Of a stretch of DNA of 64,000 nucleotides, positions 1-64,000 are shown one piece after another. Positions within the stretch are counted from its first letter, which is position 1; the number at the start of each line of letters is the position of its first letter. The stretch covers positions 197,034 to 261,033 of the forward strand of contig CAYJMP010000002.1 in the NCBI GenBank assembly GCA_964371625.1, written 5' to 3'. The DNA comes from an uncultured Ignavibacteria bacterium. Lineage in GTDB: Bacteria; Zixibacteria; MSB-5A5; WJJR01. The notes beneath the pieces are model-generated. The model ran no database searches, was not told the DNA's origin, and was given only the letters and a program-made list of their open reading frames with translations. The position numbers and the translations under genes are program-made.

Positions 1-2
1 TG

Positions 3-1544
3 CGCGATCTGGCCGAAGGTGGATCGATCATTGTCAATTCTGACAACTTCGCCGCCGCGAATCTGAAGAAAGCCGGATATGCCGTCAATCCCCTCACCGA
101 TGGGTCGCTCGCGGCGTACCGGGTGGTGCAGATTCCGATCAACGAGCTGAATCTGAAAGCGTTGGAGTCCTCGCCACTGCCGAAAAAAGAACGCGACAAG
201 TGCCGAAACTTCTATGCGCTCGGAGCGATCTTCTGGCTCTACGACCGCCCATTGGAACCTACGCTCGATTGGATTGCCGACAAGTTTGCGAAGAACCAAG
301 CCGTCGTCGAAGCGAACCAGACCGCCTTGCGCTCAGGATATTTCTACGCCGACACGACCGAGGTCTTCACGCAGAGCTTTACGGTCCGCAAGGCCGCGCT
401 CCCGCCCGGCGAATACCGCAACATTACCGGGACTGAGGCCATGGTGCTCGGACTGGTCGCCGGCGCGCATCAATCGCAAACTACACTCTTCTACGGCAGT
501 TACCCGATCACCCCGGCTTCAGACATGCTGCACGAGCTGGCACGTCACAAGAATTTTGGAGTGGTGACATTCCAAGCCGAAGACGAGATCGCCGCGGTCG
601 CGTCCGCGATCGGCGCCTCCTACGCTGGCAACATCGGCGTGACCGGTACCTCAGGACCGGGCGTCGCTCTGAAAGGCGAAGCCATCGGCCTGGCAGTAAT
701 GGCGGAATTGCCGCTCATCGTTATCAACGTCCAACGCGCCGGCCCGTCGACCGGCATGCCGACCAAAGCCGAACAGTCCGACCTCTTGCAGGCGGTCGTC
801 GGACGAAATTCCGAGTGCCCGCTGGCGGTTCTCGCTCCCGCCACTCCGGCCGACTGCTTTAACACCGCGATCGAGGCGATCCATATCGCCACAAAATACA
901 TGACGCCGGTTTTCATTCTCTCGGATGGCTTCTTGGCGAACTCCTCAGAGCCGTGGCTCTTGCCTGATGTTTCGAAGCTGACAAGAATCCCGATCAGTCA
1001 TGACGCCGATCCTGCCAACTTCCATCCGTACAGCCGCGACCCCAAATCGCTGGCGCGTCCCTGGGTCCTTCCCGGCACGCCCGGCTTTGAACATCGAGTC
1101 GGCGGACTGGAAAAGGAGGAAGTGACCGGCAATGTCAGCTATGACCCCATCAATCACGAAAAGATGACGCTCCTGCGCGCCGAAAAGGTACGCCGCATCA
1201 CCCAAGATATTCCGCCCACGCAAATCGTCGGCGAACCATCCGGGCAACTTCTTGTGGTGGGATGGGGATCAACCTATGGCGCCATCCTCTCGGCCGTCGA
1301 GAATGTGCGCGCCAAAGACAAGAAGGTCTCGTTCGTTCACCTGCGTCACCTCTGGCCGTTCCCGGGCGATCTCGGCGAGATCCTCAAACGGTTCGAAACA
1401 GTGCTTGTCCCCGAGATGAATCTCGGCCAATTGAAGCTACTGTTGCGCGGCGAATACGGTTTACCCGTGATCGGACTCTCGAAGGTGCAGGGACGTCCCT
1501 TCAAAATCACCGAAATCGAACGCAAGATTGAGGAGTTGATATAA
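3..1544 (+). CDS. korA: 2-oxoacid:ferredoxin oxidoreductase alpha subunit (KorA-like); 5' end lies outside the window
   Basis: Frame is open from window start (translation RDLAEGGSIIVNSDNF... continues into ORF 123..1544); alpha-subunit-like sequence; immediately followed by TPP-binding beta subunit. Confidence 0.8.
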   Translation, partial: RDLAEGGSIIVNSDNFAAANLKKAGYAVNPLTDGSLAAYRVVQIPINELNLKALESSPLPKKERDKCRNFYALGAIFWLYDRPLEPTLDWIADKFAKNQAVVEANQTALRSGYFYADTTEVFTQSFTVRKAALPPGEYRNITGTEAMVLGLVAGAHQSQTTLFYGSYPITPASDMLHELARHKNFGVVTFQAEDEIAAVASAIGASYAGNIGVTGTSGPGVALKGEAIGLAVMAELPLIVINVQRAGPSTGMPTKAEQSDLLQAVVGRNSECPLAVLAPATPADCFNTAIEAIHIATKYMTPVFILSDGFLANSSEPWLLPDVSKLTRIPISHDADPANFHPYSRDPKSLARPWVLPGTPGFEHRVGGLEKEEVTGNVSYDPINHEKMTLLRAEKVRRITQDIPPTQIVGEPSGQLLVVGWGSTYGAILSAVENVRAKDKKVSFVHLRHLWPFPGDLGEILKRFETVLVPEMNLGQLKLLLRGEYGLPVIGLSKVQGRPFKITEIERKIEELI

Positions 1545-1546
1545 TC

Positions 1547-2581
1547 ATGTCGACCATGACTGCACCGGAACCGCAGACTCCCAAACTTACCCGCAAGGAT
1601 TTTGAGTCTGATCAGGATGTGCGTTGGTGTCCCGGTTGCGGGGACTATAGCATCCTCGCGCAGATGCAGCGTGTCTGCGCCGAACTGGGAGTGCCGCGCG
1701 AGAAGATGGTCTTCGTCTCGGGCATTGGCTGCTCGTCGCGATTCCCTTACTACATGAACACCTACGGATTCCACACCATCCACGGACGCGCTCCCGCGAT
1801 CGCCACGGGCATCAAGTGCGCCAATCCCGATTTGCAGGTGTGGGTGATGACCGGCGATGGCGACGGCTTGTCCATCGGCGGCAATCATATGTTGCACACC
1901 TTGCGCCGCAATCTCGACCTCAAGATCGTGCTCTTCAATAACCGCATCTACGGTCTGACCAAAGGGCAGACGTCTCCGACTTCGGAGATGGGGAAGATTA
2001 CCAAGTCGACCCCGATTGGCTCGATCGAGCATCCGATCCAGCCGGTCGCCTTTGCGCTCGCCGCCGAAGCGACTTTTGTCGCCCGCACGATTGACGGCGA
2101 ACCGCAACACATGCAGCAGATCCTGAAACGCGCCGCCATGCACAAGGGTGTCGCTTTCGTCGAGGTCTTCCAGAACTGCAACATCTTCAATGATGGCGCC
2201 TGGGATTACCTGACCGCCAAGGGCATTCGCGATGACCGCGTGATCGAGCTTAAGCATGGCGCGCCGATGCGCTTCGGCAAGACGCTCGAAAAGGGCCTGC
2301 GTTTGAATGGCTTCCGGCTCGAGGTCGTGGAATTGGGTGGCGGAATTACCGAGAACGACCTGCTCGTCCACAATGAAAAGGATGAGGACTCGTCACTCGC
2401 TTTCCTGCTCTCTCGCGAAAACGAGCGACTCCCGATACCGATCGGCGTCTTTCGCAGTGTCGAACATCCAACCTACGACGGCCTGCTCAGGTCCCAGATC
2501 GACGACTACACCGCCAAACGCGGCAAAGGCGACCTGAAAAAGTTGATCTACTCCGGCCAGCGCTGGACCGTCGGCGCATAG
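1547..2581 (+). CDS. korB: 2-oxoacid:ferredoxin oxidoreductase beta subunit (TPP-binding, KorB-like)
   Basis: CPGCGDY Cys motif and GDGD TPP-binding region; starts 3 nt after korA stop. Confidence 0.85.
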   Translation: MSTMTAPEPQTPKLTRKDFESDQDVRWCPGCGDYSILAQMQRVCAELGVPREKMVFVSGIGCSSRFPYYMNTYGFHTIHGRAPAIATGIKCANPDLQVWVMTGDGDGLSIGGNHMLHTLRRNLDLKIVLFNNRIYGLTKGQTSPTSEMGKITKSTPIGSIEHPIQPVAFALAAEATFVARTIDGEPQHMQQILKRAAMHKGVAFVEVFQNCNIFNDGAWDYLTAKGIRDDRVIELKHGAPMRFGKTLEKGLRLNGFRLEVVELGGGITENDLLVHNEKDEDSSLAFLLSRENERLPIPIGVFRSVEHPTYDGLLRSQIDDYTAKRGKGDLKKLIYSGQRWTVGA

Positions 2582-2606
2582 GCTACCACACGATTCTCAA
2601 CTATGA

Positions 2607-2640
2607 ACGCCGGGCGCTTGCGCCCGGCGTTTCTACGTTT
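2607..2640 (+). terminator. Rho-independent terminator-like hairpin after korB
   Basis: 10-bp perfect stem acgccgggcg/cgcccggcgt with loop cttg, followed by T-rich ttctacgttt. Confidence 0.5.
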
Positions 2641-3292
2641 GTGCGGAAAGAGTCGTCCGGTGATGGTCGATCCAATACCCCCACAGCGGGAATATCCATG
2701 CTGCCATCGCAAACCAGGCGAGCGACTTCTCGTCCGGCGGAGGTGGGCCGACAATGTTCATGATGTAGAAGAAGACCAGAGCTGTGACAAGCGACCAAAA
2801 TGACCACAGCCCGATTCGGTCATTAGCTCGCGTCATACGATGATAGAGGAGGACACCCACGACGAATACCAGCGATTCGATCGCGATTGCCAGAGGGATG
2901 GAATTCCACAATCCCAAGCCGACCTTGGGGCCATCGGGATAGATCGGCAGATCAGGACGGTGGCTAATCCAATCAAGCACCCAGTGGCTGACGACAACAC
3001 TGCCGATCACAACGCTCGATCGCACTGAAGGTGTCACGAGGAAATATGCTCCCCCAAGCAACATCCCCCAAGCGAGCACCATGACAAGGCTGTGCGTGAA
3101 TGGGTAATCGGTAAATTGCAGCGGCGTGAAGGCCGTGTCACCGGGCACGATTTGGACGTGCTCAATCCCGAACAGTAGAAGCACCGGCCAAACCAGGTCA
3201 ATCCACGATGTCGCCAGGATCAGAGTCCCCAGCGACACCTTGGGCGCGGCCTGCTTGGCCGCCAATGCCACTCCGAAGTGTCCAATGAACAT
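2633..3292 (-). CDS. Integral membrane protein, possibly YdjM-type membrane-bound metal-dependent hydrolase
   Basis: Multiple hydrophobic helices, conserved His residues (MFIGHFG, SHWVLDWISH); family assignment from memory only. Confidence 0.45.
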   Translation of the reverse strand: MFIGHFGVALAAKQAAPKVSLGTLILATSWIDLVWPVLLLFGIEHVQIVPGDTAFTPLQFTDYPFTHSLVMVLAWGMLLGGAYFLVTPSVRSSVVIGSVVVSHWVLDWISHRPDLPIYPDGPKVGLGLWNSIPLAIAIESLVFVVGVLLYHRMTRANDRIGLWSFWSLVTALVFFYIMNIVGPPPPDEKSLAWFAMAAWIFPLWGYWIDHHRTTLSAQT

Positions 3293-3333
3293 GACTATGT
3301 CCTACTGGTCGTATCGGCCCCGTCAGCCCCGTT

Positions 3334-4131
3334 CTAGAACCCTTGTACCTTCCCGGCCCGCTTGTAGAGATGCCAGACAATGTGCCAACCCAACGCGGTG
3401 ACAACCATGAATGCGATCCACCAAGTGTTCTGATCCAGCCCGAGATTGCCGCCGGAGAAAGTGGGTGTGTGGACGGTGATCATCGCCCAGAGCAGCGGCA
3501 GTGACAGGTAGGTGTTGTGGCGAGAACGTCCGGCGGCCAGGGCCGGCAATGCGGGATCGGGCGCCTGCCCATCCTTGATCGCCTTGATTATCTTCTGCTG
3601 TGCGGGCCAGATACGGTACCAGACATTGAACGCCATGATCGTGCCAAGCATCATGCCGATGTGAATATTGGCCGCGCGATAGGCGAACTTACCCCACATG
3701 ACCATGAGAATCAGCATCAGCCCGATGAGCACAAACCCGACAACACCAAATGCGCGCCCACTCTTCCCCAGACCACTCTTGGCCAGGGCATCATAGATGA
3801 ACGGCGACCCTAAGGCGGCGATTAGAATCAGAAGAATCGGCGCCAGCCCCCACGTTCCGGCGCCCGCCTCGAACATCTGCTTGCCGTGATAGAAGACCAA
3901 AAGCAGCAGAATCCATCCAAACGTAAACGTCCACATCGCCCCCCAGCGAAACCAGAACAGCGCCCGCGGCATGAGCTCGGGGACAACTTTCCGTTTCGTG
4001 TCGCCGTCCAGCGTCGCTGCAAACGGACCGTTCACGAAGTTGAAGAAATACAGATGCCCGATCCAGATAATGCCGAACAGGACATGCAACCAGCGAAACA
4101 GTGCCTCGAGTATTGGGCTGACTGTCTGCAC
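3334..4131 (-). CDS. Integral membrane protein of unknown function
   Basis: Six or more hydrophobic segments; N-terminal WLHVLFGIIWIGHLYFF motif; no confident family. Confidence 0.45.
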   Translation of the reverse strand: MQTVSPILEALFRWLHVLFGIIWIGHLYFFNFVNGPFAATLDGDTKRKVVPELMPRALFWFRWGAMWTFTFGWILLLLVFYHGKQMFEAGAGTWGLAPILLILIAALGSPFIYDALAKSGLGKSGRAFGVVGFVLIGLMLILMVMWGKFAYRAANIHIGMMLGTIMAFNVWYRIWPAQQKIIKAIKDGQAPDPALPALAAGRSRHNTYLSLPLLWAMITVHTPTFSGGNLGLDQNTWWIAFMVVTALGWHIVWHLYKRAGKVQGF

Positions 4132-4391
4132 CTTACCTCCTTGGTGTGCGAGTAGATTCCCGCGGGTCCGAGTCGATCAATCGGCGGTGAGCGCTTAAGA
4201 TGCGCCCCGCGAATGAGTTGGCAATACCTAATTTCCGCTCCTCCATGATGGACCTGATTTTCTTCCGGAATGCCAAACTTTCGCTTTCCCCTGCGTATGC
4301 TTTTGGGCGATACATCCGCCCCACCCGGTGGCACGAACCTTCAGGTCCGTGAGTCTGCCGGTCGCCGAAAACTTATGAGAGGATTCTGAAC

Positions 4392-5468
4392 GTGGCCAAT
4401 GAAGCCCAAATTCTGCAAGCCCTGAAATCCGTGATCGACCCTGACCTTCACCGGGACATTGTGACTCTCGGCTTCGTGAAAGACATCGCGGTCTGCGAAG
4501 ATATGGTCAAGGTGACGATCGAGCTGACCACCCCCGCGTGCCCGGTCAAAGACGATCTCAAGGCGCAGGCCGAGCGAGCCATTCGCGCATTGCCCGGCGT
4601 GAACGTCGTGAACATAAAAATGGATGCCCAAGTTCGCCCGAATTTGAGCGAGATGGGCCAGGCCCTGATCCCCGGCGTACGAAATGTTATCCCTGTCGGC
4701 TCGGGCAAAGGCGGTGTGGGAAAATCGACCGTCTCAGCCAATATCGCCGTCGCCCTGGCACAGACTGGCGCGCGCGTCGGGCTGATGGATGCCGACGTCT
4801 ATGGACCCAGTATCCCGACGATCCTGGGCATCACCGATCAGCCAGTGCCCGGCGAGCGCGGCATCATCCCGGTCAATGCTTATGGCGTCAAGGTCATCTC
4901 GATGGGGTTCTTCCTCAAACCCGACCAAGCTGTGGTCTGGCGTGGCCCGATGCTGACCAAGATGATCGAGCAGTTTCTTGGCGGTGTGGAATGGGGCGAT
5001 ATCGACTATCTGATTGTCGATCTGCCCCCGGGCACCGGCGATATCCAACTTTCACTTTGTCAGCGCATCCCGCTCACCGGCGCGGCGATTGTCTCGACGC
5101 CTCAGGACGTTGCCTTGAAAGTTGCTGAGAAGGCCGTAATTATGTTCAACCAACTGAAGACGCCAATCCTCGGTCTGATCGAGAACATGAGCTACTTCAC
5201 TTGCTCTCACTGTGGCGAACGCGAGCACATCTTCGACACCGGGGGTGCGCGACGCGCTGCCGAACGCCTTGGCGTCCCCTTCCTCGGTGAGATTCCGTTG
5301 GCGACACGTCTGCGCGAGACCTCTGATGCGGGAATCCCGATCGTCATCGCCGAGCCGGATTCGGAATCCGCGATGGCATTCCAGCAGATCGCACGCAACC
5401 TCGCCGCCCAAGTTAGCATCCGCAACTCTAAATCCGCGGAATCCGAACCGGTGAAGATCACATTCTGA
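4392..5468 (+). CDS. apbC: Mrp/ApbC Fe-S cluster carrier ATPase
   Basis: N-terminal DUF59-like region, Walker A GKGGVGKST, CxxC (CSHCGE) near C-terminus. Confidence 0.9.
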   Translation: MANEAQILQALKSVIDPDLHRDIVTLGFVKDIAVCEDMVKVTIELTTPACPVKDDLKAQAERAIRALPGVNVVNIKMDAQVRPNLSEMGQALIPGVRNVIPVGSGKGGVGKSTVSANIAVALAQTGARVGLMDADVYGPSIPTILGITDQPVPGERGIIPVNAYGVKVISMGFFLKPDQAVVWRGPMLTKMIEQFLGGVEWGDIDYLIVDLPPGTGDIQLSLCQRIPLTGAAIVSTPQDVALKVAEKAVIMFNQLKTPILGLIENMSYFTCSHCGEREHIFDTGGARRAAERLGVPFLGEIPLATRLRETSDAGIPIVIAEPDSESAMAFQQIARNLAAQVSIRNSKSAESEPVKITF

Positions 5469-5602
5469 AAGCACGGGTTAAAGACTGCGCTACGAGACAT
5501 CTCCATGCTGGCGTTCTTAAGTAGCACAGACTTTAGCCTGTGCCTGGTTCGTACAAGCCTTCCTGCCAATGTTCTCGTATCTTGAGAGTCTCAATCTAGG
5601 TT

Positions 5603-6607
5603 TTGCGTTCCACCACCATGCCAATGCACAGTCCTGAGACCATATCCTACACCGCCTCCGAAGCCGACGACGGTATTCGCATCGACCGTATCTTGGCCGA
5701 GCACTTCCCCGACTACTCCCGGTCGCAGATCCAGCGGGCGATTGAAGCTGACGCACTCCGAGTCAATGGCGCACCCGCCAAATCAAACTACCGCGTCACG
5801 ACTGATGACATCATTACCCTCGCGCTAGTCCGTCCTGAGCCAGAAGCCCAAGCCCCGACCGGTGAGGATATCGCGCTCGATGTCATCTTCGAAGACGAGC
5901 ATCTGCTGGTCATCAACAAGCCCGCAGGCATGGTCGTACACCCTGCGGTCGGACATCGCACCGGCACGCTGGTGAACGCGCTCCTCGGACGGGGGACTTT
6001 CGATGACGACGATCCCGAGTCGGCGACCAACCGTCCGGGCATCGTTCATCGTCTCGACAAAGGCACGTCCGGCCTCATGGTTGTCGCGCGGACCGAAATC
6101 GCTCATCGTCACTTGGCCAAGCAGTTGAAGGATCGGTCACTGTCACGCATCTATTGGGCCATTGTCTGGGGACACCTGAAGAAATCGCCAACCATCGTCG
6201 ATGCCCCGATCGGACGTTCACTGCGCGATCGCAAACGCATGGCGGTGAATGATTCAGGACGCGAGGCGAAGACCACGTTTCGCTCGATCGAGCGTTACGC
6301 CCTTGCCGATTGGGTCGAGGCCACCCTGAGCACTGGACGAACCCATCAAATTCGGGTCCACCTGTCTCACGCAGGGCACTCGGTGGTCGGCGACGAGGAA
6401 TACGGTGGCGGCGCTCCACGCATTGCCGGCATTGATCCGCGCTTCCGAGTCCTGGGACGCCGCATGCTCGCCTTGGTCGACCGCCCGGCCCTCCACGCGC
6501 AAAGCATCAAGTTCATTCATCCCACATCCGGCCAGGAATTGCTCTTCGACTCGCCGCCGCCGAGAGACTTTCAGGCTATACTCGATCTCTGCCGCTCTGA
6601 GAATTAA
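5603..6607 (+). CDS. rluD: RluA-family pseudouridine synthase (RluD-like); start codon uncertain
   Basis: S4-like N-terminus (RIDRILAEHF), catalytic HRLDKGTSGLMV motif. Confidence 0.8.
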   Translation: MRSTTMPMHSPETISYTASEADDGIRIDRILAEHFPDYSRSQIQRAIEADALRVNGAPAKSNYRVTTDDIITLALVRPEPEAQAPTGEDIALDVIFEDEHLLVINKPAGMVVHPAVGHRTGTLVNALLGRGTFDDDDPESATNRPGIVHRLDKGTSGLMVVARTEIAHRHLAKQLKDRSLSRIYWAIVWGHLKKSPTIVDAPIGRSLRDRKRMAVNDSGREAKTTFRSIERYALADWVEATLSTGRTHQIRVHLSHAGHSVVGDEEYGGGAPRIAGIDPRFRVLGRRMLALVDRPALHAQSIKFIHPTSGQELLFDSPPPRDFQAILDLCRSEN

Positions 6608-7069
6608 GCGTCGCTTCAAAATCCCGGACACGAAAGAAGCCTGATCGGACGAGTCGACTCATCCTCCCCTCTTCCGGGGTATTTCATCGAAGATGAATGG
6701 AGCGGCACGAGCGAATCCACAACCCGGACGAAATCTCTCTTGACCATCCCTGGGGTTCACGCGAGATTCCGCCTCATCGTCGGACCGGAGTGAGTCATCA
6801 TTCGCTTCATCGACTCGAATCCTGTCTGCAGCTCCACACAATGGCGAATGCAAAACTGAAGAGCCGATGAACCCGGGGACCCGCATTTGTGCGCCCTTCC
6901 CGCTTTGGAGAGCATTTAGATCTTCTATATCGCTGCGACGATAAGAGAACGACAAGACGAGAGTACGGGTGGAGGAGGTGGTGTTGGTGAATGTGTCGTG
7001 ATTGATCTCGACTTTCAATCAACGAATGAGTTCTCCCTCACAATCAAGCGATCTATCGAGGATTGAAAC

Positions 7070-9919
7070 ATGAAGCAACGCATTCTTCTCGTTATAGCCT
7101 GCGCCATCATGGTGCTGGGTCTGGCCGCCACGAGTTTCTCCGATCAAGTCATCCGCAAAGAGTTCGTACCGGTCGATGAGACGCCGCGCTGGGTTGAGGA
7201 CGAGTTCATTGTTGTCCTGAAGCCGGCATTTGTCTCCAGTTTCAATGTCCAGAGCGACAAGCGCGCCAACAGGGTTCAAGTCAGCGTCGCCTCTATCCAA
7301 CAACTGGTCAATGGCCACCAAGTCACGAGGATGCAGCGTCAGTTTGCCGCCGCCGCATCGCCGGAACTCGAAGCCTTTTACACAGTCAAGCTCGCCCCGG
7401 GACAGAGCCTCGACCTTGCCGCCGCGGCGTTTGCGTCCGACCCGGCGGTCGACCATGTCGAGAAGATCGGCATCCATCCTCTCTCGGCCAACTGCGCGAC
7501 CGGCACACCCCGCCCGGCAAATGACACCTATTACAACAACCCCCCGCCGACTTTTAACTGGCCGCTGTGGGGTCTGTGGGATACCAAAGGAATCGATGCC
7601 GAGATGGCATGGACAGTACAAGACGGAGATGCCACCGTCGTCGTCGTTGCCATGGACTCGGGTGTCAAGTACACGCACGGCGACCTGGGCGGCACCAATC
7701 CTCCCGGCCCGGCAGATAACTCCACCAATGGAAACGTCTGGGTGAACCCCTTCGAAATCCCCGCTAATGGCATCGACGACGAAGGAAACGGATTTATCGA
7801 CGACGTGGTCGGCTACGACTTCGTCACGGGAGTAACGGGCTGTGCGTCAGGCGAAGACTGCTCCACGGTCGACAACAACCCGATGGATTTCAACGGCCAC
7901 GGTACCCACACCGCCGGCACGATGGCCGCGATCACGAACAACGCGAAAGCTGTAGCCGGTGTTGCCGGCGGATTTGGCGATGGGACCACCGGCTCGGCCG
8001 GCAATGGCTGCAAGATCATGTGCATGCGTATCGGATGGTCCGACGCGGCCGGGAATGGCTACGTCCGCATGGATTTCGCCGCCCAGGCCATCAACTACGT
8101 CGTCGGCATGAAACAGCGCGGCGTCAATGTCGCCGCCATCAACTGTTCATGGGGCACGTCTAACTCCGGGGGTGTCGCCGCCGCCCTCGATGCAGCCATG
8201 AATAATGATATTCTCGTCTGCCATGCAGCCGGGAACTCCAACTCAAGCGTGGCCGACTACTTCGGCGGTCGTACCGAGATTCTCAATGTCGCCGCCACCG
8301 ATGAAGCGGGCTTGCGCGCCAGCTTCTCCAACTACGGCTCATGGGTGGACATTGCCGCACCGGGCGTTGCGATTATTAGCACCTATCAAGTCGGCACCGA
8401 CCCCGTTCCGGATTATGTCGCGGTGCTCGACGGCACCTCCATGGCGTCGCCCCATTGCGCCGGTGTCGCGGGACTTCTGGAATCGCAGAATTCTGCGCTG
8501 ACCCGCGCCAACAAATTCACCATCATGACGACCAACACCTGTGCCGCAGGCAGTGCGAACATCGGCGGAATTCTCAATGCCAAAAAAGCGCTCGACGCCG
8601 CTGGCGGTGGTGGACCTCAGCCTCCGGTCGCGGCGTTTGTTGGTTCACCCACATCCGGCTGCGTGCCTCTGACAGTGGCCTTCACCGATCAGTCGACCAA
8701 TACGCCGACAAGTTGGGCTTGGACCTTCGGCGATGGGGGCACCTCGACCGCACAGAACCCGTCCCACCAGTACAATGCCGCCGGATCTTACACTGTCACT
8801 CTGACCGCGACAAATGCGGCCGGCTCCGATGGGGAAACCAAGACCAACTACATCACCGTCGGCGCGGGCGCGCCGGTGGCCAACTTCAGCGGTGCGCCGA
8901 CCTCTGGAGCAGCGCCGTTGGCAGTCAACTTCACTGACTTGTCGACAAATGGCCCATCGTCCTGGTCCTGGACTTTTGGCGACGGTGGAACCTCGACCGC
9001 CCAGAACCCCTCCCACACGTATGCCGCCGAGGGAACCTACAACGTCTCGCTGACCGCGACCAATTCGTGCGGCAGCGATGGCGAGACCAAAGTCGGATAC
9101 ATCACGGTGAGCGCCGGCAGCGGTTGGACGGTCATAACCTCCGACAATTTTGAAACCGGCTTCGGAAGTTACACGGATGGCGGTACCGATTGCAGCCGCT
9201 ACACATCGACCACCCATGCGCACCAAGGGGCGGCGGCAATCGATATTCAGGACAACACGACGACTTCGCTATTTTCTCACACGGCGACGTACAACGTGAC
9301 CGGATACAACACGCTCGAGGTCTCGTTCTGGTTTAAGGCCGTGAGCATGGAAACTGGCGAGGATTTCTGGGTGCAGTACTTCAATGGGTCAACATGGCAG
9401 ACGGTGGCCGACTACAACAGTGGCACCGACTTTGCAAACAACACATTCTACAACAAAACGGTCACCATCTCCCGGAGCACGTACACCTTCCCAACCAACG
9501 CGAGAATCCGGTTCCGTTGCGACGCCAGCGACAACAACGACGATGTCTACATCGACGAAGTCGTGTTCCGCGGCACAACGGCGCTGCTCGCAGTGCCGGG
9601 CGAGGTGCCGACCGAAATCACTTCCGCCAATCCAGTGCCGCGTTCGTTCGGACTCGATCAGAACTATCCGAACCCGTTCAACGCCGGAACCAACATCTCC
9701 TTCTCGTTGCAACAGAGCGGCGATGTCAGCCTGGTCGTCTATGACATTCTCGGACGCACCGTTCGTCATCTCGCCGCCGGCTTCCATGCCGAAGGACAGC
9801 ACACCGTCGCCTTTGATGGCCGCGACGAAGATGGAGCGCCGCTCAGTTCGGGCGTCTATTTGTATCGCTTGATCGCACCCGGAGTCTCGCAGACGCGTAA
9901 GATGGTCCTGATGAAATAG
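7070..9919 (+). CDS. Secreted subtilisin-like S8 serine peptidase with two PKD-like domains and a T9SS C-terminal sorting domain
   Basis: Catalytic triad motifs AMDSGV / HGTHTAGT / GTSMASPH; two WxWTFGDGGTSTAQNPSH repeats; C-terminal NYPNPFN...KMVLMK sorting domain; GAGGA RBS upstream of ATG. Confidence 0.85.
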   Translation: MKQRILLVIACAIMVLGLAATSFSDQVIRKEFVPVDETPRWVEDEFIVVLKPAFVSSFNVQSDKRANRVQVSVASIQQLVNGHQVTRMQRQFAAAASPELEAFYTVKLAPGQSLDLAAAAFASDPAVDHVEKIGIHPLSANCATGTPRPANDTYYNNPPPTFNWPLWGLWDTKGIDAEMAWTVQDGDATVVVVAMDSGVKYTHGDLGGTNPPGPADNSTNGNVWVNPFEIPANGIDDEGNGFIDDVVGYDFVTGVTGCASGEDCSTVDNNPMDFNGHGTHTAGTMAAITNNAKAVAGVAGGFGDGTTGSAGNGCKIMCMRIGWSDAAGNGYVRMDFAAQAINYVVGMKQRGVNVAAINCSWGTSNSGGVAAALDAAMNNDILVCHAAGNSNSSVADYFGGRTEILNVAATDEAGLRASFSNYGSWVDIAAPGVAIISTYQVGTDPVPDYVAVLDGTSMASPHCAGVAGLLESQNSALTRANKFTIMTTNTCAAGSANIGGILNAKKALDAAGGGGPQPPVAAFVGSPTSGCVPLTVAFTDQSTNTPTSWAWTFGDGGTSTAQNPSHQYNAAGSYTVTLTATNAAGSDGETKTNYITVGAGAPVANFSGAPTSGAAPLAVNFTDLSTNGPSSWSWTFGDGGTSTAQNPSHTYAAEGTYNVSLTATNSCGSDGETKVGYITVSAGSGWTVITSDNFETGFGSYTDGGTDCSRYTSTTHAHQGAAAIDIQDNTTTSLFSHTATYNVTGYNTLEVSFWFKAVSMETGEDFWVQYFNGSTWQTVADYNSGTDFANNTFYNKTVTISRSTYTFPTNARIRFRCDASDNNDDVYIDEVVFRGTTALLAVPGEVPTEITSANPVPRSFGLDQNYPNPFNAGTNISFSLQQSGDVSLVVYDILGRTVRHLAAGFHAEGQHTVAFDGRDEDGAPLSSGVYLYRLIAPGVSQTRKMVLMK

Positions 9920-9943
9920 CTCGTTCTCCCTGAACGCACATCA

Positions 9944-9981
9944 ACACGCCCCCGGCGCTTCGCTGGGGGCGTGTTGCTTTT
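9944..9981 (+). terminator. Rho-independent terminator after protease gene
   Basis: Stem acacgccccc/gggggcgtgt followed by tgcttttc. Confidence 0.5.
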
Positions 9982-10142
9982 CGCGCGACGCGTAGGGGCG
10001 CATGGACATGCGCCCTACAGACGCCATCGCCATTCGGATTGAAGTGTAAACCGTACCACTACCCGCTGGCTTGGCCGCTTGTAGAATCCTCTCGAATTCC
10101 GTACCTTCTCCCAACGCGGACGCTCTCTGGCGTCCGCGTTTA

Positions 10143-11948
10143 ATGTATATGGACCAGAAACGCATCCGAAATTTTTCCATTATCGCCCACATCGACCATG
10201 GCAAGTCGACATTGGCCGACCGTCTCCTGGAGATGACCCACACGATTGATGTCCGCAAAATGCGCGAGCAGGTCCTGGACAACATGGACCTCGAACGCGA
10301 ACGCGGCATCACAATCAAGTCGCATGCCATTCGCATGAACTACCGCTCCAACGCGGGCGAAGACTTTGTCCTGAACTTGATCGATACACCCGGCCACGTA
10401 GACTTCAATTATGAAGTCTCACGCGCCTTGTCGGCTTGTGAAGGCGCAATCCTTGTTGTCGATGCCGCGCAGGGTATCCAGGCACAGACAGTCGCCAACG
10501 CGTATCTCGCCATCGAGGCCGGCCTGACGATTGTGCCGGTGTTGAACAAGATCGACCTGCCTTCCGCCGATCCTGACCGCCACGCCGAAGAGGTCGGCAA
10601 ACTGCTCTCTTGTGACCCCGATGAAGTCTTGCGCGTCTCAGCCAAGTCGGGCTTGAATACCGATTTGCTGCTCGAAGAGATCATCAAACGCATCCCGCCG
10701 CCGTCTGGAGATCCGAATGCTCCAATGCGGGCCCTGGTGTTCGATGCGGCGCACGATCTCTATCATGGGGCCATTGTCTACGTGCGCGTTGTCGATGGAA
10801 CGTTGAAAGCCGGCGACCACATCCGGTTCTTCTCGCATCCCGATGTCCATCCGGTCGAAGAGACCGGAATCATGCAAATGCGTGCGATCCCGCGCGAAAC
10901 GCTTGGCGCCGGCGAAGTCGGGTACATCCTGGCCCACGTGAAAGACATCCATGAAGCCCGTGTCGGCGACACAGTCATAAACTCCGATAATGCCGGAGCC
11001 GAACCACTTCCCGGCTTTCGCGCGATCAAGCCGATGGTCTTTTCCGGTCTTTACCCAGCAGACTCCGACCAATATTCCGATCTGCGCGTGGCGCTGGATA
11101 AATTGCGACTCAACGATGCCTCGCTGTCATTCCAGCCGGAACGATCTCTGGCGCTCGGATTCGGGTTCCGCTGTGGTTTTCTCGGCCTGTTGCACTTGGA
11201 GATTGTGAAGGAACGGTTGGCGCGTGAATTCGATCAGCCGATTGTCGCCACTGTCCCGAACGTGGAGTATCGAATCCACATGACCAACGGTGAGGTCCGC
11301 ACGATCGACAATCCCGCCGACATTCCGCCGCGCGGGCAGTATGAGGCGATCGCCGAGCCGTACGTGCGCGCCCACATCGTCTGCCCCTCAGAGGCGGTCG
11401 GCACAGTCATGACTCTGGCAACTTCCAAACGCGGCAACTACATCAATACCGAATATATCGGCGACCGTGCCCGGCTGATCTTCGACTTCCCGTTGGCCGA
11501 AATCATCTTTGAATTTTATGACCGCCTCAAGTCCGTCACCCGCGGCTACGGCTCGCTCGACTACGATTTCCTCGAGTACCGCGAAAACGCCCTCGATAAA
11601 CTGGAAATCCGCCTGGCGGGCGAGACGGTCGATGCGCTCTCATCGGTGGTTCACCGGGATAATGCCTACCGGATCGGACGCAAGCTTTGCGAAACGCTTA
11701 AAGAGCTGATTCCCAGACAGCAATTCGAAGTCATCATCCAAGCCGCGATCGGCGGCGGCAAACCCATTGCGCGCGAGTCGGTCAAGCCCCTGCGCAAGGA
11801 TGTCATCGCCAAACTCTACGGCGGCGACGTGACCCGCAAACGCAAGCTCCTCGAGAAGCAAAAAGAGGGGAAAAAGCGGATGAAGCGTGTGGGAAAAGTC
11901 GACGTCCCGCCTGAAGCGTTCCTCGCCGTCCTCAAGATCAGTGATTGA
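10143..11948 (+). CDS. lepA: Translation elongation factor 4 (LepA)
   Basis: GTPase motifs AHIDHGKST, DTPGHVDF, NKID; LepA-like C-terminus; start placed at internal ATG (MYMDQKRIRNFSIIAH) rather than the ORF-track start at 10071. Confidence 0.9.
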   Translation: MYMDQKRIRNFSIIAHIDHGKSTLADRLLEMTHTIDVRKMREQVLDNMDLERERGITIKSHAIRMNYRSNAGEDFVLNLIDTPGHVDFNYEVSRALSACEGAILVVDAAQGIQAQTVANAYLAIEAGLTIVPVLNKIDLPSADPDRHAEEVGKLLSCDPDEVLRVSAKSGLNTDLLLEEIIKRIPPPSGDPNAPMRALVFDAAHDLYHGAIVYVRVVDGTLKAGDHIRFFSHPDVHPVEETGIMQMRAIPRETLGAGEVGYILAHVKDIHEARVGDTVINSDNAGAEPLPGFRAIKPMVFSGLYPADSDQYSDLRVALDKLRLNDASLSFQPERSLALGFGFRCGFLGLLHLEIVKERLAREFDQPIVATVPNVEYRIHMTNGEVRTIDNPADIPPRGQYEAIAEPYVRAHIVCPSEAVGTVMTLATSKRGNYINTEYIGDRARLIFDFPLAEIIFEFYDRLKSVTRGYGSLDYDFLEYRENALDKLEIRLAGETVDALSSVVHRDNAYRIGRKLCETLKELIPRQQFEVIIQAAIGGGKPIARESVKPLRKDVIAKLYGGDVTRKRKLLEKQKEGKKRMKRVGKVDVPPEAFLAVLKISD

Positions 11949-12101
11949 CAGAAACCGCTGTGTTGTGAATCAGGAGGATAGGCATTCCTGCCTGTCTATC
12001 GATTCGCGCGTGCCAATCGCTCACCGAAAGTCCCAAGCGGAGCCGAGGGATTGATTGGCCGCGCGAATCGAATGGGTGTGCGCCGACGTCCCTCGTCGCA
12101 A

Positions 12102-12144
12102 GTGCCCCACAGTTTTGTCCGCCGCAGGCGGACTTGCTGTGGGA
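12102..12144. repeat. 43-bp nested-hairpin repeat, copy 1
   Basis: gtgccccacagttttgtccgccgcaggcggacttgctgtggga; exact reverse complement present at 12297..12339. Confidence 0.8.
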
Positions 12145-12296
12145 CTCATCCAATGAGTAGATTTCCTTATGAATTGATTGCAACTGTTCGCCAATCCAGC
12201 GCAGTGCGTGTGCTCGAGTTTCAATGCGTATCACGGGATGGCGGACATCCCGCTGACGGTAGAGCCGATTCCACTTTGATTTCGCGAATGAGAGAT

Positions 12297-12339
12297 TCCC
12301 ACAGCAAGTCCGCCTGCGGCGGACAAAACTGTGGGGCAC
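12297..12339. repeat. 43-bp nested-hairpin repeat, copy 2 (inverted)
   Basis: Exact reverse complement of 12102..12144; 152-bp spacer between copies. Confidence 0.8.
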
Positions 12340-12465
12340 CCGGCGTTGGCGGACGGCTCTTGCGGGTTACAGCAGTCCCGCTCTTGGCCCACACGGGAAG
12401 TACACCAACGATGAAATGTCAGCAGCCTCGGATTATCAGCCGATAGCGAGGTAAAGGAGACAGTC

Positions 12466-13230
12466 TTGCACACTCAAGGGATTCGCTGCCGAAAGGTAGA
12501 GGAGATAGGGTATCCGAACGTGGCCGCCATCCTCGCCGTCGCACTAGCGGTCTGCCTTTCCTCTTCGTGTTCGGCCGGAGTCGCCAGTCGTCGAGATACG
12601 TTGGCCATGTGGCTCAGCAAGAATGAGACATTGGCTATACCAATTACTCAGGCTCACGTTCTAGCCGACTCGATGCCGGCCGGAATAGTAAACCATGAAG
12701 TCTTCTCACGCGATGAGACGCCCACCCACCTAGCTGGCAGGTGCATTAGTCTGGCGCCACAAGCGAGCGGAGCCGGGTCGTCGACAGGCACTCGCTTCTC
12801 GCTCTGTATATTCAGTGTGCCTGGAATCTTTTATGCCTCTGTATTTGACGAGTTATCTGGTGGGGGCACGATTATCTGGGATACCACGACCACGAATGAT
12901 GTCCTTCAACCTGCCTTCCAGGTCACTCAGTTCGGTGGAAATGGAGATACGTCGCTGACAGTGATCGTATCGAGTCTGGCCGCGGGGCTGGGCGGAATGC
13001 GGAGCTTTGGCCTAATCAATTGGGATGGAAGGATCGCGCGGCTGCTCGGGACGTTCTACGGTACGCAGCTCGATACGTTAGATATGGACAAGGACGGGAT
13101 TGTGGAACTTAAGGTCACCGACATTATAGACTATCAGACACGAATGACGATTGATCGATACTACAAACTCGACCCTATGAAACGTCAATATGAGGTGATG
13201 GAGGTTCATCCTGATTCGTTGCGCAAGTAA
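12466..13230 (+). CDS. Hypothetical secreted protein with N-terminal signal peptide, in an AT-richer segment
   Basis: Long ORF with hydrophobic signal-like N-terminus (VAAILAVALAVCLSSSCSAG); few overlapping spurious ORFs, consistent with lower GC than surroundings. Confidence 0.45.
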   Translation: MHTQGIRCRKVEEIGYPNVAAILAVALAVCLSSSCSAGVASRRDTLAMWLSKNETLAIPITQAHVLADSMPAGIVNHEVFSRDETPTHLAGRCISLAPQASGAGSSTGTRFSLCIFSVPGIFYASVFDELSGGGTIIWDTTTTNDVLQPAFQVTQFGGNGDTSLTVIVSSLAAGLGGMRSFGLINWDGRIARLLGTFYGTQLDTLDMDKDGIVELKVTDIIDYQTRMTIDRYYKLDPMKRQYEVMEVHPDSLRK

Positions 13231-13256
13231 TGGATCACTTCACGCGCGAAGCGCGA

Positions 13257-13280
13257 GTGCCCCACAGCCTTGTTCGCCGC
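13257..13280. repeat. Degenerate third copy of the 12102 repeat
   Basis: gtgccccacagccttgttcgccgc, about 20 of 24 positions identical to the start of copy 1; lies just downstream of ORF 12466..13230. Confidence 0.5.
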
Positions 13281-13402
13281 TTGCCATAAGCACCTTGCCC
13301 TCGCCGGAGTGCAGCCGATTCGGTGTCGACCCTGAACGGCACAGGCACCTGCAGTGGCAGATCATGAAAATGTGAATTAGATTGCGTCGATTGTGCGCGG
13401 GC

Positions 13403-14926
13403 TCACGTCTCCAATTCGGGGATCGGGATTCCCCCGCTCTCATTGGGCTCGTAGACGACGCCGAGATAGTCTTCGGGATTGATCCCTTCGGCGCGAGAAT
13501 CGAGGACTGTGTCGATGTGCAGAAGCGACCCGGGATCGGATTCCTTCTTCTTGACCCGAAGCTCCTTGGCTTTACGCATCGGCGCTCCTTCCGCATCGCG
13601 AATGACGAGCACCTCCGGGGCATAGAGGTCGGCCGAGTCGTTCTTCGTCACAATAGCGACCGAGCCGTCGGACAATTTCACCACCGTGCCAATCGGGAAC
13701 ACGCCGACCACGTGGACAAACGCTTTGAGAATTAGCGGGTCGTACCATTCGCGGCCCTTGTATAGCAACCGCCGGATCGCCTCGTCAGGGCTGATCGTCT
13801 CTTTCTGATAAACTCGTCCCGAGGTCATGGCGTCAAAAGCGTCGCAGACGCTGATAATACGTGAAAACAAATGCAGCGTCCGCGGCCGTGAGAGCTTGGG
13901 GTATCCGGTGAGGTCCATCTTGAGGTGATGTTCGAACGCACCCGCAATCGACAAGCCCGTCTCGGCGTCGAGCGGGCGCATGCTGGCAATCGTGAGCGCC
14001 CCCAACGCCGGATGACGCTTCATCTGCTCCCAGTCATCATCGTTGAAATCTTCGGGCTTGGCGATAAGATCGCGTGACAGCTTGACCTTGCCGATATCAT
14101 GGAACAGCGCGGCCAATCCGAGACTCGCCAACCGTACTCTGTCCATCCCCAATCGCATCCCAACCGCGATCGAATATATGGCCACGTTGACCGAGTGATA
14201 GTAAGTGTATTCGTCGAAGTCCTTAAGTGTCGCAAACTCCAGCAGAATCTCTTCGTCGTGCGCGACTTCATCGATCATCTGGTGCACGACGCGCTGCACA
14301 GCACCTGCATCAAAGGAATTTCGGTCGCGGACTCGTTCCCAAAACTCCTGCACCACGGCTTCCGAACGCTGGAAGAGCGCCTGGGCACGGCGGCGCTTGA
14401 TCGTCGTCGGATCGACGTTCGGATCCATCTTGCGGGCGTCGAGGAACTCGCCCGGGTCTTTGGTTGCCAGGGGCGTAATCGTCACGCGGCCGATCCCAAC
14501 CGCTTTGAATGTCTCTTCCAGTGTCGCGAACGGATCGGTACAGCGGCGGTCGGTGCCGGCCAATGCGAACAACACCTGGTCGATCTCGCTGGCGGGCGCG
14601 TCGCGCGAAATCGTCAATCCGCCCAGACGCAATTCGGCAAACCGCGCGGCAAGCGAACGGCCAAAAGAGAACTCACGGTCGTAGTTGAGCCGCTCCCCGT
14701 TAAAGAAGATGTAGTCGTTCTGATACGTGATCTTGCAGTCGGCGCCGCTCTCGAACAACACTTGCAGCGCTTGGGCAAACTCCTCGCGCCGCGACCGAAA
14801 CGCGTTGTTGTTCTCATCGTACACAGCCGCCGCTCGCCAGGCCGCGTAGAACGTTCGCAGCGCGGTTGTCGCCAAGGCATAGTTGGCCGAACGGGTCGAT
14901 GAGGTCGGAGAAGAAGATTGCGTCAT
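13403..14926 (-). CDS. HD-GYP domain phosphohydrolase (putative c-di-GMP phosphodiesterase)
   Basis: HD motif LFHDIGK and GYP motif HHLKMDLTGYPK; start overlaps upstream gene stop in ATGA. Confidence 0.8.
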   Translation of the reverse strand: MTQSSSPTSSTRSANYALATTALRTFYAAWRAAAVYDENNNAFRSRREEFAQALQVLFESGADCKITYQNDYIFFNGERLNYDREFSFGRSLAARFAELRLGGLTISRDAPASEIDQVLFALAGTDRRCTDPFATLEETFKAVGIGRVTITPLATKDPGEFLDARKMDPNVDPTTIKRRRAQALFQRSEAVVQEFWERVRDRNSFDAGAVQRVVHQMIDEVAHDEEILLEFATLKDFDEYTYYHSVNVAIYSIAVGMRLGMDRVRLASLGLAALFHDIGKVKLSRDLIAKPEDFNDDDWEQMKRHPALGALTIASMRPLDAETGLSIAGAFEHHLKMDLTGYPKLSRPRTLHLFSRIISVCDAFDAMTSGRVYQKETISPDEAIRRLLYKGREWYDPLILKAFVHVVGVFPIGTVVKLSDGSVAIVTKNDSADLYAPEVLVIRDAEGAPMRKAKELRVKKKESDPGSLLHIDTVLDSRAEGINPEDYLGVVYEPNESGGIPIPELET

Positions 14927-16767
14927 TCGTCATCCTCGCTCTCGGCCATATCGGGGGAACTGGCCATTTTGTGCCGCAATGCCAGAGCCGAACGTGCCGC
15001 TTCGGCTACATCGGTGGCGCGGTCTTTGCTCAAGACTTCGAGTTCTCCACGCGCTCCCTGATCGGATGATGCTCCCAGAGCGCGAATGGCCGCGAGACGG
15101 ACCGGCTGCCAACGTGTGCGTTTGAAGAAGGGCGCCCGCCGCGCCAGCCCGATCAAATCCTGCGCCGCCTGTTTGCCGCCCAGGCGCGCATATGTTAAGA
15201 GCAGTTCTTTCATCTCCGCCGGGTCGCGGTCGGGCAAGGTCTCGGGATCGATCTGTGCCTTCAAGTCGCCGACAACTGCCGTGCTCTTGCGCTGTCCGAG
15301 CGCCCGTAGCGCTCGTTTGCGGAGGTCGACATCTGGATCGTTGAGGAACCCCCGCAAGATTCGCTCGGCATCCTCGCCGAGAATGCGCTTGGCGGCGCGC
15401 AGCGTTTCCAAACGAACACGCGCATCAGTGTGTGCTGCGGATTTCTTCAGGAAGGTCACCCCGCGTTCGTTACCGATCTCGCCCAGGATCATCGCTACGT
15501 TGCGCGAGACAAACCACCGCTTGTCATAGATAAACCCGCCGATCAGATCGACCGTCTCACGGCCGTTGGCGATGAGAAAGTCGCAGATCATCATTCGCGC
15601 CGGACGATGCTCGACACTGCCGAGCATGCCGGTGATGGGGGTGATCGCGGCGGTTCCGAAGAGCGAGAGCAGGTCGCGGATCGGCTCGAGGTTGACTTGA
15701 GGGTTGGTATTCAGGTATTGGGACAGGTGTTCGAAATGGCGTTTGTCCGCCATTCTTGTGATTGACCCGTTAATTCGCTGCGCCGCACGCGGCGGGACAT
15801 CGGCCATCAAACCACGAACTTCGATGAGGATTTTGCGCGCCACGCTCCAACGATCCAGGTTCACCGACTGCTCAAACTGTTTCTCCAGCACCGTGACCGC
15901 GTCTTCCAGAGTACGTCCGCCATCCGATGCCCGAATGATCTCCATCAGGATGTCCAATCCCAACGATTCGGCGGCATCGTCAGACTCCGGTCGACAAAGC
16001 TGGGTTATTTCGGATTTCTCCGTGATCGTGAGGGCTGATATGTCGCCGAAAACCTTTAGGACGTGCAAATGCCGCTCGCGTTGTGCGCCGGAGTATGGGC
16101 TGGCTGGCGCGACCGGCGCCGCGACCGTCGCTTCGGTCGGTGCAGCCTCGGGCCCTTCGGGGAGGAGCGAACCTGTAAACTGTTCGTGCGCCGCTGCCAA
16201 CTCGTCGTCGCCAGCCGCATCGATGTACGCGCCTTCGATGACTCGATCAACTGTGTAGTGCTTGATGTGCGGAAACGACGCTTCCCATAACCGGTTGGCG
16301 ACGTCCACCTTCGATCCGATGGCTGCCAACGCCTCCGCCCCGATCTGCAGGAAACGGTCCGCCTCCATCCGGCTCACGCCGATCTCGAATCCGACCTCGC
16401 GGATGCCGTCCTTGAAGAACAGATAGGCGAGATTCTCTTCACTGGCCGCACCTTCGTAGACAGACTGTCCCGATGTCGTGAATGCCGTATCCGAAACCTG
16501 CAGGACAAACGTCCCGTGATCTTCCAGAAGAAGCGTCAACGCATCGAAGAACTTCCCGCGAAATTCATCAGGGAGAGGATTGGATGGTGGATAAAGGCAG
16601 ATGGTCTTGACCGCGCGAGACCACGTCGTGCAGAATTCCCGCACCGACCGCACGGTGCGATCATTGGTGGCCGTCGGTACCCCGCCCGAGATCACCGCCG
16701 GCTTGTCAAAGTCGATGAAATTGCTCTCCACCATGCTATTGTTCTTATCGGCATGAACCCGGGGCAC
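14923..16767 (-). CDS. HEAT/PBS-lyase-type repeat protein; start uncertain
   Basis: C-terminal half contains repeated helical units (...DARVRLETLRAAKRIL, ...DVDLRKRALRALGQ, ...VRLAAIRALGAS); coupled to HD-GYP gene. Confidence 0.55.
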   Translation of the reverse strand: MPRVHADKNNSMVESNFIDFDKPAVISGGVPTATNDRTVRSVREFCTTWSRAVKTICLYPPSNPLPDEFRGKFFDALTLLLEDHGTFVLQVSDTAFTTSGQSVYEGAASEENLAYLFFKDGIREVGFEIGVSRMEADRFLQIGAEALAAIGSKVDVANRLWEASFPHIKHYTVDRVIEGAYIDAAGDDELAAAHEQFTGSLLPEGPEAAPTEATVAAPVAPASPYSGAQRERHLHVLKVFGDISALTITEKSEITQLCRPESDDAAESLGLDILMEIIRASDGGRTLEDAVTVLEKQFEQSVNLDRWSVARKILIEVRGLMADVPPRAAQRINGSITRMADKRHFEHLSQYLNTNPQVNLEPIRDLLSLFGTAAITPITGMLGSVEHRPARMMICDFLIANGRETVDLIGGFIYDKRWFVSRNVAMILGEIGNERGVTFLKKSAAHTDARVRLETLRAAKRILGEDAERILRGFLNDPDVDLRKRALRALGQRKSTAVVGDLKAQIDPETLPDRDPAEMKELLLTYARLGGKQAAQDLIGLARRAPFFKRTRWQPVRLAAIRALGASSDQGARGELEVLSKDRATDVAEAARSALALRHKMASSPDMAESEDDE

Positions 16768-16863
16768 CGAAGATCCCCGGCCGTCTCCCTGACAAGTGCC
16801 AACGGCACCACTATGGGGAGATTCCCATACTGGCTACGGAATGCAATTGACCGCCCCTGCCGG

Positions 16864-18450
16864 ATGAGGCGATCATGCCATTCTATGAGCCGGTGCTTTG
16901 GGGTCACTCTCGCGCTGCTTCTGCTCTTGTCTCCGTCCCTGTCCATGTCGGCCGGGTCGAGAGTGGAGGACATCCCGGTCGATTCTTGGGTCTACGACGC
17001 TCTCTTCGAGCTGTCCGCCCACGGCGATGTACCCCAACTGCTGCTGCACACGCGCCCCCTCTCACGCGGCGAAGTGGCCGATGCGCTGCGGGAATATCGA
17101 ACCCGACATAACACGCTCCTGCTAGGGACAGACATCATCCTTCGCCGCCTGGAAGCGGAATTCCATGAAGAGCTTGCCCCTGATGAGTCGATGATCGGCG
17201 ATCATCGCGTACGTCTCGGCGGCGGACCGACGGCGCGTGTCGATCAATTCCGACATTCAGTCGCCCGCAATCGCATCGGCTTCGACGCCATCGGTTCATT
17301 CACTGTCCTCGACGCCGTCGCAACCCGCCTCCGGGTCCGTTTCGATTCCGATGGTCGGTACGACTCGCAGTTTCACGGCAAGTACTGGAAAGAGAACTTC
17401 ACCGCCTGGGTCGAGCAGGCGGTCACGGTCGCGCGTTGGAAACGCTTCACCGCCGCCTTTGGCCGGGAGTACTGGCGCTGGGGCCCGTCTCGAGATGATG
17501 CCATGCTCATCTCCGACCACTCGCCGCCCTTCAATGGCCTGCGGCTGGCATACCGGGCGCGGAAGTGGGCCTACTCATTCCACGCGACCGTCCTCGATCG
17601 TGTGTTTGTCGCCGCGCAGGACTATGCCGGCGGAATCGGCCAGGAAGGACTGACCAACCGTTATCTCGTCGCCCATCGTCTCGATTGGCGTCCGCGTCAC
17701 AATCTTGAGCTTGCTGCCTCCGAAGTCATGCTCTTCGGCGGCTTTGATAGATCCTGGGAATGGAATTATTTGAACCCCGTCCTCCCTTACTATTGGGAGC
17801 AGCTCAACGACAACACCAACGACAACCCCCTCTGGAACCTCGAACTTTCGTGGCGCATCAGGGATGGGCTGCGAGTCTACGGCGAATGGATGATTGATGA
17901 TTTCCAGATCGACTTTCATTCCGAGCCGCAGCAAATCGGCATCCTTCTCGGCGGCGCTTGGATTCCGGGCGTGTTTGACGGCCGCCTGATGCTCAACGGC
18001 GAGTATCAACGGATCAACACATTCGTCTACGGCCAAGACCGCCCGTGGAATCGCTACTTCCATCACCGCGATCTCGAAGGCGAATCGATCGGCATCGGCG
18101 CAAGCCTCGGGCCCGACGCCGATCGGATCACCTTGACACCTCAGTACAGACTCAGCAAGGATCTCGATCTTGTCGGGCGCGTCAACTATCGGCGCCGGGG
18201 CGAGTATCGCCTGAGCGATCCACAAGCATCTGGCGTTCCCCACGGCACGCCGTTTCCCTCCGGGATTGTCGAACGCGAACTACAACTGGGAGCCGGGGCG
18301 CACCTTCGCTGGCAAGGGCAGATTGTCGCGGATGCGATGCTCGGGTACTATCGAATCGAGAATGTCGCCCATGTCCTGGACACCGATCTCGATGGACTCT
18401 TCTGCCAATTCAAACTCAATGTCCTCTGGTGGAAAACGTTCGGTGTCTGA
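16864..18450 (+). CDS. Secreted/outer-membrane protein, possibly Wzi-like (tentative)
   Basis: Start moved to internal ATG preceding signal peptide (MSRCFGVTLALLLLLSPSLSMSAG) because the 5' ORF extension overlaps the divergent HEAT gene; aromatic-rich beta-strand-like sequence ending ...WWKTFGV. Confidence 0.45.
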   Translation: MRRSCHSMSRCFGVTLALLLLLSPSLSMSAGSRVEDIPVDSWVYDALFELSAHGDVPQLLLHTRPLSRGEVADALREYRTRHNTLLLGTDIILRRLEAEFHEELAPDESMIGDHRVRLGGGPTARVDQFRHSVARNRIGFDAIGSFTVLDAVATRLRVRFDSDGRYDSQFHGKYWKENFTAWVEQAVTVARWKRFTAAFGREYWRWGPSRDDAMLISDHSPPFNGLRLAYRARKWAYSFHATVLDRVFVAAQDYAGGIGQEGLTNRYLVAHRLDWRPRHNLELAASEVMLFGGFDRSWEWNYLNPVLPYYWEQLNDNTNDNPLWNLELSWRIRDGLRVYGEWMIDDFQIDFHSEPQQIGILLGGAWIPGVFDGRLMLNGEYQRINTFVYGQDRPWNRYFHHRDLEGESIGIGASLGPDADRITLTPQYRLSKDLDLVGRVNYRRRGEYRLSDPQASGVPHGTPFPSGIVERELQLGAGAHLRWQGQIVADAMLGYYRIENVAHVLDTDLDGLFCQFKLNVLWWKTFGV

Positions 18451-19351
18451 GCATCCAACCCGCGTCAGCATTCGCACACCTGCCAAGATCAATCTCGGCC
18501 TGCGCGTTCTCGGCAAGCGGCAAGACGGTTACCACGAAATCGAAACTCTCTTCATCGCCGTCTCTCTGTTCGACGAACTGACTTTCGCGCTGCGCGCGAA
18601 TGCCGGTGTCAAACTCACTTGTGAAAAGGGACGCGACGATTTTCTGGCCGGTGACCTGAGCACGGGAGAAGGCAATCTGATCATCCGGGCGGTGCGTGAG
18701 TTCGAACGCGCCACTGGACAGTCGGTCGACATCGATATCCAATTGCGGAAATCGATACCAGTCGCCGCTGGCCTGGGTGGAGGTTCATCCGATGCCGCCG
18801 CGACACTCGTTGCCCTGCGGCTCCTCTTTCCGTCTCTGGCTGAGAAAATCGATCCATCGAATCTGGCGGCGAATCTCGGTTCCGATGTCCCGTTTTTCCT
18901 CGGCAGTCCTGTCGCGATGGGGCGGGGACGCGGCGAGAGGCTGTCTCCCGCGACCATCAATCTAAGTTGGTATGCGATATTGATTTGCCCGCGAATCCCC
19001 AGCCCGACCCGCGATGTCTACGCCGCTTTGGACTTGACTTTGACCCCTAAAATGACCGATTTTCCGTCACGCCTCGAAGGGGATGGCTTTTTCGACGCCT
19101 TGGCGATCATACACAACGACTTGCAGGATGTTGTGGTCCGCCAGATCCCCCAAGTGTTGCATTGGCACAACCGGTTGTTAACACTCGGAGCGGAAGGAGC
19201 GTACGTATCCGGGAGCGGACCCTCGGTCTTCGGGGTCTTCAGGCACGAACCGAACTCGGCTTCACTGGAAGCGATCAAAGCTGAAGGTGCCGACGCGTTT
19301 CTGGTCCGCCCGCTCGATACGCGGATGACAATGGTGATTGGGACATCGTGA
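18419..19351 (+). CDS. ispE: 4-diphosphocytidyl-2-C-methyl-D-erythritol kinase
   Basis: GHMP kinase motif PVAAGLGGGSSDAAA; N-terminal PAKINLGLRV; start could instead be GTG at 18443. Confidence 0.8.
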   Translation: MSSGGKRSVSEHPTRVSIRTPAKINLGLRVLGKRQDGYHEIETLFIAVSLFDELTFALRANAGVKLTCEKGRDDFLAGDLSTGEGNLIIRAVREFERATGQSVDIDIQLRKSIPVAAGLGGGSSDAAATLVALRLLFPSLAEKIDPSNLAANLGSDVPFFLGSPVAMGRGRGERLSPATINLSWYAILICPRIPSPTRDVYAALDLTLTPKMTDFPSRLEGDGFFDALAIIHNDLQDVVVRQIPQVLHWHNRLLTLGAEGAYVSGSGPSVFGVFRHEPNSASLEAIKAEGADAFLVRPLDTRMTMVIGTS

Positions 19352-19384
19352 TGGTTTGTTGCCCGACTGGCCAAGGAGTCACCC

Positions 19385-19693
19385 GTGGTAATCACCGAGG
19401 TACGCGTCACACTCAGGGACGAGGAGAAACTGAAAGCCTTCGCCAATGTGACATTTGATGAAGAATTTGTCATTCGCGGATTGAAAATCATCAATGGCAA
19501 CAACGGGTATTTCGTTTCGATGCCCTCGCGCAAACGGGCCGACGGAACGCACCAGGATATCTGTCACCCAATCAACAACTTGATGCGCGAAAAAATCGAA
19601 AAGGCCGTCTTGGCGGCATACGAAGAGGAACTCAAGTCCGTGGCCGCCGGGAAACCGCGCAGTGCCGCGGAGAGCGACGAACATCGCACGTAA
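19385..19693 (+). CDS. spoVG: SpoVG family protein
   Basis: Characteristic LKAFANVTFDEEFVIRGLKIINGNNGYFVSMPSRK sequence. Confidence 0.9.
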   Translation: MVITEVRVTLRDEEKLKAFANVTFDEEFVIRGLKIINGNNGYFVSMPSRKRADGTHQDICHPINNLMREKIEKAVLAAYEEELKSVAAGKPRSAAESDEHRT

Positions 19694-19785
19694 GCAGAGG
19701 AGATTGGTCCGTCACTTTGGTGTTGCTGAACCCGGCAAAAAACCCCGACGCCGCGAAACAAAGTTCGTAATTTGCTGATCACGTC

Positions 19786-19860
19786 TGGGGCGTAGCCAAG
19801 CGGTAAGGCACGGGCCTTTGGAGCCTGCATTCCCAGGTTCGATTCCTGGCGCCCCAGCCA
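19786..19860 (+). tRNA. tRNA-Gln (anticodon TTG)
   Basis: 75-nt cloverleaf: acceptor tggggcg/cgcccca, anticodon stem cgggc/gcctg with loop cTTTGGa, T-arm ggttcgattcc, 3' CCA; close to the E. coli tRNA-Gln pattern as recalled. Confidence 0.85.
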
Positions 19861-19915
19861 CAAACCCGGCATCGTCCACTATCACCAGCGCCCGTCACCC
19901 GAAGAACTCCGAATC

Positions 19916-20959
19916 ATGGAACTCGAACTGAAAATCATCAGCGGCAACGCCAACCGGCCGCTGGCCCAACGCATCGCCGAACATCTCGATCGGTCGCTGA
20001 CCACCTGCACCGTGACGAAGTTCTCCGACGGCGAGGTCTTCGTCAAGATCGACGAGAACGTCCGCGGCTCCGACCTCTTCATCGTTCAATCGACCAACAC
20101 GCCCGCCGAAAACCTGATGGAATTGTTGATGCTGATCGACGCCGCGCGGCGTGCCTCGGCCAAACGCATCACCGCCGTCATCCCCTACTTCGGCTATGCG
20201 CGCGCCGATCGCAAAGATCAGCCCCGCGTCTCGATCACCGCCCGGCTCATCGCTGACATGATCACGCTGGCCGGCGCGGATCGCGTCTTGACGATGGATC
20301 TCCATGCCTCGCAGATTCAGGGCTTCTTCCAGATTCCTTCCGACCACTTGTATTCGGCCATCGTGTTTAACGATTTCTTCCTGAAACTCGGCGTGACCGA
20401 TCCAGTCGTCGTCTCGCCAGACGTTGGTTCGATCAAGATGGCGCGCGCCTTTGCCAAGACGCTCTCTTGCAGCTTGGCGATCGTCGACAAGCGCCGTCCC
20501 AATCCCAACCAGGCCGAAGTGCTTAACATCATCGGCTCGGTCGAAGGCCGGGCTGCGATTCTGCGCGACGACATGGTCGACACCGCAGGGACACTGACCG
20601 AAGCGGCCAAGGCCGTAGTCAAGGCCGGCGCCAAGAAAGTCTACGCCTGCTGCACGCACCCGGTGCTCTCGGGAAAGTCGCTCGAACGCATTGCGGAGTC
20701 GCCGATCGAACGCCTCTGCGTCGCCGATACGATAGACTTAAGCCACCGCACCCTGCCGGAAAAGATCGGCATCATCTCCACCGCGCACCTGTTCGCTGAG
20801 GCCATCGCGCGCATCGCCCATGAACAGTCGATCTCGGCGCTGTTTCCTCCCGAGCCGGATGGCTCCGAGGAACGACAGCAACAGCGCCTGGATCTCGATG
20901 CGACACCCGGTCAAACCGAACGCAAACCCATACGAACAAACGCGCCCCATGGGGCCTGA
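19916..20959 (+). CDS. prs: Ribose-phosphate pyrophosphokinase
   Basis: PRPP synthetase motifs (VSPDVGS, DDMVDTAGTL); canonical position next to rplY. Confidence 0.9.
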   Translation: MELELKIISGNANRPLAQRIAEHLDRSLTTCTVTKFSDGEVFVKIDENVRGSDLFIVQSTNTPAENLMELLMLIDAARRASAKRITAVIPYFGYARADRKDQPRVSITARLIADMITLAGADRVLTMDLHASQIQGFFQIPSDHLYSAIVFNDFFLKLGVTDPVVVSPDVGSIKMARAFAKTLSCSLAIVDKRRPNPNQAEVLNIIGSVEGRAAILRDDMVDTAGTLTEAAKAVVKAGAKKVYACCTHPVLSGKSLERIAESPIERLCVADTIDLSHRTLPEKIGIISTAHLFAEAIARIAHEQSISALFPPEPDGSEERQQQRLDLDATPGQTERKPIRTNAPHGA

Positions 20960-20993
20960 TCGTACGTCACTTGTGATTGAGGAGTAAGAAGCA

Positions 20994-21716
20994 ATGAAGA
21001 CCATGCCTTTGTCCGTCAAACCACGAATCGCCACCGGAAAAGGCGGAGCCCGTCAATTGCGCGCCGCCGGCTCGATTCCCGCCACCTTCTACGGCGGCGA
21101 AACTGAGCCCGCCACTCTGGCGGTTAACCGACATGAATTCTCCATCGTCTTGCACAAGTCATCTTCCGAAAACGTGATCGTTGACTTGAACGTTGAGGGG
21201 GCTGCGAAAGCCGAACTGGCGCTCGTTAAGGATGTGCAGCACGACCCCGTCTCGGGTGAAGTCATTCACGTCGACTTCCAGCACATTTCCGCCGACAAGC
21301 CCATCCGCGTCACGGTCCCGATTCGCGTCCTCGGTCTCGCCGATGGCGTGAAGAACTTCGGCGGTGTGCTCCAGCATTCGGCCCGTGAGGTTCAGGTCGA
21401 AGCGCTTCCCGCCGCCATTCCCGACCACATCGATCTCGATGTAACTAATCTCGGCATCCATCAGGCTATCCACGCCAGCGATATCGCGATTGAAGGCGTC
21501 ACCGTCGTGACCTCCGGCGATCAGACCATCGTCTCGGTCGTGCCGCCGACGGTTGTCAAGGAAGTCACTCCGGGCGCGACGGTCACAGAAGAAGCGGCTG
21601 CCGGCGAGCCCGAAGTCATCGGCGAGAAGGAACGCGAAGCCCGCGCCGCCGAAAAGGGCCCGGAAGAAGGAAAGGGAAAGGAGAAGGAGAAGGAGAAGGG
21701 CAAGGAAAAGAAATAA
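20994..21716 (+). CDS. rplY: 50S ribosomal protein L25 / general stress protein Ctc
   Basis: L25/Ctc-like N-terminus; long KE-rich C-terminal tail. Confidence 0.85.
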   Translation: MKTMPLSVKPRIATGKGGARQLRAAGSIPATFYGGETEPATLAVNRHEFSIVLHKSSSENVIVDLNVEGAAKAELALVKDVQHDPVSGEVIHVDFQHISADKPIRVTVPIRVLGLADGVKNFGGVLQHSAREVQVEALPAAIPDHIDLDVTNLGIHQAIHASDIAIEGVTVVTSGDQTIVSVVPPTVVKEVTPGATVTEEAAAGEPEVIGEKEREARAAEKGPEEGKGKEKEKEKGKEKK

Positions 21717-21726
21717 CCTATGCCCT

Positions 21727-21767
21727 CGTCATTGCGAGGCGGGCGTTCTTCGCCCGACGAAGCAATC
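21727..21767. repeat. Dispersed intergenic palindromic element, copy A
   Basis: cgtcattgcgagg + palindromic core cgggcgttcttcgcccg + acgaagcaatc; same termini recur at 23716, 40800 (inverted) and 40875. Confidence 0.7.
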
Positions 21768-21839
21768 CCCTTTGTTATCACTCAGCGCCCGATGTCTCCT
21801 TCAAGGAGACCTCGGGCGTTGTTCATTTGAGAGTATCGC

Positions 21840-23705
21840 TTGCTGACATTGTTTCTTAATCCGGCTGTTCTCTCGCTCGCGATCGACCTCATCCTGGGCC
21901 GCTTCGCGACATTCAATCTCGAGCAGAAATCATTCTACCTGCTCACACTGGCGGGGTCCACCGCCTGGTGGATGTTCCTCGCCTGGATTGTCCGCGCTCC
22001 CCTCACACGTCGCAATCAGATTCTCTCAACCGGCATCGCTCTTCTCTATGCGGTCACCTTCGTCCTCGTGTACGGATACCGCGCGACCACGGGCACGATG
22101 CCGAACTATTACACCTTCGAATACATCTTTGCGGAACCATTCAACAGCTGGACACTCTTGCGGGACACCTGGAGTTGGGTGTACACGCTGGCGATTCCCG
22201 TGGTAGCCCTGATCTTTTGGCTCGGGTTCACACGCTGGCGCGCTTACCTGGCCGCTCGCTGTCAGAAGCGACGGCACGCGGTCGTCGCCGGCGTGGCATT
22301 GTCTCTCGCCGTGATCATTCAGTTGGTGATTCACAACAACATCCGCTTCGTCGATCAGTGCTTCACTGCCGACATGACCGTGTCGACCAGCATCATGCGG
22401 AATTTCTATACGCGCTTCACTGACCCGAACGCCGGACGCAGCGGACTGGCGGCGCGGATGCCGATTGCCGTGCCGGAAATCCGTCCCGCAGAGGGCTCGC
22501 GTTCACCCAACCTGCTCGTCATTCTGACTGAATCGTTACGCGCCGATGCGCTGGGAATCTATGGGAGCTCCCGCCCCACAACACCGTTCCTCGATTCCCT
22601 CTGCAGAAATTATCCAGGGACGGTAGCACGATTCGACAACGCCTTCGCCTCGGCGACCATGACCTTTATCGCTGTGCCCACATTTGTGACCGGAGTATCG
22701 CCTTTGGCATCGGCGCTGACCTTGCACACACAGCCGACGTTTTGGGAGTACTGCAAGGCCGCTGGCTACGAGACTTTCTTCTTCACCTCGCAAAGCCAGG
22801 AATGGGAGAACATCAAAACATTCTTCACTATTCCCGCCATCGATCATCACTTCAATAAGGAGACCGTGGGCATCGGCGAGAAGAACGATCTCGGCATCGA
22901 CGATCACTATGTCGTTGACCACTTCATCTCGTGGCTCCAAAGTCGAAAGGAAAGCACGCCCTTCACCGGCATACTTCAACTCAATCAGACACATTATCCC
23001 TTTTGGACTCCCGACAGCCTGCGTCTCTTCGGCGAGACAGATCGCCGCGACCTTTACGACAACGCAGTCCGTTACACCGATGGCCAATTGCGGCGCGTCA
23101 TCACGGCCATCGCGATGCACGGAGAGTTGGACAACACCGTCATCGTCCTGACCTCCGACCACGGTGAGGCATTCAATGAGCATGGCATCTTCGGCCATCT
23201 GAACTGCCTCTACCGCGAAGGTATCCGCGTGCCCATGATTTTGTTTGTGCCGCCGATGGATGAGACCGATGGCCCGCGCTCTAAAGAGCTTGAGATTCTA
23301 ATCCGCAACACAGCAGCCGGCGTCAGCAATCTGGACGTTCTCCCCACACTGCTCGATTTCGCGGGAATCTGGAATGACTCACTGATCGCAGCAATTCGCA
23401 CGGGCATCGCTGGGTATTCCCTGCTTGAACCGCTGCCCACTGACCGGATCGTCGTCACCTCGAATCTGACCGAGATGACCCGCAATCACCTCGGCTTGTC
23501 GCTGGTGACCGGCAACTGGCACTACATCCTGAATCTGCAAGGCGAGAAAACTGGTGTTGAAGAACTGTATGACTGGGAACACGACCCGGCTGAAGCAAAC
23601 AACGTCATCACGAGTATTCCTCCGGATCTTCGACTACGCCTCGACCAATACCTGGCATCCTACCCTGTCTCCCAACGAATTAGGAAGTCACTTCCTCCGG
23701 GCTAA
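21840..23705 (+). CDS. Membrane-anchored sulfatase-fold (alkaline-phosphatase superfamily) protein, EptA/LtaS-like transferase
   Basis: N-terminal transmembrane helices followed by sulfatase-like domain (LVILTESLRADALGIYG, VLTSDHGEAFNEHG). Confidence 0.65.
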   Translation: MLTLFLNPAVLSLAIDLILGRFATFNLEQKSFYLLTLAGSTAWWMFLAWIVRAPLTRRNQILSTGIALLYAVTFVLVYGYRATTGTMPNYYTFEYIFAEPFNSWTLLRDTWSWVYTLAIPVVALIFWLGFTRWRAYLAARCQKRRHAVVAGVALSLAVIIQLVIHNNIRFVDQCFTADMTVSTSIMRNFYTRFTDPNAGRSGLAARMPIAVPEIRPAEGSRSPNLLVILTESLRADALGIYGSSRPTTPFLDSLCRNYPGTVARFDNAFASATMTFIAVPTFVTGVSPLASALTLHTQPTFWEYCKAAGYETFFFTSQSQEWENIKTFFTIPAIDHHFNKETVGIGEKNDLGIDDHYVVDHFISWLQSRKESTPFTGILQLNQTHYPFWTPDSLRLFGETDRRDLYDNAVRYTDGQLRRVITAIAMHGELDNTVIVLTSDHGEAFNEHGIFGHLNCLYREGIRVPMILFVPPMDETDGPRSKELEILIRNTAAGVSNLDVLPTLLDFAGIWNDSLIAAIRTGIAGYSLLEPLPTDRIVVTSNLTEMTRNHLGLSLVTGNWHYILNLQGEKTGVEELYDWEHDPAEANNVITSIPPDLRLRLDQYLASYPVSQRIRKSLPPG

Positions 23706-23715
23706 CGCGAAGAAT

Positions 23716-23782
23716 CGTTATTGCGAGGAGAGAGGCGTTTTTATCGCCGACCGACGCTTGTCCGCCGCGGCGGGAAGCAATC
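23716..23782. repeat. Dispersed intergenic palindromic element, copy E (longer core)
   Basis: cgttattgcgagg ... ggaagcaatc termini with GC-rich palindromic core (gtccgccgcggcgg). Confidence 0.6.
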
Positions 23783-23919
23783 TCTGTTCAGCGGACCGCC
23801 CCGCCCTCTTGCCCGGCGCCCTAACATTTCCTATTTTGCGTACGACTCACATCCAGTTTGGGTGGCCCTGATCCGCCGCGGCGGATTAGGGCAAGCGAAG
23901 CGAGCAGACCGACATTTCC

Positions 23920-24915
23920 ATGCAGACAATCTCCCTCAGACCTAAGCAGATCGCCCGTGGCCTCCGTACGGCCTTGGACCCGGCGCGTCCCATGCTGGCC
24001 CAGATCGTCGTCACGCGCAAATGCAACCTCGACTGCGGCTACTGCAACGAATTCGATAAGATCTCGCAACCGGTCCCGACCGAGACTCTCTATCAGTACA
24101 TCGATCACTTGGCCGACCTCGGCACCCAGGTCATCACCTTCACCGGCGGCGAACCGCTCCTGCATCCCGAACTCGACAAACTCGTCGCGCGCGTGAACTC
24201 GCACAGCATGGTGTGCACTTCGATCACAAACGGGTTTCTGCTGACCAAGGAGTGGGTCGAGAAACTCAATGATGCGGGCTTGTATCTCCTGCAGGTGTCG
24301 GTGGACAACCTCGAGCCGAGCGATCTATCCCAGAAGTCATTCAACCTGCTGAAGAAGAAACTGCCGTTGCTCACGCAATACGCCCGCTTCAATGTGAACA
24401 TCAACGCCGTCCTCGGCTCCTCCCCGGTCGCCGAGACCCGCGAACTCGCCCGTCAGATTCGCGAAATGGGCTTCTACATGACCGTCGGCCTTTTGCACTC
24501 CGGCGATGGCTCGCTTGATCGCGGCCTGCTCGAACACAAAGACCTCGAACCGCTCTACAAAGAAATGTCGGGGGACCGCCGCCGCAAACTCCTGCACCGT
24601 TTCGGCGAGGGCTGGGAATACGACATGATCCGCAACGGCGAGTCCGACTGGAAATGCCGCGCCGGCGCCCGTTATCTCTACATCGACGAGTTCGGCATCG
24701 TGAGCTATTGCTCCCAACGCCGCAACGACCCCGGCATTCATCTATTGGAATACTCGAAGGACCACCTGCGCCGCTTCTCGACCACGCGCAAAGGCTGCGA
24801 ACTCACCTGCACTGTGGCGTGCGTAAGACGCGCCTCGAGCGTGGATGTCTGGCGCAGTCAAGAAGCGGAACCGACGCCGACCCCGGACATCGAGGCCGCG
24901 CCGGCGATTTCCTAA
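23920..24915 (+). CDS. Radical SAM protein
   Basis: CNLDCGYC (Cx3Cx2C) cluster motif near N-terminus; additional C-terminal Cys cluster (GCELTCTVAC). Confidence 0.75.
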   Translation: MQTISLRPKQIARGLRTALDPARPMLAQIVVTRKCNLDCGYCNEFDKISQPVPTETLYQYIDHLADLGTQVITFTGGEPLLHPELDKLVARVNSHSMVCTSITNGFLLTKEWVEKLNDAGLYLLQVSVDNLEPSDLSQKSFNLLKKKLPLLTQYARFNVNINAVLGSSPVAETRELARQIREMGFYMTVGLLHSGDGSLDRGLLEHKDLEPLYKEMSGDRRRKLLHRFGEGWEYDMIRNGESDWKCRAGARYLYIDEFGIVSYCSQRRNDPGIHLLEYSKDHLRRFSTTRKGCELTCTVACVRRASSVDVWRSQEAEPTPTPDIEAAPAIS

Positions 24916-25035
24916 TTCACGGCCTTGACGATTCTTCGGAGCAGAGCACGCTCTCCGCTGCTGCGGATTGCACGCCTCAGAAAAAGAATCGAAAAAGTTC
25001 AGGCCGATCCCCTTGACCAACTGTATATGAGTCAG

Positions 25036-25172
25036 GTGGGCAGAACCCACCCTACAATCCTCTTAGTAATGTGAGAGGACGGCTTTGAAATTACTCCCGA
25101 TTGGGAGGAAGTCGACCAACCGCTTTGGCGATTGGAAGAGTGAAAAGCCGAAGTAGGGTGGGTCCTGCCCAC
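25036..25172. repeat. Inverted-repeat pair bracketing ~97 bp (possible structured RNA or miniature element)
   Basis: gtgggcagaacccaccctac (25036-25055) vs gtagggtgggtcctgcccac (25153-25172), 19 of 20 complementary; each arm also contains a local GTGGG-N5-CCCAC hairpin. Confidence 0.5.
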
Positions 25173-25459
25173 ATCGTTTTCTTGGGCCCGCCCTCCAACC
25201 ACTTACTTTGGATTCACATTATCCAACTTCTTCGCGAACCATTCCGCCTTTCGTGACTACAAGACTCTGAGACCTCGGATAGCCGCAGGGATCACATTCT
25301 TGAATCTGCATCTGGTATCCTCCGTTCGGCTCAGAAGTTGTTTCGAGCACTACCACGCGGGGGCCTCGCCCTCCAAAACGGAATTTGAGACCAAGTCGTG
25401 TGACCGATCGCGCGGGGAATTCTGTGTGCGCCAGGTCGGTTAACTGAAGGGAGAACACA

Positions 25460-26074
25460 ATGCACAAAGCCATCGTGGCCGTCAGCATGGCAACATTGAT
25501 CCTGGCCGCAGGATGCAATACCGAAGAGAAGCGTCTGGAAGGTGAATTGACGCTGGCCAATTCGCGGATCGCCGAATTGGAGCAGTCGATTCAGCAGACG
25601 GGGCAGCGCGCCGACTCGCTCTCCGGCACTCTCTCTGTCGTCGAGCAAAACGCCCAACGTATTCGCGACAGTCTGAACAATTCGCGTGAGGAGCTAAGCG
25701 ACGCCGTCGTCAAGGCCCAGCGTGTTGAAGCCCGCTTGCAGAATGAACGCAATATGCATCGCAAGTCCGTCGACAGCCTCAATCAGGTGCGTGTCACTCT
25801 CGAAGGCACCGTCGCGGAGCGAGAGGCAACAATCGGCGGGCTCGAGTCGCAGCTCACGCTGACCCAGGCAGAAGCCGATCGCCTGAAAGGCCAGAAAGAC
25901 AGCCTCCTGGCCTTTGTCGATGATCTCAAGCCGTGGTACGATTACTACAAGAAGGATTCAGGCCGTAACTGGGCCAAGAAGCTTTTCGGCGCCGGACGCG
26001 CCACCAAGCCAACGACCCCGGAACCGGTCTTCCAGCCGCGTGTCGAGCCAGATCTGGAGGCGCAAAAACCGTAG
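25460..26074 (+). CDS. Coiled-coil lipoprotein, function unknown
   Basis: Signal peptide with lipobox LAAGC; heptad-like Q/E/R-rich sequence; AAGGGAG RBS. Confidence 0.6.
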   Translation: MHKAIVAVSMATLILAAGCNTEEKRLEGELTLANSRIAELEQSIQQTGQRADSLSGTLSVVEQNAQRIRDSLNNSREELSDAVVKAQRVEARLQNERNMHRKSVDSLNQVRVTLEGTVAEREATIGGLESQLTLTQAEADRLKGQKDSLLAFVDDLKPWYDYYKKDSGRNWAKKLFGAGRATKPTTPEPVFQPRVEPDLEAQKP

Positions 26075-26215
26075 CGCGGCCACAATCGAATACCCCTCCC
26101 CTCCTATTCCGGTAACGGAATGGGTCGGCTCCTCCCGGAGGGAGAGCCCTGTAGTCCCTTCTCTCCCTCCCGGGGGGAGGTAGTACGATAGAGGAAATCG
26201 GATGTACGGAAATTC

Positions 26216-26247
26216 AAACGCCGCCCGCAAGAATGCGAGCGGCGTTT
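26216..26247. terminator. Bidirectional terminator between convergent genes
   Basis: aaacgccgc...gcggcgttt hairpin (9-bp outer stem plus inner cgc/gcg) with A-tract and T-tract on opposite sides. Confidence 0.5.
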
Positions 26248-26278
26248 GGCGTGGTTGGAAAGTCCCGGCGATCGACGT

Positions 26279-27370
26279 TTAATGCGCGCAGGGATAATCC
26301 ATGCAATCGATTTCGACATCATAAGCCGGTACGGTCGTGATCGACGGGTTCTTCGCCGGATCGACCGTCCATGACGTCATTCCATACTTCAGCGCCACAG
26401 CATCGTAGCCCAGAATATTAAGCGCCATGGTCGCGTAGCTGGCGGTGTGACCGGTGTAGCAGATCACCACGATCTGTTTGTCGGTCGGAAGCTTGGCAAG
26501 ATTCGCAGGGTCGGCCACGGTCTTCCAGGCAATATTCACCGCGCCGACGACATGAGTGGCGGCGTAGTCTGTAGAGCCACGGGCATCGAGAATGAACGGG
26601 TCATTGGCGGCGTTGCCGTCGTTGAGATTGTTGTACAGTGTCATCGACGAAATCGTCGGCGCTGCACCGGAGGAGAGGTAGGCATCGGCCGCCGCGCGGA
26701 CAATCTCCACATCATCGGACGACGTTGTGTTCTCGACCGTCGGAAGTGTGTGGGTCCCGGGTGTCACGGCTTCGGTGCTGATCGGATAATCGCCGCAGTC
26801 CACTTCGGAATCATAGACCGGGTTCGATGTAATCCATGGGAAATAAGTCGGGTCGACGGTCCATGAGGTCATACCGAATTTCATCGCCTTCGCCTTGATG
26901 TACCCTATCGATCCGAGGTACGCCGCGCTCTGGCATGCGGTGTGCCCTGTGTAGCAGACCACCACGATCTCTTTCTCCTTGTCAGTCGGCAATGAACTCT
27001 GATTGGAGGCCTTTGCGATTTCACGGAACGGGATGTTGACCGAACCGGGGACATGGCCGGCGGTGAAATCACTGGTGCCGCGAACATCAAGCACGAACGG
27101 GTCATTGGCCGCGTTGCCGTCGTTCAGGTTGTTGTAAAGTGCGGCGGCGGTCATTGTGGCTGTGGCGCCGGTGAAGTACGCTTCGACGGCATCGGAGATA
27201 ACGTCGAATTCCGACACGGTCGGGCCGGTCGTCTCGTCATCATCCGAGCATCCGACCGCGATCAGCATCGCCAAGGCTACCAGTCCGATTCCCACCATCC
27301 GCATCCATTTGCTTGTACTTTGGTGCATACGATCCTCCTTCGTAGGTTCGCTTGATTCGACTCCTGTCAT
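26279..27370 (-). CDS. Tandem-rhodanese-domain lipoprotein (sulfurtransferase, Sud-like)
   Basis: Two rhodanese modules each with active-site CYTGHT; lipobox AVGCS; start overlaps cytochrome stop in ATGA (27367-27370), though the real start may be an internal Met. Confidence 0.75.
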   Translation of the reverse strand: MTGVESSEPTKEDRMHQSTSKWMRMVGIGLVALAMLIAVGCSDDDETTGPTVSEFDVISDAVEAYFTGATATMTAAALYNNLNDGNAANDPFVLDVRGTSDFTAGHVPGSVNIPFREIAKASNQSSLPTDKEKEIVVVCYTGHTACQSAAYLGSIGYIKAKAMKFGMTSWTVDPTYFPWITSNPVYDSEVDCGDYPISTEAVTPGTHTLPTVENTTSSDDVEIVRAAADAYLSSGAAPTISSMTLYNNLNDGNAANDPFILDARGSTDYAATHVVGAVNIAWKTVADPANLAKLPTDKQIVVICYTGHTASYATMALNILGYDAVALKYGMTSWTVDPAKNPSITTVPAYDVEIDCMDYPCAH

Positions 27371-28695
27371 TCATCCCACGGCACCGGTCCATCGGGCACG
27401 ATGACCCCGGCGTTGGCTTCGATTTCATAGTCCCGCAAGTCGGCCGCTCGCAAAAAGAGGGTTTCGCTGTTGTGGCACACGGCCGAGCAGTTCCCCGTAC
27501 CGGCTGAGTCCGTCTGCGGTGTGTTGCGGCGAATGTTGTGCGGCGACGCGTATTTCCACGTTGGCAAAACATCGAAATCGTTCAGTGCGAGGCCCCAGTC
27601 AGCAAACGTGTTCGGGTCAACCGGCGCATGGCGCAGGGCCACGTAGCTGTAGCCACGCTTGGTCGGTAGAGGATTGCGCCCGATTTTGATTCCCAAGCTC
27701 GACGGCTCCTGCAGTCCCTCGCCGGCATGGCAACTGTAACAGTTCTTGTATTCCTGCGCGTGACAGGCTTGGCATTGCACATCCGTCCAATGTTGCGTAT
27801 GCCAAATGTTGGCCGAGGCATCGTCAGTGTGACAATTCTCGCAACGCGGCATCTCCACGACATCGTAACGCTTGTCGTAACCGCGCCCGTCGGCGTGCAT
27901 CTCAGAGCCCGTGTGGCAGGCGAGACACGACATCGCATTTGGATTCCAGTGGACATCGGCTTTGTATCCGGCGCGTGAACCCAGATACTCCTCGCCGACA
28001 CGGCTCCCATGGCAGGCGGTGCAGTTATTGAAGAGCGATGGTGTGCGCACCACGGCATGACCGGCAAGGAACCCGCCGCCCACGCTGGCGGGACGCGAGA
28101 TATGACATTGGCCGCAACTCGTGTGACACTTGGCGCATTGCGATTGGTACTTATCCTTGTAACTCGGCGAGTTCGGATCGAAGGCGCCGCCTGAACGCGC
28201 GCCGATCATGGACAAATACCCGCTCTGGTTGGAGTGCACTGATGTGGAGTCATTGCCGACGATACCGCCATGACACTCGCTGCAGATACCGGTCGCCGCA
28301 TCCGAAGGATGGGTGACGAGCCCTTCATGTGCCCCTTCTTTTGATTCAGCGTTCTTGTTTCCCGCATGGCACCCAGCGCATCCGACAGAGTTGTGGACGT
28401 TATCGATAAACTCCGCCTGGCTGACCATGACCCGTTCCCATACCTCCAACGGAGGTACCGATCCACCTCACCCTTCGCCCGGCTCATCGCCGCCACTTCC
28501 TGTGTCGGGTTCCGCGGTCGCAACCAGCTGATCCTTGCTGGTGTGACAGCCAACACAACTGCCCCCGCGCGCACTCGATAATCCCAGATCTCGTTCGGTG
28601 GCGCAGCCGGCCAACAACAGCACGAGAAGCGCCAACCCGGGCATCCATGTCATGAGAGGATTCCCGCGCGTGAAATCAGACAATTTGTGATTCAT
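27367..28695 (-). CDS. Lipoprotein multihaem cytochrome c (~10 CxxCH) interrupted by a single in-frame TGA at 28468-28470 (recoded, pseudogene or sequence error)
   Basis: Upstream ORF (GGAGGA RBS, signal peptide + LLAGC lipobox, CVGCH) and downstream ORF (nine CxxCH, no signal peptide) are in the same frame separated only by TGA; continuous reading ...DEPGEG-TGA-GGSVPPLEVWERV... Confidence 0.6.
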
Positions 28696-28760
28696 TTCAC
28701 ATATCCTCCGTGTATCTAATACGTAATGTCGGCTCGCGGACCAATGGATATGTACCATAT

Positions 28761-28780
28761 ATTGTCATAAATTGTCACAA
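28761..28780. promoter_or_regulatory. Tandem 10-bp direct repeat attgtcaNaa x2 in divergent promoter region
   Basis: attgtcataa attgtcacaa in the AT-rich region between the cytochrome operon (minus) and purU (plus). Confidence 0.25.
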
Positions 28781-28942
28781 GCAACATGGCAACTGAAGTG
28801 CCCGGCCAAAATAATGGTCGTCTCACCATGTCACAATCTGCGGGAGTTGGCACAAATCGCATTCAGGAGAACTTCGGCGGAGAGCCGCCCGGACGGCTGG
28901 CTTCAAAGTGTAACTTCAACGGCCACAGCCGACATATAGGAT

Positions 28943-29806
28943 GTGGCACGCGCCGTCATCATCCTCATCCAATGCCGCGATCAGAAGGGATTGGTCGCCA
29001 AGATCAGCACCTTCTGGTATGAACGCGGATTCAATGTCCTCGACTGCCAACAGCATGTCGATAACGGCGAGGGCAACTTCTTCATGCGACTCAAGCTCGA
29101 CTTGGAAGGGTGGAGCTGGCCGGATGAGTCCATCGTGGGTGAATTCCAAGCACTTGCGAGTGCGCTGCACTTGTCATGGACAGTACGGGACACGGGTCGA
29201 CCGGAGAACGTGGCGATCCTCGTCTCCAAAGCGCCGCACTGCCTCTACGATCTCCTGGTCCGTCAACGCGAGGGTGAGCTCCCCTGTCAGATTCCGCTCA
29301 TCGTCAGCAATCACGATGACCTCGCCCCGATCGCATCGCAGTTCGGTATCCCCTACTGCCATCTACCGGTGACACAGGAAAGCAAGTCGGAGCAGGAGAT
29401 ACAGATTCGCAGGAAGATGAAGGAGCACTCAATTGGTCTCATCGTGCTGGCACGTTACATGCGAATTCTCAGCCCGCAGTTCGCTCTCGACTTCGCCGGA
29501 CGCATCATCAACATCCATCACGGCTTCCTGCCCGCCTTTCAGGGCGGGCATGCGTACCAGCGCGCCTATGAGCGCGGCGTCAAGATGATCGGAGCGACCG
29601 CGCACTATGTCACCGCCGATCTCGACGAGGGCCCGATCATCGAGCAGGATGTCGAGCGCGTCACGCACGAGGATTCTCCAAGGGACCTCGCCCGCATCGG
29701 CCACGACATCGAGCGTCTCGTCCTCGCCCGCGCCGTCAAGGCACACCTCGAGCACCGCGTCATCATCTCCGGCCGCAAGACTGTTGTCTTCTCCTCCGGC
29801 GTGTAG
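28943..29806 (+). CDS. purU: Formyltetrahydrofolate deformylase
   Basis: ACT-like N-terminus plus formyltransferase core (INIHHGFLPAF, HYVTADLDEGPII); GTG start. Confidence 0.85.
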   Translation: MARAVIILIQCRDQKGLVAKISTFWYERGFNVLDCQQHVDNGEGNFFMRLKLDLEGWSWPDESIVGEFQALASALHLSWTVRDTGRPENVAILVSKAPHCLYDLLVRQREGELPCQIPLIVSNHDDLAPIASQFGIPYCHLPVTQESKSEQEIQIRRKMKEHSIGLIVLARYMRILSPQFALDFAGRIINIHHGFLPAFQGGHAYQRAYERGVKMIGATAHYVTADLDEGPIIEQDVERVTHEDSPRDLARIGHDIERLVLARAVKAHLEHRVIISGRKTVVFSSGV

Positions 29807-29978
29807 GATCTGCGAAAGTGATTGCCTGCCACGCCGCCAGCAGATTATCTGTTCCCAGTGAGCTCGCACTCTCCCCTGTTGTGGGAGATGTAAGAGTGTG
29901 GACGCGGCACCGTAGCGGCACGGCCCTGCCGTGCCCAATTGCGCGCCGCTGACGCCGGATCCAAATAGGAGCAGTACT

Positions 29979-30485
29979 ATGAAGACCCTGTCCGACCGCT
30001 TCCGTAACTGGTACGACCACGAACGCGACTGCAACGCCAAGATCCTGACCATGCTCAATTCCGTGCCCGAGTCTCGTCGCACCGAGCCCGAATTCCGCCG
30101 CGCCCTCGACCTCGCGGCTCATCTGATCATGGCCCGACGCATGTGGCTGCATCGGATCGGCGAGTGGAAGGACAATCCCGGCGGTTGGGAAAAGGACGTC
30201 AAACTCGCGGAGCTACCACAGTTGATCGCGGACACCGAGAAGGCCTGGGCCGCCTATCTCGGAAGGCTCGACGACACGGCAATTGCCAAAGAATTGGTTT
30301 GGAAAGGCTGGGATGACCAGTACCGACGCTGGCCGATTGAGCTAATCCTGACACAAGTCTCCGGCCATGCCTGGTATCATCGCGGCCAGATCGTGGAGCT
30401 GGTGAGAATCCTCGGCGGCCAGACCACGAGCACCGACTACATCTTCTGGAATCGCCCCGCAATTATCCCCGACCCGAATGCCTGA
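29979..30485 (+). CDS. DinB/YfiT-like (DUF664-type) protein
   Basis: His-containing helices (HLIMARRMWLHR, HAWYHRGQ); start placed at ATG 29979 with AGGAG RBS. Confidence 0.5.
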   Translation: MKTLSDRFRNWYDHERDCNAKILTMLNSVPESRRTEPEFRRALDLAAHLIMARRMWLHRIGEWKDNPGGWEKDVKLAELPQLIADTEKAWAAYLGRLDDTAIAKELVWKGWDDQYRRWPIELILTQVSGHAWYHRGQIVELVRILGGQTTSTDYIFWNRPAIIPDPNA

Positions 30486-30574
30486 GCGAATCGGCGGTTT
30501 CTGGGGAGGGCGAGGCTCCCGCCGAGCCTGCTCTTGAGGTGAGACGATTTCGTCACTCTCGCGAGAGCGGGAAT

Positions 30575-31993
30575 CTACGCTCTCAAAGCCCCTGACTCGG
30601 TTGCCAGCTTGTTCACTCCCGCCAGCGCCGCCACTTTGTAACATTCAGCGAGTGTAGGATAGTTGAAGACCGAATCGATCAGCACATCGATCGTGCCGTC
30701 GTGCGCCAGCACCATTTGCCCGATATGCACCAACTCCGTCGCGCCCTCGCCGATAATGTGGACGCCGAGAAGCTTCCGCGTCTTCTGATGAAAGAGCAGT
30801 TTCAGGAATCCATGCTCATCGCCGATGATCTGTCCGCGCGCGATCTCGCGATAATGGGCCACGCCAACTTCGTATGCGACTCCGTCGCGGGTCAGTTCTT
30901 CTTCCGTCTTCCCGACATATGAGATCTCAGGGATGGTGTAGATACCATAGGGGAACATGTTCGGCATCGAAGTGCAGCCGGCGCCCATCGCCGCGCAGGC
31001 CGCCAAACGTCCCTGCTCCATCGAAGTCGATGCCAGCGAGGGAAAGCCGATCACGTCACCCGCCGCGTAAATGTTCGGTACATCAGTCCGGTAATTCGCA
31101 TCGACTTTGATCCGTCCACGGTCATCGGCGCTGATCCTTGCCGCCTCGAGATTCAACGCATCGGTATTTCCGACACGTCCGGCCGCATAAAGGAGCGCGT
31201 CAGAGGTAATCGTTTTGTTGCTGGCCAGCTGCGCCACCACTTTGCCAGCGTCATCGTGCGTCACGCCCGCGACCTCTTCCCCGAAACGAAACACCGTATC
31301 CATCGCGCGCATGTGATAGCCCAGCGCTTCGACGATCTCCGTATCGACAAAGTCCAGGACGCGCGGGCGCTTTTCCACCAGTGTCACCCGGACGCCCAAT
31401 GCGGCCATCACGCAAGCGTATTCGATGCCGATCACGCCGCCTCCGACAACAGTGATGCTGCGCGGCAACTCGTCGCGTTTCAAACTCCACAACTGATCGG
31501 TGTCCATCACCGTGTCGCCATCAAACGGGATGAGAGGTGGACGTGCCGGGCGGGTGCCGACGGCGATGATAATCTTGTCGGCGCGGATTTCGTACGCCGT
31601 AGTGCCGCTGCTAATGCTGAGCACATAGGGATCGACAAACGACGCGGTGCCACTGAGCACTTCGACATTGTTGCGCAGGAAATGCAGGCGAAAGATATCG
31701 GTCTCCTGCGTCACCACGCGATCGACGCGCAGACGCAAATCCGGCATCGTGATCTTGTCTTTGACCCGATACGAAGCGCCGTAAAGGCCGCGCTGGCGAA
31801 AGCCGGTCAGATACAGAATGGCTTCCCGCAGCGTCTTGCTGGGAATCGTCCCTGCGTTGAGAGCGACACCTCCAAGCGTGCTACGTTTTTCGATAACGGC
31901 AACTGACTTCCCAAGCTTGGCGCCCTGGATGGCAGCATGATGTCCGGCTGGACCGGATCCAATGACAACGAGATCGAATCGACGTGATTCCAT
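30575..31993 (-). CDS. FAD-dependent pyridine nucleotide-disulfide oxidoreductase, soluble transhydrogenase (SthA)-like
   Basis: FAD motif VIGSGPAGHHAA, GGVALNAGTIPSK (no redox-active Cys pair), NAD motif VVGGGVIGIEYA; start at internal ATG 31993 with GGAGAG RBS. Confidence 0.75.
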   Translation of the reverse strand: MESRRFDLVVIGSGPAGHHAAIQGAKLGKSVAVIEKRSTLGGVALNAGTIPSKTLREAILYLTGFRQRGLYGASYRVKDKITMPDLRLRVDRVVTQETDIFRLHFLRNNVEVLSGTASFVDPYVLSISSGTTAYEIRADKIIIAVGTRPARPPLIPFDGDTVMDTDQLWSLKRDELPRSITVVGGGVIGIEYACVMAALGVRVTLVEKRPRVLDFVDTEIVEALGYHMRAMDTVFRFGEEVAGVTHDDAGKVVAQLASNKTITSDALLYAAGRVGNTDALNLEAARISADDRGRIKVDANYRTDVPNIYAAGDVIGFPSLASTSMEQGRLAACAAMGAGCTSMPNMFPYGIYTIPEISYVGKTEEELTRDGVAYEVGVAHYREIARGQIIGDEHGFLKLLFHQKTRKLLGVHIIGEGATELVHIGQMVLAHDGTIDVLIDSVFNYPTLAECYKVAALAGVNKLATESGALRA

Positions 31994-32141
31994 GGCTCTC
32001 CGTGATGTGTGAATCCCTGCCCCTGCACTGGTAGGATACTGGACATTTTCAGTCACGTCCACCGAAGACACAGGGCTCCCGCACGACCTCGGAACCCAAT
32101 TGTGTTACTATTGTTGGAGTGGAAAAAGAAGGAGCCCCCCC

Positions 32142-32621
32142 ATGAACACATCGATCGACCCGCGTGTCGACATCGGGCACGTTCACCTGAAAGTCGCCGA
32201 CCTCGATCGCGCGATTGCATTCTATTCCGGCGTCCTCGGGTTTGAGATTACCGGCCGTCTCGGGACACAGGCGGCCTTTCTCGCCGCTGGCGAATATCAC
32301 CATCATATTGGGCTGAACACCTGGGAGAGTGCCGGCGGTTCGCCGCCGCCCCGCAGCAACACTGGTCTGTATCATGTCGCAATCCGCTATCCCGATCGGA
32401 AGTCTCTCGCGGACGCCTTGCGGCGCCTCGCGGCGGCGGGAGTTCAACTCCAGGGGGCCGCAGATCATGGCGTGAGCGAGGCGCTCTACCTTCGCGATCC
32501 GGATCAAAACGGCGTCGAGCTGTACTGGGACCGTCCCCGCGAAGAATGGCCGCGTGACCTGAAAGGGAACTTGAAGATGGTGACCGATCCGCTCGATCTG
32601 GAGTCACTCCTGGAAGAGTAG
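32142..32621 (+). CDS. VOC/glyoxalase-family protein
   Basis: Glyoxalase-fold sequence (IGHVHLKVADLDRAIAFY); AAGGAG RBS before ATG 32142. Confidence 0.7.
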   Translation: MNTSIDPRVDIGHVHLKVADLDRAIAFYSGVLGFEITGRLGTQAAFLAAGEYHHHIGLNTWESAGGSPPPRSNTGLYHVAIRYPDRKSLADALRRLAAAGVQLQGAADHGVSEALYLRDPDQNGVELYWDRPREEWPRDLKGNLKMVTDPLDLESLLEE

Positions 32622-32789
32622 CGAGATGAAATCATCGTGAGACGGAGCACATTCCCCAGTGTCGCACCCGCGTTCTGCCAAAAATACTGCTCGGATAACG
32701 ACTGCCATTAGTCGTCCTTGCCATTGGTGGATTGGACAGGTCGTCCGATCCCGAATTGGCGCTCGGTGCTTTTTTGAGAGGAGCAAGGC

Positions 32790-33164
32790 ATGAAGATTTT
32801 CGTCGGAGGTTTGTCTTATGAAGTCACCGACGCCGCCCTGAAGGATCTGTTCACACCCTACGGAGCCGTGGAATCGGCCGCGGTTGTAACGGACCGTTAC
32901 AGCGGCCAACCGCGCGGCTTCGGATTTGTGGAAATGCCCACACGGAGCGAAGCGATTGCCGCCATCAGCGCGCTGTCCGGAACAGAACTGATGGGACGTA
33001 CCCTTGAAGTGAATGAAGCGCGCCCTCCCGTGGATCGTGGCGGACATCGTGGTGGCCCCCCTCGCGGTGGACGCGGTGGAGGCGACCGCGACCGGCGTGG
33101 CGGCGGTGGCGGTAAGCGCTCTGGCGGCGGTGGTGGTGGCCGCGACCGCGACCGACGCTACTAA
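32790..33164 (+). CDS. RRM-type RNA-binding protein with Gly/Arg-rich tail
   Basis: RNP motifs KIFVGGLSY and RGFGFVEM; RGG/GGGG-rich C-terminus; GAGGAG RBS. Confidence 0.8.
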   Translation: MKIFVGGLSYEVTDAALKDLFTPYGAVESAAVVTDRYSGQPRGFGFVEMPTRSEAIAAISALSGTELMGRTLEVNEARPPVDRGGHRGGPPRGGRGGGDRDRRGGGGGKRSGGGGGGRDRDRRY

Positions 33165-33187
33165 TTTCACTCGATGATCTCGCGAAA

Positions 33188-33236
33188 CGTCATTCCTCAT
33201 TCCGTCGCTCTTTGACGGAATGAGGAATCTTTTTTC
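33188..33236 (+). terminator. Strong rho-independent terminator after RRM gene
   Basis: 15-bp perfect stem attcctcattccgtc/gacggaatgaggaat, loop gctcttt, followed by cttttttcc. Confidence 0.65.
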
Positions 33237-33350
33237 CGCCTCCCTAGCATTCAAACGGCTATCAGAGGGAACACGATCTTGTGGAGGGCGAGCGTCCTCG
33301 CGAGCCTGCTCTTTCCGCGTCGGAATCGATGGCACTAAGCCACCCCCCCC

Positions 33351-33384
33351 AAAAACAACCCCCGGCAGGCAAGCCTACCGGGGG
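33351..33384 (-). terminator. Terminator-like hairpin after cold-shock gene
   Basis: cccccggcagg / cctaccggggg stem (1 mismatch); on minus strand followed by U-rich uuguuuuug. Confidence 0.45.
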
Positions 33385-33410
33385 TCTCTTGTGTCGCAGA
33401 TTCTTAGAAG

Positions 33411-33611
33411 TTAGACCTTGCGCACATTCGCCGCTTGCGGACCCTTCGGGCCCTGCACAACGTCGAACTGCACCTGGTCGCCTTCGGCCAAGCTACGGAA
33501 TCCTTCCGCCTGGATGGCTTCGTGATGTACGAATACATCCTTGCCGCCCTCCTGCGAAATGAAACCATATCCCTTGGCATCGTTGAACCACTTGACGGTT
33601 CCTTGCGCCAT
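33411..33611 (-). CDS. Cold-shock protein (CspA family)
   Basis: [15 protein letters not shown] and VFVHH RNA-binding motifs; start at internal ATG ([10 protein letters not shown]). Confidence 0.85.
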
Positions 33612-34105
33612 GACACGTTCCTTTTGCTTCTGTGAACAAATCGGTGTCCACGGTCCGTTGGCCCCGACGGCCTGTGAAACCATTCGATCTTTTCTGCGAG
33701 TGCCGTCGGAGATGAACCGTGCGGTCAGTCTTTGGAAAAGTCAGTGGCTTCGTGCTACTGATCCTACAATACGGCAAATCCGGCAGAATATTAAGCGGTA
33801 TTTCCGATTATGCGCTCAAGCTCTTTCACTACAGCGTGTTACCAAACCGTTCCGTGATGCCCTCCAGGCAGCTCCGCTACGATTCGGACATGACGGGGAC
33901 CCTTTTCCGCTGGCCTTGGTTTAAATGGAAAGGTATCATGGTTCGAACATTCGTGGCATCCAACTAACAATCCAGCTTGCCACTTGGTCATTCCCGCGGG
34001 GGATGACTCCCGCGGGCTTGCTGTAAGACACAGACTCACACTCCACCCACCGATGTCGATTGTGGCAACGCTGGTCAGGGAGAGGAGCAATTATGGTCGT
34101 TACGC

Positions 34106-35734
34106 GTGCGTAAACTACGAATCGGCATCCTCGATCTGGTCGCCAAGAACTCGAATCCCGGCCTCTGGGCCCGGGTCATGAACGCCAACTTCGCCAGCAT
34201 CATGCCGCAAGCCGTGGCCTGCTGGTGCGAAGAAGAAGGACACGAAGTCACGCTCATCTGCTACACGGGCTTCGAAGACCTACGGACTGAACTTTCCCAC
34301 GATCTCGACATTCTCTTCATCACTGCCTTTACGCAATCCGCACAGTTGTCTTACGCGCTCTCGCGCATGTTCCAGGCCAAAGGCACTGTCACGGTCCTCG
34401 GCGGCCCGCACGCGCGTTGTTATCCCGAAGACGGCCTCAAGTATTTCGACTACGTCACCGGCTTCACCGACAAGACTGTCATCCGCGACATATTGCAGGA
34501 CTGCTCGCAACATCGCCCGATCGGCCAGCATGTCTCCGCTGAGCGTCAGCCCAATGCGTTGCCGGGAGTACGCGAGCGATGGAAGTTCATCGACGCCACA
34601 TTGAAGAAGGCCCCGTTCATCAAGATCGTTCCGATGATCTCCAGTGTCGGCTGTCCTTACACCTGCAGCTTTTGCATCGATGCCGCTGTGCCCTTCCAGC
34701 AGTTGGCGTTCAGCCAACTGAAGGAGGACTTGAGCTTCCTCCTCACCAAATTCAAACGGCCGCGTGTCGGCTGGCATGATCCCAACTTCGGCGTGCGTTT
34801 CGATGATTGCATGGATGCGATCGAAGAAGTCGTGCCCGAGAATACGATCGACTTCATCGCCGAGAGCAGTCTCTCGATCCTCTCGGAAGAGCATGTCCTG
34901 CGGATGAAGCGCAATGGCTTCAAGGCGCTACTGCCCGGCATCGAAACCTGGTATGAACTGGGCGGCAAGTCGAAGACCGGCGCCAACAAAGGGATGGAAA
35001 AGGTCAACCGTGTCGCCGATCAGGTGAACATGATCATGCGCCACATTCCCTATGTGCAGACGAATTTTGTCTTCGGTCTCGATTCCGACGAGGGCCCCGA
35101 TCCTTTCGAACTGACCAAGCGGTTTCTCGACAAGGCTCCCGGCGCTTTTCCGGCCTTCTCGCTTTTGACCTCATTCGGCAAGGCCGCGCAACTCAATCTC
35201 GAATACCAGCGCGCCGGACGCGTCCTGCCGTTCCCGCACCATTTCCTTAATAACAACCATGCGATGAACGTACGCGTGAAAAACTATGAGTGGAAGACCT
35301 TTTACGATCATGTCATCGATCTGACATCGTATGCGTGTTCGAATTCGATGAAGATGAAACGTCTGCGCGCCAACGGCCTCTCGATTCCGGGGATGTTGAA
35401 CCTGGTGCGCGCGATGTCGACCGAGGGCGCCGGACGCATCAAGTATTACAGCAAGGTCCGCGCGAATCTGGATGGCGATATGGGATTCCGCGCCTACTTC
35501 GAGCAAGAGTCAAACAACCTGCCGAATTTCTACCTGCATCACATGAAACGCGACCTCGCCTCGTTCTGGGAGTGGCTCCCCGAAGAAGCGGTCCATCATG
35601 ATCCGTACGCCTATCTCAACGGCGAAAACGGCAACGGGAATGGCAACGGTCATCTGCAATTAGTCCCCGTCGCCGGGAAAGCCCCTGCGCAGACACAAGC
35701 GCAAGAGCTTGGGATTCCTGCCACGCCGCGGTAG
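34106..35734 (+). CDS. B12-binding-domain radical SAM protein
   Basis: N-terminal B12-binding-like region, CPYTCSFC (Cx3Cx2C) motif; C-terminal NGENGNGNGNG repeat; GTG start. Confidence 0.7.
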   Translation: MRKLRIGILDLVAKNSNPGLWARVMNANFASIMPQAVACWCEEEGHEVTLICYTGFEDLRTELSHDLDILFITAFTQSAQLSYALSRMFQAKGTVTVLGGPHARCYPEDGLKYFDYVTGFTDKTVIRDILQDCSQHRPIGQHVSAERQPNALPGVRERWKFIDATLKKAPFIKIVPMISSVGCPYTCSFCIDAAVPFQQLAFSQLKEDLSFLLTKFKRPRVGWHDPNFGVRFDDCMDAIEEVVPENTIDFIAESSLSILSEEHVLRMKRNGFKALLPGIETWYELGGKSKTGANKGMEKVNRVADQVNMIMRHIPYVQTNFVFGLDSDEGPDPFELTKRFLDKAPGAFPAFSLLTSFGKAAQLNLEYQRAGRVLPFPHHFLNNNHAMNVRVKNYEWKTFYDHVIDLTSYACSNSMKMKRLRANGLSIPGMLNLVRAMSTEGAGRIKYYSKVRANLDGDMGFRAYFEQESNNLPNFYLHHMKRDLASFWEWLPEEAVHHDPYAYLNGENGNGNGNGHLQLVPVAGKAPAQTQAQELGIPATPR

Positions 35735-35980
35735 CATGTCGCATGACCGAGGTGTGACCCTGACGGCCTCGCAGGACTTCCGTAGGCAGCTCGAAGATCA
35801 CATAGAAGCCAAGACCCCGAACGGTACTTGGCGAAAAAGGGTCCGTATGCCTACATTCGCGAGGCATGGATGCGCGGGCGAGGGTCGCTCGGCGTTCGAG
35901 CCGTGCGAGTATAGACTCCGACGAGCCTTGATATCGATTTCCGCGCTCTTCGAACCTGGTGACCACCAAGGTACACAGCC

Positions 35981-38449
35981 ATGATCGAGCTACACGCCAA
36001 GATTAAGGAAGTCGCGGGGAAACCCGAGGGCCAGGTCCTTGTAAACATCAATTACGATATCATCAAACAGATGTCAGCGCAGCTTTACACGAATCCACGA
36101 AAGGCGATCGAGGAGCTGGTCTGCAATGGGTACGATGCTGGTGCAACCGAGTGTCATGTAAAACTGCCGCTGAATGAGTCCGATTCACTTGTCGTACTGG
36201 ACGACGGGGTCTCGATGGATCTCAATGGTCTCAGAGACCTTTGGATGGTAGCAAAGAGCCCAAAGTTGCCCGATCAGAATGGTCGAAGAGTTGGCAATAA
36301 CCGACTGCAAATAGGGAAGTTTGGTGTCGGCAAACTTGCCGCGTATGCTTTGGGCAGCCGATTGACTCATGTCGCTACCGTGGCAGGTGTGACAAGAGTC
36401 GTATCGGTTGGCGAAGATGAGATCAAAGAGCAACAAGGAGGTCGTGCTCCCAAATTCGAGGTCTACAAGATGCCAGAGTCGCAAGCGCGACAATACCTGG
36501 AACCTTACCTCGGTACCCTCCCCCGCCCATGGGATCGCGGATGGGACAGCTGGACCATCGCGGTGGTTGAGGGTGTAGAAAGCGGCAATATCGCTCGGGC
36601 TCTGAAGATCGGGATTCTCCGCAGGATGATCACGGCTGCGCTTCCGATTTCAAAGTCGTTCAAAGTCGTCCTCGAGGGAGAGACCGTCCCAATCCGAAAG
36701 ATCGAGCAAGCGGACATTGAACTCACGATTGACATTGGTGACGCAGAATTCCGCAAAAAACTTGAGTCAAATCTACGCGACTATTGGCAGAAACAGTTGT
36801 CGGCGACAACGCCGGAAGACGTGCCGGCCTCCTACTACAAACTCTCGAAGCAGAGAACGCCAGATCCTCTGGATGTAAGCAAAGAACTCAATGCAATCAA
36901 CGTGCCTCACTTGGGCCCAGTGGTAGGCAACGCCATACTTGCCAAGCACACCCTCACTACCGAGAAACTCGATGAGCGCGGGTATGTTAGCCACGGCTTC
37001 GCGGTTAAGGCGAATGGGAAATTAGTCAACCCGGAGGATGAACTGTTCGGGATATCTCCCCGGAGCCATGCGTATTGGAGACGATTCTTGGCGCGAGTCG
37101 AAATGCCGGGACTCGATGACGTTCTCTTGGTTCAACGAAATGCTGTCTCAGAAAAGAATCAGATGGCGCAAGTGGCACGTGAGGTATTGCGAACTCTTTT
37201 CGAGTACACTCGAACTCAATCCGAAGCAGCACTTGAGGCAGATGAGGTTCCACTAGAACCTTTCGGGTCAAAAGTTTCCAAAATTGCTCCGATGCTGGCT
37301 CCGTTGGCGCTTGAAGCGCTCAGCGGAGGAACTTTGCCTACAGACGGCCCAGCATCGGTGAAGATAGATTTCGTGACCCTCAAAGAAAGCAACTCTGCAG
37401 CTCAGTACGACGCGACTGATCATACAATTCAAGTAAACGTAGAGCATCCCATCATTGCTGCTCTCAATGACCTCCAGCGAGAGAATCAAAAACAATGGCG
37501 GAGAGTAATTGGCGAGATCGTGGCGGGCGGCAAGCTCGTGGAGGGACTTCTCATTGCGAGAGCGGTCAGGTCAGAAGTTATAAGTGAAGTTGAAGAGCTT
37601 CTGGATACAACACTACGCAGCGCTGCGAGCTTTATCCGTGACCCCGTAGAGGAGCATATCAGGGAGATCGATGAAGCTTCCTATGAGGGGGGAACCCGAT
37701 TCGAGAATGCAGTGGTAAATGCTCTGAGGAGTATGCGTCTAGTTGCATGGCACATTGGCGGTGCCGATAACCCAGATGGCATAGTTGAAATTCCAAGAGC
37801 TGGAGCGAAAAACCTCAGGATTTCTATCGAGGCTAAGGGGACGAAGGGAGTAATAACACACACAGAACTCAGCCAGGCTACTGTGGCTCGCCACGAAATG
37901 GAATCTGGCTGCACTTCCTCAGTGGCAATAGCACGAGAGTACCAAACCGAAGGTATTGGCGGCCAAGATAGTGGCTTAGTGCGGGAAACACAGGGAAAGC
38001 TCCCTCTACTGACGGTGTCCGCGATATCTAAGATGCTAAAGCTTCAACAGAAGCGACGGTTCACATATGACATGGTGGCCAAAATACTCACAATCTGGAC
38101 CGACCCGGAGGAGCTCGACGGCTTCGTGGAAGAGACATGGAGACAGCTGCCTGAGACTGGGCTAATGAGGCTGATTCTTGAGGTTGCGCATGACAAGATA
38201 GCAAACCACGAAGAAAACCTTCCCGATCCTGGTATGTTGGTTGATGATCCCCGTCTTGCTAAGCTAAAGATCAAGAAGGAGGCAGTCATTCATGTCCTGC
38301 AAGCAGTGGCCTTCACTACTAGAATGATAACCATACAGAATACGAGCAACTACGAATTCACGTTGAATGCGCCTGTGGAAACCATCCTCGACGCGATGAC
38401 CAAGGCCTCACAGGAGCAAATCGAGACGACGTCTAAATCTAAGTGTTGA
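35981..38449 (+). CDS. GHKL (MORC/HATPase_c_3-like) ATPase fused to a C-terminal PD-(D/E)xK-like nuclease motif
   Basis: Bergerat-fold motifs: N-box ELVCNGYDAGA, G1-like VLDDGVSMD, G2 GKFGVGKLAAYALG; C-terminal DNPDGIVEIP...LRISIEAKG resembles D...ExK; gene sits in a visibly AT-richer segment. Confidence 0.7.
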   Translation: MIELHAKIKEVAGKPEGQVLVNINYDIIKQMSAQLYTNPRKAIEELVCNGYDAGATECHVKLPLNESDSLVVLDDGVSMDLNGLRDLWMVAKSPKLPDQNGRRVGNNRLQIGKFGVGKLAAYALGSRLTHVATVAGVTRVVSVGEDEIKEQQGGRAPKFEVYKMPESQARQYLEPYLGTLPRPWDRGWDSWTIAVVEGVESGNIARALKIGILRRMITAALPISKSFKVVLEGETVPIRKIEQADIELTIDIGDAEFRKKLESNLRDYWQKQLSATTPEDVPASYYKLSKQRTPDPLDVSKELNAINVPHLGPVVGNAILAKHTLTTEKLDERGYVSHGFAVKANGKLVNPEDELFGISPRSHAYWRRFLARVEMPGLDDVLLVQRNAVSEKNQMAQVAREVLRTLFEYTRTQSEAALEADEVPLEPFGSKVSKIAPMLAPLALEALSGGTLPTDGPASVKIDFVTLKESNSAAQYDATDHTIQVNVEHPIIAALNDLQRENQKQWRRVIGEIVAGGKLVEGLLIARAVRSEVISEVEELLDTTLRSAASFIRDPVEEHIREIDEASYEGGTRFENAVVNALRSMRLVAWHIGGADNPDGIVEIPRAGAKNLRISIEAKGTKGVITHTELSQATVARHEMESGCTSSVAIAREYQTEGIGGQDSGLVRETQGKLPLLTVSAISKMLKLQQKRRFTYDMVAKILTIWTDPEELDGFVEETWRQLPETGLMRLILEVAHDKIANHEENLPDPGMLVDDPRLAKLKIKKEAVIHVLQAVAFTTRMITIQNTSNYEFTLNAPVETILDAMTKASQEQIETTSKSKC

Positions 38450-38460
38450 GAATTGGGTCA

Positions 38461-39828
38461 ATGGCCGCAAGATGTAGCAGTTCCCAATCAATCATGATAG
38501 ACGATCAGACAATTCAAGACGCGGACATGTTGCGATGGAATCAGTCTCACGGATTTCGCTTCACACACGACCTCTTCAAGTTTCCTGGGAAATTCCACCC
38601 TCCGTTAGTAGAGCACATCTTGCGTTCGATGAACCCTGCGGGTGTCATTGACCCCATGGCCGGTGTCGGAACGGTTGCTGTGGAGGCGAAGGCGGCCGGC
38701 GTCCCATCGCTCTCGCTGGATATCGATCCGGTGAGTACGTTTTTTGCACGGGTTAAGACTACTCCTATTGCACGGCGAACGCTGGACTGTGCTTGGAAGG
38801 ATCTCTCAAAGTCCTTACGCCGCTTTCGCAGAACGGACAACGAGATCGAGATTCGCAAATTTCGCGACTTGAGAGTCGATCGAATGCGCGGGCAGCTATC
38901 CACAGTGAATGCAAGTGATCTCGAAAGTCTGAGTTACTGGTTTCGCCGGTATGTCCTAGTCGACTATGCGAGGATCGACCATTCCATTTCCAATGGGGGG
39001 CTCCCCGGGAGATCGGAGATTGTGCGTCGATTCTTCCTAGCGTGCCTGATCAGTTCGATCCGCCGCATTAGCCTAGCGGATCCAAGTCCTGTGAGCGGCC
39101 TTGAAATTACGAAACACATGAGGGCTCGCATTGAGTGCGGGTACTTAGTCGATGTGTTTCGAGAGTTTGAGCGCCGCGTTGAGATTGCAATCCGGAGAAT
39201 GGATGAGTACGAATCGTACCTTAAGCAGTGCGGAACATATGACACTCCATCGCTGATTGAACAGACAGACTGCAGTAACTTGCTTGAATCAGCCGGTGCA
39301 CGGAAGATTGGTGCAGACCTGATTCTCTTCTCGCCACCGTATTGCAACGCAATCGAATACTGGCGACGACACAGATTAGAATATCTACTCGGGCGATTCC
39401 TTGACGAGAGAGAAATCTGCGAGCTTCACGCAAGCTTCATTGGTCGTACCAAAGTCGGGTCGACCAATGAATTTCCCCAAATGCTCGGTTATGTACCCGT
39501 TGACCGATTACTCTCCAGTCTAATCAAGGACGGAAGGCGGAAGAAGGCTCGAGTATTATCGCAATACTTTATCGACATGAGGGACCGACTACAGGTGTTT
39601 CGCGATTTTCTGCCCGTCGGTGGGTTCTGCGTTCTGGTTGTTGGGGACAGCGTAACCGGTGCGAAGAGAATACCGACCGCAAAGACTCTTGCGTGGATAG
39701 GTGCTGACTTGGGTTTTGATCATCTCAAGACAACGCGCTATAAAATCAAGAATAGAGTCATGCAATTTCCAATCAAATCGAATGCAAAGATCGAAAGTGA
39801 ATCGATCCTTGTTCTACAAAAAGTCTGA
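38461..39828 (+). CDS. SAM-dependent DNA methyltransferase (N6-adenine or N4-cytosine type)
   Basis: Motif I DPMAGVGTVAVEA and motif IV LILFSPPY; ORF overlaps or abuts the upstream GHKL gene stop (earliest GTG at 38443, ATG at 38461). Confidence 0.75.
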   Translation: MAARCSSSQSIMIDDQTIQDADMLRWNQSHGFRFTHDLFKFPGKFHPPLVEHILRSMNPAGVIDPMAGVGTVAVEAKAAGVPSLSLDIDPVSTFFARVKTTPIARRTLDCAWKDLSKSLRRFRRTDNEIEIRKFRDLRVDRMRGQLSTVNASDLESLSYWFRRYVLVDYARIDHSISNGGLPGRSEIVRRFFLACLISSIRRISLADPSPVSGLEITKHMRARIECGYLVDVFREFERRVEIAIRRMDEYESYLKQCGTYDTPSLIEQTDCSNLLESAGARKIGADLILFSPPYCNAIEYWRRHRLEYLLGRFLDEREICELHASFIGRTKVGSTNEFPQMLGYVPVDRLLSSLIKDGRRKKARVLSQYFIDMRDRLQVFRDFLPVGGFCVLVVGDSVTGAKRIPTAKTLAWIGADLGFDHLKTTRYKIKNRVMQFPIKSNAKIESESILVLQKV

Positions 39829-40020
39829 AACTGGGTGCGCGTGCGCTCCGCGCTCCACCAAGTTCGCCAGATTTGCCTACAAAGACCTGATCGAAAACGT
39901 ACCTTGCTGTGGCCTCAAGTTTGAGGTGCCAAAATGATACCTCAAGTCGTGACGGGGCGCGTCCTGATGGACACCCGCTAACCCCTTGCCCCCGCCCCCA
40001 TTCCTCCCAATCTTGTCCCT

Positions 40021-40770
40021 GTGGAACCGACACAGACCGCCCCCGATCTGCGTTTGCATACCAGCGGCCTGGTGAAATCCTACCGCCGCCGCCGCGTGGT
40101 TAATGGCGTCACCGTCGAGATCAGTCCCGGCGAAGTTGTCGGCCTGCTCGGCCCCAATGGCGCCGGCAAGACCACGACCTTCTACCTCACCATCGGCTTC
40201 ATCAAGCCCGATGACGGCGAAGTTTTCCTCGGCGACCGCCGGATCACGAAGCTGGCGATGTACCGACGCGCCCGTCTGGGTATCGGCTACCTGCCCCAGG
40301 AACCCTCAATCTTTCGCAAGATGTCCGTCGAGGGCAACATCCTCGCGATTCTCGAAACCCAGGGCATCCCGCGCCCCGCGCGCAAGATTCGCCTCGATGA
40401 ATTGCTTACCGAATTGAACATCGCGCACGTGGCGAAATCGAAGGGGTACCAGCTCTCCGGCGGCGAACGGCGACGTGTCGAGATCGCCCGCGCTCTGGCC
40501 ACACGCCCCAAATTCATGCTCCTGGATGAACCCTTCGCCGGAATCGACCCGATCGCCGTGGAAGATATTCAGGGAATTGTCGCGGGACTGCGAACCAAGG
40601 GGCTCGGGGTGCTTATAACCGATCACAATGTGCGTGAGACGCTGGCCATCACCGACCGAGCCTATATCATGTGCGACGGCGAAATCTTGAAGGAAGGCAC
40701 ATCAGAATACCTCGCAAATGACCCGGAAGCGCGTAAGATATATTTGGGAGAGAGATTCCGACTGAACTAA
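40021..40770 (+). CDS. lptB: LPS export ABC transporter ATP-binding protein
   Basis: Walker [11 protein letters not shown], signature LSGGERRRV, Walker B FMLLDEPF; LptB-like length. Confidence 0.85.
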
Positions 40771-40799
40771 GGTTAGCCCATGGAATTTGTAGAGAAAAA

Positions 40800-40849
40800 G
40801 ATTGCTTCGTCGGTCCGGCATAAAGCCGCCGACCATTCTCGCAATGACG
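40800..40849. repeat. Dispersed intergenic palindromic element, copy B' (inverted orientation)
   Basis: gattgcttcgtc ... attctcgcaatgacg, i.e. the reverse complement of the cgtcattgcgag...gacgaagcaatc termini. Confidence 0.65.
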
Positions 40850-40874
40850 ATGGCAGGGAAAGCCCTGGGAAAAC

Positions 40875-40917
40875 CGTCATTGCGAGGAGGAGCGCTCTCC
40901 GCGACGACGAAGCAATC
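40875..40917. repeat. Dispersed intergenic palindromic element, copy B
   Basis: cgtcattgcgagg aggagcgctctccgcg acgacgaagcaatc; 25 bp from the inverted copy B'. Confidence 0.7.
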
Positions 40918-40950
40918 TTTGTCACCGCGCCAACGAGATAATTCCTGACC

Positions 40951-41892
40951 ATGCGACTCTTCAGCAACATGACGCTCAAACTGCTCGCCATCATCTTTGC
41001 GATGTTGTTGTGGTTCCATGTTGCGACCAATCAGGAATACGACCAGGAAATCCTCTATACAATCAGCTACGTGAACATCCCCAGCTCGCTGGTCATGGCG
41101 AGCGCCTCGGACAACGAAGTTGCTGTGCACATGCGCGGTTCGGGAAAAGGACTGATGCGGCTCATGTGGGGCGAACGCCGCTGGCCCATCGATCTGTCCC
41201 GTGCAAAAGTCGGAACCCAACAGATTCACATTCTTGCCGACAACATACCGCTCTATGGCATCAAAGACCTGTCTGTCCTCGGACTTGTCGATTCCGACAC
41301 CCTGACCGTCATTCTCGACAGCATCGGCCAGAAGACCGTCCCGGTCCGCAGTTCCGTCGAAATCGCTCCAACCGCCGGCTTCGTCTGTTCCACTGATCCG
41401 ATCCTGACTCCCGACTCTGTCGTCCTCACCGGCCCACGCACCAACCTCGAGCGTGTCGAGGAAGTCTGGACCCAGCCCGATCTGATCAAAGATGTCCGCG
41501 ATCCCGTCGAACGGCTCTTGTCACTCCTGCCGGCCAAATCCTATGGCGTGACAATGAACGTTGACCACATAAGTCTCTATCAGAAAGTCGAGCCATACCT
41601 CACCCGTGCCTTTTCTGCCGTGCCGGTCCAGGTCACCGGGCGTCACGAATCCGAAGGACTCGATATCAGCCCTTCCTACGTGATCGTCGAGGTCGCCGGA
41701 CCGCAGTCAGCCGTGGTTCAGCTTATTGCCGACTCGATTAATGTGAGCTGCGAGCCGCTCCTGTTGGACGAGAATAAGCTCTCGGTCCGCACCAAAGCAT
41801 CAGTGCCTTCGCCTTTGAGGGTCTTGAAGCTGTCGCCGGATTCTGTTACCGTGGAACGTCATGAGCGTACGCGGGCCGATTCTGGGGATTGA
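40951..41892 (+). CDS. Membrane-anchored hypothetical protein (YbbR-like repeats, tentative)
   Basis: N-terminal TM helix (LKLLAIIFAMLLWFHVA) then repeated beta-rich modules; family assignment uncertain. Confidence 0.4.
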   Translation: MRLFSNMTLKLLAIIFAMLLWFHVATNQEYDQEILYTISYVNIPSSLVMASASDNEVAVHMRGSGKGLMRLMWGERRWPIDLSRAKVGTQQIHILADNIPLYGIKDLSVLGLVDSDTLTVILDSIGQKTVPVRSSVEIAPTAGFVCSTDPILTPDSVVLTGPRTNLERVEEVWTQPDLIKDVRDPVERLLSLLPAKSYGVTMNVDHISLYQKVEPYLTRAFSAVPVQVTGRHESEGLDISPSYVIVEVAGPQSAVVQLIADSINVSCEPLLLDENKLSVRTKASVPSPLRVLKLSPDSVTVERHERTRADSGD

Positions 41893-42892
41893 AACATCGT
41901 GTGACGAGACCGCTGCCGCCTTGGTCTCGCCCGACGGCCGCATTCTTTCCAACATCATCTACTCCCAAACAGTTCATACTGCCTACGGGGGCGTCGTGCC
42001 GGAGCTGGCCTCACGTGAACATGCCGGGCGGTTACCCGCTATCGTCGAACAGGCGCTGGCAGAAGCCTCTCTGACGTGGAGTGACCTGGCGGGAATCGCC
42101 GTGACCGCCGGACCGGGTCTTGTCGGCTGCCTGTTGGTCGGCGTTGCCTATGCCCGTTCGGCAGCCCGTGCTCGGGACATCCCTCTGTATGTCGTTAATC
42201 ACCTCGAGGGCCACGCGCACACTCCGGCCATGGAAGCTCCTGACATTCGCTATCCCTATCTCGTTCTTATCGCCTCGGGAGGACATTCATCCTTGGTGAT
42301 CGTCGATGCGCCGGGGAAATTTCGTGAGATTGGCCGTACCCGCGATGACGCGGCCGGCGAGGCTCTCGACAAGGTCGGCAAACTCATCGGTCTCGAATAT
42401 CCTGCCGGTCCCCAATTGGACCGCCTGGGGTTCTCGGGCCGTCCGGACACGGTCAATTTCCCACGCGCCCGATTTGACGGGCAAGGGTATGACTTCTCAT
42501 TCTCTGGAGTCAAGACAGCCGCGGCTCAGGATTGGAACGATCGCCGTACGGGGCGTAAACCCGAAGTCAATCTATCGGATTGGGCCGCTTCCTTTGAATC
42601 GGCAGTGATGGACGCGCTCGTCGACAATCTCTTTCGTGCGGCAACGGACTTGAGGATAAACACGATCGCCGTTGCCGGGGGCGTTGCGCGCAATCGCCGC
42701 CTGCGCAACCTTGTAAGTGTGTGGGCCAAGCGTGAGAATCGCCGGGCCGTCGTCCCGCGTGGTGAGTGGTGTGCCGATAATGCCGCGATGATTGCCGCGG
42801 TCGCGCTCTATCAGACTCCATGCGACAACTCGGCGGCGCTGGATGCGATGCCCAGTTGGGCACTGGGGCATCCGCTTCCGCTGAGGACTTAG
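41861..42892 (+). CDS. tsaD: tRNA N6-adenosine threonylcarbamoyltransferase
   Basis: ILGIETSCDETAAAL N-terminus, HLEGH metal site, Kae1/TsaD-like throughout. Confidence 0.9.
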   Translation: MSVRGPILGIETSCDETAAALVSPDGRILSNIIYSQTVHTAYGGVVPELASREHAGRLPAIVEQALAEASLTWSDLAGIAVTAGPGLVGCLLVGVAYARSAARARDIPLYVVNHLEGHAHTPAMEAPDIRYPYLVLIASGGHSSLVIVDAPGKFREIGRTRDDAAGEALDKVGKLIGLEYPAGPQLDRLGFSGRPDTVNFPRARFDGQGYDFSFSGVKTAAAQDWNDRRTGRKPEVNLSDWAASFESAVMDALVDNLFRAATDLRINTIAVAGGVARNRRLRNLVSVWAKRENRRAVVPRGEWCADNAAMIAAVALYQTPCDNSAALDAMPSWALGHPLPLRT

Positions 42893-42895
42893 ACG

Positions 42896-43822
42896 ATGAA
42901 GAGTCCGACTAAACCGGTCTTCCCGGTTTCCCAATCCTCGTATCGACGCGCGCTCGAGCGCGCTGTACGTGAAGCTCTCGCGGAGGACCTCGGATCAGGG
43001 GACATCACAAATGCCGCTCTCAAGCTGAGAGGAAAACGCGGCCGGGCGATCCTGCTGGCGAAAGATAACGGCGTGTTGGCGGGCGCCGATGTCTTCACCG
43101 AATGCTTTCGTCATTTGGAGCGCAGAGTGGTGCTGAAATGGAAATCACAGGATGGGGCTCGAATTCGTGCAGGGAGCACGGTCGCAACGATTTCGGGTGA
43201 CGCCGGAGCCATTCTCTCGGCCGAGCGCTGCGCACTGAATTTTGTCTCTCACCTTTCTGGTATTGCCTCGCTGACGGCAGATATGGTGGCCCTCATTTCC
43301 CGAACCCCGGTTCGACTGCTCGATACGCGCAAGACCACGCCGGGGCTGCGTCTTCTCGAGAAGCGCGCGACCGTCCTCGGAGGGGCGTTGAACCACCGCC
43401 TTGGGCTCTATGATGCACTCATGATTAAAGACAACCATATTGCGGCGATGGGGAGTATCGAAGTCTCACTCCCATTGGCGGCGAAAGCAAAGGGGCGGAG
43501 GCAACTCATCTGCGAAATCGCCGAGCCATATCAAGTGCGCATTGCCCTCGATCTGGGCGCTACATGGCTGCTGCTCGACAACTTCAGTCGGCGCGACTTG
43601 CGCATGTCGGTACAGCGGATCAGGCAATGGGGGCGCAAACACAATCGCAAGATCGTGATCGAGGCATCGGGCGGCATCACCCCCCGCAACATTGCCGCTT
43701 TGGCGCGCACCGGAGTCGACTACATTTCATCCGGCCACATCACTCATTCGGCCACGGCGATCGATTTCTCGCTGGAGTGGGACGGCCCCCCCGCCGCAAA
43801 GCCCTCGCGTCGGTCGACCTGA
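42896..43822 (+). CDS. nadC: Nicotinate-nucleotide pyrophosphorylase (carboxylating)
   Basis: Quinolinate phosphoribosyltransferase-like sequence (LDTRKTTPGLR, MIKDNHI, SGGIT). Confidence 0.85.
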   Translation: MKSPTKPVFPVSQSSYRRALERAVREALAEDLGSGDITNAALKLRGKRGRAILLAKDNGVLAGADVFTECFRHLERRVVLKWKSQDGARIRAGSTVATISGDAGAILSAERCALNFVSHLSGIASLTADMVALISRTPVRLLDTRKTTPGLRLLEKRATVLGGALNHRLGLYDALMIKDNHIAAMGSIEVSLPLAAKAKGRRQLICEIAEPYQVRIALDLGATWLLLDNFSRRDLRMSVQRIRQWGRKHNRKIVIEASGGITPRNIAALARTGVDYISSGHITHSATAIDFSLEWDGPPAAKPSRRST

Positions 43823-43832
43823 GAGGCATCCC

Positions 43833-44816
43833 GTGGAATTGCTCATCAACGAAATCGCGGTGCTCCTGCGGACCCGACGCCCTGCGTCGGGGTGGACAAT
43901 CGCCGAACTGCAACACGCGCTGGGAGCATCGCACGCGCGCGTGCAAAAGGCGATCGATCAGATGCGCGATCTCGGCTATGAGCTGTCGGCCTCCAACGGC
44001 GGCGCATTTCATATCGCCAAAGGCCCCGATCGCATGATTGACACCGAAATCCTTGCCGGATTGAAAACTCGCATCTTCGCCAAACAACTTCACTGCTACA
44101 ACCGCCTCGGTTCCACCAACACCCGTGCGATCGAATTGGCCGAATCGAATGCGCCTGAAGGCACCATCGTCGTCGCGGAGGAGCAGACCAGCGGACGCGG
44201 GCGCTTGGGGCGCACCTGGCATTCCCTGGCGGGTCTCGGAATCTGGTCCTCAGTCGTCTTGCGTCCACAGATTCCACTCCCAAAAGCCTCCGGACTGTCA
44301 CTGCTCGCCGCGTTGGCCTTTGCTCACACGGCCGACCGTGAATTGGGCCTCCAAGTCGACCTCAAGTGGCCGAATGATGGCCTCATCGATGGAAGGAAAG
44401 TTCTGGGTATCCTGACCGAGGTTTCGGCCGAGACCGATCGGGTCTATTACGCTGTCTGTGGCACGGGCGTCAATGTCTCCCATACCGCGTCAGATTTCCC
44501 GGAGTCGTTAAGGCACCATGCCATCTCATTGGCGATGGCCTGCGGGCACCCGGTCGACCGTCTCAACTTCTACAGGTCGTTCCTGCTCGAATTCGAGTCA
44601 TTGTATCGTGGGTTCCGCCGTGATGGCATCGCGGCATACCTGGGAGACTACCGCAAACGCTCAATGCTCCTCGGTCATGAAGTAACTGTGCGGCAAGGAC
44701 ATACGGCGATCACCGGACGGGCGGTCGCCATCGACGACAACGGCGCATTGGTCATACGCGAGGGCCGCAAGGACACCGTCGTCTTTGCCGGCGAGGCAAC
44801 ACTTAGGGAACAATAA
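43833..44816 (+). CDS. birA: Biotin-[acetyl-CoA-carboxylase] ligase with N-terminal HTH
   Basis: GRGRLGRTW and KWPND motifs; start placed at in-frame GTG just after nadC stop. Confidence 0.8.
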   Translation: MELLINEIAVLLRTRRPASGWTIAELQHALGASHARVQKAIDQMRDLGYELSASNGGAFHIAKGPDRMIDTEILAGLKTRIFAKQLHCYNRLGSTNTRAIELAESNAPEGTIVVAEEQTSGRGRLGRTWHSLAGLGIWSSVVLRPQIPLPKASGLSLLAALAFAHTADRELGLQVDLKWPNDGLIDGRKVLGILTEVSAETDRVYYAVCGTGVNVSHTASDFPESLRHHAISLAMACGHPVDRLNFYRSFLLEFESLYRGFRRDGIAAYLGDYRKRSMLLGHEVTVRQGHTAITGRAVAIDDNGALVIREGRKDTVVFAGEATLREQ

Positions 44817-44871
44817 CACTCGAAAATCGCGTAATAAGGTTGGGAATATCACGACCGATCACCGGTAATGA

Positions 44872-46140
44872 ATGTGGCGATTCTCCATGTTTCTGGGTCA
44901 ACGTCTCATCGCAGTCTTGCTGATCGTCCTGGCCGCCGGCTTGGGTGCCGGATGCTCTTGTGAGCTTACCGGCGATTGTGCGGACAGACTCTATCCTCCT
45001 TCCGGTCCCAGCCCCGTCGATGGCGCCGTCGAACAACCGATCACAATCACATTGTCATGGAACGGCAGCGAAGCCGCCAACGGTAAACACATCCGCCATG
45101 ACGTCTACCTGAGTGCGACCAATCCTCCGGTCCTCTATCGTCCGAGCGTTACCGGGCGAATGCTCACGCTCGATACACTGGCCAAGGCGCGCACATACTA
45201 CTGGCAGGTGGTGCTCATTGAGGAGGATGGCAACACGATCAAAGGACCGATCTGGACGTTTACCACAGAATTCCCGCCGAAATTTCTGTCCGTCGCCTAT
45301 CCCAACTGGGCTACAACGTGGCCGCGAGGCGAAGAGCGTACGGTGTCCTGGCGGTCTTCCTATGCGGGCAGCGCTGTTCGCATCGAGCTCTATAAGGCCG
45401 GTGCCAGTCTCTGCACGCTGGCAGATCAAACTTTAAACGACGGCTTCTTCACCTGGGAGATGAGCCTGTGCGCGCAGGACACCGACCCCGACTATCGTAT
45501 TAAGGTGACTTCGCTCCTCGATCAGACGTTGTATGACTACAGCGACTTCTTCACGATCACGACCGGTTGCCCGATTGAGATCACCGCGCCGCACGAAAAC
45601 GCGAAGTGGATCGCCGGCGAGTCACGCCCCGTGACTTGGCGCCCGTTGGGACTGGCGCCCAATCTCAAAGTCACACTGCACCTGTATCAAGCCTCGGATT
45701 TTCGCGGAGTGATAGCTCCTGTCACCTTGGATGACGGGCAGTTTGACTGGACAGTGACCGATTTCGATGCCAGCAGCGCGGAGGATTTTCGCGTCCGGAT
45801 CACCGCGATCAGCGGGTACAGCTGTTCGGAATTCAGCGACTTCTTCACCATACAGGCGTGCTCGGTTCGTGTCATGACACCCGCTGTCGGCGTGATCTGG
45901 CCTATCGGTACCCAACATATGATCACGTGGGATACGGCCTACATGCCGGACATCATCAGCATGGAACTCTACCATCGCGGCGAGTTCGTCTGCGTGCTCG
46001 ATGACCAGGTCCCCAACACGGGCTCCTACTTGTGGGCAGTCACCCGCTGTAGTTCCCCGTACGGAGAGAATTTCCAGGTGAAGTTGTACGACGGCACGAC
46101 GGGCCCCTGCGGCTTCAGCGCGAAATTCGACCTGCATTAA
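44872..46140 (+). CDS. Lipoprotein with four internal ~90-aa repeats, function unknown
   Basis: Lipobox LGAGCS; four modules each ending ...YSDFFTI / SEFSDFFTIQ / GFSAKFDL. Confidence 0.55.
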   Translation: MWRFSMFLGQRLIAVLLIVLAAGLGAGCSCELTGDCADRLYPPSGPSPVDGAVEQPITITLSWNGSEAANGKHIRHDVYLSATNPPVLYRPSVTGRMLTLDTLAKARTYYWQVVLIEEDGNTIKGPIWTFTTEFPPKFLSVAYPNWATTWPRGEERTVSWRSSYAGSAVRIELYKAGASLCTLADQTLNDGFFTWEMSLCAQDTDPDYRIKVTSLLDQTLYDYSDFFTITTGCPIEITAPHENAKWIAGESRPVTWRPLGLAPNLKVTLHLYQASDFRGVIAPVTLDDGQFDWTVTDFDASSAEDFRVRITAISGYSCSEFSDFFTIQACSVRVMTPAVGVIWPIGTQHMITWDTAYMPDIISMELYHRGEFVCVLDDQVPNTGSYLWAVTRCSSPYGENFQVKLYDGTTGPCGFSAKFDLH

Positions 46141-46159
46141 CCCACAAAATCTGACGATT

Positions 46160-47551
46160 CTAATCTTTTGGATGCGGGACCGGGGAACTGGCGCGAGCGC
46201 CGGAATGCGGGATGCGACCGATCCGCTCTTGCGCGTCCTCGTCCGAGCGGTCGCCTTTCCCGCCAAACTTGATCCCGGCACTCCGCAGCATCTCGAACGG
46301 TGGCAACCCGCCGATGAGAACGAAGATGTAATCATTGGGAATGGTGAATTCTCCATCCCGGGAGCGGATTTCAACGTCGGCGGCGCTGATTCTCCGGACT
46401 TCTGAATCGAAGACGGCTTTGACCTTGCCGCGATCGATCAACTCACGAATCTTGTCCTCATTCTTCTTTTTCACGCGTGCAAATGTGCTTTTGCGATAGG
46501 ATATCCAGACGGTGTTCCCCGGCTGGCGGGCCAGACCGATCGCCGCCTCGACAGCACTGTCCCCGCCCCCGACCACGAGGAGATTCTGACCATTATACGA
46601 TCGGGCGTCGACCAACTGGTACATCACCTTCGAATGATCTTCCCCTTCGACACCGAGTTTGCGGGGAGTTCCGCGACGCCCCAGACCGAGAACGACTCTT
46701 CGTGATCGATAGATACCGGCACTGGTGATCACACGGAAGATCGGCCCCTCTTTCGAAACGTCGTCGACACGCTCTCTGGCACGGATCTGAATCCCGAATT
46801 TCTCGACGATCCCATTCCAGATTTCCAACAGTTCTTCCTTGGAATATTCTGACCTTTTCAGCCAACCGTAGAGCGGAATCTCCACGGGTTGAGTCATAAC
46901 CAGTTTGCGGTGTGGATAATGAAGTATCGTCCCACCGACCTGGGTTTGGTCGATCACGAGGTAATTCAACTTGTTCTCTATGGCCGTCAGAGCGGCCGAA
47001 AGCCCCGCAGGGCCGGAGCCGATGATGATGACATCGTACGCATCCTGCGACGCTTCGTTCGCAAGTTGTCCGGCGATGGCGTTCATCGCCTTGCGCCCTT
47101 GTGAGATCGCATTCCGAATGAGTGACAGGCCGCCGAGCTCTCCGACGATGTACAGACCCGGAACACTCGTTTCGTAGTCACGCGAGAGAATCGGTATGTC
47201 TTCCCGGTCACGCGTATCCCCGAGTCCGACAACGAGCGCGCCGACCGGACAGGCGCGTTCGCAATTGCCATGACCGACGCAACGTATTCCGTTAATGACC
47301 ATCGCCGTTCCATAGACGACGTCGAGCACATCGCCCTCCGGACACGCCGTCACGCAGCCGCCGCAGCCGATGCACAGACCCGGATCAATGAATGGGTACT
47401 GTCCTCGCGGTTTCTCGATTCCCGCCTGTAGCGCTTCGTGCTTGCGTCGCCATGCTACCCGTTGCTGCCGATGGAACTTGAAGGCGTATGGCAATACCAC
47501 CAATACGCCCAAACCGATGGCAACAGACCATATGAGCAGCGATTCAGACAT
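46160..47551 (-). CDS. Membrane-anchored ferredoxin-domain / FAD-dependent pyridine nucleotide oxidoreductase
   Basis: N-terminal TM helix; two 4Fe-4S motifs CIGCGGCVTACP and CVGHGNCERACP; FAD/NAD(P) folds IIGSGPAGLSAA and VVGGGDSAVE. Confidence 0.7.
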   Translation of the reverse strand: MSESLLIWSVAIGLGVLVVLPYAFKFHRQQRVAWRRKHEALQAGIEKPRGQYPFIDPGLCIGCGGCVTACPEGDVLDVVYGTAMVINGIRCVGHGNCERACPVGALVVGLGDTRDREDIPILSRDYETSVPGLYIVGELGGLSLIRNAISQGRKAMNAIAGQLANEASQDAYDVIIIGSGPAGLSAALTAIENKLNYLVIDQTQVGGTILHYPHRKLVMTQPVEIPLYGWLKRSEYSKEELLEIWNGIVEKFGIQIRARERVDDVSKEGPIFRVITSAGIYRSRRVVLGLGRRGTPRKLGVEGEDHSKVMYQLVDARSYNGQNLLVVGGGDSAVEAAIGLARQPGNTVWISYRKSTFARVKKKNEDKIRELIDRGKVKAVFDSEVRRISAADVEIRSRDGEFTIPNDYIFVLIGGLPPFEMLRSAGIKFGGKGDRSDEDAQERIGRIPHSGARASSPVPHPKD

Positions 47552-47566
47552 CGATGATCGTCACTT

Positions 47567-49198
47567 TTAGAATTGCAGGCTCATTCCCGCTTCCAACCTG
47601 TGCCCGCGCGTGTCGTCCCCGCCACTCAACTGACCGAGAGCATTGAGCGCGAGTGCCTGGGTAATTCCAACCCGGACTGTCAGATCCGCGCGTCGATTCA
47701 GACGGGCGTCGGAATTGCCTGCGAGAGTGTAACTGTACAGTCCCGCGCCAAGGCTGATCCAGTCGCGTTGACCAACACCCTGTCCCAAGGATGCGTTGAG
47801 ATTGTAACCGGAGGTGGCATCGCTCACGAAACGGACCCCCTGCACGCTGAAACTGCTCTTGGGGTTGAAAAGACCCTGCTTGCGCACGGCGCCATTGTAT
47901 GAGGTTGTCCGGTCCTGCTCTCCTTCCACTGAACGCACACCCGCACCGGCGGACAGATAGATCCCTTCCGGCAAGGCAAGATCGAATTGCGTCCGGACAC
48001 CCTGACGCACACGATCATCAAAGATGCTGTCGGCGATATCACGCGTCTCGTAGGTCCGGTAGCTCTTACGTGTGTCGTAGGACACCGACGCGGTGAGACT
48101 GCGCGTGAGATTCACCCGCCCCTGTGCGTAGATCGTCGAGAGACTGATTGACTGACTGTTTTCACTCTTGCGCCAGCCGCGATTGACATCAAGCTCGAGG
48201 CTGTGACTGAGGTTCCAACGGCCATTGCGTGCCATGCGGCCTTGGGCGAACAGCGCCTCGCGGCTCGCCGTCCCGCCATGGTACTGCCCGACGACGGAAA
48301 ACGTCTGATCCAGCAGGAAGTCGCGCGCCGACCCGCGCCGGTAACCAGCATACGCGCCGTAAGTCTGAAGATTCGGGCGATTCTCTGCGTACTGCCATTG
48401 CGAATTGGCTCCACCGAAAATCCCGATGCGCGCGAATTGCGAAACACGATACTCAATGGAACCGCCATCCAGCCGGCCGATGGCGCCCACGCGTGCTGGA
48501 TTGATTCGACCCATCGACATCCCTGCCCGCGAACCTTCGGGTTTGTACTCCAAAACGAAAGTCGCAATGCGACTCTCCCAAGAGTTCTCACGACCATCAT
48601 CACTGGGAACAACACGGCGATCCCGTCTCCCCGACGTTCGAAGGGCGAATGACAGCCCCGGCGTCCAGAGTGGCTCGACGCGGAGATCGATATCGACCCG
48701 CCCCTGGCCGAAATCCAGCCCGGCATCGCTGTGATCGTCCCAGTTGCTGTACATCATCGCAATTGAGCCAGATGCCTCCGGATGGATCGCCGGACCATCA
48801 TTGACGCGGGATTCGACGGGATCTACTCGTTGAATCTGGGAGAGCGCTTCTGCGGTTGACTGGGGAGCTGGTTCGGAGGTATCTGGCACGGCACGAAGCT
48901 CAACGTTGAGCTTGACGACATCACCTACCGATAGACTCACAACGGGTTCAGGCATCCGGCACGCCGAAGAGTGTTCTGCCAGATGGAGCACCTCGAGTTC
49001 GGCGATTTTCTGATCGTCACGGAATACCACGGGTCTCGCCCCGACAAACAGTCCTTCCGCCCTGCCCCCATTCAGATACACCAGGTCCGCGGAAACAAAT
49101 GTCACCTTGAGCACACGCTCGATGGTTTCCGCGCAGACCACAGACGCAGACAACAGGAGTATCGCGACGCAAATCGAGACGGCGACAAGAGATCTCAC
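47567..49198 (-). CDS. Outer-membrane beta-barrel protein (putative porin partner of the cytochromes)
   Basis: Signal peptide; alternating aromatic/hydrophilic beta-strand pattern; C-terminal ...GMSLQF with terminal Phe; GTG start overlaps cytochrome stop (GTGA). Confidence 0.6.
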   Translation of the reverse strand: MRSLVAVSICVAILLLSASVVCAETIERVLKVTFVSADLVYLNGGRAEGLFVGARPVVFRDDQKIAELEVLHLAEHSSACRMPEPVVSLSVGDVVKLNVELRAVPDTSEPAPQSTAEALSQIQRVDPVESRVNDGPAIHPEASGSIAMMYSNWDDHSDAGLDFGQGRVDIDLRVEPLWTPGLSFALRTSGRRDRRVVPSDDGRENSWESRIATFVLEYKPEGSRAGMSMGRINPARVGAIGRLDGGSIEYRVSQFARIGIFGGANSQWQYAENRPNLQTYGAYAGYRRGSARDFLLDQTFSVVGQYHGGTASREALFAQGRMARNGRWNLSHSLELDVNRGWRKSENSQSISLSTIYAQGRVNLTRSLTASVSYDTRKSYRTYETRDIADSIFDDRVRQGVRTQFDLALPEGIYLSAGAGVRSVEGEQDRTTSYNGAVRKQGLFNPKSSFSVQGVRFVSDATSGYNLNASLGQGVGQRDWISLGAGLYSYTLAGNSDARLNRRADLTVRVGITQALALNALGQLSGGDDTRGHRLEAGMSLQF

Positions 49199-52100
49199 TC
49201 GTCCCCCCGCGGGTGGCAGCTATAACACGCTGCGCTGAGGTACTGATACCCGTTTACTTCGTTGTGGTCGTCGTCCGTGTCAGTCCTGTTGTGCTCGTGG
49301 CAGAGGATGCACTCGAAGGTGGCGAAACTGGCCGAGTTGACGTGGCAGTCGGCGCAGTCATTCCACTTGTCTTTGTGTTTACCTGAGTAGATCGGGAAGT
49401 ATTGCGAATCGTGATTCCAATTGGCCGGAGTCCAGGCGGTCGTCGTATGGCATGTCTGGCACGTTGTCGGAAATCCTGCCGCCGCGTGATCGGGCGTCGC
49501 CGTGCTGTAATCGCTGCTGTGGCAGGCGAAGCACTCCGAGGACGTCCCGCTGTACCCTGATGCGTGGCAACTGTTGCACGTCACGGTCCGATGCGCACCG
49601 GTCAGCGGGAACCCCGTCTGATTGTGATCATAGGTCGCGGGTGTCCATGCGGTCGTCGTATGACACACTGTGCACTGAGTCGAGAAACCCGCGGTCACGT
49701 GATTGGGATCGGTGACACCGGTGTAATCGCTTTCATGACACGCCAGACATGCGGTCGGAGTGCCTGAGTACCCGATCGAGTGGCAGCTGTTGCATGTCAC
49801 CGTGATATGCGCGCCGGTCAATGGGAACGCGGACTGATTGTGATCGAATGACGCCGGTGTCCAGCCGCTCGTTGTGTGACACTGTTCGCAGAGTGTCGGG
49901 AAACCCGAGCTGACGTGATTCGGATCACTCGCTCCGGTGAAATCATCATGATGACAAGCATCGCATGCCGATGGCGTCCCGGTGTATCCCGCTGCGTGAC
50001 AGCTCGCGCAGGTCGTCGATGTGTGCGCTCCCGTCAACGGAAATCCGCTCAGGTTGTGATCGAAGGACGATGGTGTCCAAGCCGTCGTCGTGTGACACTG
50101 CTCACAGAGAGTTGGAAATCCCCCGGTGACGTGATTGGGGTCGGTGACTCCCGAATAATCACTCGAGTGGCAGGCGTAACACGCAGATGATGTTCCCGCG
50201 AATCCGGTTGAATGACAGCTGTTGCAGGTCACGCTCTGATGCGCTCCGGTCAGCGTGAATCCGGTCTGCGTGTGTGACCACGTCGATGGGTCCCAACTCG
50301 ACGTGTTGTGGCATTGCGTGCAGGTGGTCGAGAACCCCGCCGCCGTGTGATTGGGATCGGTGACGCCAGTGAAGTCGGCATGATGGCAGGCATCGCACTC
50401 GGTTGGTGTTCCCGTATATCCACTCGCGTGGCAACTGACGCATGTGACCGAGCGATGTGCTCCGGTCAACGCGAATCCACTGAGATTGTGATCGAAGGAT
50501 GATGGTGTCCACGCCGTCGTCGTGTGGCATTGCTCACAGAGTGTGGGGAATCCTCCGGAGACGTGGTTGGGGTCGGTGACCCCGGTGTAGTCGCTTGCGT
50601 GACAGGCGTAGCACGCCGCGGCAGTCCCCGCGAAGCCGGTGGAATGACAACTGTTACACGTGACACTTTGATGTGCTCCGGTCAGTGTGAACCCGGTTTG
50701 CGTATGCGACCAACTCGACGGGTCCCAATTCGACGTGCTATGGCACTGCACGCAGTTCGTGGAGAATGCCGCCAATGAGTGATTGGGATCGGACGCGCCG
50801 GTGAAATCACTGTGGTGACAGGCATCGCACTGCGTCGGTGTCCCGGTGTACCCACTCGCGTGACACTTGACGCATGTGATCGTCCGGTGTGCACCGGTCA
50901 GGGCGAATCCGGTTAAGTTATGATCCAATGTCGCAGGCGTCCAGCCGGCGGAAGTATGGCATTGGGCACAGGCTGTTGAGAATCCTGCGCTGATGTGATT
51001 CGGGTCGATCACGGCCAGGTAATCGGCGTGATGGCAGGCATCGCATTGCGTTGGTGTGCCCGCATACCCGGATGTATGACAGCTCGCACAGGAAACCGCG
51101 GTGTGTAGTCCTGTCAGTGCAAAACCTGTGGTGCTGTGGTTGAAAGTCGCCGGCTCCCAGGCAGACGTTCCATGGCATTGCGCGCAGTCGGTCGGAAAAC
51201 CCGAATGAGAGGGATCGTCCGCTTGCGTGAAATCGGTCTCATGGCAGGCGATGCACGCCGAGGCTGTCCCCGTGTACCCGGTCGTGTGGCATTGATTGCA
51301 CGCCACCGCCAAGTGCGCGCCGGTCAATGGGAATCCGGTCAGGTTATGATCGAGAGTCGCCGGCTCCCATGCCGCGGTTGTGTGGCATTGTGTGCATTCG
51401 GTCGGAAACCCGTTCGCTGCGTGACCCGGGTCGTCCGTGTTGGTGTAATCGGATTCATGGCAAGCGAAGCAGGCCGACGGTGTCCCGGTATACCCTGAGG
51501 CATGGCAATTATTACAGCTGACAGAGACGTGAGCGCCCGTGAGCGGGAATCCTGTCAGATTGTGATCGAGAGTGGCAGGAGTCCACGCCGTCGTGGTGTG
51601 GCACTGAGTGCACTCGGTTCCAAAACCGGCCGCCACGTGGTCCGGATCATCGACACCTGTGTAATCCGGCTCATGACAGGCGAGGCAGGCTGACGGTGTA
51701 CCCGTGAATCCCGAGGTATGGCAATTGTTGCATGAGACAGCGATATGGGCGCCAGTCAACGGGAAGTCGGATAGATTGTGATCCCAATCGGCCGTCTCCC
51801 ACGCCGACGTCGCGTGACATGTCGCACAGTCTGTAGAGAAATGCGAACCGTCATGATCGGGGTCGGCGGCGCCTGTGTAGTCAGTGGCATGGCAGGCATA
51901 GCATAGAGTCGAAGTTCCGGTGAAACCTGATTGGTGACAATCGTTACAGGCCGCAGCCACATGCGCACCCGTCAACGGGAAATCCGTCAGGTCGTGATCA
52001 ATGTCGGCCGGCTCCCATGCGGATGTCGTGTGACACTCCGCGCACTCGGTGGAGAAATCCGAAGCGACGTGATTGGGATCGACCGCCCCAGTGAAATCAC

Positions 52101-54321
52101 TCTGGTGGCACGCCAGGCATTCCGATGATGTACCGGTGTAGCCCGATGTGTGACAATTCTCGCACGTCACTGAGACATGCGCGCCCGTTAACGGGAAGGC
52201 CGTCAGATCGTGATCGAGATTGGCCGGTTTCCAAGCCGATGTCGTGTGACAGAGGGCGCACTCCGTCGGGAACCCCGCCGCCGCATGATCCGGATCCGGA
52301 GCCGCAGCATAATCGCTGCTGTGGCACGCATTGCATGTCAATTCTGTCCCCGTATATCCACTCGTGTGGCAATTCTCGCAAGTGACGCTCACATGCGCAC
52401 CCGTGAGCGGGAATCCGGTCAGGTTGTGATCGAGATTGGCCGGATCCCACGCCGAAGTGGTATGGCACTGCGCGCATTTTGTCGGGAAGCCGGCGGTGAC
52501 GTGATTGGGATCGGCCGCCAGCATGTAGTCGCTTTCATGGCATGCCACGCACTCGGATTGAGTTCCAGTGTATCCCGAAGCGTGGCAGTTCACACAGGAC
52601 ACTGCCGCGTGCGCGCCCGTCAGTGAGAACCCCGTGAGATCGTGATCAAGATTCGCCGGTGTCCAGGCCTCGGTCGTGTGACATTCCGAGCATTCAGTCG
52701 AGAATCCGGCAGCCGCATGATCCGGGTCGGGTGCGTTGGCATAGTCGTCACCGTGGCATGCGAGGCACGTGGACTGCGCTCCTGTGTACCCGCTGGCGTG
52801 GCAATTCTCGCACGTCACGCTCGCGTGGGCGCCGGTGAGCGGAAATCCCGTGAGATCATGATCGAGATTGGCCGGCCGCCAGCCTGCTGTTGTGTGGCAT
52901 TGCGTGCATTCAGTTGAGAATCCCGCCGTGACGTGGTTGGGATCTGCTGCTGTTGTGTAGTCCCCTTCATGGCAGGCAACACACGCAGTTGCCGTCCCCG
53001 TGAAACCCTCCGAATGGCAATTGTTGCAGGTCACCTCGACATGCACCCCGGTCAGCGGGAACCCAGTCATGTCGTGATCGAGATTCGCCGGAGTCCAACC
53101 GGATGTCGAATGGCACCCGGCGCACTCAGTTGAAAACCCTGCCGCGAGATGGTTCGGATCTGGCGTCGTACTATAATCGTTTTCATGGCAAGCGTAGCAG
53201 TCCGACGACGTGCCAGTATATCCTGATGTATGGCAGTTTTCGCAAGTGACGGCGACGTGTGCCCCGGTGAGCGGGAAATGTGTCAGGTCGTGATCGAGAT
53301 TCGCCGGCGCCCAGTCCTCCGTGCTATGGCAGAGCACACACTCCGTAGGGAATCCGGCCGTCTGGTGATTCGGATCTTCGGCGGTCGCGTAGTCGCTCTC
53401 ATGACAACCCGCACAGGTCGAAGCCGTGCCGGAGAATCCTTCAGTATGGCAACTGTTGCATGTCACCTCGACATGCGCACCCGTGAGCGGAAACGTCGTC
53501 AGATTATGATCGAGTTCGGCCGGAATCCAGGCAACCGTGGTGTGGCACTGGACACACTGTGTCGCAAATCCCGCTGTCACATGGTCCGGGTCGGGTGTCT
53601 CGCGGAACTCAGTTTCATGACAGGCAAAGCAGTCGGTCGAGGTGCCAGCAAATGCGGTCGCATGGCAACTATTGCATGACAAGGCCGCGTGTGCGTTTGT
53701 GAGTGGAAATGTCGCTGGGTGATCGTATACCGCGCTCGCCCAAGTGAGCGCTCCCGCTCCATGACACGACTCGCATTCCTGTGAGAATCCCGCCAAAGCA
53801 TGCTCGGGATTCGTGGCAGCCTGATAGTCGCCACTGTGGCATGAGGCGCATGCCGTCGAAGTCCCCGCGTATTCGCGCGGCATCTGATTCACATGGCAAG
53901 CGCCGCAATCGGCGATGGCGTGCGCGCCGGTAAGCGCGAAGCCCTTCTGCGCATGTTGTTCGAAGACTTCGCGATTGTTCTTCCAGTTTTCCGGGGTGTG
54001 GCAGGTTTGGCACTCGGTCCCTAGCTGGCCGCGATGGACATCGGCGTGGCAATCGGCGCAGGCCGATGCGGTCTCCACAAATTTGAGATCCTGGTGGCAG
54101 GTCGCGCACCGCGTCTTGGCGTGGACTCCAACCAGCGGAAAGCCCGTCTCCCCATGCGCAAATCCCGATGGCTGACGCATGTCCGTCCATGACTTCATCG
54201 TGTGGCACTGCTGACAATCCCAACGAATCTCCCCGTGCGGATTCAGGATCATCGTCTGTGCCGCCACGCTGACACAGAGGAGAGCAACCAGGACAGCTGC
54301 GAGGGCAAGAGTGCGCTTCAT
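49195..54321 (-). CDS. Giant multihaem cytochrome c (~70 CxxCH motifs by manual count)
   Basis: Signal peptide MKRTLALAAVLVALLCVSVAAQ; about 20 tandem ~56-aa modules each carrying three CxxCH; start ATG overlaps upstream cytochrome stop (ATGA at 54318-54321). Confidence 0.85.
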   Translation of the reverse strand: MKRTLALAAVLVALLCVSVAAQTMILNPHGEIRWDCQQCHTMKSWTDMRQPSGFAHGETGFPLVGVHAKTRCATCHQDLKFVETASACADCHADVHRGQLGTECQTCHTPENWKNNREVFEQHAQKGFALTGAHAIADCGACHVNQMPREYAGTSTACASCHSGDYQAATNPEHALAGFSQECESCHGAGALTWASAVYDHPATFPLTNAHAALSCNSCHATAFAGTSTDCFACHETEFRETPDPDHVTAGFATQCVQCHTTVAWIPAELDHNLTTFPLTGAHVEVTCNSCHTEGFSGTASTCAGCHESDYATAEDPNHQTAGFPTECVLCHSTEDWAPANLDHDLTHFPLTGAHVAVTCENCHTSGYTGTSSDCYACHENDYSTTPDPNHLAAGFSTECAGCHSTSGWTPANLDHDMTGFPLTGVHVEVTCNNCHSEGFTGTATACVACHEGDYTTAADPNHVTAGFSTECTQCHTTAGWRPANLDHDLTGFPLTGAHASVTCENCHASGYTGAQSTCLACHGDDYANAPDPDHAAAGFSTECSECHTTEAWTPANLDHDLTGFSLTGAHAAVSCVNCHASGYTGTQSECVACHESDYMLAADPNHVTAGFPTKCAQCHTTSAWDPANLDHNLTGFPLTGAHVSVTCENCHTSGYTGTELTCNACHSSDYAAAPDPDHAAAGFPTECALCHTTSAWKPANLDHDLTAFPLTGAHVSVTCENCHTSGYTGTSSECLACHQSDFTGAVDPNHVASDFSTECAECHTTSAWEPADIDHDLTDFPLTGAHVAAACNDCHQSGFTGTSTLCYACHATDYTGAADPDHDGSHFSTDCATCHATSAWETADWDHNLSDFPLTGAHIAVSCNNCHTSGFTGTPSACLACHEPDYTGVDDPDHVAAGFGTECTQCHTTTAWTPATLDHNLTGFPLTGAHVSVSCNNCHASGYTGTPSACFACHESDYTNTDDPGHAANGFPTECTQCHTTAAWEPATLDHNLTGFPLTGAHLAVACNQCHTTGYTGTASACIACHETDFTQADDPSHSGFPTDCAQCHGTSAWEPATFNHSTTGFALTGLHTAVSCASCHTSGYAGTPTQCDACHHADYLAVIDPNHISAGFSTACAQCHTSAGWTPATLDHNLTGFALTGAHRTITCVKCHASGYTGTPTQCDACHHSDFTGASDPNHSLAAFSTNCVQCHSTSNWDPSSWSHTQTGFTLTGAHQSVTCNSCHSTGFAGTAAACYACHASDYTGVTDPNHVSGGFPTLCEQCHTTTAWTPSSFDHNLSGFALTGAHRSVTCVSCHASGYTGTPTECDACHHADFTGVTDPNHTAAGFSTTCTQCHNTSSWDPSTWSHTQTGFTLTGAHQSVTCNSCHSTGFAGTSSACYACHSSDYSGVTDPNHVTGGFPTLCEQCHTTTAWTPSSFDHNLSGFPLTGAHTSTTCASCHAAGYTGTPSACDACHHDDFTGASDPNHVSSGFPTLCEQCHTTSGWTPASFDHNQSAFPLTGAHITVTCNSCHSIGYSGTPTACLACHESDYTGVTDPNHVTAGFSTQCTVCHTTTAWTPATYDHNQTGFPLTGAHRTVTCNSCHASGYSGTSSECFACHSSDYSTATPDHAAAGFPTTCQTCHTTTAWTPANWNHDSQYFPIYSGKHKDKWNDCADCHVNSASFATFECILCHEHNRTDTDDDHNEVNGYQYLSAACYSCHPRGDE

Positions 54322-56003
54322 GGCGTCGCCCCCTTGGCTGTCACACTGTCTGTCCCGTGGCAGGCGCGACAACTCCTGTCATCAATATGATAGTCCACAA
54401 ACGCGAAAGCGGCGTCCTGGGTGGGCTTATGACAGCCAGCGCAAGGCACCTTGGCGTGCGCGCCGTCGAGCGGGTATTCAGTTAGCTTGTTGTGATCAAA
54501 GAGCGTGGCCTGCCAATTTGAAGGCGTGTGGCAGCGGTCGCATCGGATTTGTGGCACCGTATCGGCAACCGCAAACTGACCACGGTGCACATCGCGGTGG
54601 CACATCTCGCAATCACGACGCAACGGTGCGAACGCAAGCCGGGCAATGTCCACGGCATTCGAATCGCCGCGGTGGCATGATGCGCAATTGACAGACGCAT
54701 GCTTTCCCGTCAAGGCGAAACCAGTGCTGTCGTGCGCAAACACAACCGCGGACCAGCTTGCTTCCGAATGACATTCTTGGCACCCGGAGCGCTCGACGAT
54801 CCGTGCTAACTGACCCTTGTGGACATCCTTGTGACAATCCTGACAGCGCATTGACGACCACGTGTAATGCCCCTCACGCGCCACCATGTTTCCTTTAGCA
54901 TCGCCATGGCACTGAACACACGGCAAGGCCAAGTGCGCCTGGCGTAACGTGAATCGCGTGGCCTTATGTTGTTCGATGGTGAATTGTGCAGGCATATACC
55001 CGGCGACAGTGTGGCACTCTTCACACGCGCCGCCCTGCGCCCGGTCGGCGAACTCGCCTTTGTGATGGTCCTGATGACAATCACGACAGGCTTGGAATTT
55101 CAGGCCGCTCTTGGGTTTGCCAGCCGCATGGCATTTGTCGCAGGCAACTATCCTGTGACGTCCTTCCAGCGGATAACGGGTTTTGCTGTGATCGAATCCC
55201 GCTTGCTCCGCGACCTGCCACCCTGTCGTCGTATGGCATCCCTCGCACCGCGATCCGAGACGCCCCGCGTGGGAATCCTTATGGCAGTTGCTGCAATTCT
55301 CGTGTCGCACATTGGCAAAACGCGAGTACTCGTGATCGGTCGTCGAACTCGGATCTTCGACTTTCTGATGACATTTGGCGCAGGCCGTCGTCTCGTGGCG
55401 GCCGGTCAGAACGAACTTCGTCCGGTCATGATCGAACCCAGGCGCCGGTGACCATCCCTCAAATGTGTGACAGCGATTACAGTCCGAAGCCAGCTGGCCA
55501 CGGTGCTCGTCGAAATGACAGGACGCACAACTCGTATCCAAACCGAGGTAAGTCTTGGAGAGGTCTTTCTGTCGGAGTCGGAGCTGCTCGCTATCCCGAT
55601 TGAAGTCGGTCTTGTGGCAGGCACGGCACGTCGTCTTCGCATGCTTTCCTTGAAGCGGGTAGCCTGCAAGTTGGTGATCGAAACCCTTTTCACCGGCCTT
55701 CCAGTAGATCAAGTCGAAATCACGCCCATGGTGTTCCACGTGGCAGTTCTCACATTCCCGATACTCGGCCTGCGCGTGCAACCCGCGTCCGCGATCGATG
55801 CGCGCCTGCATCTCGGTGTGACAGCTGAGACACTTGCCGTGCATCTGATCCGAATCCCGATCATGGCACTTGTTGCAGTTCTCGACACCGTCCAAAAAGG
55901 CGTGGGAACGATGCAGATCGCCCGGCGACAGTTGCGCGTTCGCTCTTTGGCAGAGTGTGGCCATCATGATAAATCCGACGATCTGTGCCAGCCCGCGAGG
56001 CAT
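54318..56003 (-). CDS. Multihaem cytochrome c (~20 CxxCH motifs)
   Basis: Internal ATG with signal peptide MPRGLAQIVGFIMMATLCQRANA; about 20 CxxCH counted. Confidence 0.85.
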   Translation of the reverse strand: MPRGLAQIVGFIMMATLCQRANAQLSPGDLHRSHAFLDGVENCNKCHDRDSDQMHGKCLSCHTEMQARIDRGRGLHAQAEYRECENCHVEHHGRDFDLIYWKAGEKGFDHQLAGYPLQGKHAKTTCRACHKTDFNRDSEQLRLRQKDLSKTYLGLDTSCASCHFDEHRGQLASDCNRCHTFEGWSPAPGFDHDRTKFVLTGRHETTACAKCHQKVEDPSSTTDHEYSRFANVRHENCSNCHKDSHAGRLGSRCEGCHTTTGWQVAEQAGFDHSKTRYPLEGRHRIVACDKCHAAGKPKSGLKFQACRDCHQDHHKGEFADRAQGGACEECHTVAGYMPAQFTIEQHKATRFTLRQAHLALPCVQCHGDAKGNMVAREGHYTWSSMRCQDCHKDVHKGQLARIVERSGCQECHSEASWSAVVFAHDSTGFALTGKHASVNCASCHRGDSNAVDIARLAFAPLRRDCEMCHRDVHRGQFAVADTVPQIRCDRCHTPSNWQATLFDHNKLTEYPLDGAHAKVPCAGCHKPTQDAAFAFVDYHIDDRSCRACHGTDSVTAKGATP

Positions 56004-56011
56004 GATGAAGA

Positions 56012-57034
56012 TCAGGACATCCAGCCATAGCCGGTCCAAACGGCCACGACAATGTGTATTCCCATCACGAGGTACATGACGATCGCGAAGGGTTTGTGGA
56101 ACACGTGCCAGTAATGGAACAACCGCTGCATCTGATGCCACACTTGAATGCGGCGATCCAGGAGCGTGATCTGCGCGACGACGTCATTCAACTGCGAGAT
56201 CTGGTTGTGACTACGTCCCCCGGAATTCGCGGATTCGATGGCTCGGCGACGCCGCAAGAGCTGCTTCAAGTCATCAACGACGATCCACGCGAGCGAACGC
56301 CACGCGCCTTCGCTGGCTTCCACCTCGCGCGATTGCTCCAAGTGCGCTACGGCCGACTCCGAAAGTCCGAATTCCGACTTCAAGACACCGCGCAGGCGAT
56401 TCCGTGATTGATGGACCTCTTCCAACGTCATCTGGTCGCCGCGCAGATTGCGCGGAATCTGAGAATACAGATACCGTCCCAGGACTCCGCTGACGGCAAC
56501 GCAGACCATGGACCAGAAGGCGACGGCCACCAATCCCTGAACTTTGAACGAAGTGTGCAGTACGATCAAAAGCGGCCCGACAACTCCGAAGTAGATGTGG
56601 ACGTCAAGCCAGTATGGAAGTGCGCCCCAGCGCGACAGTCCCTGGAAGCGCTTCCGCACCGTGTACCCGAGCATCAGCACCATCATTGATGCGCCGACGA
56701 TACCAAAGAGCAACCCGCGTGATCCGGCGGGACGCAGCTCGCGATAATCGGCGTGATGCGGACGCTCCGCATACGGAGTGGAATAATACGAGTACCCGTC
56801 GAGGAAGAGCGCCAGCCAGATCGCAATCGAGACCGTGTACGCGATAGTCTTCCAGCGAAGCCGCCGACGCGCATTGTGGACAGAAGTTGTCTCGCCCTTT
56901 TCCGCCAGTGGAGCCGACGGAAATGTGGTCACTTCTTGTACAACTTCCGAGTTCAACCCCTGCACAGGCAGTCCCCTGAATGGCTGTGGACAATCGGAGT
57001 CACCGTCGACGGTGACAACACCCGGACACCACAT
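56012..57034 (-). CDS. Integral membrane protein, possible dihaem cytochrome b-type subunit; start uncertain
   Basis: Four or more TM helices with paired His (LDVHIYFGVVGPLLIVLHTSF; HYWHVFHKPFAIVMYLVMGIHIV); 8 bp upstream of the 20-haem cytochrome. Confidence 0.45.
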   Translation of the reverse strand: MWCPGVVTVDGDSDCPQPFRGLPVQGLNSEVVQEVTTFPSAPLAEKGETTSVHNARRRLRWKTIAYTVSIAIWLALFLDGYSYYSTPYAERPHHADYRELRPAGSRGLLFGIVGASMMVLMLGYTVRKRFQGLSRWGALPYWLDVHIYFGVVGPLLIVLHTSFKVQGLVAVAFWSMVCVAVSGVLGRYLYSQIPRNLRGDQMTLEEVHQSRNRLRGVLKSEFGLSESAVAHLEQSREVEASEGAWRSLAWIVVDDLKQLLRRRRAIESANSGGRSHNQISQLNDVVAQITLLDRRIQVWHQMQRLFHYWHVFHKPFAIVMYLVMGIHIVVAVWTGYGWMS

Positions 57035-57390
57035 CTCTCACTGCTCTTAAGACGACGCGCCCGCCCCTGATAAGAGTACATCGGCCCTATCAATACTAAA
57101 ATTGAGCCGTTTCGCGTGCGAACAGGCAAAGGCATTCGAGCTTGCGCGCAGAGTTCCTTGCGGCAAACCCTACCTTTGTTTCTTCTATGAGTAAATCCGT
57201 CCGATTTCGAGCCGTCCCAGATGCCGAGATTTTGTGAGAGTGACGGCGACCGGCTCGATTCAGCGTGACTCCAAGGTATTGCCCCCCGAGGAATCAAACC
57301 CACGCGTGTTACACCAATCTGTCAGACCCGGTTCCAGACAGCAAGGCCGATTCCGCGAAAAACCAGACTTAAAGCGAATGCGATCGCCGC

Positions 57391-57430
57391 GTTGAAATGG
57401 AAAGGGCCCGCGAGAAATCCCCGCGGGCCC
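57391..57430 (-). terminator. Terminator hairpin after giant adhesin gene
   Basis: gggcccgcg / cgcgggccc 9-bp stem; U-rich tract follows on minus strand. Confidence 0.5.
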
Positions 57431-57454
57431 TTTTAACTACCGGTGAAAACTATG

Positions 57455-60400
57455 TTATCTGATCAGCGTCATCTTACGCGTGGCGTTCCACTTGGGAGTC
57501 ATCACGCGATAGAAGTAGACACCGCTGGCGACCTCGGAGCCGTCGCGGTCGCGGCCGTCCCAACTCACCCGGACATTGCTCGCATCCGCCGATCCCTCAA
57601 AGGTCCGGACAACCTGACCTAGAACGTTGTATATCGACACGTTCCAGTCCGTCGCCTCCTTCAGATCAAATCCAATCACCGTTCCGGCATTAAAGGGATT
57701 GGGATAATTCTGAAGCAATGCATACTCCGTGGGGACGATCGCTTTCGCCGCCGTCGTCGACAAGAGCGCCCCATGGGCATCGGACAATTGCACCTCCACC
57801 AACTCGATGGTGCCTTCACCATTTGTCGGGATGGACAACACGTCCTGATGACCGGCGCCGATAGTCGCCCACTCGCCTTCCCATGACGGATGAATGAGGA
57901 CGCGCAATTCCCCGGCATTGGCCAGATAACGGACAGTCATACCGGCTCCGCCAGCCATCAACGCCGGCTCTCCGACGGCCAGGCCCTCGTAGCGGAAGAC
58001 AAGCAAAGCGCCGCCCAAATCAACTGGCGCCGATGTCGCCACTGTCAGGTGTTTGTCCTCGACCCGGACCACAGCGGTCCCTGAATTCGCGTACGGCGAG
58101 AGCTTCGGCGAGCCGGTTCCCGTTCCGGGCGGGAACGGCTGCTCGTCGCCGGTGATGACGCGGATCAGGTAGATCAGGTCCGCCACCGTGAGGACGATGC
58201 CGTCATCGTTCACGTCGCTCGCCAGGATCTGGACCTCTTGCCAGGTCGGATCCCACACCCACGAACCATAGATGAAGTAGTTCGTGAACAGAACCGCGTC
58301 ACCGACCTCATTGGCGATGCCGTTGAGGTTGATATCGCCGCGGTCATCCGGTGGCTCCATGATGCACACATATCCGGTCGAGAAGCAGATTCCCGGAATC
58401 GGGTTGACCTTGGCGTTCGACTGGCAAGTATCAACAATCATCAGATGATCGACCCAGGTCGTATCGCCCGAGCGGCTCGATATCGTATTGTCGCCGCAAT
58501 CGAGCCAACAGAAGTTGATCGGCACACACTGGCCAATCAGGTTCCGGTCTGGAGAGACTTGGAAGGTCAATTCGGCGATTGAACCGATCGGATTGTACAC
58601 CGACTCCGGCGGCGTGATGCCATTGTTCATGTTCGCGATGCCGATCAGTCGCACGTACCCCGACGGGCAGGCGCCCACGCAGTTCCCGTTGGGTCCATAC
58701 CGGTACGTGAAGTACTCCCAATCCTCAATCGCCTCCGCGCTGTTGGCATACAAGAAGGTCAAGACCGATTGATCGTAGCAGATCAGGAAGTCAAACCCGC
58801 CGATGGGTCCCGCCACGCTGTCGATATTGACCGGCACAGTCACCTGCTGTCCGTTCAGGATCTGCAGCGTGCCGTCACCATCGCCGATCGACACGATCAG
58901 CAAGCAGTTACAGAGATCTTCATCGATGTCAAGGTAGACACAGAAGCTCTGCTGACACGATTCGCCGCAGGCGTCGGTGCAGCGGATCGTCACACACACC
59001 TGGCCGTTCCCAAACGGCGTGTAAACCCAGTTGCCGTTGATGAGACTGCCGGGGCCGTTGATGATCTGGCAACTGACGAGATTGCCGTCCGGATCAATGG
59101 CACCCACCGGAATCGAGACCTGCTGAGGAACGCAATTCTGATGGATCGTCAGATCTCCGGGAATCTGGCATTGCGGCGGGTCATTCAGATCAAATGTGAC
59201 CGTGAAATCGCCGTCCGCGTACGCGCCGCAGGAATCCGTCACGCGGAAAACGATCGTCACCACCTGATCGCTGTTGGAGTTGTAGCACCACTGACCGTTT
59301 GCGATCGTTCCCGGACCGCTGATTTTGGTAATCGTAACCGGTTTGCCCTCGGGATCGGTTCCGCAGACCGGCACACAGATCTGCGCGTTGTCACATTGCG
59401 AAACAGTCGTGTCGCTAACCTGACAGGCCACCGGCGGCTGATTGCGCGTTACGGTCACGTTGACCGTGTCGTAATCAGTCGCACCGCAAGTGTCCTGCAC
59501 GCGGGCCACGATCGTATAAACGCCACCGGCAGGAGGCGTGAAACAAACACGATTCAGCACCTGATCCAGCACCGCTCCGCCCGGACCGGCAATCAACGAC
59601 TCAGTGAGGGCGTTGCCGTTCGGATCGGTCGCAGTATAGTCGACGCAAATCGGCTCGGCGTTGCATTGGAACACGGCCTTGTCGGCGCCGAAGCTGATGG
59701 AAGGTGGATCGTTCGTGGTAACCGTTACAACCACCGTGTCACAATCGGTGAGCCCGCAACTGTCGGTCAGACACACAATGATCGGGAAGCTGCCCTCGCC
59801 GGCAGGAGTGAAACACACCTGGTTTGCGCCGGCATTCAACACCGCGCCGGCCGGACCTGAGGCGAGCACCTCACTCGAACCATTCAGGCCATTCGGGTCG
59901 CTTGTCGTGTAATTCACACAGATCTGCGCCGGCGTACATTGGAACACGTTTTGATCCGGACCGAATGCAATCACCGGCGGATCGTTAACCTGGACGCTGA
60001 CGTTGAAGCTGCTTTCACAGAAGTTATTGCAATCGTCGCTGCAACGGATCGTCACCGAGAAGGACGCGTCGCCGACCGGCGTGTAAGTCCAGTTGCCACT
60101 GACCACATTGCCCGGTCCAACCGTAACGACGCACGTCGGCGTCGCGTCACAGTTGTCTGTTGCCGACACCGGAATCGTGATCTGCGTCGGCGCGCATTGG
60201 AAGTAGTTGAACGGTCCCGCCGGAATGTTGCAGACCGGCGCCTGCGTATCCTGAACGGTGATGATCTGCGTGCAGGTTGCCTGATTGCCGCAATCATCGA
60301 CCGCGGTCCAGACTCGCGTGATTGTGCCCGAATAGCCGCCGCACCCTGTGAGATTCGGAGTCTCGACCAGAGTCGGAGCCACGCTCGGATCACAGTTGTC

Positions 60401-63400
60401 GGAGGCTGTCACTGTCGCAGCCGGCGGCACCGGGTCATTGCACGGAATCGTCGTGTTCGCCGGACAGCCCGAGAGCGTCGGCGCAACGTTGTCGATCACC
60501 GTGATGGTGCGCGAGCACTGCGCCTGGGCGCCGCATGAATCTGTCGCCGTATACGTGTCTGTGTAGACCAACGGGCTGGCAGTACAACCGGAGCCACCGT
60601 TGTCCGTGCGGTTGCAGATTACATTAACCGTCCCAGCGCCGCCGACTACCGTCACGTCGGCCGGATTGCACGCTGGAACTAGAGTCGCACACGTGAAGTT
60701 CAGATTACCCGGACAGGTGATCTGCGGCAGATTGCCCACATTGAACGTGACATCAAAGACTTTCTGGCAGAAGGCGTCACAGGCATCTGTGCACTTGATG
60801 GTGACCGTCACCGTGCCGCTGCTGACAGGCGTGTAACACCAGTTTCCACCGCTCAGGACACCCGGCCCACCGTCAATTAGACATTCAACGAGATTTCCGT
60901 CGCCATCCGTCGCCGAAACCGGGAGACAGACTTGCATCGGAGCGCACTGGAAGATCGTGGTGTCATTCGGCACCGAACACTCCGGAGCCTCATTCATCAC
61001 AAAGGTGACCGTGAATGTCTGTTCGCAGGTGAAATCGCAGGAATCCACGCAGCGGATCGATACGACGACGGTCTCGTCACCGCTCGGTGTGTAGCACCAG
61101 TTCCCGTTGAGCGTCCCCGGACCACTGATAATGGAACAAGACTTGAGGTTGCCATCAATGTCAGTGGCCGACACCGGCAGACAGACCGGCGTCGGGGCAC
61201 ACTGGAAGATGGTCGTGTCTGCCGGAACGGAGCATTCCGGTGGATCGTTTACCACAAAGGTCACGGTAAATGTGGCTTCACAATACAACCCGCATGAATC
61301 CGTGCAGCGGATTGTCACGGGGACATCAAAGCTCTTGTCGCCACCACCGGTCGGAGTGTAACACCACTCACCGTCAAAGATGCCGCCGTCGCCGCTGACA
61401 ACCTCGCAATTGTCGAGATTGCCATTCGGATCAATCGCGGAAACCGGAAGACAAACCTCCGTCGGCGTGCATTGGTAAATCGTCGTGTCATTCGGCACTT
61501 GGCAGACAGGCGCATCGTTGATGTCGATGGTCACATCAAACTGATCGGGACAGAAGCCCCCCAGTGTGTCATAACACCGTATGGTCACCGTAAATGACGT
61601 GTCCCCGGTCGGGGTGTAACACCACATACTGTCCGCGCCCAAAACGCCAGGACCATCGTAGACCACACAAGTCGTCGGCCCGTACATGCTCGTGGCGAAG
61701 ATCTTTCCAAGACAAATCTCCGTCGGCGTGCATTGCACCACCGCCGTGTCCTCGGGGATATGGCAGACAGGATTCTCGTGCGGCGAAATGAGTATGAAGA
61801 CGGTGTCGTAATCGACCGCGCCGCACGGGTCGGTCACACTGACAACAAGGAAGAAATTGTCCGCCACATCCGGAACGAAGCAATAGAGATTGGCCGATGT
61901 GTCGAGATAATAAGTACCGAGATTGCTGTACTCCAACTGCTCGACAAGGCCACCGAGTCCTTGTGGATCGCTGACTGCGTAGGATAAGCAGACCGTATCC
62001 CCATCGAGATTCTGGACAACATACGGGTCCGCGCCCAAGTCGATGTCCGGCGGATCGTTGAGCCCAAAGTCGACACTAAACGTCGCCTCGCAATAGGCGC
62101 CGCAGGCGTCGGTGCAACGGATCGTCACATTCGCGATTTCATCGCCCGTCGGTGTGTAGCACCAGTTCCCGCCCGACACCGTGCCCGGCCCCGCCACCAC
62201 CGCGCAACTGTTGAAGTTGCCGTCGGCATCGCTCGCCGAAACCGGCAGGCAGATCTCGGCGCCCGCGCATTGGAAGATCGCCGTGTCATTCGGAACACTG
62301 CACACCGGCGCTTCATTGATCTGGAACGTGACGCTGAACGTCTCTTCACAGTAGCTGCCGCAGGCGTCCGTACAACGAATGGTCACGTTTACCGTCTGAT
62401 CGCCTGACGGCGTGTAACACCAATTCCCTCCGGACAGTGACCCCGGCCCGTTCACAATCGCGCAACCGCTCAAGTTGCCGTTCACGTCCGAACCCGATAC
62501 TGGCAGGCAAACCTGCGCCGGAGCACATTGGAAGATCGTCGTATCGTTCGGGACAATACAGACCGGCGCGTCGTTGACATTGAACGTGACGCTGAAGGAC
62601 TCGTCACAAAATGCCCCGCAGGCATCGGTGCAACGGATCGTCACGTTGACCGTCTCGTCGCCCGATGGCGTGTAACACCAATTCCCGCCCGAGACTGTTC
62701 CCGGACCGACGACGACCGCGCAGCCCGAGAGGTTCCCATTCGGGTCGACAGAGGAGACGGCGCGGCAGACCTGGGTCGGCGCACATTGGAAATAGGTCGT
62801 GTCGCTGATCGGCGTGCAAACCGGGGCGTCGTTGATCTGGAACGTCACGCTAAAACTCTCGTCACAGTATGCGCCGCAGGCATCACTGCAACGAATCGTC
62901 ACATTGACCGTCTCGTCGCCTGACGGCGTGTAACACCAGTTGCCGCCCGAGACCGTACCCGGCCCAGTCAGCACTGCACAGCTGGCGAAGTTGCCGTTCA
63001 GATCGGTGGCGGATACGGGGCGACAAACCTCTGCCGGAGCACACTGGAAGTATGTCGTGTCACTGACCGAGACACACGCCGGCGCATCATTCATGCTGAA
63101 CGTGACGCTGAACGACTCCTCGCAATAGGCGCCGCAAGCATCGGTGCAACGAATCGTCACATTGACCGTCTCGTCGCCCGATGGCGTGTAGCACCAGTTC
63201 CCGGACGACAGCGTCCCGGGACCGTTGACAATGGCGCAGTTGCTCAGATTGCCGTCGGCATCGGTCGATAACACCGGCAGACACACCTGTGCAGGCGCGC
63301 ATTGGAAGAACGATGTATCCGGAATCGGCGTGCAGACCGGAGCCTCGTTAATGGCAAATGTCGCGCTGAAGGACTCATCGCAGAATGCGCCGCAGGCGTC

Positions 63401-64000
63401 GGTGCAACGGATCGTCACGTTGACCGTCTCGTCACCCGCCGGTGTGTAGCACCAGTTGCCGCCCGAGACCGTACCCGGTCCGGTCAAAACCGCGCAACTG
63501 CTGAAGTTGCCGTCCGCGTCCGTCGCCGAAACCGGACGGCAGACCTGCGTCGGTACGCATTGGAAGTATGAAGTATCCGCGAGAGCGACGCACGCGGGCG
63601 CCTCGTTGATATTAAAGGTGACGCTAAATGTCTCGTCGCAATAGGCGCCGCAGACATCGCTGCAACGGATGGTCACGTTCACTGTCTCATCGCCGGCGGG
63701 CGTGTAGCACCAGTTGCCGCCCGACACCGTTCCCGGCCCGCTCAGCACAGCACAACTGCTGAAATTGCCGTCGGCGTCGGTCGCCGAAACCGGACGACAG
63801 ACCTCTGCGGGGACACACTGGAAGTAGGTTGTGTCGGTTACCGCAGCACAGACGGGCGCCTCATTCATCTGGAACGTGACCTGGAATGTCTCGTCGCAGT
63901 AGGCGCCGCAGGCGTCGGTGCAGCGGATCGTCACGCTGACGACCTGGTCTCCCGACGGCGTGTAGCACCAATTCCCGCCAGACACCGTCCCCGGACCATT
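57455..64000 (-). CDS. Giant T9SS-secreted adhesin-like protein with tandem Cys-containing repeats, cohesin-like and dockerin-like modules; 5' end outside window
   Basis: More than 15 tandem ~100-aa repeats (NWCYTPxGDxxVxVTIRCxDxCGAxC); cohesin-like VTVPVNIDSVAGPIGGFDF; dockerin-like DINLNGIANEVGD...DVNDDGIVL; C-terminal sorting domain NYPNPFNAGT...KMTLIR; frame open to window end. Confidence 0.8.
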   Translation of the reverse strand, partial: NGPGTVSGGNWCYTPSGDQVVSVTIRCTDACGAYCDETFQVTFQMNEAPVCAAVTDTTYFQCVPAEVCRPVSATDADGNFSSCAVLSGPGTVSGGNWCYTPAGDETVNVTIRCSDVCGAYCDETFSVTFNINEAPACVALADTSYFQCVPTQVCRPVSATDADGNFSSCAVLTGPGTVSGGNWCYTPAGDETVNVTIRCTDACGAFCDESFSATFAINEAPVCTPIPDTSFFQCAPAQVCLPVLSTDADGNLSNCAIVNGPGTLSSGNWCYTPSGDETVNVTIRCTDACGAYCEESFSVTFSMNDAPACVSVSDTTYFQCAPAEVCRPVSATDLNGNFASCAVLTGPGTVSGGNWCYTPSGDETVNVTIRCSDACGAYCDESFSVTFQINDAPVCTPISDTTYFQCAPTQVCRAVSSVDPNGNLSGCAVVVGPGTVSGGNWCYTPSGDETVNVTIRCTDACGAFCDESFSVTFNVNDAPVCIVPNDTTIFQCAPAQVCLPVSGSDVNGNLSGCAIVNGPGSLSGGNWCYTPSGDQTVNVTIRCTDACGSYCEETFSVTFQINEAPVCSVPNDTAIFQCAGAEICLPVSASDADGNFNSCAVVAGPGTVSGGNWCYTPTGDEIANVTIRCTDACGAYCEATFSVDFGLNDPPDIDLGADPYVVQNLDGDTVCLSYAVSDPQGLGGLVEQLEYSNLGTYYLDTSANLYCFVPDVADNFFLVVSVTDPCGAVDYDTVFILISPHENPVCHIPEDTAVVQCTPTEICLGKIFATSMYGPTTCVVYDGPGVLGADSMWCYTPTGDTSFTVTIRCYDTLGGFCPDQFDVTIDINDAPVCQVPNDTTIYQCTPTEVCLPVSAIDPNGNLDNCEVVSGDGGIFDGEWCYTPTGGGDKSFDVPVTIRCTDSCGLYCEATFTVTFVVNDPPECSVPADTTIFQCAPTPVCLPVSATDIDGNLKSCSIISGPGTLNGNWCYTPSGDETVVVSIRCVDSCDFTCEQTFTVTFVMNEAPECSVPNDTTIFQCAPMQVCLPVSATDGDGNLVECLIDGGPGVLSGGNWCYTPVSSGTVTVTIKCTDACDAFCQKVFDVTFNVGNLPQITCPGNLNFTCATLVPACNPADVTVVGGAGTVNVICNRTDNGGSGCTASPLVYTDTYTATDSCGAQAQCSRTITVIDNVAPTLSGCPANTTIPCNDPVPPAATVTASDNCDPSVAPTLVETPNLTGCGGYSGTITRVWTAVDDCGNQATCTQIITVQDTQAPVCNIPAGPFNYFQCAPTQITIPVSATDNCDATPTCVVTVGPGNVVSGNWTYTPVGDASFSVTIRCSDDCNNFCESSFNVSVQVNDPPVIAFGPDQNVFQCTPAQICVNYTTSDPNGLNGSSEVLASGPAGAVLNAGANQVCFTPAGEGSFPIIVCLTDSCGLTDCDTVVVTVTTNDPPSISFGADKAVFQCNAEPICVDYTATDPNGNALTESLIAGPGGAVLDQVLNRVCFTPPAGGVYTIVARVQDTCGATDYDTVNVTVTRNQPPVACQVSDTTVSQCDNAQICVPVCGTDPEGKPVTITKISGPGTIANGQWCYNSNSDQVVTIVFRVTDSCGAYADGDFTVTFDLNDPPQCQIPGDLTIHQNCVPQQVSIPVGAIDPDGNLVSCQIINGPGSLINGNWVYTPFGNGQVCVTIRCTDACGESCQQSFCVYLDIDEDLCNCLLIVSIGDGDGTLQILNGQQVTVPVNIDSVAGPIGGFDFLICYDQSVLTFLYANSAEAIEDWEYFTYRYGPNGNCVGACPSGYVRLIGIANMNNGITPPESVYNPIGSIAELTFQVSPDRNLIGQCVPINFCWLDCGDNTISSRSGDTTWVDHLMIVDTCQSNAKVNPIPGICFSTGYVCIMEPPDDRGDINLNGIANEVGDAVLFTNYFIYGSWVWDPTWQEVQILASDVNDDGIVLTVADLIYLIRVITGDEQPFPPGTGTGSPKLSPYANSGTAVVRVEDKHLTVATSAPVDLGGALLVFRYEGLAVGEPALMAGGAGMTVRYLANAGELRVLIHPSWEGEWATIGAGHQDVLSIPTNGEGTIELVEVQLSDAHGALLSTTAAKAIVPTEYALLQNYPNPFNAGTVIGFDLKEATDWNVSIYNVLGQVVRTFEGSADASNVRVSWDGRDRDGSEVASGVYFYRVMTPKWNATRKMTLIR

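Follow-up and report, generated by a model that had tools for sequence, protein, structure and literature searches.

We report that two adjacent genes, ORF A and ORF B, on the + strand of the window (the whole 64,000-nucleotide stretch of DNA analyzed here) probably form a mobile, operon-encoded restriction-modification system, a reading to which we assign a probability of roughly two in three. ORF A encodes a putative restriction subunit in which a MORC-like GHKL ATPase is joined to a PD-(D/E)xK nuclease, while ORF B encodes a DNA amino-methyltransferase. The conserved pairing of the two genes, their deep divergence and the mobile genes found beside them support a restriction-modification logic.

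A compositionally foreign two-gene cassette

ORF A spans 35981..38449 (822 aa) and ORF B 38443..39828, both on the + strand. When initiated at the GTG at 38443, ORF B encodes 461 aa and shares its first 7 nt with the end of ORF A, including the stop codon. In the public gene call (P0121, 100% identical), translation starts instead at the ATG at 38461, which gives 455 aa and an 11-nt gap. The open reading frame listing thus agrees with the first-pass annotation, which had placed two overlapping or abutting genes here. The 246-nt intergenic region upstream (35735..35980, +) is presumed from its position to carry the operon promoter, and a promoter scan of this region gave nothing above chance. 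Downstream, our reading of the intergenic sequence at 39829..40020 (+), which forms the right edge of the low-GC island and precedes an LptB-like ABC ATPase gene, found no convincing terminator.

The island has a GC content of 0.5125, compared to 0.5857 in the remaining window. This corresponds to z = -10 against 262 windows of the same size, the lowest of which reaches 0.5686, and bears out the earlier claim of an AT-richer segment. GC3 is 0.55 in the island and 0.65-0.74 in five flanking genes, and the GC content is back at 0.57-0.58 from approximately 39.5-40 kb onward. Tetranucleotide deviation, proposed earlier as a check, also peaks at the island, but similar deviations occur in two large repetitive genes elsewhere in the window, which makes GC the cleaner signal of foreignness. 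As for the flanking genes, the downstream one encodes an ABC_tran ATPase consistent with LptB, as had been proposed, whereas the radical-SAM assignment of the upstream one comes down to a CxxxCxxC motif with weak, sub-threshold B12-binding and Radical_SAM matches. We found no integrase, transposase, tRNA or flanking repeat at the island, and the first-pass annotation had likewise seen no integrase or transposase. The two-gene cassette is foreign in composition and horizontally acquired.

ORF A combines a GHKL ATPase module with a nuclease domain

The GHKL (Bergerat-fold) ATP-binding domain of ORF A covers approximately aa 1-200 (35981..36580, +), as judged from motif conservation, Pfam and NCBIfam. 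It carries motif I (E45/N49, with the N49 codon at 36125-36127), motif II (D74xG76, 36200-36208), motif III (G112-G117, 36314-36331) and, within the same + strand interval, T192 as a candidate motif IV. In the ORF A family alignment, E44/E45 and N49 (ELVCNGYDAGA), D74/G76 (VLDDGVSMD), G112-K-F-G115-x-G117-K (GKFGVGKLA) and T192 are all invariant (45/45). The three Bergerat-fold motifs noted in the first pass are therefore real, and motifs I, II and III, by which the GHKL superfamily is recognized, are present and conserved. The expected Pfam match to HATPase_c_3 was obtained at aa 39-153 (E 1.8e-13, 51.1 bits, cutoff 25), and NCBIfam sacsin and BbrUII N-terminal matches overlie the same region. 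ORF A is thus a putative GHKL ATPase, for which motif conservation suggests ATP binding, hydrolysis and N-terminal dimerization.

After the GHKL domain comes an S5-like transducer (middle) domain with approximate boundaries at aa 201-390 (36581..37150, +), and the closest structures to this GHKL-S5 arrangement are those of MORC proteins. Because sequence searches favor Hsp90 and sacsin over MORC, we do not claim membership of MORC proper. According to the secondary structure of the model (pLDDT 82.5), a linker made of helices and a small beta unit then extends over approximately aa 391-552 (37151..37636, +), with long helices at 394-421, 500-526 and 531-552; no family assignment was obtained for this linker.

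The nuclease domain lies at approximately aa 553-700 (37637..38080, +) and shows the alpha-beta-beta-beta-alpha-beta core of the PD-(D/E)xK fold, bearing E ... (P)D ... (D/E)xK. Its candidate catalytic residues are E575 (37703-37705), the pair P598-D599 (37772-37777), E617 (37829-37831) and K619 (37835-37837), all on the + strand. E575, D599 (DNPDG) and E617 are invariant in the family alignment and K619 (ISIEAKG) is present in 44/45 sequences, which upholds the D...ExK arrangement first proposed for this region. In distant relatives the motif reads P(D/E)G...DAK, similar to the D-T-K motif of FokI. Mrr_cat is matched by 6/45 relatives (best E 1.3e-4) and FokI_cleav_dom faintly by some, while the nuclease region of the window copy matched no Pfam or PADLOC nuclease model, and no curated nuclease family (Mrr_cat, FokI_cleav_dom) even at E <= 10. 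An hhalign comparison with the FokI cleavage domain placed the motifs in register but fell short of significance (E 0.039, probability 1.3%). We classify the nuclease as FokI/HindIII-like, with a single active site per chain. The remaining helical and winged-helix region, approximately aa 701-822 (38081..38446, +), is a candidate recognition module and probably contributes DNA binding.

ORF B is a predicted Type II-like DNA amino-methyltransferase

PADLOC models, motifs, the structure model and homology all assign ORF B to the DNA amino-methyltransferases. Its best match is PADLOC MTase_II PDLC03322 (E 2.9e-35, nearly full length), one of 19 REBASE-derived Type II MTase models that match the protein, and many of its homologues match PF01555 N6_N4_Mtase. 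Motif I (DPMAGVGT, 38650-38673, +) and motif IV (SPPY, 39331-39342, +) are invariant or nearly so in 44 homologues, so the methyltransferase claim of the first pass stands. In the model (pLDDT 89), a helical insert of approximately 160 residues (about aa 100-260) separates beta-2 from beta-4 and, lying between motifs I and IV, is presumed to be the target-recognition domain. This gives the order I ... TRD ... IV (alpha-like) of an M.MvaI-related amino-methyltransferase. Consistent with this, ORF B shows full-length homology to methylases encoded beside MvaI/BcnI-family enzymes (pairwise E 4e-19 and 2e-21), which are annotated as site-specific DNA methyltransferases.

DPPY or NPPY is the usual indicator of 6mA, as opposed to SPPY for 4mC, and some distant relatives of ORF B carry an adenine methylase annotation. 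SPPY is a hallmark of N4C-methyltransferases (PMC8885841). Given its invariance here, the product of ORF B is probably N4-methylcytosine.

The two genes are paired across bacteria and archaea

The ORF A family comprises about 410 sequence clusters. In 14 of 20 distinct loci, the ATPase-nuclease gene abuts or overlaps a gene for an ORF B-family methylase immediately downstream. The paired loci span bacteria and archaea with ATPase identities of 24 to 68%, so that restriction and methyltransferase genes are adjacent and co-inherited, as in Type II systems. Of the best 120 matches to each of the two proteins, approximately 34 have longest contigs of matching length. Integrases, resolvases or transposases adjoin the pair in L001, L002, L004, L006, L024, L025 and L026, and the pair is associated with defence islands elsewhere; the neighbourhood survey suggested by the first-pass annotation thus returned both the conserved pairing and the mobile context. 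The distribution is sporadic, with 11 loci among 100,044 species-representative genomes.

In the other 6 of the 20 loci, no ORF B-type methylase is found next door (L005/L011, L012 and L020, which are haloarchaeal, L013, L010 and L018). Some of these keep intact nuclease motifs, and the motif is degenerate in L013 (Halorubrum). A restriction enzyme of the classical kind should kill its host when no cognate methylase accompanies it, unless one is encoded elsewhere or cleavage is licensed in another way, and we therefore counted these loci against the restriction-modification reading. One Halorubrum relative has instead an unrelated N6_Mtase/Eco57I-type methylase downstream, which we counted in favor of linkage.

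A possible ATP-gated restriction mechanism

Under the restriction-modification reading, ORF B would mark host DNA in a sequence-specific manner, and ORF A would act as the restriction subunit that binds unmethylated target DNA. ATP binding would make the N-terminal GHKL gate close by dimerization, in the manner of MORC, MutL and Hsp90; for ORF A, this ATP-gated dimerization is proposed by analogy only. The closed gate would entrap or loop DNA and pair up two single-site nuclease domains; a double-strand cut would then be made only when ORF A is licensed on unmodified DNA, and ATP hydrolysis would reset the clamp. We infer that DNA is the substrate of ORF B, that its methylation protects the host and that cleavage would depend on ATP and be gated by dimerization. 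Type II enzymes are defined by sequence-specific cleavage at or near their site, blocked by cognate methylation, with Mg2+ as sole cofactor. The intact GHKL ATPase of ORF A suggests an involvement of ATP that is atypical for this type. PADLOC found no complete system in the cassette, its matches being limited to the generic REase_II and MTase_II models. What the first pass read into structure and function, a methyltransferase that protects the host and an ATPase-nuclease that restricts, holds on the HATPase_c_3 domain, the Type II-like methyltransferase, the conserved pairing and the foreign composition, and none of the outcomes named there as refuting it was observed.

More tentatively, and with the odds somewhat against it, the ORF A family may represent a distinct ATP-dependent restriction class, in which a MORC-type GHKL dimerization clamp reads methylation status and licenses a FokI-type nuclease. 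Such a clamp would set this class apart from the Type I, III and ISP enzymes with their SF2 translocases, and from the McrB GTPase.

Alternative explanations

The loci lacking an adjacent methylase fit an unlikely alternative, in which ORF A works as an immune nuclease that regulates itself, in the style of Shedu (VcSduA/paraMORC3), and its GHKL clamp senses an infection cue, e.g. free DNA ends or phage proteins. The methylase would then not be its self-protection mark, and ORF B could be an independent orphan or epigenetic methylase on the same cassette. Defence by a GHKL-plus-PD-(D/E)xK protein acting alone is demonstrated by VcSduA (PMC12137116), Shedu genes do occur inside restriction-modification loci (Gu et al., bioRxiv 10.1101/2023.08.10.552793), and L005/L011, L010, L012, L018 and L020 have no ORF B-type methylase beside them. 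We rejected an assignment of ORF A to Shedu (SduA) type I-D or paraMORC3, as it has no DUF4263 and is followed by the methylase in most loci. It is still less probable that the cassette is an inactive relic, i.e. a domesticated or decaying restriction-modification system. The absence of mobility genes at the window locus, the fixation of the island in every assembly seen and the degenerate motif of L013 would suit a relic, but both window genes are full length, their operon arrangement is preserved and the ATPase, nuclease and methylase catalytic motifs are all intact.

We give very little credence to a methyl-directed repair or nicking module like MutL/MutH/Dam or Vsr/Dcm, in which the methylase would mark the parental strand and the MutL-like ATPase-nuclease would nick the unmethylated strand at lesions or mismatches. 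Such a role is at odds with the sporadic distribution of the pair, its integrase or transposase neighbours and defence islands, its foreign composition in the source genome and its FokI/HindIII-type nuclease, and no MutS-like or mismatch-sensing partner is linked to it. Equally improbable is that ORF B is a tRNA or rRNA N2-guanine methyltransferase and the pair a toxin-antitoxin-like or RNA-targeting module. The Type II profiles matching ORF B, the best of them over nearly its full length, the PF01555 matches of its homologues and its kinship with annotated DNA methylases beside MvaI/BcnI-family enzymes all oppose this. Moreover, ORF B lacks THUMP or the other RNA-binding domains of Trm11 and Trm14, its helical insert occupies the position of the target-recognition domain in alpha-class DNA methylases, and its partner has a DNA nuclease fold.

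Significance

Two genes here combine a MORC-like ATPase, a single-site FokI/HindIII-type nuclease, a winged-helix region and a dedicated, probably 4mC, methylase. This probable restriction-modification cassette could reveal how cleavage is coupled to the sensing of methylation through an ATP-gated clamp. The confident models for both proteins and the many available clusters are usable for covariation and engineering, and ORF A might provide an ATP-switchable nuclease scaffold. If the ATP-dependent class is real, it would offer a tractable prokaryotic model of the ancestral MORC mechanism, joining ATP-driven DNA entrapment to an epigenetic mark, and would explain the role of GHKL in HgiDII-like enzymes, a question asked since 2008. 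For annotation, a probable restriction-modification family missed by Pfam, NCBIfam and PADLOC lies behind the labels "ATP-binding protein" and "hypothetical protein".

Comparison with known systems

To our knowledge, no methyltransferase-coupled GHKL restriction enzyme has been mechanistically dissected yet. The view of the first-pass annotation that no system of this architecture had been characterized was nonetheless too strong, since paraMORC3, R.VeiORF1182P, R.HgiDII and VcSduA are on record. Iyer, Abhiman & Aravind (2008) described GHKL+S5 "paraMORC" ATPases in restriction-modification operons, among them paraMORC3 with GHKL, S5 and a C-terminal RE-fold nuclease (PMC2292703). They predicted that GHKL/MORC-like ATPases were ancestral in restriction-modification and the source of the eukaryotic MORC chromatin silencers. 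Like ORF A, paraMORCs, and paraMORC3 in particular, have an N-terminal GHKL and S5, a C-terminal E-D-ExK nuclease and a linkage to DNA methylases; they are scattered over bacteria and archaea by lateral transfer and have likewise been predicted to act in restriction-modification. However, paraMORC3 is today regarded as the DUF4263 (Shedu) type of nuclease and often stands alone, whereas ORF A gives no DUF4263 signal, and the partners stressed in 2008 were SF2 helicases, Vsr and Dcm rather than an M.MvaI-like amino-methylase. The cassette is most likely the kind of restriction-modification system that was predicted in 2008.

Orlowski & Bujnicki (2008) found an N-terminal GHKL domain in five REBASE Type II subfamilies, including the active R.HgiDII and the putative R.VeiORF1182P (PMC2441816). 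R.HgiDII/R.BbrUII and R.VeiORF1182P share with ORF A a two-gene arrangement whose restriction subunit starts with GHKL, and R.VeiORF1182P also ends in a PD-(D/E)XK domain. HgiDII and BbrUII have established restriction activity; the C-terminal fold of HgiDII is unassigned and its partner methylase is m5C (PMC5867850). ORF A was rejected as a BbrUII/HgiDII family member (NF050001), scoring 47.8 bits against a curated cutoff of 550, with a match confined to aa 22-168 and to profile positions 4-149 of 659.

VcSduA (Shedu type I-D) likewise joins a GHKL ATPase, through a clamp-like middle domain, to a PD-(D/E)xK nuclease in one polypeptide, and it is experimentally anti-phage, with both activities required (PMC12137116). 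Its nuclease is of the DUF4263 type and acts alone without a methylase, whereas ORF A is methylase-paired, longer (822 aa) and has an extra linker and winged-helix region. We also compared ORF A with HindIII and with the Type IIS enzymes FokI and BspD6I, which have a separable cleavage domain. FokI dimerizes transiently without a nucleotide cofactor and reads DNA through three N-terminal winged-helix-type subdomains, the place of which is taken in ORF A by the ATPase clamp; the sequence similarity to FokI is not significant. ORF B and the M.MvaI/BcnI-associated amino-methyltransferases (N4-cytosine, SPPY) are homologous over their full length at 22-23% identity and share motif I, a YWF segment, SPPY, the helical insert and a size of approximately 450 aa, but the partner there is a ~240-aa MvaI/BcnI enzyme instead of an 822-aa ATPase-nuclease. 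The combination of GHKL and nuclease is thus already known, and what is new here is the particular ORF A family, which lies outside both Shedu and HgiDII/BbrUII.

A fixed, compositionally foreign two-gene island

Both genes proposed in the first-pass annotation are real. ORF A (35981-38449, + strand) encodes an 822-aa protein according to the ORF listing, and ORF B (+ strand) ends at 39828 and starts either at a GTG (38443), for an overlap of 7 nt with the ORF A stop, or at an ATG (38461). The ATG is the start chosen in public gene calls, whose 455-aa record, P0121, is 100% identical. The exact ORF A protein is also public, as P0241, and occurs on 31 contigs, among them a 3.33-Mb NCBI contig; our homologue search returned no 100% match because the 90%-identity cluster of P0241 is represented by a 233-aa fragment.

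The AT-richness noticed in the first pass was borne out by measurement. GC content is 51.25% at 35981-39828 versus 58.57% in the remaining window, which places the island 10 SD under 262 windows of the same size (the lowest of those being 56.9%), and GC3 is 0.55 compared to 0.65-0.74 in the adjoining genes. The flanking genes are also consistent with the initial description. The upstream neighbour carries a CxxxCxxC motif and is B12-binding/radical-SAM-like (with sub-threshold Pfam matches), and the downstream one encodes an ABC_tran ATPase that fits LptB, with homologues of YbbR, TsaD and NadC after it. No integrase or transposase had been visible in the first pass, and none lies within about 10 kb of the island. 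We detected no meaningful direct or inverted repeats around 35.7-40.0 kb and no tRNA at the island (the sole tRNA of the window is a tRNA-Gln at 19786), and promoter and terminator scans at the island scored no higher than shuffled expectation. The island occupies the identical position in 23/23 assemblies with an identical LptB, so that its insertion point is not definable by comparison. Given the foreign GC, the lack of boundary marks and this full occupancy, the island is a fixed, compositionally foreign insertion amid housekeeping genes, with edges that cannot be drawn more narrowly.

Shortly before the radical-SAM-like gene lie genes for an RRM_1 RNA-binding protein ending in a Gly/Arg-rich tail (32790-33164, +) and, next to it, a cold-shock CSD protein (33411-33683, -). 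RRM proteins are not common in bacteria; the gene neighbourhood appears ordinary. Two very large ORFs, of 1725 aa (49195-54372, -) and 2176 aa (57455-63985, -), show a tetranucleotide distance of about 0.30-0.33, equal to that of the island, with normal GC. In the public gene table the 1725-aa ORF has faint multihaem cytochrome matches (Cytochrom_CIII, MtrC/MtrF-like), and both may be giant repetitive proteins of extracellular electron transfer or of the cell surface.

ORF A is a GHKL ATPase with a predicted C-terminal nuclease

The proposed ATPase was recognised: Pfam HATPase_c_3 matches ORF A at aa 39-153 (E 1.8e-13). A database search gave 304 homologues from bacteria and archaea, many of them full-length at 40-68% identity. 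The Bergerat motifs E44/E45, N49, D74-x-G76, G112-K-F-G115-x-G117-K and T192 are invariant in a 45-sequence alignment.

In the structural model, a canonical alpha-beta-beta-beta-alpha-beta nuclease core spans approximately aa 571-651; E575 lies in its first helix, P598-D599 opens the second strand and E617-A-K619 lies in the third. E575, D599 and E617 are invariant in the same alignment, and K619 is kept in 44/45 sequences. More distant relatives (23-27% identity) retain the architecture and carry the motif P(D/E)G...DAK, a FokI-type D-x-K variant. The sequence-level signal of the nuclease is very faint. Over the nuclease region of ORF A itself Pfam gave zero matches, even at E <= 10; Mrr_cat was matched by 6/45 relatives and FokI_cleav_dom faintly by a few. 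A profile-level match to the FokI cleavage domain had the motifs in register and was not significant. PDB sequence searches with ORF A, as a single sequence and as a profile, recovered the Hsp90 N-terminal domain only. The motifs and domain calls of the first-pass annotation therefore hold; for the C-terminus, its D...ExK assignment is supported by the predicted fold and the invariant residues, and the region is a predicted PD-(D/E)xK nuclease.

ORF B is probably a DNA methyltransferase of restriction-modification type

On ORF B, Pfam weakly matched motif I alone, and 19 PADLOC Type II methyltransferase profiles matched (best 2.9e-35, almost full length). The database search returned 178 homologues; DPxxGxGT, D-I-D-P and S-P-P-Y show no or almost no variation in 44 of these that we aligned. 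The ORF B model is a Rossmann-fold methyltransferase (pLDDT 89.1, pTM 0.89) with a helical insert of about 160 residues between motif I-III and motif IV, which we assign from the model as the putative target-recognition domain, in an alpha-type arrangement. A PDB sequence search with ORF B returned nothing significant.

Plasmid-borne relatives that match over the full length at 20-27% identity carry the annotation "site-specific DNA methyltransferase", and two of them directly adjoin MvaI/BcnI-family restriction endonucleases. Pairwise alignments of ORF B with these two methyltransferases begin at motif I and reach the C-terminus (E 4e-19 and 2e-21), and all three share the SPPY motif. Since most bacterial N4-cytosine methyltransferases carry SPPY, and N6-adenine enzymes DPPY (PMC8885841), the motif suggests 4mC as the likeliest product of ORF B. 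An RNA methyltransferase partner would be a very improbable identity for ORF B, given the REBASE-type Type II profiles that match it and, as evidence from context, the linkage of its relatives to MvaI/BcnI enzymes.

The two genes are paired across distant relatives

Co-location of the two genes in other genomes had been put forward as a check on the proposed system, and it was found. Of 20 distinct loci that we surveyed for encoding an ORF A relative, 14 have a methylase of the ORF B family as the next gene downstream in the same orientation, and the two genes usually abut or overlap (L001, L002/3, L004, L006/7, L008, which is the source genome itself, L009, L014, L015, L016, L017, L019, L024, L025 and L026). 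ATPase identity in these paired loci ranges from 68% down to 24%, and Euryarchaeota and Nitrososphaerales are represented. At least 7 loci have integrase, resolvase or transposase genes flanking the pair. Further restriction-modification or defence genes lie near it in several, among them Type I R-M and Dam in L006, and HerA and a ubiquitin-like system in L004. Searched exhaustively with a profile (E <= 1e-30), 1.84 billion representatives yielded 410 family clusters at 50% identity, nearly all 800-900 aa long. A scan of genome contigs found only 11 loci among 100,044 species-representative genomes, which makes for a thin taxonomic census. The ORF A family is coherent, moderately large, sporadic and mobile.

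Two paired loci have further features. Beside the cassette of L004, a Euryarchaeota MAG, a gene cluster (13088-17932) encodes HerA/DUF87 ATPases, ThiF (E1-like), UQ_con (E2-like), a ubiquitin-like protein and a JAB deubiquitinase, and resembles a defence system built on ubiquitin-like conjugation, within an archaeal defence island. In L019 (5938-8596), from an Armatimonadota MAG, the ATPase-nuclease homologue is divided between two overlapping ORFs of 624 aa and 323 aa, upstream of an intact methylase. Frameshifted restriction genes with a retained methylase are often seen in decaying restriction-modification systems; the split is either such a case or an assembly error.

At the other six loci no methylase of the ORF B type adjoins the ORF A relative. 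In Halorubrum lipolyticum (L013, 3815-11017; 34% identity) the downstream gene encodes an unrelated 776-aa N6_Mtase/Eco57I-type methylase, which is a non-orthologous replacement and not a loss. A KAP-family P-loop NTPase is encoded upstream, with an integrase nearby. The nuclease motif of this homologue is degenerate, with loss of conservation at the positions of D599, E617 and K619, and the locus may be a variant with a dead or replaced nuclease. Loci of Halogranum, Halovivax and a Salarchaeum plasmid (L005, 1686-7898, also L011; L012, 1526-5813; L020, 2427-6854; 35-42% identity) have the ORF A homologue with no methylase next to it. Both L005/L011 and L012 carry this homologue in divergent orientation to an SF2 (ResIII/SNF2) helicase and an SMC-like AAA_23 ATPase. 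Methylases lie upstream within a 3-5 kb range in L005 (annotated N6_N4_Mtase) and L020 (annotated "DNA methyltransferase", about 3 kb), and L005 also encodes a 'DNA_S_mod_dnd_assoc_4' protein and small genes, one of them dCMP-deaminase-like. These haloarchaeal loci may represent a separate multi-gene defence system that recruited the same ATPase-nuclease. No methylase was found near the relative in L010, a 5-kb contig, or in L018.

The cassette is probably a restriction-modification system

As far as computation goes, the domains, the conserved residues and the pairing support the earlier proposal that the methylase protects host DNA and the nuclease restricts, and we put the probability that the cassette is a restriction-modification system at roughly 0.68. 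ORF B would methylate a specific DNA motif, and ORF A would cut DNA that lacks this mark. Unlikely by comparison is a Shedu-like, autonomous immune nuclease to which the methylase is incidental: VcSduA, a Shedu nuclease, offers a precedent and family loci without a methylase exist, but the operon linkage is tight and deeply conserved and ORF A lacks DUF4263. A methyl-directed repair module fits poorly with a mobile cassette of sporadic distribution, and we consider it highly improbable. There is also little chance that the cassette is an inactive relic, as all motifs are intact in the window copy.

How restriction by this cassette would proceed is more tentative. The GHKL+S5 modules of MORC, MutL, Hsp90 and type II topoisomerases dimerise through their N-termini upon ATP binding. 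A FokI-type nuclease domain contributes a single active site per chain, so that a double-strand break needs pairing, as established for FokI. By analogy with these two properties we propose clamp-gated cleavage, although we judge such ATP-gated dimerisation somewhat doubtful. An ATP-driven ORF A clamp would close round unmethylated target DNA and join two nuclease domains, and hydrolysis would reset it; DNA recognition may come from the winged-helix region, possibly also from the linker. ATP-dependent N-terminal dimerisation of GHKL modules is cited for VcSduA (PMC12137116). Beyond the presence and conservation of the domains, we infer every step.

Relation to known systems

The first-pass annotation had put the architecture forward as one without an experimentally characterised counterpart. 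The literature does not support calling it unprecedented, and the concept is not new. Prokaryotic MORCs and paraMORC1-5 were described as GHKL+S5 ATPases of restriction-modification operons, paraMORC3 having a C-terminal RE-fold nuclease, and DNA looping between recognition and cleavage sites was proposed (Iyer, Abhiman & Aravind 2008, PMC2292703). An N-terminal GHKL domain is present in R.HgiDII, an active Type II enzyme, and in four more REBASE subfamilies; the C-terminus is of PD-(D/E)XK type in one of the four, R.VeiORF1182P (Orlowski & Bujnicki 2008, PMC2441816). VcSduA is a GHKL-plus-DUF4263 nuclease in which phage defence needs both ATPase and nuclease residues (PMC12137116), and has been equated with paraMORC3 and Shedu type I-D (PMC12137116; Gu et al.). 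Our full-text search, with most subscription journals outside its coverage, found no experimental mechanism study of a methylase-coupled GHKL restriction enzyme.

In the PADLOC screen suggested for catalogued systems, besides the methyltransferase matches, REase_II models cover only the first ~125 residues of ORF A, and SduA gave no signal. Unlike VcSduA and other Shedu proteins, ORF A matches no DUF4263 or SduA profile, and this identity was rejected. Tiamat (TmtA) was likewise rejected for want of a profile match, the GHKL region of one relative matching weakly. Likeness to the BbrUII/HgiDII restriction enzymes is confined to the GHKL domain (47.8 bits versus a cutoff of 550), which does not support membership. 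The ORF A family is therefore distinct and uncurated, of a kind predicted in 2008 and partly validated by its cousins, and the cassette offers a compact experimental entry to the long-standing question of what GHKL/MORC ATPases do in restriction-modification.

Follow-up and report, generated by a model that had tools for sequence, protein, structure and literature searches.

Probable REP-type, CGTC-tagged repeats with an interrupted stem in a 64-kb stretch of bacterial DNA, with matches in distant bacteria and phage contigs

The window, by which we mean the whole 64-kb stretch of DNA that was analysed, carries four copies of a short structured repeat, all of which reside in spacers between co-directional genes. 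The genes upstream of the copies encode ribosomal protein L25/Ctc (copy A), a sulfatase-family protein (copy E), and LptB (the pair B′/B); the LptB protein matches TIGR04406 with 356 bits against a cutoff of 240, and the gene past the B′/B pair encodes a YbbR-like protein. The four copies, the spacer within the pair, and one hairpin that lies outside the repeat family are as follows:

21727–21768, plus strand: copy A, identified by its exact termini; it starts 10 nt past the stop codon of the L25/Ctc gene
23716–23783, plus strand: copy E, degenerate, identified by the half-site search; it starts 10 nt past the stop codon of the sulfatase-family gene
33188–33235, plus strand: intrinsic terminator of the RRM (Rbp) gene, identified by its fold and the terminator scan; outside the repeat family
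40800–40849, minus strand: copy B′, identified by exact half-sites and sequence; it starts 29 nt past the lptB stop codon
40850–40874, no strand: inter-copy spacer of B′/B, 25 nt, which separates the two CGTC ends
40875–40917, plus strand: copy B, identified by exact half-sites and sequence; it ends 33 nt ahead of the ATG of the YbbR-like gene

Each copy, read on its own strand, is built on the shared frame CGTC ATTGC GA G [core] C GAA GCAAT C, which comprises a (C)GTC tag, an ATTGC...GCAAT foot, a GA/GAA internal loop, and a variable apical hairpin. Copies B′ and B both read CGTCATTGCGAG...CGAAGCAATC, each on its own strand, and share these termini with A, which is also exact, and with E, which carries one mismatch per terminus (its tag is CGTT and its 3′ arm is GGAAGCAATC); the ATTGC/GCAAT pairing is present in all four copies. 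As the original prediction held, the common termini enclose different cores. On the minus strand, B′ reads CGTC-ATTGC-GA-G[AATGGTCGGCGGCTTTATGCCGGACCGA]C-GAA-GCAAT-C, with a 28-nt core that appears in the folds as the hairpin GTCGG(CGGC...GCCG)GACCGAC, and B reads CGTC-ATTGC-GA-G[GAG GAG CGCTCTCCG CGA CGA]C-GAA-GCAAT-C, with a 21-nt core in which, as read from the sequence, G-C pairs alternate with tandem G.A/A.G mismatches. The core of copy A is GCGGGCG-TTCTT-CGCCCGA, and that of copy E spans 45 nt and is made up of two sub-hairpins. The bases that follow GCAAT in the window copies are C+CCC, C+TCT, C+TTT, and C+TTT. The elements had been described as palindromic, a term that suits the 5 bp of the conserved arms that form Watson–Crick pairs but not the remainder, which is a G.A-rich internal loop and a variable hairpin.

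A relaxed two-half-site scan of the 64 kb, in which at most two mismatches per half were allowed, returned exactly four copies (A, E, B′, and B), compared with 0–2 matches, and a mean of about 0.25, in 20 shuffles of the window. A family of at least four or five members had been anticipated; four are real and the fifth is not. The degenerate copy suspected near 6766–6810 contains neither half-site and folds no better than shuffled sequence (z +0.35), and this candidate was ruled out on both grounds.

The anticipated head-to-head pair of one element at 40800–40917 is borne out by exact half-sites, with the tag (CGTC) ends of B′ and B facing each other over 25 nt. The spacer between them holds a small hairpin, CAGGG-AAAG-CCCTG (40854–40867), which forms the apical loop region of a composite fold in which the pair becomes one long hairpin, with an energy of −69.3 kcal/mol as RNA (z −7.9) and −37.7 kcal/mol with DNA parameters (z −7.1). 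With DNA parameters, copy A adopts the family fold at −12.3 kcal/mol (z −3.07), and the fold of copy E is not better than those of its shuffles.

A second, unrelated palindromic repeat is present elsewhere in the window and follows the plan GTGCCCCACAG-TTTTG-TCCGCC-GCAG-GGCGGA-CTTG-CTGTGGGAC (12101–12147, 12294–12339, and 13256–13280). Two of its copies are inverted, 46 nt long, 98% complementary, and separated by 146 nt, and the third is partial. A similar TCCGCCGCGGCGGGA sub-hairpin, with two mismatches to the core pattern of this second repeat, resides within copy E (23761–23775), and a related palindrome is found at 23858–23899.

The repeats were predicted to lie immediately 3′ of genes, and the window copies do so, at 10, 10, and 29 nt past stop codons. 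Stem-loops directly downstream of stop codons could be Rho-independent terminators of the upstream genes, all the more so as the similarly tagged hairpin of the RRM gene is a textbook terminator. However, a consensus terminator scan is blank at A, E, B, and B′, and no T-run follows any of the four copies on the gene strand. The tails read CCCCTTTG, TCTCTGTT, and TTTGTCAC, and B′ alone is followed by T5, which lies on the strand opposite to the genes. By the standard criterion the window copies are not terminators, and termination is a most improbable explanation of the elements.

In copies A and E alike, exactly 10 nt separate the stop codon from the start of the element (the intervals are 21717–21726 and 23706–23715), which places the hairpin foot 14 nt from the stop; this shared distance may be a coincidence, or may reflect a constraint tied to the terminating ribosome. 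Directly past copy A, at 21786–21818, a separate long hairpin, CGCCCGA...TCGGGCG, is followed by TTGTTCATTT; it goes unreported in the consensus terminator scan, and the L25/Ctc gene may in fact be terminated here.

The hairpin behind the RRM gene had been regarded as a relative of the repeats. It is real, and it starts with CGTC-ATT and ends with AAT-C, but these ends are all that it has in common with the family, whose GCGAG/CGAAGC arms it lacks. It consists of CGTC + ATTCCTCATTCCGTC / GACGGAATGAGGAAT + CTTTTTT, with a perfect 16-bp stem (−28.5 kcal/mol, z −5.9), and the consensus scan calls it terminator-like (33192–33235, 16 pairs). Its membership in the repeat family was considered and rejected: a loose scan of the window for CGTC-tagged perfect hairpins raised only the RRM hairpin above noise, and a metagenome scan with its inner palindrome gave 44 scattered matches, with the same composite in none. 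The RRM hairpin is a plain intrinsic terminator, akin to the repeats at the superfamily level at most.

Outside the window, the family was searched for with an exact pattern consisting of GTCATTGCGAG, a gap of 8–38 nt, and CGAAGCAATC, in a genome collection holding one genome per species (596 Gb) and in the viral contigs of IMG/VR. The 21 fixed bases of this pattern are present in at least 120 stretches of the genome collection, which span a dozen or more phyla, and in at least 120 contigs of the viral set; by our own estimate, from 21 fixed bases and 31 gap lengths, about 8 chance matches are expected in the genome collection. According to record titles, the hosts among the matches listed belong to Alpha-, Gamma-, and Deltaproteobacteria, Helicobacter, Chloroflexota, Patescibacteria, Cyanobacteria, Bacteroidota, Ignavibacteriota, Zixibacteria, Latescibacterota, Planctomycetota, Omnitrophota, Armatimonadota, Spirochaetota, and Clostridia-type MAGs, and many of the loci listed hold several copies. 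In deposited phage genomes the element is rare, with matches to three metagenomic "Bacteriophage sp." records only, in which it is unannotated. Because the copies in other genomes were found by exact arm match only, the conservation of the arms is in part a matter of ascertainment. Rfam returned tRNA only for the window at the gathering score, no match for nine copy-rich loci, and chance-level matches only in a permissive scan of 40760–40960, and a literature search with the arm sequences and typical full elements returned only primers and unrelated matches. Among the matches listed, the surrounding spacers are unidirectional in 57 cases, convergent in 27, and divergent in 7, according to rough ORF calls.

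The 372 distinct copies among the matches listed define the unit more closely. GTC is preceded by C in 49% and by T in 45% of them (94% together), the ten bases ahead of the tag are pyrimidine-rich, the tail past GCAAT is C followed by [C/T][A/C]G (CCAG in Alphaproteobacteria), and the cores range from 5 to 59 nt in length. Of the 5-nt cores among the matches listed, 81% read CGNAG, yielding G-CGNAG-C, a two-pair stem with a GNA triloop, and the commonest 11-nt cores there are GA-NN-GNA-NN-GA, in which the NN pairs covary. Covariation across 34 distinct, aligned 32-nt elements scores 0.129, compared with 0.058 for shuffled elements, and none of 500 shuffles reaches 0.129. The first variable pair in these elements is GC in 21, AU in 8, and CG in 1, the second is CG in 28, UG in 3, UA in 2, and AU in 1, and the two positions adjoining the variable pairs are either G.A/A.G or Watson–Crick. 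Arm variation in 171 variant copies is greatest at bases 2 and 3 of the 3′ GAA, which is consistent with a bulged base, and the outer stem shows a few compensatory changes, with T-A to C-G in 6 cases, plus wobble variants.

In the fold model that we propose, a 5-bp foot is interrupted by a conserved purine internal loop (5′ GA / 3′ GAA) containing tandem G.A pairs and a bulged, variable base, and is followed by a G-C pair and then by a hairpin that maintains its pairing while its sequence varies freely. Nearest-neighbour energies are −2.7 kcal/mol for the canonical short form and −2.8 kcal/mol for the canonical long form (z about 0), not better than those of shuffles. Support for the proposed G.A-stabilised fold therefore comes from covariation, and from the stability in DNA of GNA triloops and of sheared G.A pairs, and not from energy modelling. 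Extension of the hairpin by its flanks, or landing of the elements in pre-existing palindromes, was considered and rejected, as the duplex energies of the 5′ and 3′ flanks do not differ from those obtained with shuffled pairings. Complementarity to the anti-Shine–Dalgarno sequence, noted in a few phage copies, is anecdotal.

The covariation also bears on the proposal that the elements are binding or structural sites in double-stranded DNA, read through their conserved arms by a gyrase, a nucleoid protein, or a recombinase, in the manner of the E. coli BIMEs. Conservation is far higher in the arms than in the core, the placement is intergenic, the geometry of the doublets is regular, and such roles are given to REPs in the published literature (PMC3733652). 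Duplex DNA recognition, however, needs no covariation of the core pairing; the occurrence of the same arms in very distant phyla and in phages argues against a single host protein, and related genomes manage without the elements. Sites of this kind are a highly unlikely explanation of the family.

Inverted doublets are frequent, with 65 among the matches listed, of which 60 have their 3′ ends facing and 5 their tag ends facing; the B′/B pair of the window belongs to the rarer, tag-facing arrangement. The spacers of these 65 inverted dimers are mostly 15–41 nt, and doublet spacers are palindromic (cag...ctg) and conserved between Bradyrhizobium loci. Most doublets among the matches listed are heterodimers of a long-core unit and a short-core unit. 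In Bradyrhizobium genomes, the doublet behaves as a repeated unit, as in REPINs.

The orientation of the elements relative to genes was assessed among the matches listed. In bacterial loci, according to rough ORF calls, the element and the flanking genes share a strand in 33 cases and lie on opposite strands in 24, and in viral loci the copies are sense only in 33 and antisense only in 28, one viral locus (L135) having seven copies that are all antisense to genes. Single copies along one viral contig nevertheless share their orientation in 24 of the 29 loci, compared with 11.8 expected, and no orientation bias was found among the copies of the bacterial loci listed. In 69 of the 92 viral loci listed, the locally C-rich strand is the one that bears the element's top strand (t = −5.6), an association that could not be separated from effects of transcription or composition, and the bacterial loci listed show no GC-skew bias (32 vs 34). 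The uniform orientation within contigs, combined with the mixture of sense and antisense, is more readily explained by a DNA-strand-specific process than by a role as RNA.

These orientations have to be set against the view that the elements are functional RNA stem-loops of 3′ untranslated regions, which would stabilise the message, be cut by RNase III, or bind a protein, and which would spread little. The four window copies do lie close behind stop codons, with A and E at the same 10-nt distance, and divergent spacers, which hold promoters, are depleted among the matches listed (7 of 91). The arm variants show a modest excess of G.T over A.C (29 vs 14), and the B′/B pair, which lies within one operon, as a relative suggests, would form a 118-nt hairpin of −69 kcal/mol. 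An RNA element, however, would hardly be oriented at near-random to genes in both bacterial and viral loci or be antisense in all seven copies of L135, and the elements match no Rfam family and are missing from the orthologous spacer in three relatives. The GNA triloops and tandem G.A pairs, moreover, form on one strand only, yet both orientations occur. An RNA function of this kind is thus unlikely, and termination or 3′ processing, a role implied by the original prediction, is not supported as the primary property, in view of the lack of T-runs, the near-random orientation across the family, and the relatives' spacer without the element.

The spacer between lptB and ybbR could be compared directly, as the YbbR-like protein has relatives of 66–68% identity, whose contigs (L242, L243, and L244) keep the gene order lptB–ybbR–tsaD. 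This spacer is 9 nt long in L244, about 86 nt in L243, where it holds an unrelated hairpin, and 226 nt in L242, where it holds other hairpins. The element family is absent from the lptB–ybbR spacer in all three relatives, and a relaxed two-half-site scan of 56 kb of their sequence gave no real copy. The hairpins of the L242 spacer form a cluster (9800–9950), one of which starts with TGTC-AT (TGTCATCGCGGC...GCCGCGGTGACATC). The comparison suggests that different palindromic repeats have landed repeatedly in the lptB–ybbR spacer.

Other features of the window also stand out in this comparison. Directly upstream of lptB, at 35981–39828, two genes have a G+C content of 0.51–0.52, compared with about 0.58 elsewhere; the first encodes an 822-aa protein that contains an HATPase_c_3 domain and weakly matches BbrUII/HgiDII-type restriction enzymes, and the second a 461-aa protein of no family. 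As lptB directly follows the preceding gene in L244, this segment looks like an inserted island, and it is possibly a defence island. Two giant repeat ORFs lie on the minus strand, one of 1725 aa with about 16–20 tandem 216-nt (72-aa) units (49195–54372), whose orthologues in relatives give faint multihaem cytochrome matches, and one of 2176 aa with 258-nt (86-aa) units (57455–63985).

Filled and empty sites are also seen among related phage contigs: at several orthologous intergenic positions, one contig carries the element and others lack it. The right boundary of the filled sites lies directly past GCAATC, and the left boundary is ragged, 8–15 nt ahead of the tag, within a variable, pyrimidine-rich leader. 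Three cases give hints of CTC(A)/TCA on both sides, to be read with this ragged left boundary in mind, and at the filled and empty sites compared no target duplication was established and no defined target tetranucleotide was found. A MITE is defined by terminal inverted repeats that match an IS and by a target-site duplication; here, the sole inverted terminal similarity is ATTGC/GCAAT, and no parent IS was seen. The elements are repeated, insertion/deletion-polymorphic, and independent of the genes that flank them.

In several loci, tandem duplications of the 5′ half only (leader + GTCATTGCGAG + a few bases) precede a complete element (L156 at about 6118–6230, L099, L002, L040, L041, L074, and L110), and their copy number varies between related phage contigs, with three in L156 and one in L233. 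One hotspot is the spacer ahead of a phage major-capsid-like gene (L123 at 4290–4440, compared with L121, L181, L178, L239, L170, and L221). In L123, a CGTC-type element lies there between the Shine–Dalgarno sequence and the start codon, and of the other contigs three are empty and three carry unrelated A+T-rich repeats of 110–160 nt.

The unpaired (C/T)GTC tag and the stem that starts with A-T/T-A (ATTGC/GCAAT) are hallmarks of a known repeat superfamily, as is the short C-rich tail, which is less clear in the window copies than across the family; on these grounds the elements of the window are probably REP-type, CGTC-tagged repeats. The best reading of the whole is a REP/REPIN-like, insertion-polymorphic element, which would act as a single-stranded hairpin and be mobilised by a putative enzyme. 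By analogy with such systems, we tentatively propose, as the likeliest mode of action, that the unit may act and spread as a folded single DNA strand and that a trans-acting nuclease or transposase recognises the foot YGTC-AT...AT-CC. This putative enzyme would be encoded away from the element, as in REP/RAYT and IS200/IS605 biology. Near the copies in 120 bacterial and 120 viral loci among the matches listed, no protein family proved enriched, and the neighbours were ordinary genes and phage structural modules, with no nuclease or transposase; the genes between neighbouring doublets are housekeeping genes, with no mobilising enzyme. In the same reading, B′/B would be a REPIN-analogous inverted doublet, inserted into a spacer that is just 9 nt long in a relative. 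As a secondary effect, B′/B in the lptB–ybbR message could give rise to a long RNA hairpin that slows 3′ exonucleases or is cut by RNase III; any effect on the transcript would probably be a by-product and not the reason for the existence of the pair.

A bolder version, which we consider quite unlikely, is that the whole CGTC superfamily is propagated during replication by one putative, very widely distributed activity, which would operate in a dozen or more phyla and their phages and would read, on one DNA strand, only the foot YGTC-AT...AT-CC. If this single-activity version were true, the G.A-rich, GNA-looped top strand would be a DNA-specific fold, and the elements would constitute a new class of trans-mobilised, single-strand hairpin parasites and not decayed REPs.

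Few non-coding features of bacterial genomes are as common as REP-type repeats, and we know of no account of how the CGTC-tagged half of them spreads or what role it has. Across very distant bacteria and phage contigs, the arms of the present family stay identical over 11 and 10 nt, with a middle that varies, and the defined ends, the strand, and the likely DNA fold of the family provide handles on the mechanism of mobilisation. Recognition of the family is also of use in annotation, where it avoids spurious small ORFs and false "terminator" calls in many MAGs.

The apical parts of the elements resemble motifs described in DNA biophysics. Hirao and colleagues, and Chou and Reid, reportedly described extraordinarily stable DNA mini-hairpins, d(GCGNAGC), and sheared tandem G.A pairs. 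The exact G-CGNAG-C occurs in 81% of the short-form, 5-nt cores among the matches listed, and the longer forms stack G-C pairs with tandem G.A/A.G, as in the sheared motifs; unlike the repeats, these are biophysical motifs and not genetic elements, and their relevance to the repeats is one that we infer. In the IS200/IS605 family, the foot of a subterminal hairpin can direct cleavage, and the repeats resemble these hairpins in combining a hairpin with a short conserved flanking motif and in their strand-specific behaviour. They differ in the lack of tnpA and tnpB and in being units of 26–70 nt that have one hairpin instead of two distinct ends. The likeness to the GTAG REPs and REPINs of E. 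coli and Pseudomonas extends to the short, extragenic hairpin form with an unpaired tetranucleotide conserved at its foot, to the inverted doublet as a recurring unit, to probable recognition in single-stranded form, and to uniform orientation within small replicons. The tag, in contrast, is CGTC, and no RAYT (Y1 HUH) or other transposase lies by the copies in about 240 loci among the matches listed.

The closest comparison is with the CGTC-tagged REP superfamily of Di Nocera, De Gregorio and Rocco 2013 (PMC3733652). These REPs are described there as having a CGTC tag (with the variants TGTC and CCTC), stems that start with AT, and an unpaired tail with the consensus CCA; they are mostly intergenic, located after genes and between unidirectional or convergent ORFs, form inverted dimers with 20–100 nt spacers, have no linked transposase, and are reported from five phyla (PMC3733652). 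Families CGTC-1 to -4 have an uninterrupted stem of 8–9 bp and a loop of 4–5 nt, and the sequence given with the CGTC-3 peptide VIAGLDPAIH is GTCATTGCCGGGCTTGACCCGGCAATCCA and that given for CGTC-1 is GTCATTCCCGCGAAAGCGGGAATCC (PMC3733652). Measured against these descriptions, the present elements have the CGTC/TGTC tag (CGTC in A, B, and B′, and CGTT in E), the ATTGC...GCAAT foot in common with CGTC-3, a short C-rich tail (CCA/CAG) across the family, the location after genes in unidirectional or convergent spacers, frequent inverted dimers, of which that in the window has a 25-nt spacer, and no flanking transposase. The arm sequence is not among the REP-encoded peptides listed in the PMC3733652 supplement, and canonical REPs of the CGTC-1 and CGTC-3 types, with the frame YGTC-AT...AT-CCA, coexist with the elements in fetched loci. 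In contrast to families 1–4 as described there, the elements interrupt their stem after 5 bp with a GA/GAA loop, past which lie a G-C pair and a variable hairpin, the cores being 5–59 nt long. Because the uninterrupted 8–9-bp stem and the 4–5-nt loop are thus lacking, the elements would form a variant family of the superfamily that falls outside families 1–4; they are set apart by the written descriptions of those families, and may overlap with what is called "Bradyrhizobium CGTC-1 with unusual loops". Their hosts among the matches listed extend well beyond the five phyla of that account and include phage contigs, so that this interrupted-stem form of the superfamily has an unusually wide host range.

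What the first reader, a model, noticed from the sequence alone, without database searches (positions are those of the whole stretch)
46160..57034. Translationally coupled operon with a ~70-haem giant cytochrome c, a ~20-haem cytochrome, a possible dihaem-b membrane protein, an OM beta-barrel and a ferredoxin/FAD oxidoreductase
Seen in sequence: five co-directional minus-strand genes with start/stop overlaps (ATGA at 54318-54321, GTGA at 49195-49198) and an 8-bp gap. The 1708-aa cytochrome has about 70 CxxCH motifs in about 20 near-identical 56-aa modules of three haems each, which would be among the most haem-dense proteins known. The partners are a beta-barrel ending in Phe, a second ~20-haem cytochrome, a membrane protein with paired His in TM helices, and a TM-anchored 2x[4Fe-4S]/FAD reductase. 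Inference: a complete inside-to-outside electron conduit of the porin-cytochrome type with an unusually long haem wire, possibly for extracellular respiration on minerals or electron uptake. The tandem nucleotide repeats also make this a likely place for assembly collapse, so the true haem count may differ.
Basis: partly seen in the sequence, partly recalled or inferred. Interest (0 to 1): 0.75.

Follow-up and report, generated by a model that had tools for sequence, protein, structure and literature searches.

The report
Five-gene envelope-spanning haem wire operon
This is a real five-gene operon, found across many poorly studied bacterial phyla, that appears to build an electron cable from the cell interior to the outside; here it carries an unusually long 70-haem protein and, unlike the related clusters described before, a cytoplasmic NAD(P)H-type iron-sulfur flavoprotein.

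Summary
The operon is real: five co-directional minus-strand genes E-D-C-B-A (57034..46160) with ATGA and GTGA overlaps. C has exactly 70 CxxCH and D exactly 20. The repeat details were wrong. Modules are 72 aa/216 bp, not 56 aa/168 bp, and only about 57% aa and 60% nt identical. The identical 1708-aa protein occurs on at least 23 contigs, so assembly collapse is unlikely.

The cluster fits the operational description of PCC3, a predicted but untested porin-cytochrome cluster (He et al. 2017): porin, two repeat-rich multihaem cytochromes, and a ~300-aa inner-membrane protein with two W-x3-H-x13-H motifs and SGxxG.

New here:
- The cassette occurs in at least 80 species genomes of Zixibacteria, Ignavibacteria, Calditrichia, Acidobacteriota, Gemmatimonadota and others, and on a plasmid of cultured Emticicia oligotrophica.
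- Gene A (membrane-anchored FeS/FAD protein) is present in 43 of 48 context-complete loci and fused in frame to C in 7.
- C follows a strict plan: 7-haem head, n triheme modules, 3-haem tail (10+3n; n=2-20). D stays at 20 or 23 haems.

Most likely path: NAD(P)H to A, E (two b haems), D, C through barrel B, to an external acceptor. Nothing is experimentally shown. New variant of a known candidate kind.

The parts
56012..57034 (-). Gene E: inner-membrane protein and putative di-haem cytochrome b (the PCC3-type 'IMP'). The longest ORF is 340 aa. The real start is probably the GTG at 56965, giving 317 aa.
   Evidence: ORF. A 96%-identical homologue, P0022, is 317 aa. The AF2 model has five long helices, and hydropathy analysis agrees. 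Motifs are W142-x3-H-x13-H, SGVLG at 182 and W309-x3-H-x13-H. The four His, SG and G are invariant in 24 homologues, and 55/55 locus homologues keep two Hx13H plus SGxxG. Only sub-threshold hits were found to DUF4405 (1.6e-4), Ni_hydr_CYTB (0.028) and Ferric_reduct (0.09).
54318..56003 (-). Gene D: secreted 20-haem cytochrome c of constant length (561 aa).
   Evidence: 20 CxxCH. N-terminal signal-like sequence MPRGLAQIVGFIMMATLCQRANAQ. Pfam Cytochrome_C7 (1.3e-25) and Cytochrom_c3_2. Orthologues have 20 haems in 35 loci and 23 haems in 10 loci. 28 aa per haem.
49195..54321 (-). Gene C: secreted 70-haem cytochrome c (1708 aa), always found directly upstream of B.
   Evidence: 70 CxxCH, 147 His and 24.4 aa per haem. 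Pfam Cytochrome_C7 2.2e-61. Signal peptide MKRTLALAAVLVALLCVSVAAQ. The identical protein is on at least 23 contigs.
53731..54255 (-). C 'head': about 175 aa carrying 7 haems with conserved spacing 36, 16, 16, 35, 19, 25.
   Evidence: The same spacing appears in 13 C-type proteins from different phyla, including Emticicia.
49417..53730 (-). C repeat array: 20 tandem triheme modules of 72 aa (216 bp). Each has 3 CxxCH and 6 invariant His.
   Evidence: Module table and identities. Invariant columns H3, H14, H23, H38, H50 and H63. 216-bp periodicity.
49937..50910 (-). Recent duplication of a two-module (432 bp) unit inside the array.
   Evidence: Tandem Repeats Finder gives period 432, 2.3 copies, 77% matches. 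Modules 15 and 17 are 93% aa and 81% nt identical. Both map to module 14 of the 58-haem orthologue in L006.
49198..49416 (-). C 'tail': the last 3 haems, with conserved spacing 35, 15, 28.
   Evidence: The tail spacing is near-constant (34-36, 15, 26-29) in the C-type proteins examined.
47567..49198 (-). Gene B: outer-membrane beta-barrel (543 aa). Order of parts: signal peptide, small N-terminal beta domain (about residues 25-100), low-confidence linker, 22-strand barrel, C-terminal Phe.
46160..47551 (-). Gene A: membrane-anchored cytoplasmic iron-sulfur flavoprotein (463 aa). Order of parts: N-terminal transmembrane helix, CxxCxxCxxxCP and CxxHxxCxxxCP motifs, then a thioredoxin-reductase/YpdA-type FAD and NAD(P) domain with no redox-active Cys pair.
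   Evidence: Pfam Pyr_redox_3 4.2e-47 plus Fer4 families. Closest solved structures are the YpdA/Bdr proteins (1e-27) and TrxR-type ferredoxin-NADP reductases. There are only 7 Cys, all within the Fe-S motifs. The transmembrane helix spans residues 5-23 and is followed by KFHRQQRVAWRRKHE. GSGPAG and GGGDSA are conserved in 64/69 and 67/69 homologues. A is present in 43/48 context-complete loci. 3 of 3 A homologues picked independently lie in the same cassette.

Best explanation
The operon encodes a five-part electron conduit that spans the whole cell envelope. It is a variant of the predicted PCC3 porin-cytochrome class.

**Proposed path**
1. A sits on the cytoplasmic face of the inner membrane. 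It takes electrons from NAD(P)H, or possibly from a reduced ferredoxin, through FAD and two Fe-S clusters. One cluster is His-ligated.
2. E carries the electrons across the inner membrane on two stacked b-type haems held by the His pairs on helices 3 and 5.
3. D, a fixed-length 20-haem rod, bridges the periplasm.
4. C has a 7-haem head, n triheme modules and a 3-haem tail. It is the partner of barrel B and passes through it.
5. With n=20 (70 bis-His haems), C could extend tens of nanometres beyond the cell to reach minerals, humic matter, electrodes or other cells.

**Status of each step**
- Shown here: the gene content, motifs, predicted folds, synteny, the A::C fusion and the modular rule.
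- Inferred: cofactor binding, which cytochrome sits inside B, that C is exposed outside the cell, the electron donor, and the outward direction.

Outward flow from NAD(P)H would act as an electron sink for redox balancing. It would not be a proton-pumping step.
For: **The cassette is conserved**
- E-D-C-B-A, with A sometimes placed after E, recurs in Vicinamibacteria, a JGI metagenome and 80 species genomes from about nine phyla.
- It also occurs on plasmid pEMTOL02 of cultured Emticicia oligotrophica, in the order ccsA-E-A-D(23 haems)-C(40 haems)-B.

**A belongs to the system**
- A is present in 43/48 context-complete loci, directly after B in 21 and directly after E in 12.
- It is fused in frame to C in 7 Acidobacteriota loci, through a retained signal-peptide-like segment ending in A-Q.
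- 3 of 3 homologues chosen only by similarity to A lie in the same cassette.

**E-like proteins recur with cytoplasmic reductases**
- Distant E relatives were found on 53 plasmid records. In each of the six proteobacterial copies inspected, the relative sits between a gene annotated as a 2Fe-2S iron-sulfur cluster-binding protein and a small cytochrome c3.
- The one such partner scanned against Pfam has FAD_binding_6, NAD_binding_1 and Fer2 domains. That is a different reductase fold in the same position.

**E as a di-haem b protein**
- It has four invariant His as two Hx13H pairs on parallel helices, plus SGxxG.
- Its weak matches are all to di-haem b families.
- DUF4405 proteins have been shown to bind haem b (PMC11334425).

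**B as an outer-membrane barrel**: and the terminal Phe.

**C pairs with B, and D is the fixed-length part**
- C is always the gene directly upstream of B.
- C-B pairs occur without the other genes nearby (L037, L039).
- D has 20 or 23 haems, whereas C ranges from 7 to 70 following the 10+3n rule. 45/58 counts are 1 mod 3, p=6e-12.

**A is cytoplasmic**: its basic stretch follows the transmembrane helix and there is no twin-arginine motif.
Against: - No experiment exists for this cassette or for PCC3. In Sideroxydans ES-1 the PCC3 genes were down-regulated on Fe(II), and the function is called unverified.
- Nothing shows directly that C crosses the outer membrane. C has an ordinary Sec signal and no lipobox, and no secretion system is encoded nearby.
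- In the A::C fusions, C's N-terminus starts at the inner membrane. If the segment is not cleaved, C would be the periplasm-spanning part, not D.
- A is missing near B in 5 of 48 context-complete loci. It is not one of the four components in published descriptions of proteobacterial PCC3 clusters, so the NAD(P)H link may not be general.
- He et al. proposed instead that the inner-membrane protein exchanges electrons with quinones. That is not excluded.
Confidence: 0.55

Rival explanations
1. The same hardware runs inward. It takes electrons up from Fe(II), minerals, cathodes or partner cells, as first proposed for PCC3 in iron oxidisers. E then passes them to the quinone pool, or A uses them to reduce NAD(P)+.
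For: PCC3 was discovered in neutrophilic Fe(II) oxidisers, with a model in which the inner-membrane protein is a quinone-active cytochrome b. Haem wires are reversible in principle. The inner-membrane component of one PCC3 copy was up-regulated in iron-oxidising Sideroxydans CL21 cells.
Against: A dedicated NAD(P)-type flavoprotein is present in 43/48 loci and fused to C in 7. That fits a cytoplasmic donor better than a quinone route. Reducing NAD(P)+ from Fe(II)-level donors is strongly uphill, and moving electrons into a negative-inside cell is opposed by the membrane potential (inference from standard bioenergetics). PCC3 was down-regulated on Fe(II) in ES-1. The host phyla are mostly organotrophs rather than known iron oxidisers (my background knowledge, not tested).
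Confidence: 0.2
2. C and D stay in the periplasm. They act as an electron store (capacitor) or as a periplasmic reductase chain for soluble substrates, while B is a diffusion porin or an assembly factor and not a sheath for a cytochrome.
For: C and D have plain Sec signals and no lipobox, and no dedicated secretion genes are nearby. The related three-gene modules on plasmids have no porin and lie in copper and metal-resistance islands, which suggests a periplasmic job. Charge storage has been proposed for large cytochromes.
Against: C is always immediately upstream of B and is often translationally coupled to it. C-B pairs also persist alone. A 70-haem rod, roughly 1 nm per haem by analogy with the 12-haem, 12-nm GSU1996 protein (my background knowledge), is far longer than a periplasm is wide. 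D keeps a fixed length while C varies tenfold, which is what an internal spacer plus an external extension would look like.
Confidence: 0.15
3. The 70-haem count is an assembly artefact of the tandem repeats (collapse or expansion).
For: Tandem repeats of 216/432 bp are present.
Against: Modules are only about 60% identical at the DNA level, 81% at most. The identical 1708-aa protein is on at least 23 contigs from separate assemblies, with zero DNA mismatches in the two checked. Orthologues with 52, 55, 58, at least 67, and 70 haems exist in other genomes.
Confidence: 0.02
4. The cytochromes are catalytic enzymes of the nitrite, hydroxylamine or sulfite reductase type and not wires.
For: None found. 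Only weak sub-threshold matches to QrcA, HmcA and DmsE models, which are themselves electron carriers.
Against: There are no hits to NrfA, HAO or octahaem families. Each module has 6 His for 3 haems, so all haems would be bis-His with no open coordination site. There is no CxxCK motif. At 24 aa per haem there is no room for a catalytic pocket.
Confidence: 0.02

Closest known systems
PCC3, a predicted porin-cytochrome c cluster first described in Sideroxydans lithotrophicus ES-1, Leptothrix cholodnii SP-6 and L. ochracea L12 and then found in other Proteobacteria (He et al. 2017, PMC5566968; Hoover et al. 2023, PMC9900912)
   Same: - Both have a porin, a 'periplasmic' cytochrome of about 21 haems (21/24/27 there, 20/23 here), and a second cytochrome of very variable haem number (10-85 there, 7-70 here).
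- Both have repeat-built cytochromes with 22-39 aa per haem. The variable cytochrome is rich in Thr, Ser, Ala and Gly.
- Both have a ~300-aa inner-membrane protein with 5 transmembrane helices, SGxxG on helix 4 and W-x3-H-x13-H on helices 3 and 5.
- The L. cholodnii porin is predicted to have 22 strands, as B is.
   Different: - Published PCC3 has four genes and no cytoplasmic reductase. This cassette has a fifth, dedicated Fe-S flavoprotein, which is sometimes fused to C.
- The hosts are Zixibacteria and other FCB-group phyla, Acidobacteriota and Gemmatimonadota; none of the 80 loci is from Pseudomonadota (one is a Polyangiaceae MAG).
- Here the variable cytochrome is built from 72-aa triheme modules with a fixed head and tail. 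In the two proteobacterial examples with repeat data, the ~66-aa repeats are in the 'periplasmic' protein, and the 'extracellular' one has shorter repeats.
- Direct sequence homology to the proteobacterial type clusters could not be tested.
MtrCAB / MtoAB / PioAB porin-cytochrome complexes
   Different: - There is no MtrB/PioB family hit. FhuA and ordinary porins match better than MtrB.
- The barrel has 22 strands, against 26 in MtrB (strand number of MtrB from my background knowledge).
- DmsE/MtrA model scores are far below cutoff (51.5 and 43 bits against 192.2).
- There is no lipoprotein MtrC-type partner.
- An inner-membrane and a cytoplasmic module are encoded in the same operon.
Polymers of cytochrome c7-type triheme domains, such as Geobacter GSU1996 (dodecahaem 'nanowire' protein)
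   Same: C and D hit Pfam Cytochrome_C7 strongly (204 and 89.5 bits). C is a tandem chain of small triheme units of about 70 aa.
   Different: - C has 20 units plus a head and a tail, against 4 units in GSU1996.
- The NCBIfam nanowire_3heme domain is below cutoff (25.2 bits against 40, and for D only).
- No solved structure is detectably similar by sequence.
- All haems here appear to be bis-His.
Di-haem b transmembrane electron carriers: ferric reductase/NOX domain, MsrQ, PepSY-TM (FoxB), DUF4405
   Same: Two His pairs spaced 13 residues apart on helices 3 and 5. The protein is paired with a cytoplasmic NAD(P)H-type flavoprotein, so the overall logic resembles a split NADPH oxidase or ferric reductase. 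DUF4405 proteins have been shown to bind haem b.
   Different: - Matches are only sub-threshold (DUF4405 22.6 bits against 26.7; Ferric_reduct E 0.09).
- E has 5 helices, not 6, and a ~100-aa cytoplasmic insert between helices 4 and 5.
- The flavoprotein is a separate TrxR/YpdA-fold protein with a two-cluster Fe-S (Fer4) domain, not a fused FNR-type domain.

Membership tests
PCC3 (He et al. 2017) | The cluster contains an outer-membrane beta-barrel (porin) gene. | tested here: met
PCC3 (He et al. 2017) | Two secreted multihaem cytochromes with very many haems, internal repeats and a low aa:haem ratio (22-39). | tested here: met
   D has 20 haems at 28 aa per haem. C has 70 haems at 24.4 aa per haem, with 20 repeats.
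PCC3 (He et al. 2017) | A ~300-aa inner-membrane protein with five transmembrane helices, SGxxG on helix 4 and W-x3-H-x13-H on helices 3 and 5. | tested here: met
   E is 317-340 aa. The motifs lie at 142, 182 and 309. The His residues and the SG/G positions are invariant in homologues. The model has five long helices.
PCC3 (He et al. 2017) | Sequence homology of the porin, cytochromes and inner-membrane protein to the type clusters (S. lithotrophicus Slit_0867-0870 and Slit_1446-1449; L. cholodnii SP-6). | not testable with these tools
   No proteobacterial PCC3 sequence could be retrieved. None of the 80 B-homologue loci is from Pseudomonadota.
MtrCAB / MtoAB / PioAB | A decahaem MtrA/DmsE-family cytochrome (TIGR03508) above the curated cutoff. 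| tested here: not met
   D scores 51.5 bits and C scores 43 bits against a cutoff of 192.2.
MtrCAB / MtoAB / PioAB | An MtrB/PioB-family porin. | tested here: not met
MtrCAB / MtoAB / PioAB | An outer-surface lipoprotein decahaem cytochrome (MtrC/OmcA). | tested here: not met
   Neither C nor D has a lipobox (N-termini shown). The only MtrC-related hit is the generic Mtrc-MtrF_II-IV haem-domain match.
Cytochrome c7 / class III multihaem superfamily | Pfam Cytochrome_C7 or Cytochrom_CIII above the gathering score. | tested here: met
   C scores 204 bits on Cytochrome_C7 and 134.7 on Cytochrom_CIII. D scores 89.5 and 45.6. Cutoffs are 24.8 and 22.9.
Geobacter c7-type 'nanowire' triheme domain (TIGR04257) | A domain model score above cutoff. 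| tested here: not met
   D scores 25.2 bits against 40, and C is not listed. A profile built from the C modules finds only cytochrome c3 at E 0.008 among solved structures.
Ferric reductase / NOX transmembrane domain (PF01794) | A family model match, and two bis-His haem sites on helices 3 and 5. | tested here: inconclusive
   The His pattern is present. The model match is E 0.09, 13.3 bits against a cutoff of 28. The fold search gave no decisive match.
DUF4405 di-haem cytochromes (PF14358) | Pfam match above the gathering score. | tested here: inconclusive
   22.6 bits against 26.7. One homologue, P0090, carries a precomputed PF14358 hit.
YpdA bacillithiol-disulfide reductase / thioredoxin reductase (for gene A) | Score above the equivalog cutoff. 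For TrxR, also a redox-active CxxC pair in the NADPH domain. | tested here: not met
   YpdA scores 178.8 bits against 339.9, and TrxR scores 93.4 against 343. All 7 Cys lie in the Fe-S motifs, so no CxxC disulfide is possible.

The most novel reading that the evidence does not exclude
This would be a quinone-independent, NADPH-oxidase-like 'NAD(P)H:extracellular acceptor oxidoreductase'. A dedicated Fe-S flavoprotein and a di-haem b protein inject cytoplasmic electrons straight into a two-piece haem cable. The outer piece would be length-tunable in steps of three haems (10+3n, up to about 70 haems, perhaps 60-70 nm). The system would be spread over roughly nine little-studied phyla, and testable in a cultured host because Emticicia oligotrophica carries it on a plasmid. 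If correct, it would also reassign the electron entry point of the whole PCC3 class.
Probability: 0.35. Interest if true: 0.8.

Novelty: new variant of a known kind. Interest (0 to 1): 0.6.

Why it matters
- PCC3-type clusters are widespread, but nobody has shown what they do or where their electrons come from.
- This variant adds a conserved, sometimes fused, cytoplasmic NAD(P)-type reductase. That gives a concrete and testable entry point and direction for electron flow.
- The 10+3n rule, set against a fixed-length partner, offers a simple structural hypothesis: a fixed periplasmic spacer and a variable external reach.
- It also provides a natural series of protein wires of graded length for biophysics and bioelectronics.
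- The cassette is common in Acidobacteriota, Gemmatimonadota, Zixibacteria and relatives from soils, sediments and wastewater. If it mediates extracellular electron transfer, it would widen the list of organisms involved in iron, manganese and humic redox cycling.
- The Emticicia plasmid copy makes experiments possible without culturing candidate phyla.

Tried and rejected
- **56-aa / 168-bp period:** rejected. Autocorrelation at lag 168 is at background.
- **Near-identical repeats and assembly collapse:** rejected.
- **Nitrite, hydroxylamine or other catalytic cytochrome families:** no hits.
- **MtrB/PioB membership for B, and MtrA/DmsE membership for C and D:** not met.
- **YpdA or thioredoxin reductase function for A:** rejected, because A has no redox Cys pair and scores below the cutoffs.
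- **Sequence search of solved structures:** full-length C gave no hits. The module profile gave only marginal cytochrome c3 and SorB matches. The E profile gave only chance-level hits.
- **First structure job for E:** It was repeated without them.
- **afdb50 fold library:** unavailable.
- **Finding a proteobacterial PCC3 cluster on plasmids using E, D and B:** this returned only Emticicia and the small three-gene modules.
- **Supplements of He et al.:** the tables are held as images, with no sequences or taxon lists to use.
- **Representative search with the B profile:** it showed a large family, but its top 150 hits were all close relatives, so it did not reach any possible proteobacterial members.
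- **Cluster look-up:** gave no names for the window's proteins.
- **Promoter and terminator scans:** nothing above shuffle expectation inside the operon.

Full report
**1. What is in the sequence**

Between 46160 and 57034 the minus strand carries five consecutive ORFs, which I call E, D, C, B and A in order of transcription.

ATGA lies at 54321..54318 (D stop / C start) and GTGA at 49198..49195 (C stop / B start). There are 8 bp between E and D and 15 bp between B and A.
- A G+C-rich hairpin followed by T residues (about 57395-57430) ends the upstream gene F. About 360 bp of non-coding DNA then precede E.
- A converges on a plus-strand gene that ends at 46140. The five genes therefore look like one self-contained operon.
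- The consensus promoter and terminator scan found nothing above shuffle expectation inside it.

**2. Counts and repeats**

- C is 1708 aa from its ATG and has exactly 70 CxxCH, with no variant haem motifs. D has exactly 20.
- The CxxCH spacing in C is strictly periodic (32, 15, 25) over 20 units. The unit is 72 aa, or 216 bp.
- DNA self-identity peaks at lags 216 and 432 (0.567) and is at background at lag 168 (0.261). Tandem Repeats Finder also reports periods of 216 and 432 bp.
- The units are not near-identical. Mean identity is 57% aa and 60% nt, and the highest DNA identity is 81% for one pair.
- Each unit has three CxxCH and six invariant His. C as a whole has 147 His for 70 haems. This fits bis-His ligation throughout and leaves no obvious catalytic haem.

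**3. Is the 70-haem gene an assembly artefact?**

It is unlikely. At 60% DNA identity the repeats are easy to assemble. The exact 1708-aa protein is on record on at least 23 contigs (40 index blocks; 30 contigs in the cluster table), many of them longer than 1 Mb. Two different ENA assemblies have zero mismatches to the window over the 5127-bp gene. Orthologues with 52, 55, 58, at least 67, and 70 haems exist in other genomes.

**4. The five proteins**

- **C and D.** Both hit Pfam Cytochrome_C7 and class III cytochrome families well above cutoff. They fall well below cutoff for the DmsE/MtrA, HmcA, QrcA and Geobacter-specific models. Both start with Sec-type signal sequences and have no lipobox.
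- **E.** It models as five long helices. It carries W-x3-H-x13-H on the third and fifth helices and SGxxG on the fourth. The four His are invariant in 24 homologues, including distant ones. Its only family matches are sub-threshold and all to di-haem b families: DUF4405, Ni_hydr_CYTB and Ferric_reduct. Structure and profile searches against solved structures were not decisive.
- **A.** It has one N-terminal transmembrane helix followed by a strongly basic stretch, and no twin-arginine motif, so its bulk should be cytoplasmic.
  - Next comes a two-cluster ferredoxin domain whose second motif is CxxHxxCxxxCP. That His is conserved in 64 of 69 homologues.
  - A thioredoxin-reductase/YpdA-fold FAD and NAD(P) domain follows. 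It keeps the GSGPAG and GGGDSA dinucleotide motifs.
  - All seven Cys lie in the Fe-S motifs, so A cannot be a disulfide reductase.
  - Public annotations of its homologues as 'YpdA family bacillithiol system oxidoreductase' or 'thioredoxin reductase' are therefore probably wrong.

**5. Comparative genomics**

- B homologues in a Vicinamibacteria MAG and a JGI metagenome sit in the same gene order.
- A scan of one genome per species found 98 confirmed B homologues, of which 80 loci were kept. They come from Zixibacteria, Ignavibacteria, Calditrichia, Latescibacterota, KSB1, a Fibrobacter MAG, Acidobacteriota (Vicinamibacteria, Thermoanaerobaculia, Holophagae), Gemmatimonadota, Eisenbacteria, Krumholzibacteriia and one Polyangiaceae MAG. 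None is from Pseudomonadota.
- I called ORFs in all loci and searched them with the five window proteins. This shows the cassette E-D-C-B-A, or E-A-D-C-B in Gemmatimonadota and some others.
- Among 48 loci with enough flanking DNA, 44 have E and 43 have A.
- The B family is large: 2323 representatives at 50% clustering, 738 of them at E<=1e-30. A is the best conserved part, about 60% identical across many hits.
- Three A homologues chosen only for similarity to A and for lying on long contigs all sit in the same cassette.
The closest B and A homologues carrying an organism name are labelled Zixibacteria. The neighbouring gene F carries a type IX secretion sorting domain, which fits the FCB group.

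**6. A modular rule for C**

In thirteen C-type proteins from different phyla the CxxCH spacing shows the same plan:

- a 7-haem head (36, 16, 16, 35, 19-21, 25);
- n triheme modules (30-33, 15-16, 25);
- a 3-haem tail (34-36, 15, 26-29).

The haem number is therefore 10+3n. Examples are 16 (n=2), 22, 28, 40 (Emticicia), 46, 52, 58 and 70 (this window, and a Gemmatimonadales MAG, L068). Of 58 untruncated C-type ORFs, 45 have a count of 1 mod 3 (p=6e-12). The exceptions are plausibly frameshifted or fragmented calls.

D-type proteins, by contrast, have 20 haems (35 loci) or 23 haems (10 loci).

Modules within one protein are about as similar to each other as to modules of the orthologue. The window also has a recent two-module duplication at 49937-50910. 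Module number is therefore still changing.

**7. Evidence that A is part of the machine**

- **Fusion.** In seven Acidobacteriota loci (L053-L056, L058, L064, L066), A and C form one ORF. The order is transmembrane helix, Fe-S domain, FAD domain, a short linker, a hydrophobic segment that keeps the basic n-region and the A-Q end of C's signal peptide, and then a 25-37-haem C-type cytochrome. The junction sequences differ between MAGs, so the fusion is inherited and not a sequencing error.
- **Analogous partners.** Distant E relatives (about 24-27% identity) were found on 53 plasmid records, mostly proteobacterial. In each of the six copies inspected (Bradyrhizobium BTAi1 three times, Salinimonas, Sphingobium, Methylophaga), the relative is flanked by a gene annotated as a 2Fe-2S iron-sulfur cluster-binding protein and by a ~250-aa cytochrome c3. 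In four of the six copies, copper or heavy-metal resistance genes are annotated nearby. The one partner scanned against Pfam has FAD_binding_6, NAD_binding_1 and Fer2 domains. The same kind of membrane protein therefore recurs with cytoplasmic Fe-S reductases, and the one examined has a different fold from A. This points to a shared function: passing cytoplasmic reducing power across the inner membrane to periplasmic c-type haems.

**8. A cultured host**

Plasmid pEMTOL02 of Emticicia oligotrophica DSM 17448 (Bacteroidota) carries ccsA followed by E (281 aa), A (440 aa), D (635 aa, 23 haems), C (1001 aa, 40 haems) and B (538 aa). Identities to the window proteins are 36, 39, 34, 43 and 22% respectively. 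I found no paper linking Emticicia to this system.

**9. Comparison with what is known**

- He et al. 2017 defined 'PCC3' from genomes of iron oxidisers and other Proteobacteria. Its parts are:
  - a porin;
  - an 'extracellular' cytochrome (median 34 haems, up to 85);
  - a 'periplasmic' cytochrome (median 21 haems), with aa:haem ratios of 22-39 and repeat-built sequences in both cytochromes; the 'extracellular' one is rich in Thr, Ser, Ala and Gly;
  - a ~300-aa inner-membrane protein with five helices, SGxxG on helix 4 and W-x3-H-x13-H on helices 3 and 5.

  They suggested the inner-membrane protein is a quinone-active di-haem b protein.
- Every one of these descriptive features is met here. 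C has 24.4 aa per haem and is 14.6% Thr, 12.5% Ala and 8.3% Ser.
- The Gallionellaceae pangenome study reports 21/24/27 haems for one cytochrome and 10-35 for the other.
- PCC3 remains functionally unverified. Its genes were down-regulated on Fe(II) in Sideroxydans ES-1.
- Published PCC3 has four genes and no A-like protein. The related PCC4 subgroup II does have an Fe-S protein gene next to its membrane protein.
- I could not obtain a proteobacterial PCC3 sequence. Homology, as opposed to resemblance, is therefore untested.
- The repeat data in He's supplement suggest a difference. There the ~66-aa repeats are in the fixed 'periplasmic' protein and the variable protein has shorter repeats. 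Here the variable protein is the triheme polymer.
- Full-text searches for this cassette in the phyla concerned found only general mentions of multihaem cytochromes. A 2026 peat preprint describes other, smaller (8-13 haem) systems.
- DUF4405 proteins, to which E is weakly similar, have been shown to bind haem b.

**10. Mechanism**

The best-supported reading is a five-part path: A, then E, then D, then C through B, then outside.

- Shown here: composition, motifs, predicted folds, synteny, the fusion and the modular rule.
- Inferred: cofactor loading, the order of D and C, surface exposure of C, the donor and the direction.

D as the periplasmic spacer and C as the barrel partner rests on three observations. 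D is constant while C varies tenfold. C is always the gene next to B. C-B pairs also occur alone (L037, L039).

The A::C fusion cuts both ways. It ties A to C. If the internal signal segment is not cleaved, it would also tether C's head to the inner membrane. The conserved A-Q site makes cleavage plausible, but this is untested.

I favour outward flow because a dedicated NAD(P)-type flavoprotein is the conserved cytoplasmic partner. Electron export from a negative-inside cell is also downhill, whereas reducing NAD(P)+ from Fe(II)-level donors is not (standard bioenergetics; inference). Such a path would regenerate NAD(P)+ and would not pump protons.

By analogy with the 12-haem, 12-nm GSU1996 protein (my background knowledge), 70 haems could reach some 60-70 nm if extended.

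**11. Verdict**

What is new:
- the wide distribution outside Proteobacteria;
- the conserved and sometimes fused Fe-S flavoprotein;
- the 10+3n architecture set against a fixed-length partner;
- a cultured, plasmid-borne example.

I rate it a new variant of a known kind, with interest 0.6.

Noticed in passing
L053-L056, L058, L064, L066 (for example L055:6209-9937): In seven Acidobacteriota genomes (five labelled Thermoanaerobaculia), the Fe-S flavoprotein A and the variable cytochrome C form a single ORF. They are joined through a retained signal-peptide-like segment. The product would have cytoplasmic Fe-S/FAD domains and a periplasmic domain of 25-37 haems.
   Followed up: partly
L087:9961-13451, L091 (two copies), L088, L089, L090: E relatives were found on 53 plasmid records, mostly proteobacterial. 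In the six copies inspected they form a three-gene module: a gene annotated as a 2Fe-2S iron-sulfur cluster-binding protein, an E-like di-His membrane protein (~240 aa, sometimes annotated 'iron reductase'), and a ~250-aa cytochrome c3. The one partner scanned has FNR-type FAD/NAD and Fer2 domains. Copper or heavy-metal resistance genes are annotated near four of the six copies. The module's function appears to be undescribed.
   Followed up: partly
L086:8848-20646 (NC_018749.1, Emticicia oligotrophica DSM 17448 plasmid pEMTOL02): A cultured Bacteroidota isolate carries the whole cassette on a 100-kb plasmid, directly after a cytochrome c biogenesis gene (ccsA). Its cytochromes have 23 and 40 haems.
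   Followed up: partly
window 57455-63985 (minus strand, runs off the window end): A giant Cys-rich repeat protein: more than 2176 aa here, 149 Cys, repeats of about 95 aa. It has Big_9, cohesin-like and FlgD_ig domains and a type IX secretion C-terminal sorting domain. The full gene is called at 3004 aa with VWA domains on another contig (L001). It ends in a clear hairpin terminator at about 57395-57430.
   Followed up: no
window 35981-39828: G+C drops to 0.51-0.52 against about 0.58 elsewhere. The dip covers two overlapping plus-strand genes: an 822-aa protein with only an HATPase_c_3 domain, and a 461-aa protein with no family hit. This may be a horizontally acquired island.
   Followed up: no
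window 49937-50910: A recent tandem duplication of a two-module (432 bp) unit inside the 70-haem gene. Modules 15 and 17 are 93% identical in protein. Module number therefore still changes by unequal recombination.
   Followed up: yes
L034 and L047 (contig CAWKAS010000005.1): One Acidobacteriota MAG has two B-homologue cassettes about 13 kb apart on the same contig, with extra E, A and cytochrome copies between them.
   Followed up: no
homologues of window 46160-47551: Thousands of A-type proteins in public data are annotated as 'YpdA family bacillithiol system oxidoreductase' or 'thioredoxin reductase (NADPH)'. They lack any redox-active Cys pair, and in every case checked they sit in this cytochrome cassette. 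These annotations are probably wrong.
   Followed up: partly

Follow-up and report, generated by a model that had tools for sequence, protein, structure and literature searches.

In a Zixibacteria-type bacterium, the gene that runs off the end of the 64,000-nt stretch of DNA analysed here (the window) probably specifies a giant fibrillar adhesin, which would be secreted by the type IX secretion system (T9SS) and carries a cohesin-dockerin base. The gene probably forms its own transcription unit, whose place next to a multihaem cytochrome operon looks incidental. The base is not peculiar to this gene: the order cohesin-dockerin-cohesin-sorting domain (Coh1-Doc-Coh2-CTD) is a lineage-wide cassette found on varied passengers, which is apparently widespread and undescribed.

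On the minus strand, the reading frame is open from position 64000 to a TAA stop at 57455-57457, giving 2,181 codons with no upstream stop in the window. An earlier note on this DNA had placed the 5' end beyond the window, and the complete gene of 3,004 amino acids was indeed recovered from public ENA contigs, which are without a single mismatch to the window across 17,989 nt. The part missing from the window comprises a signal-peptide-like N-terminus, a head, a VWA domain and the first 1.5 repeats. The same note had warned that the tandem repeats make the assembly fragile; this concern is not borne out, as the longest exact repeat is 35 nt, the repeat units are 59-84% identical to one another at the protein level, and two separately assembled contigs are identical base for base over ~18 kb. 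The features of the gene and its flank are as follows, with amino acids numbered on the full-length protein.

aa 75-286 (outside the window): unclassified head domain
aa 359-534 (outside the window): VWA domain, with a DVSGS motif at aa 362 (DxSxS metal-site motif)
57455-64000, minus strand: 3' 73% of the adhesin gene, aa 824-3004 plus stop
62060-64000, minus strand: tandem 86-aa, 8-Cys Ig-like (Big_9) units, aa 824-1470, of an array that begins beyond the window at aa 697
61778-62059, minus strand: divergent low-Cys Big_9 or tandem-95-like unit, aa 1471-1564
60737-61777, minus strand: four more Ig-like units with 7 or 8 Cys, aa 1565-1911
60245-60736, minus strand: two HYR-like units, aa 1912-2075, the second matching Pfam HYR_4C
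58928-60244, minus strand: five further Ig-like units of mixed type, aa 2076-2514
58358-58915, minus strand: Coh1, Cys-rich cohesin-fold module, aa 2519-2704
58127-58357, minus strand: Doc, dockerin module with two Ca-loop/helix segments, aa 2705-2781
57740-58084, minus strand: Coh2 (labelled 'X' in the analysis), second, smaller cohesin-fold module, aa 2796-2910
57458-57730, minus strand: T9SS type A C-terminal sorting domain, aa 2914-3004
57401-57433, minus strand: GC-rich hairpin ~20 nt past the stop, likely the intrinsic terminator of the adhesin gene
57035-57400, minus strand: leader/promoter region of the cytochrome operon, outside the adhesin unit

The stalk consists of ~21 Ig-like units in the full adhesin. 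In the window, TRF reported a 258-nt period with 7.5 copies and 73% matches, and Pfam Big_9 matched 10 stretches of the window protein (E 3e-48), best at window aa 1520-1602. The repeats had been described previously as tandem units of ~100 aa with four Cys; they are tandem, but the unit is 86 aa long and its canonical copies have 8 Cys. The second HYR-like unit scored 31 bits against HYR_4C (PF23237; cut-off 27), and no significant match was found for the 8-Cys repeat among PDB sequences.

At the C-terminus (window aa 2099-2177 of 2181), the claimed T9SS domain stands well above threshold, with 45.7 bits against TIGR04183 (cut-off 23), 29.6 against PF18962 (cut-off 27) and 35.8 against FlgD_ig. 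Together with the N-terminal signal peptide, this gives the gene the two marks of a T9SS type A cargo. A second such cargo in the window, an S8 peptidase with its own sorting domain (7070-9919), supports a working T9SS in the source genome. Genes for the T9SS machinery were not seen among the window proteins scanned. Giant T9SS cargo of the fibrillar adhesin kind is exemplified in the Bacteroidota group by SprB-type proteins, which have a long Ig-like stalk, an adhesive tip and a C-terminal sorting domain. The present protein shares with that group the signal peptide, a VWA (DVSGS) and head at the tip, the stalk of tandem Ig-like domains and the type A sorting domain; however, its stalk is built from the 86-aa, 8-Cys Big_9 variant, and a cohesin-dockerin-cohesin base is inserted between stalk and sorting domain. 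The earlier proposal of a cell-surface scaffold or adhesin is thus upheld by a very large T9SS-type protein of adhesin-like build with genuine cohesin and dockerin folds, which would be located at the cell surface.

Both folds of the base that had been suggested from the sequence were recovered. Coh1 scored 27.7 bits against Pfam Cohesin (PF00963) when searched alone and 25.4 in the whole protein (cut-off 24.1), although this match is short, aligning profile positions 13-47 of 139. Its AlphaFold2 (AF2) model (pLDDT ~90) is a nine-stranded jelly-roll beta-sandwich as expected of a cohesin, and Foldseek matched it to type I cohesins with target-normalised TM scores of 0.80-0.86 (E 3e-9). Doc has the duplicated calcium-binding loop plus helix and the three-helix fold of a dockerin, and its family keeps the loop pattern D-x-N-x-[N/D]-G...D with little or no variation. 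The window copy reached just 15.9-16.4 bits against Dockerin type I (PF00404), below the cut-off of 22.9, while 16 of 29 family members matched that profile at E < 0.1 (best 7.8e-5). In addition, both loops have 13 residues rather than the 12 of a canonical EF-hand-like loop, with the last acidic ligand at loop position 13 in each (D194 to D206, D234 to D246), and the HMMER alignment required a 1-residue gap in the first loop. The longer loops and the sub-threshold score of the window copy count against our preferred explanation.

New here is the assignment of the domain between dockerin and sorting domain, which has a second cohesin fold, so that the base reads Coh1-Doc-Coh2-CTD. Pfam and PDB profile searches found nothing for Coh2, and its identity is consequently taken from fold comparison, in which the best Foldseek match was 2xdh. 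A profile-profile comparison with Coh1 aligned the expected GGFDF/GGALF strand, though not significantly (P 0.15). Structure prediction was needed for the whole cassette because sequence searches against PDB chains yielded, besides a single dockerin at E 0.22, only weak matches of the sorting domain to FlgD and C5a-peptidase. The AF2 two-domain model of Doc and Coh2 has a pTM of 0.86 despite a low-confidence linker of ~20 residues, and predicts a rigid, fixed pair, whereas the pTM of the whole cassette is only 0.59. Such a pair, predicted though it is, resembles the X-Doc dyads of type II/III cellulosomal dockerins (2b59, 4iu3), in which the dockerin is likewise rigidly paired with a beta-sandwich neighbour; unlike in those dyads, the partner here lies C-terminal to the dockerin and has a cohesin fold rather than being an Ig-like X module.

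A search with the 486-aa cassette gave 744 matches, of which the best 120 mostly cover more than 90% of it; those with lower coverage are mostly short fragments, and the named sources were mostly Candidatus Zixiibacteriota. The dockerin profile recovered 1,548 clusters at E <= 1e-3 among 1.84 billion representatives, and the cassette or its Doc-Coh2 core occurs in ~1,500 protein clusters with many different passenger regions. The best 140 matches include passengers of 300-3,000 aa that end in Coh-Doc-X-CTD, as well as tandem cassettes, free cohesins and [Doc-X]n proteins; our local cohesin profile gave spurious short matches on Ig repeats, and matches below 150 aa were disregarded. Tandem [Coh-Doc-Coh]n and Coh1-less [Doc-Coh2]n proteins thus occur, as do unequal numbers of the two modules, for example 3-4 cohesins per dockerin. 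The family includes a stand-alone cassette protein of 518 aa and a full-length homologue (P0366) of 2,914 aa. In a scan of a genome collection, the full cassette was present in only ~10 of 80 loci, the best 40% identical, and the generic sorting-domain pattern dominated the result.

From the domain order, we infer that the adhesin would be exported by Sec and then, via its type A C-terminal domain, by the T9SS. Judging from characterised cargo of this type, the protein probably loses its sorting domain and is anchored to the outer membrane. Outward from the cell, the layout would then be the Coh1-Doc-Coh2 base, the stalk of disulfide-rich Ig-like units, and the tip with its VWA domain (metal-site motif) and unclassified head, the latter two being the likely ligand binders. 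Binding of dockerins by the cohesin modules is plausible. Surplus cohesins and cohesin-less [Doc-Coh2]n arrays in relatives make calcium-dependent cohesin-dockerin association among surface proteins near the outer membrane, leading to self- or cross-linking, the most likely role of the cassette. The suggestion in the earlier note that partner proteins are held via cohesin-dockerin contacts is therefore plausible in its general form, but the tie to cytochromes found no support, and a cassette that recruits enzymes or cytochromes seems less likely.

More tentatively, and more probably wrong than right, Zixibacteria-type and some related genomes could encode a large, undescribed non-cellulosomal system, in which cassette-T9SS fusions on hundreds of different surface proteins would be joined by secreted [Doc-Coh2]n and multi-cohesin connectors into a self-assembled, calcium-dependent lattice or bundled fibres on the outer membrane. 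In a stronger version of this reading, one dockerin with two symmetric faces may clamp both flanking cohesins, of the same or a neighbouring chain. Cohesin-dockerin pairs are among the strongest protein-protein connectors and, to our knowledge, are understood almost only from Gram-positive cellulosomes. A fixed cassette on a type IX signal, in ~1,500 clusters of an uncultured phylum, would show adoption of this connector for the diderm outer surface, and would give protein engineers further pairs that are new and orthogonal.

Alternatively, the base might be a self-contained pedestal, in which Doc is permanently bound in cis to Coh2, and possibly to Coh1 via a second symmetric face, acting as a rigid spacer or folding unit that recruits nothing. 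The confident Doc-Coh2 model despite its linker is consistent with this, and so is the spacing in the architectures examined, where the segment after Doc is either Coh2 or a piece of like length that is unassigned and does not score with the X profile, and Coh1 lies no more than 10 residues ahead of Doc. However, the unequal numbers of cohesins and dockerins are more easily explained by binding between chains, and the whole-cassette model lacks the confidence of the pair. We therefore consider a purely internal pedestal unlikely, and association among surface proteins preferable.

As had been noted, a multihaem operon follows on the same strand: after a gap of 420 nt lie five genes, including cytochromes with 20 and 70 CxxCH motifs and with MtrC-like and c7-like domains. 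The note had also proposed a terminator between the two, and a stable hairpin (-28.3 kcal/mol, z -4.7) does follow the adhesin stop, with hairpins bearing canonical U7 tails at the orthologous positions in two related contigs (L086 and L087). A simple promoter/terminator scan of 56900-57600 made no call, missing the hairpin because its T-tail is imperfect (UUUCCAUUU). Beyond it, a leader of ~430 nt has blocks conserved between the closest contigs, namely the window, L086 and L087, and present also in L090, which has no adhesin; an Rfam search of this leader returned no family. The best explanation is that the adhesin gene is its own transcription unit.

These observations bear on the proposal that the adhesin attaches to minerals, holding cells or cytochromes on solid electron acceptors in concert with the operon. 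Its attractions are the domain content of the cytochromes, the occurrence of the adhesin beside the operon, with both on one strand, in the window genome and three related contigs, and non-cellulosomal cohesin/dockerin proteins noted in electron-transferring ANME archaea (PMC9012536). Nevertheless, outside the adhesin itself, the open reading frames of the window, cytochromes included, showed no Doc or Coh and a single CTD, that of the S8 peptidase; none of them encodes a dockerin-bearing partner. A search for homologues of the operon gave 1,545 hits. The operon lacks an upstream adhesin in five of the eight related contigs examined (L088, L089, L090, L091 and L092), one of which belongs to a close relative with 77% identity in the neighbour gene, and at 10 distant loci with a complete cassette no multihaem gene lies within 10 kb. 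Given cytochromes without these modules, the strong hairpin and separately conserved leader between the units, and this patchy synteny, the adhesin and the operon are largely not co-conserved, and the gene does not qualify as an operon accessory. The link to extracellular electron transfer drawn in the earlier note is weak, and we regard mineral attachment in concert with the operon as improbable. Adjacency in four genomes or contigs may still reflect some functional association in that clade, but it looks like an incidental, lineage-restricted accident of gene order, with at most a loose ecological association. Accordingly, metabolic inferences for these organisms should leave the adhesin out of the electron-transfer operon.

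Least credible of all is a cellulosome-like scaffold that degrades polymers through glycoside hydrolases docked by their dockerins onto its cohesins: although clostridial type I modules are the closest matches to the folds, there is no CAZyme domain in the adhesin or the scanned window frames, no other dockerin in the window, only Ig-like, HYR, VWA or further cassette passengers with no enzymes in the sample of the Doc family examined, and just two cohesins plus the adhesin's own dockerin, and we rejected it.

The adhesin dockerin does share the duplicated calcium-loop/helix build of the clostridial type I pairs (1ohz, 2ccl, 4fl4, 3ul4), but sequence identity to those modules is only 9-32%, with the window copy below the Dockerin_1 threshold. 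Unlike clostridial cellulosomes, the system has neither enzymes nor a multi-cohesin scaffoldin, and it carries a Gram-negative-type secretion and anchor signal instead of SLH or sortase anchoring. Cohesin and dockerin can share one polypeptide, as in A. fulgidus. The adhesin is a further variation on the non-cellulosomal cohesin-dockerin theme, of which other examples are the Archaeoglobus fulgidus cohesin (2xdh, the best match of Coh2), the Clostridium perfringens cohesin-like modules (2jh2, 2vo8) and the ANME archaeal proteins (PMC9012536). As in these, the folds occur outside cellulose degradation; in contrast to them, the cassette has a fixed Coh1-Doc-Coh2 order with 13-residue calcium loops and, fused to a T9SS sorting domain, forms the base of giant Ig-repeat adhesins; across Zixibacteria-type and related genomes it is amplified to ~1,500 clusters.

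On the minus strand the adhesin reads without interruption from position 64000, where the window ends, down to its TAA stop (57455–57457), a run of 2,181 codons; with no in-frame stop ahead of this run, the start of the gene lies outside the window. Looking up the neighbouring 340-aa protein, present on 23 contigs, in public assemblies yielded ENA contigs of 1.09 Mb and 265 kb; both contain the whole gene and are identical to the window along 17,989 nt (0 mismatches). Since the complete product is 3,004 aa long, the window covers residues 824–3004 (full-length numbering is used throughout). The earlier note had called the assembly fragile owing to tandem repeats; this concern can be set aside, as exact repeats in the gene reach no more than 35 nt and separate assemblies match exactly.

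The protein is a cargo of the T9SS type and has the build of a fibrillar adhesin: a long Ig-like stalk bears a metal-site VWA domain and a head at its distal end, and beside the sorting signal (CTD) lie a first cohesin (Coh1), a dockerin (Doc) and a second cohesin (Coh2 or X). The N-terminal region and stalk comprise:

Residues 1–42: signal-peptide-like N-terminus
Residues 75–286 (public locus L001, 788–1423, outside the window): tip (head) domain of ~210 aa, without a Pfam match
Residues 359–534: VWA domain (PF00092, 38.8 bits), DVSGS metal-site motif at residue 362
Residues 697–2514: Ig-like stalk of ~21 units, mostly Pfam Big_9 (E 3e-48 overall)

The tip domain recurs in other proteins, sometimes in tandem, with 48–52% identity to the tandem copies in database protein P0126. 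Other matches to the tip query cover only ~30% of it and come from proteins with Pfam domains of glycosidase type (P0142, P0146) or of agmatine deiminase (P0144); the matching region there is possibly another domain. The commonest stalk unit has 86 aa, eight cysteines and a Big_9 match, so that the ~100-aa four-Cys repeat described earlier was inaccurate; interspersed are three Big_9-type units poor in cysteine and two HYR-like ones, the second scoring 31 bits against HYR_4C. In the DNA, the repeat period is 258 nt (7.5 copies within the window, 73% matches).

The C-terminal 486 residues have 744 homologues, covering >90% of the region in most of the best 120 (the remainder being mainly short fragments), and the named ones are mostly Candidatus Zixiibacteriota. 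The T9SS domain reported from sequence alone is clear (TIGR04183, 45.7 bits vs. a cut-off of 23; PF18962, 29.6 vs. 27). The cohesin-like module also held up: Coh1 marginally exceeds the Pfam cut-off (27.7 vs. 24.1 bits, across just 35 profile positions), and in an AlphaFold2 model of the region (59 homologue sequences as alignment input, mean pLDDT 88.8) it superposes on type I cohesins with target-normalised TM-scores of 0.80–0.86. The dockerin-like module scores below the Pfam cut-off (15.9 vs. 22.9 bits), and its calcium ligands are invariant throughout the family: in both loops (58127–58357, minus strand) the last acidic ligand lies at position 13 rather than 12, invariant in 59/59 aligned family members. 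The beta-sandwich of Coh2, which has no family at the sequence level and had been missed in the first reading, gave the non-cellulosomal Archaeoglobus fulgidus cohesin 2xdh as its top Foldseek match. On the fold matches of the first and the post-dockerin domains, the adhesin base is Coh1-Doc-Coh2-CTD. Further, a second model, of Doc and the following domain (pLDDT 88), reached a pTM of 0.86 despite a low-confidence linker, which implies that the two are held in a predicted fixed mutual arrangement.

A profile of the Doc segment retrieved 1,548 proteins at E ≤ 1e-3 (1,218 at E ≤ 1e-10) from 1.84 billion cluster representatives, and the best 140 were annotated with profiles of the four modules. 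Among these, the prevailing architecture is a variable passenger of 300–3,000 aa followed by Coh-Doc-X-CTD; P0366 (2,914 aa) shares the head, VWA and repeat build of the window adhesin, and a stand-alone cassette protein of 518 aa exists. The same 140 include tandem [Coh-Doc-X]n proteins, others whose cohesins outnumber dockerins three or four to one, and Coh1-less [Doc-X]2-3 proteins; these last have no T9SS domain and terminate in a different, conventional dockerin-like pair. P0275, P0276, P0286, P0292, P0309 and P0310, with [Doc-Coh2]n or [Coh1-Doc-Coh2]n and no T9SS domain, have this second pair plus a C-terminal Cys-Pro, and the terminal pair suggests a second dockerin specificity inside the system. 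In a Zixibacteria MAG (GCA_016199865.1), the adhesin orthologue is preceded, at a distance of 2.5 kb, by a 1,096-aa cassette paralogue (L085 4151–7441, plus strand; 49% identical), and thus cassette genes can cluster.

After export, the sorting domain would be removed and the adhesin tethered to the outer membrane, by analogy with characterised type A cargo. The cassette, nearest the membrane, would then most likely associate in a calcium-dependent manner with its counterparts on adjacent surface proteins or with connectors of the [Doc-Coh2]n type, and the tip would bind a ligand. Alternatively, the cassette could be a purely in-chain pedestal, and the invariable Doc-X pairing fits such a complex; however, unequal cohesin and dockerin counts among relatives are as expected for modules binding between chains, and we retain both readings of these sequences.

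A mineral-attachment role coupled to electron transfer fares worse. As noted earlier, a multihaem operon follows the adhesin on the same strand, and it has five genes:

56012–57034, minus: 340-aa membrane protein, weak DUF4405 match
54318–56141, minus: 607-aa cytochrome, 20 CxxCH
49195–54372, minus: 1,725-aa cytochrome, 70 CxxCH
Operon gene, minus: 543-aa protein, no assigned family
Operon gene, minus: Fe-S flavoprotein

For the first two, the true starts probably lie downstream of the mechanical ORF starts: the 340-aa protein has homologues of about 310 aa, and L002 has a 561-aa call for the 20-haem gene that begins just past the upstream gene, with the 130-nt overlap gone. Across Zixibacteria-type contigs the operon is conserved, with 2–3 cytochrome genes called per contig (249–1,708 aa each) and the large cytochrome varying widely in size.

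Four lines argue against adhesin and operon forming a functional unit. Of the window ORFs other than the adhesin, Doc and whole-cassette profiles matched only an S8 peptidase (7070–9919), through its sorting domain, and the cytochromes therefore cannot dock by the cohesin-dockerin route. The terminator proposed between the units is supported by a very stable hairpin after the adhesin stop (−28.3 kcal/mol, z −4.7), with textbook U7-tailed hairpins at the matching position in orthologues, and the ~430 nt that follow contain the leader of the operon (window 57035–57400, minus; related contigs L086 5520–5909, L087 1050–1417, L090 560–887). Its blocks, e.g., CCTCGGGGGGCA and CTCGAAATCGGACAGTTTnACTCA, are conserved among the window, L086 and L087 and present in adhesin-less L090, and they accompany the operon with or without the adhesin; the leader, which has no Rfam family, may be a promoter or regulatory RNA. 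Synteny is patchy: an adhesin orthologue precedes the operon on the P0001 contig, L086 (78% identity over 1,820 aa) and L087, and none does in L090 (neighbour gene 77% identical) or L088, L089, L091 and L092 (50–54%), where efflux pumps or unrelated genes lie upstream. Finally, 0/10 full-cassette loci from other genomes have a multihaem gene within 10 kb. The link to extracellular electron transfer, the claim that made the adhesin attractive, is therefore not supported.

A cellulosome-like scaffold is the remaining alternative and very unlikely. Cohesin/dockerin proteins outside cellulosomes have been described in archaea, electron-transferring ANME among them (PMC9012536). Within the literature searched, no paper joined Zixibacteria or related phyla to dockerins, and none of the papers naming type IX secretion alongside cohesin and dockerin appeared, judged by title and abstract, to describe a Coh-Doc-Coh cassette. 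Taken singly, the parts are familiar as T9SS cargo, fibrillar adhesin and non-cellulosomal cohesin/dockerin; what appears to be undescribed so far is the fixed cohesin-dockerin-cohesin cassette on a T9SS signal, together with its 13-residue loops and its scale within one phylum.

The window encodes another T9SS cargo, the S8 subtilase (7070–9919, plus strand), which combines a type A sorting domain with two PKD domains and has neither cohesin nor dockerin. In an unrelated MAG, a ~935-aa ORF (L036 7484–10288, plus strand) with nine CxxCH motifs ends in a T9SS sorting-domain match and may, judging from its sequence, encode a T9SS-exported multihaem cytochrome; further haem-rich ORFs lie close by.
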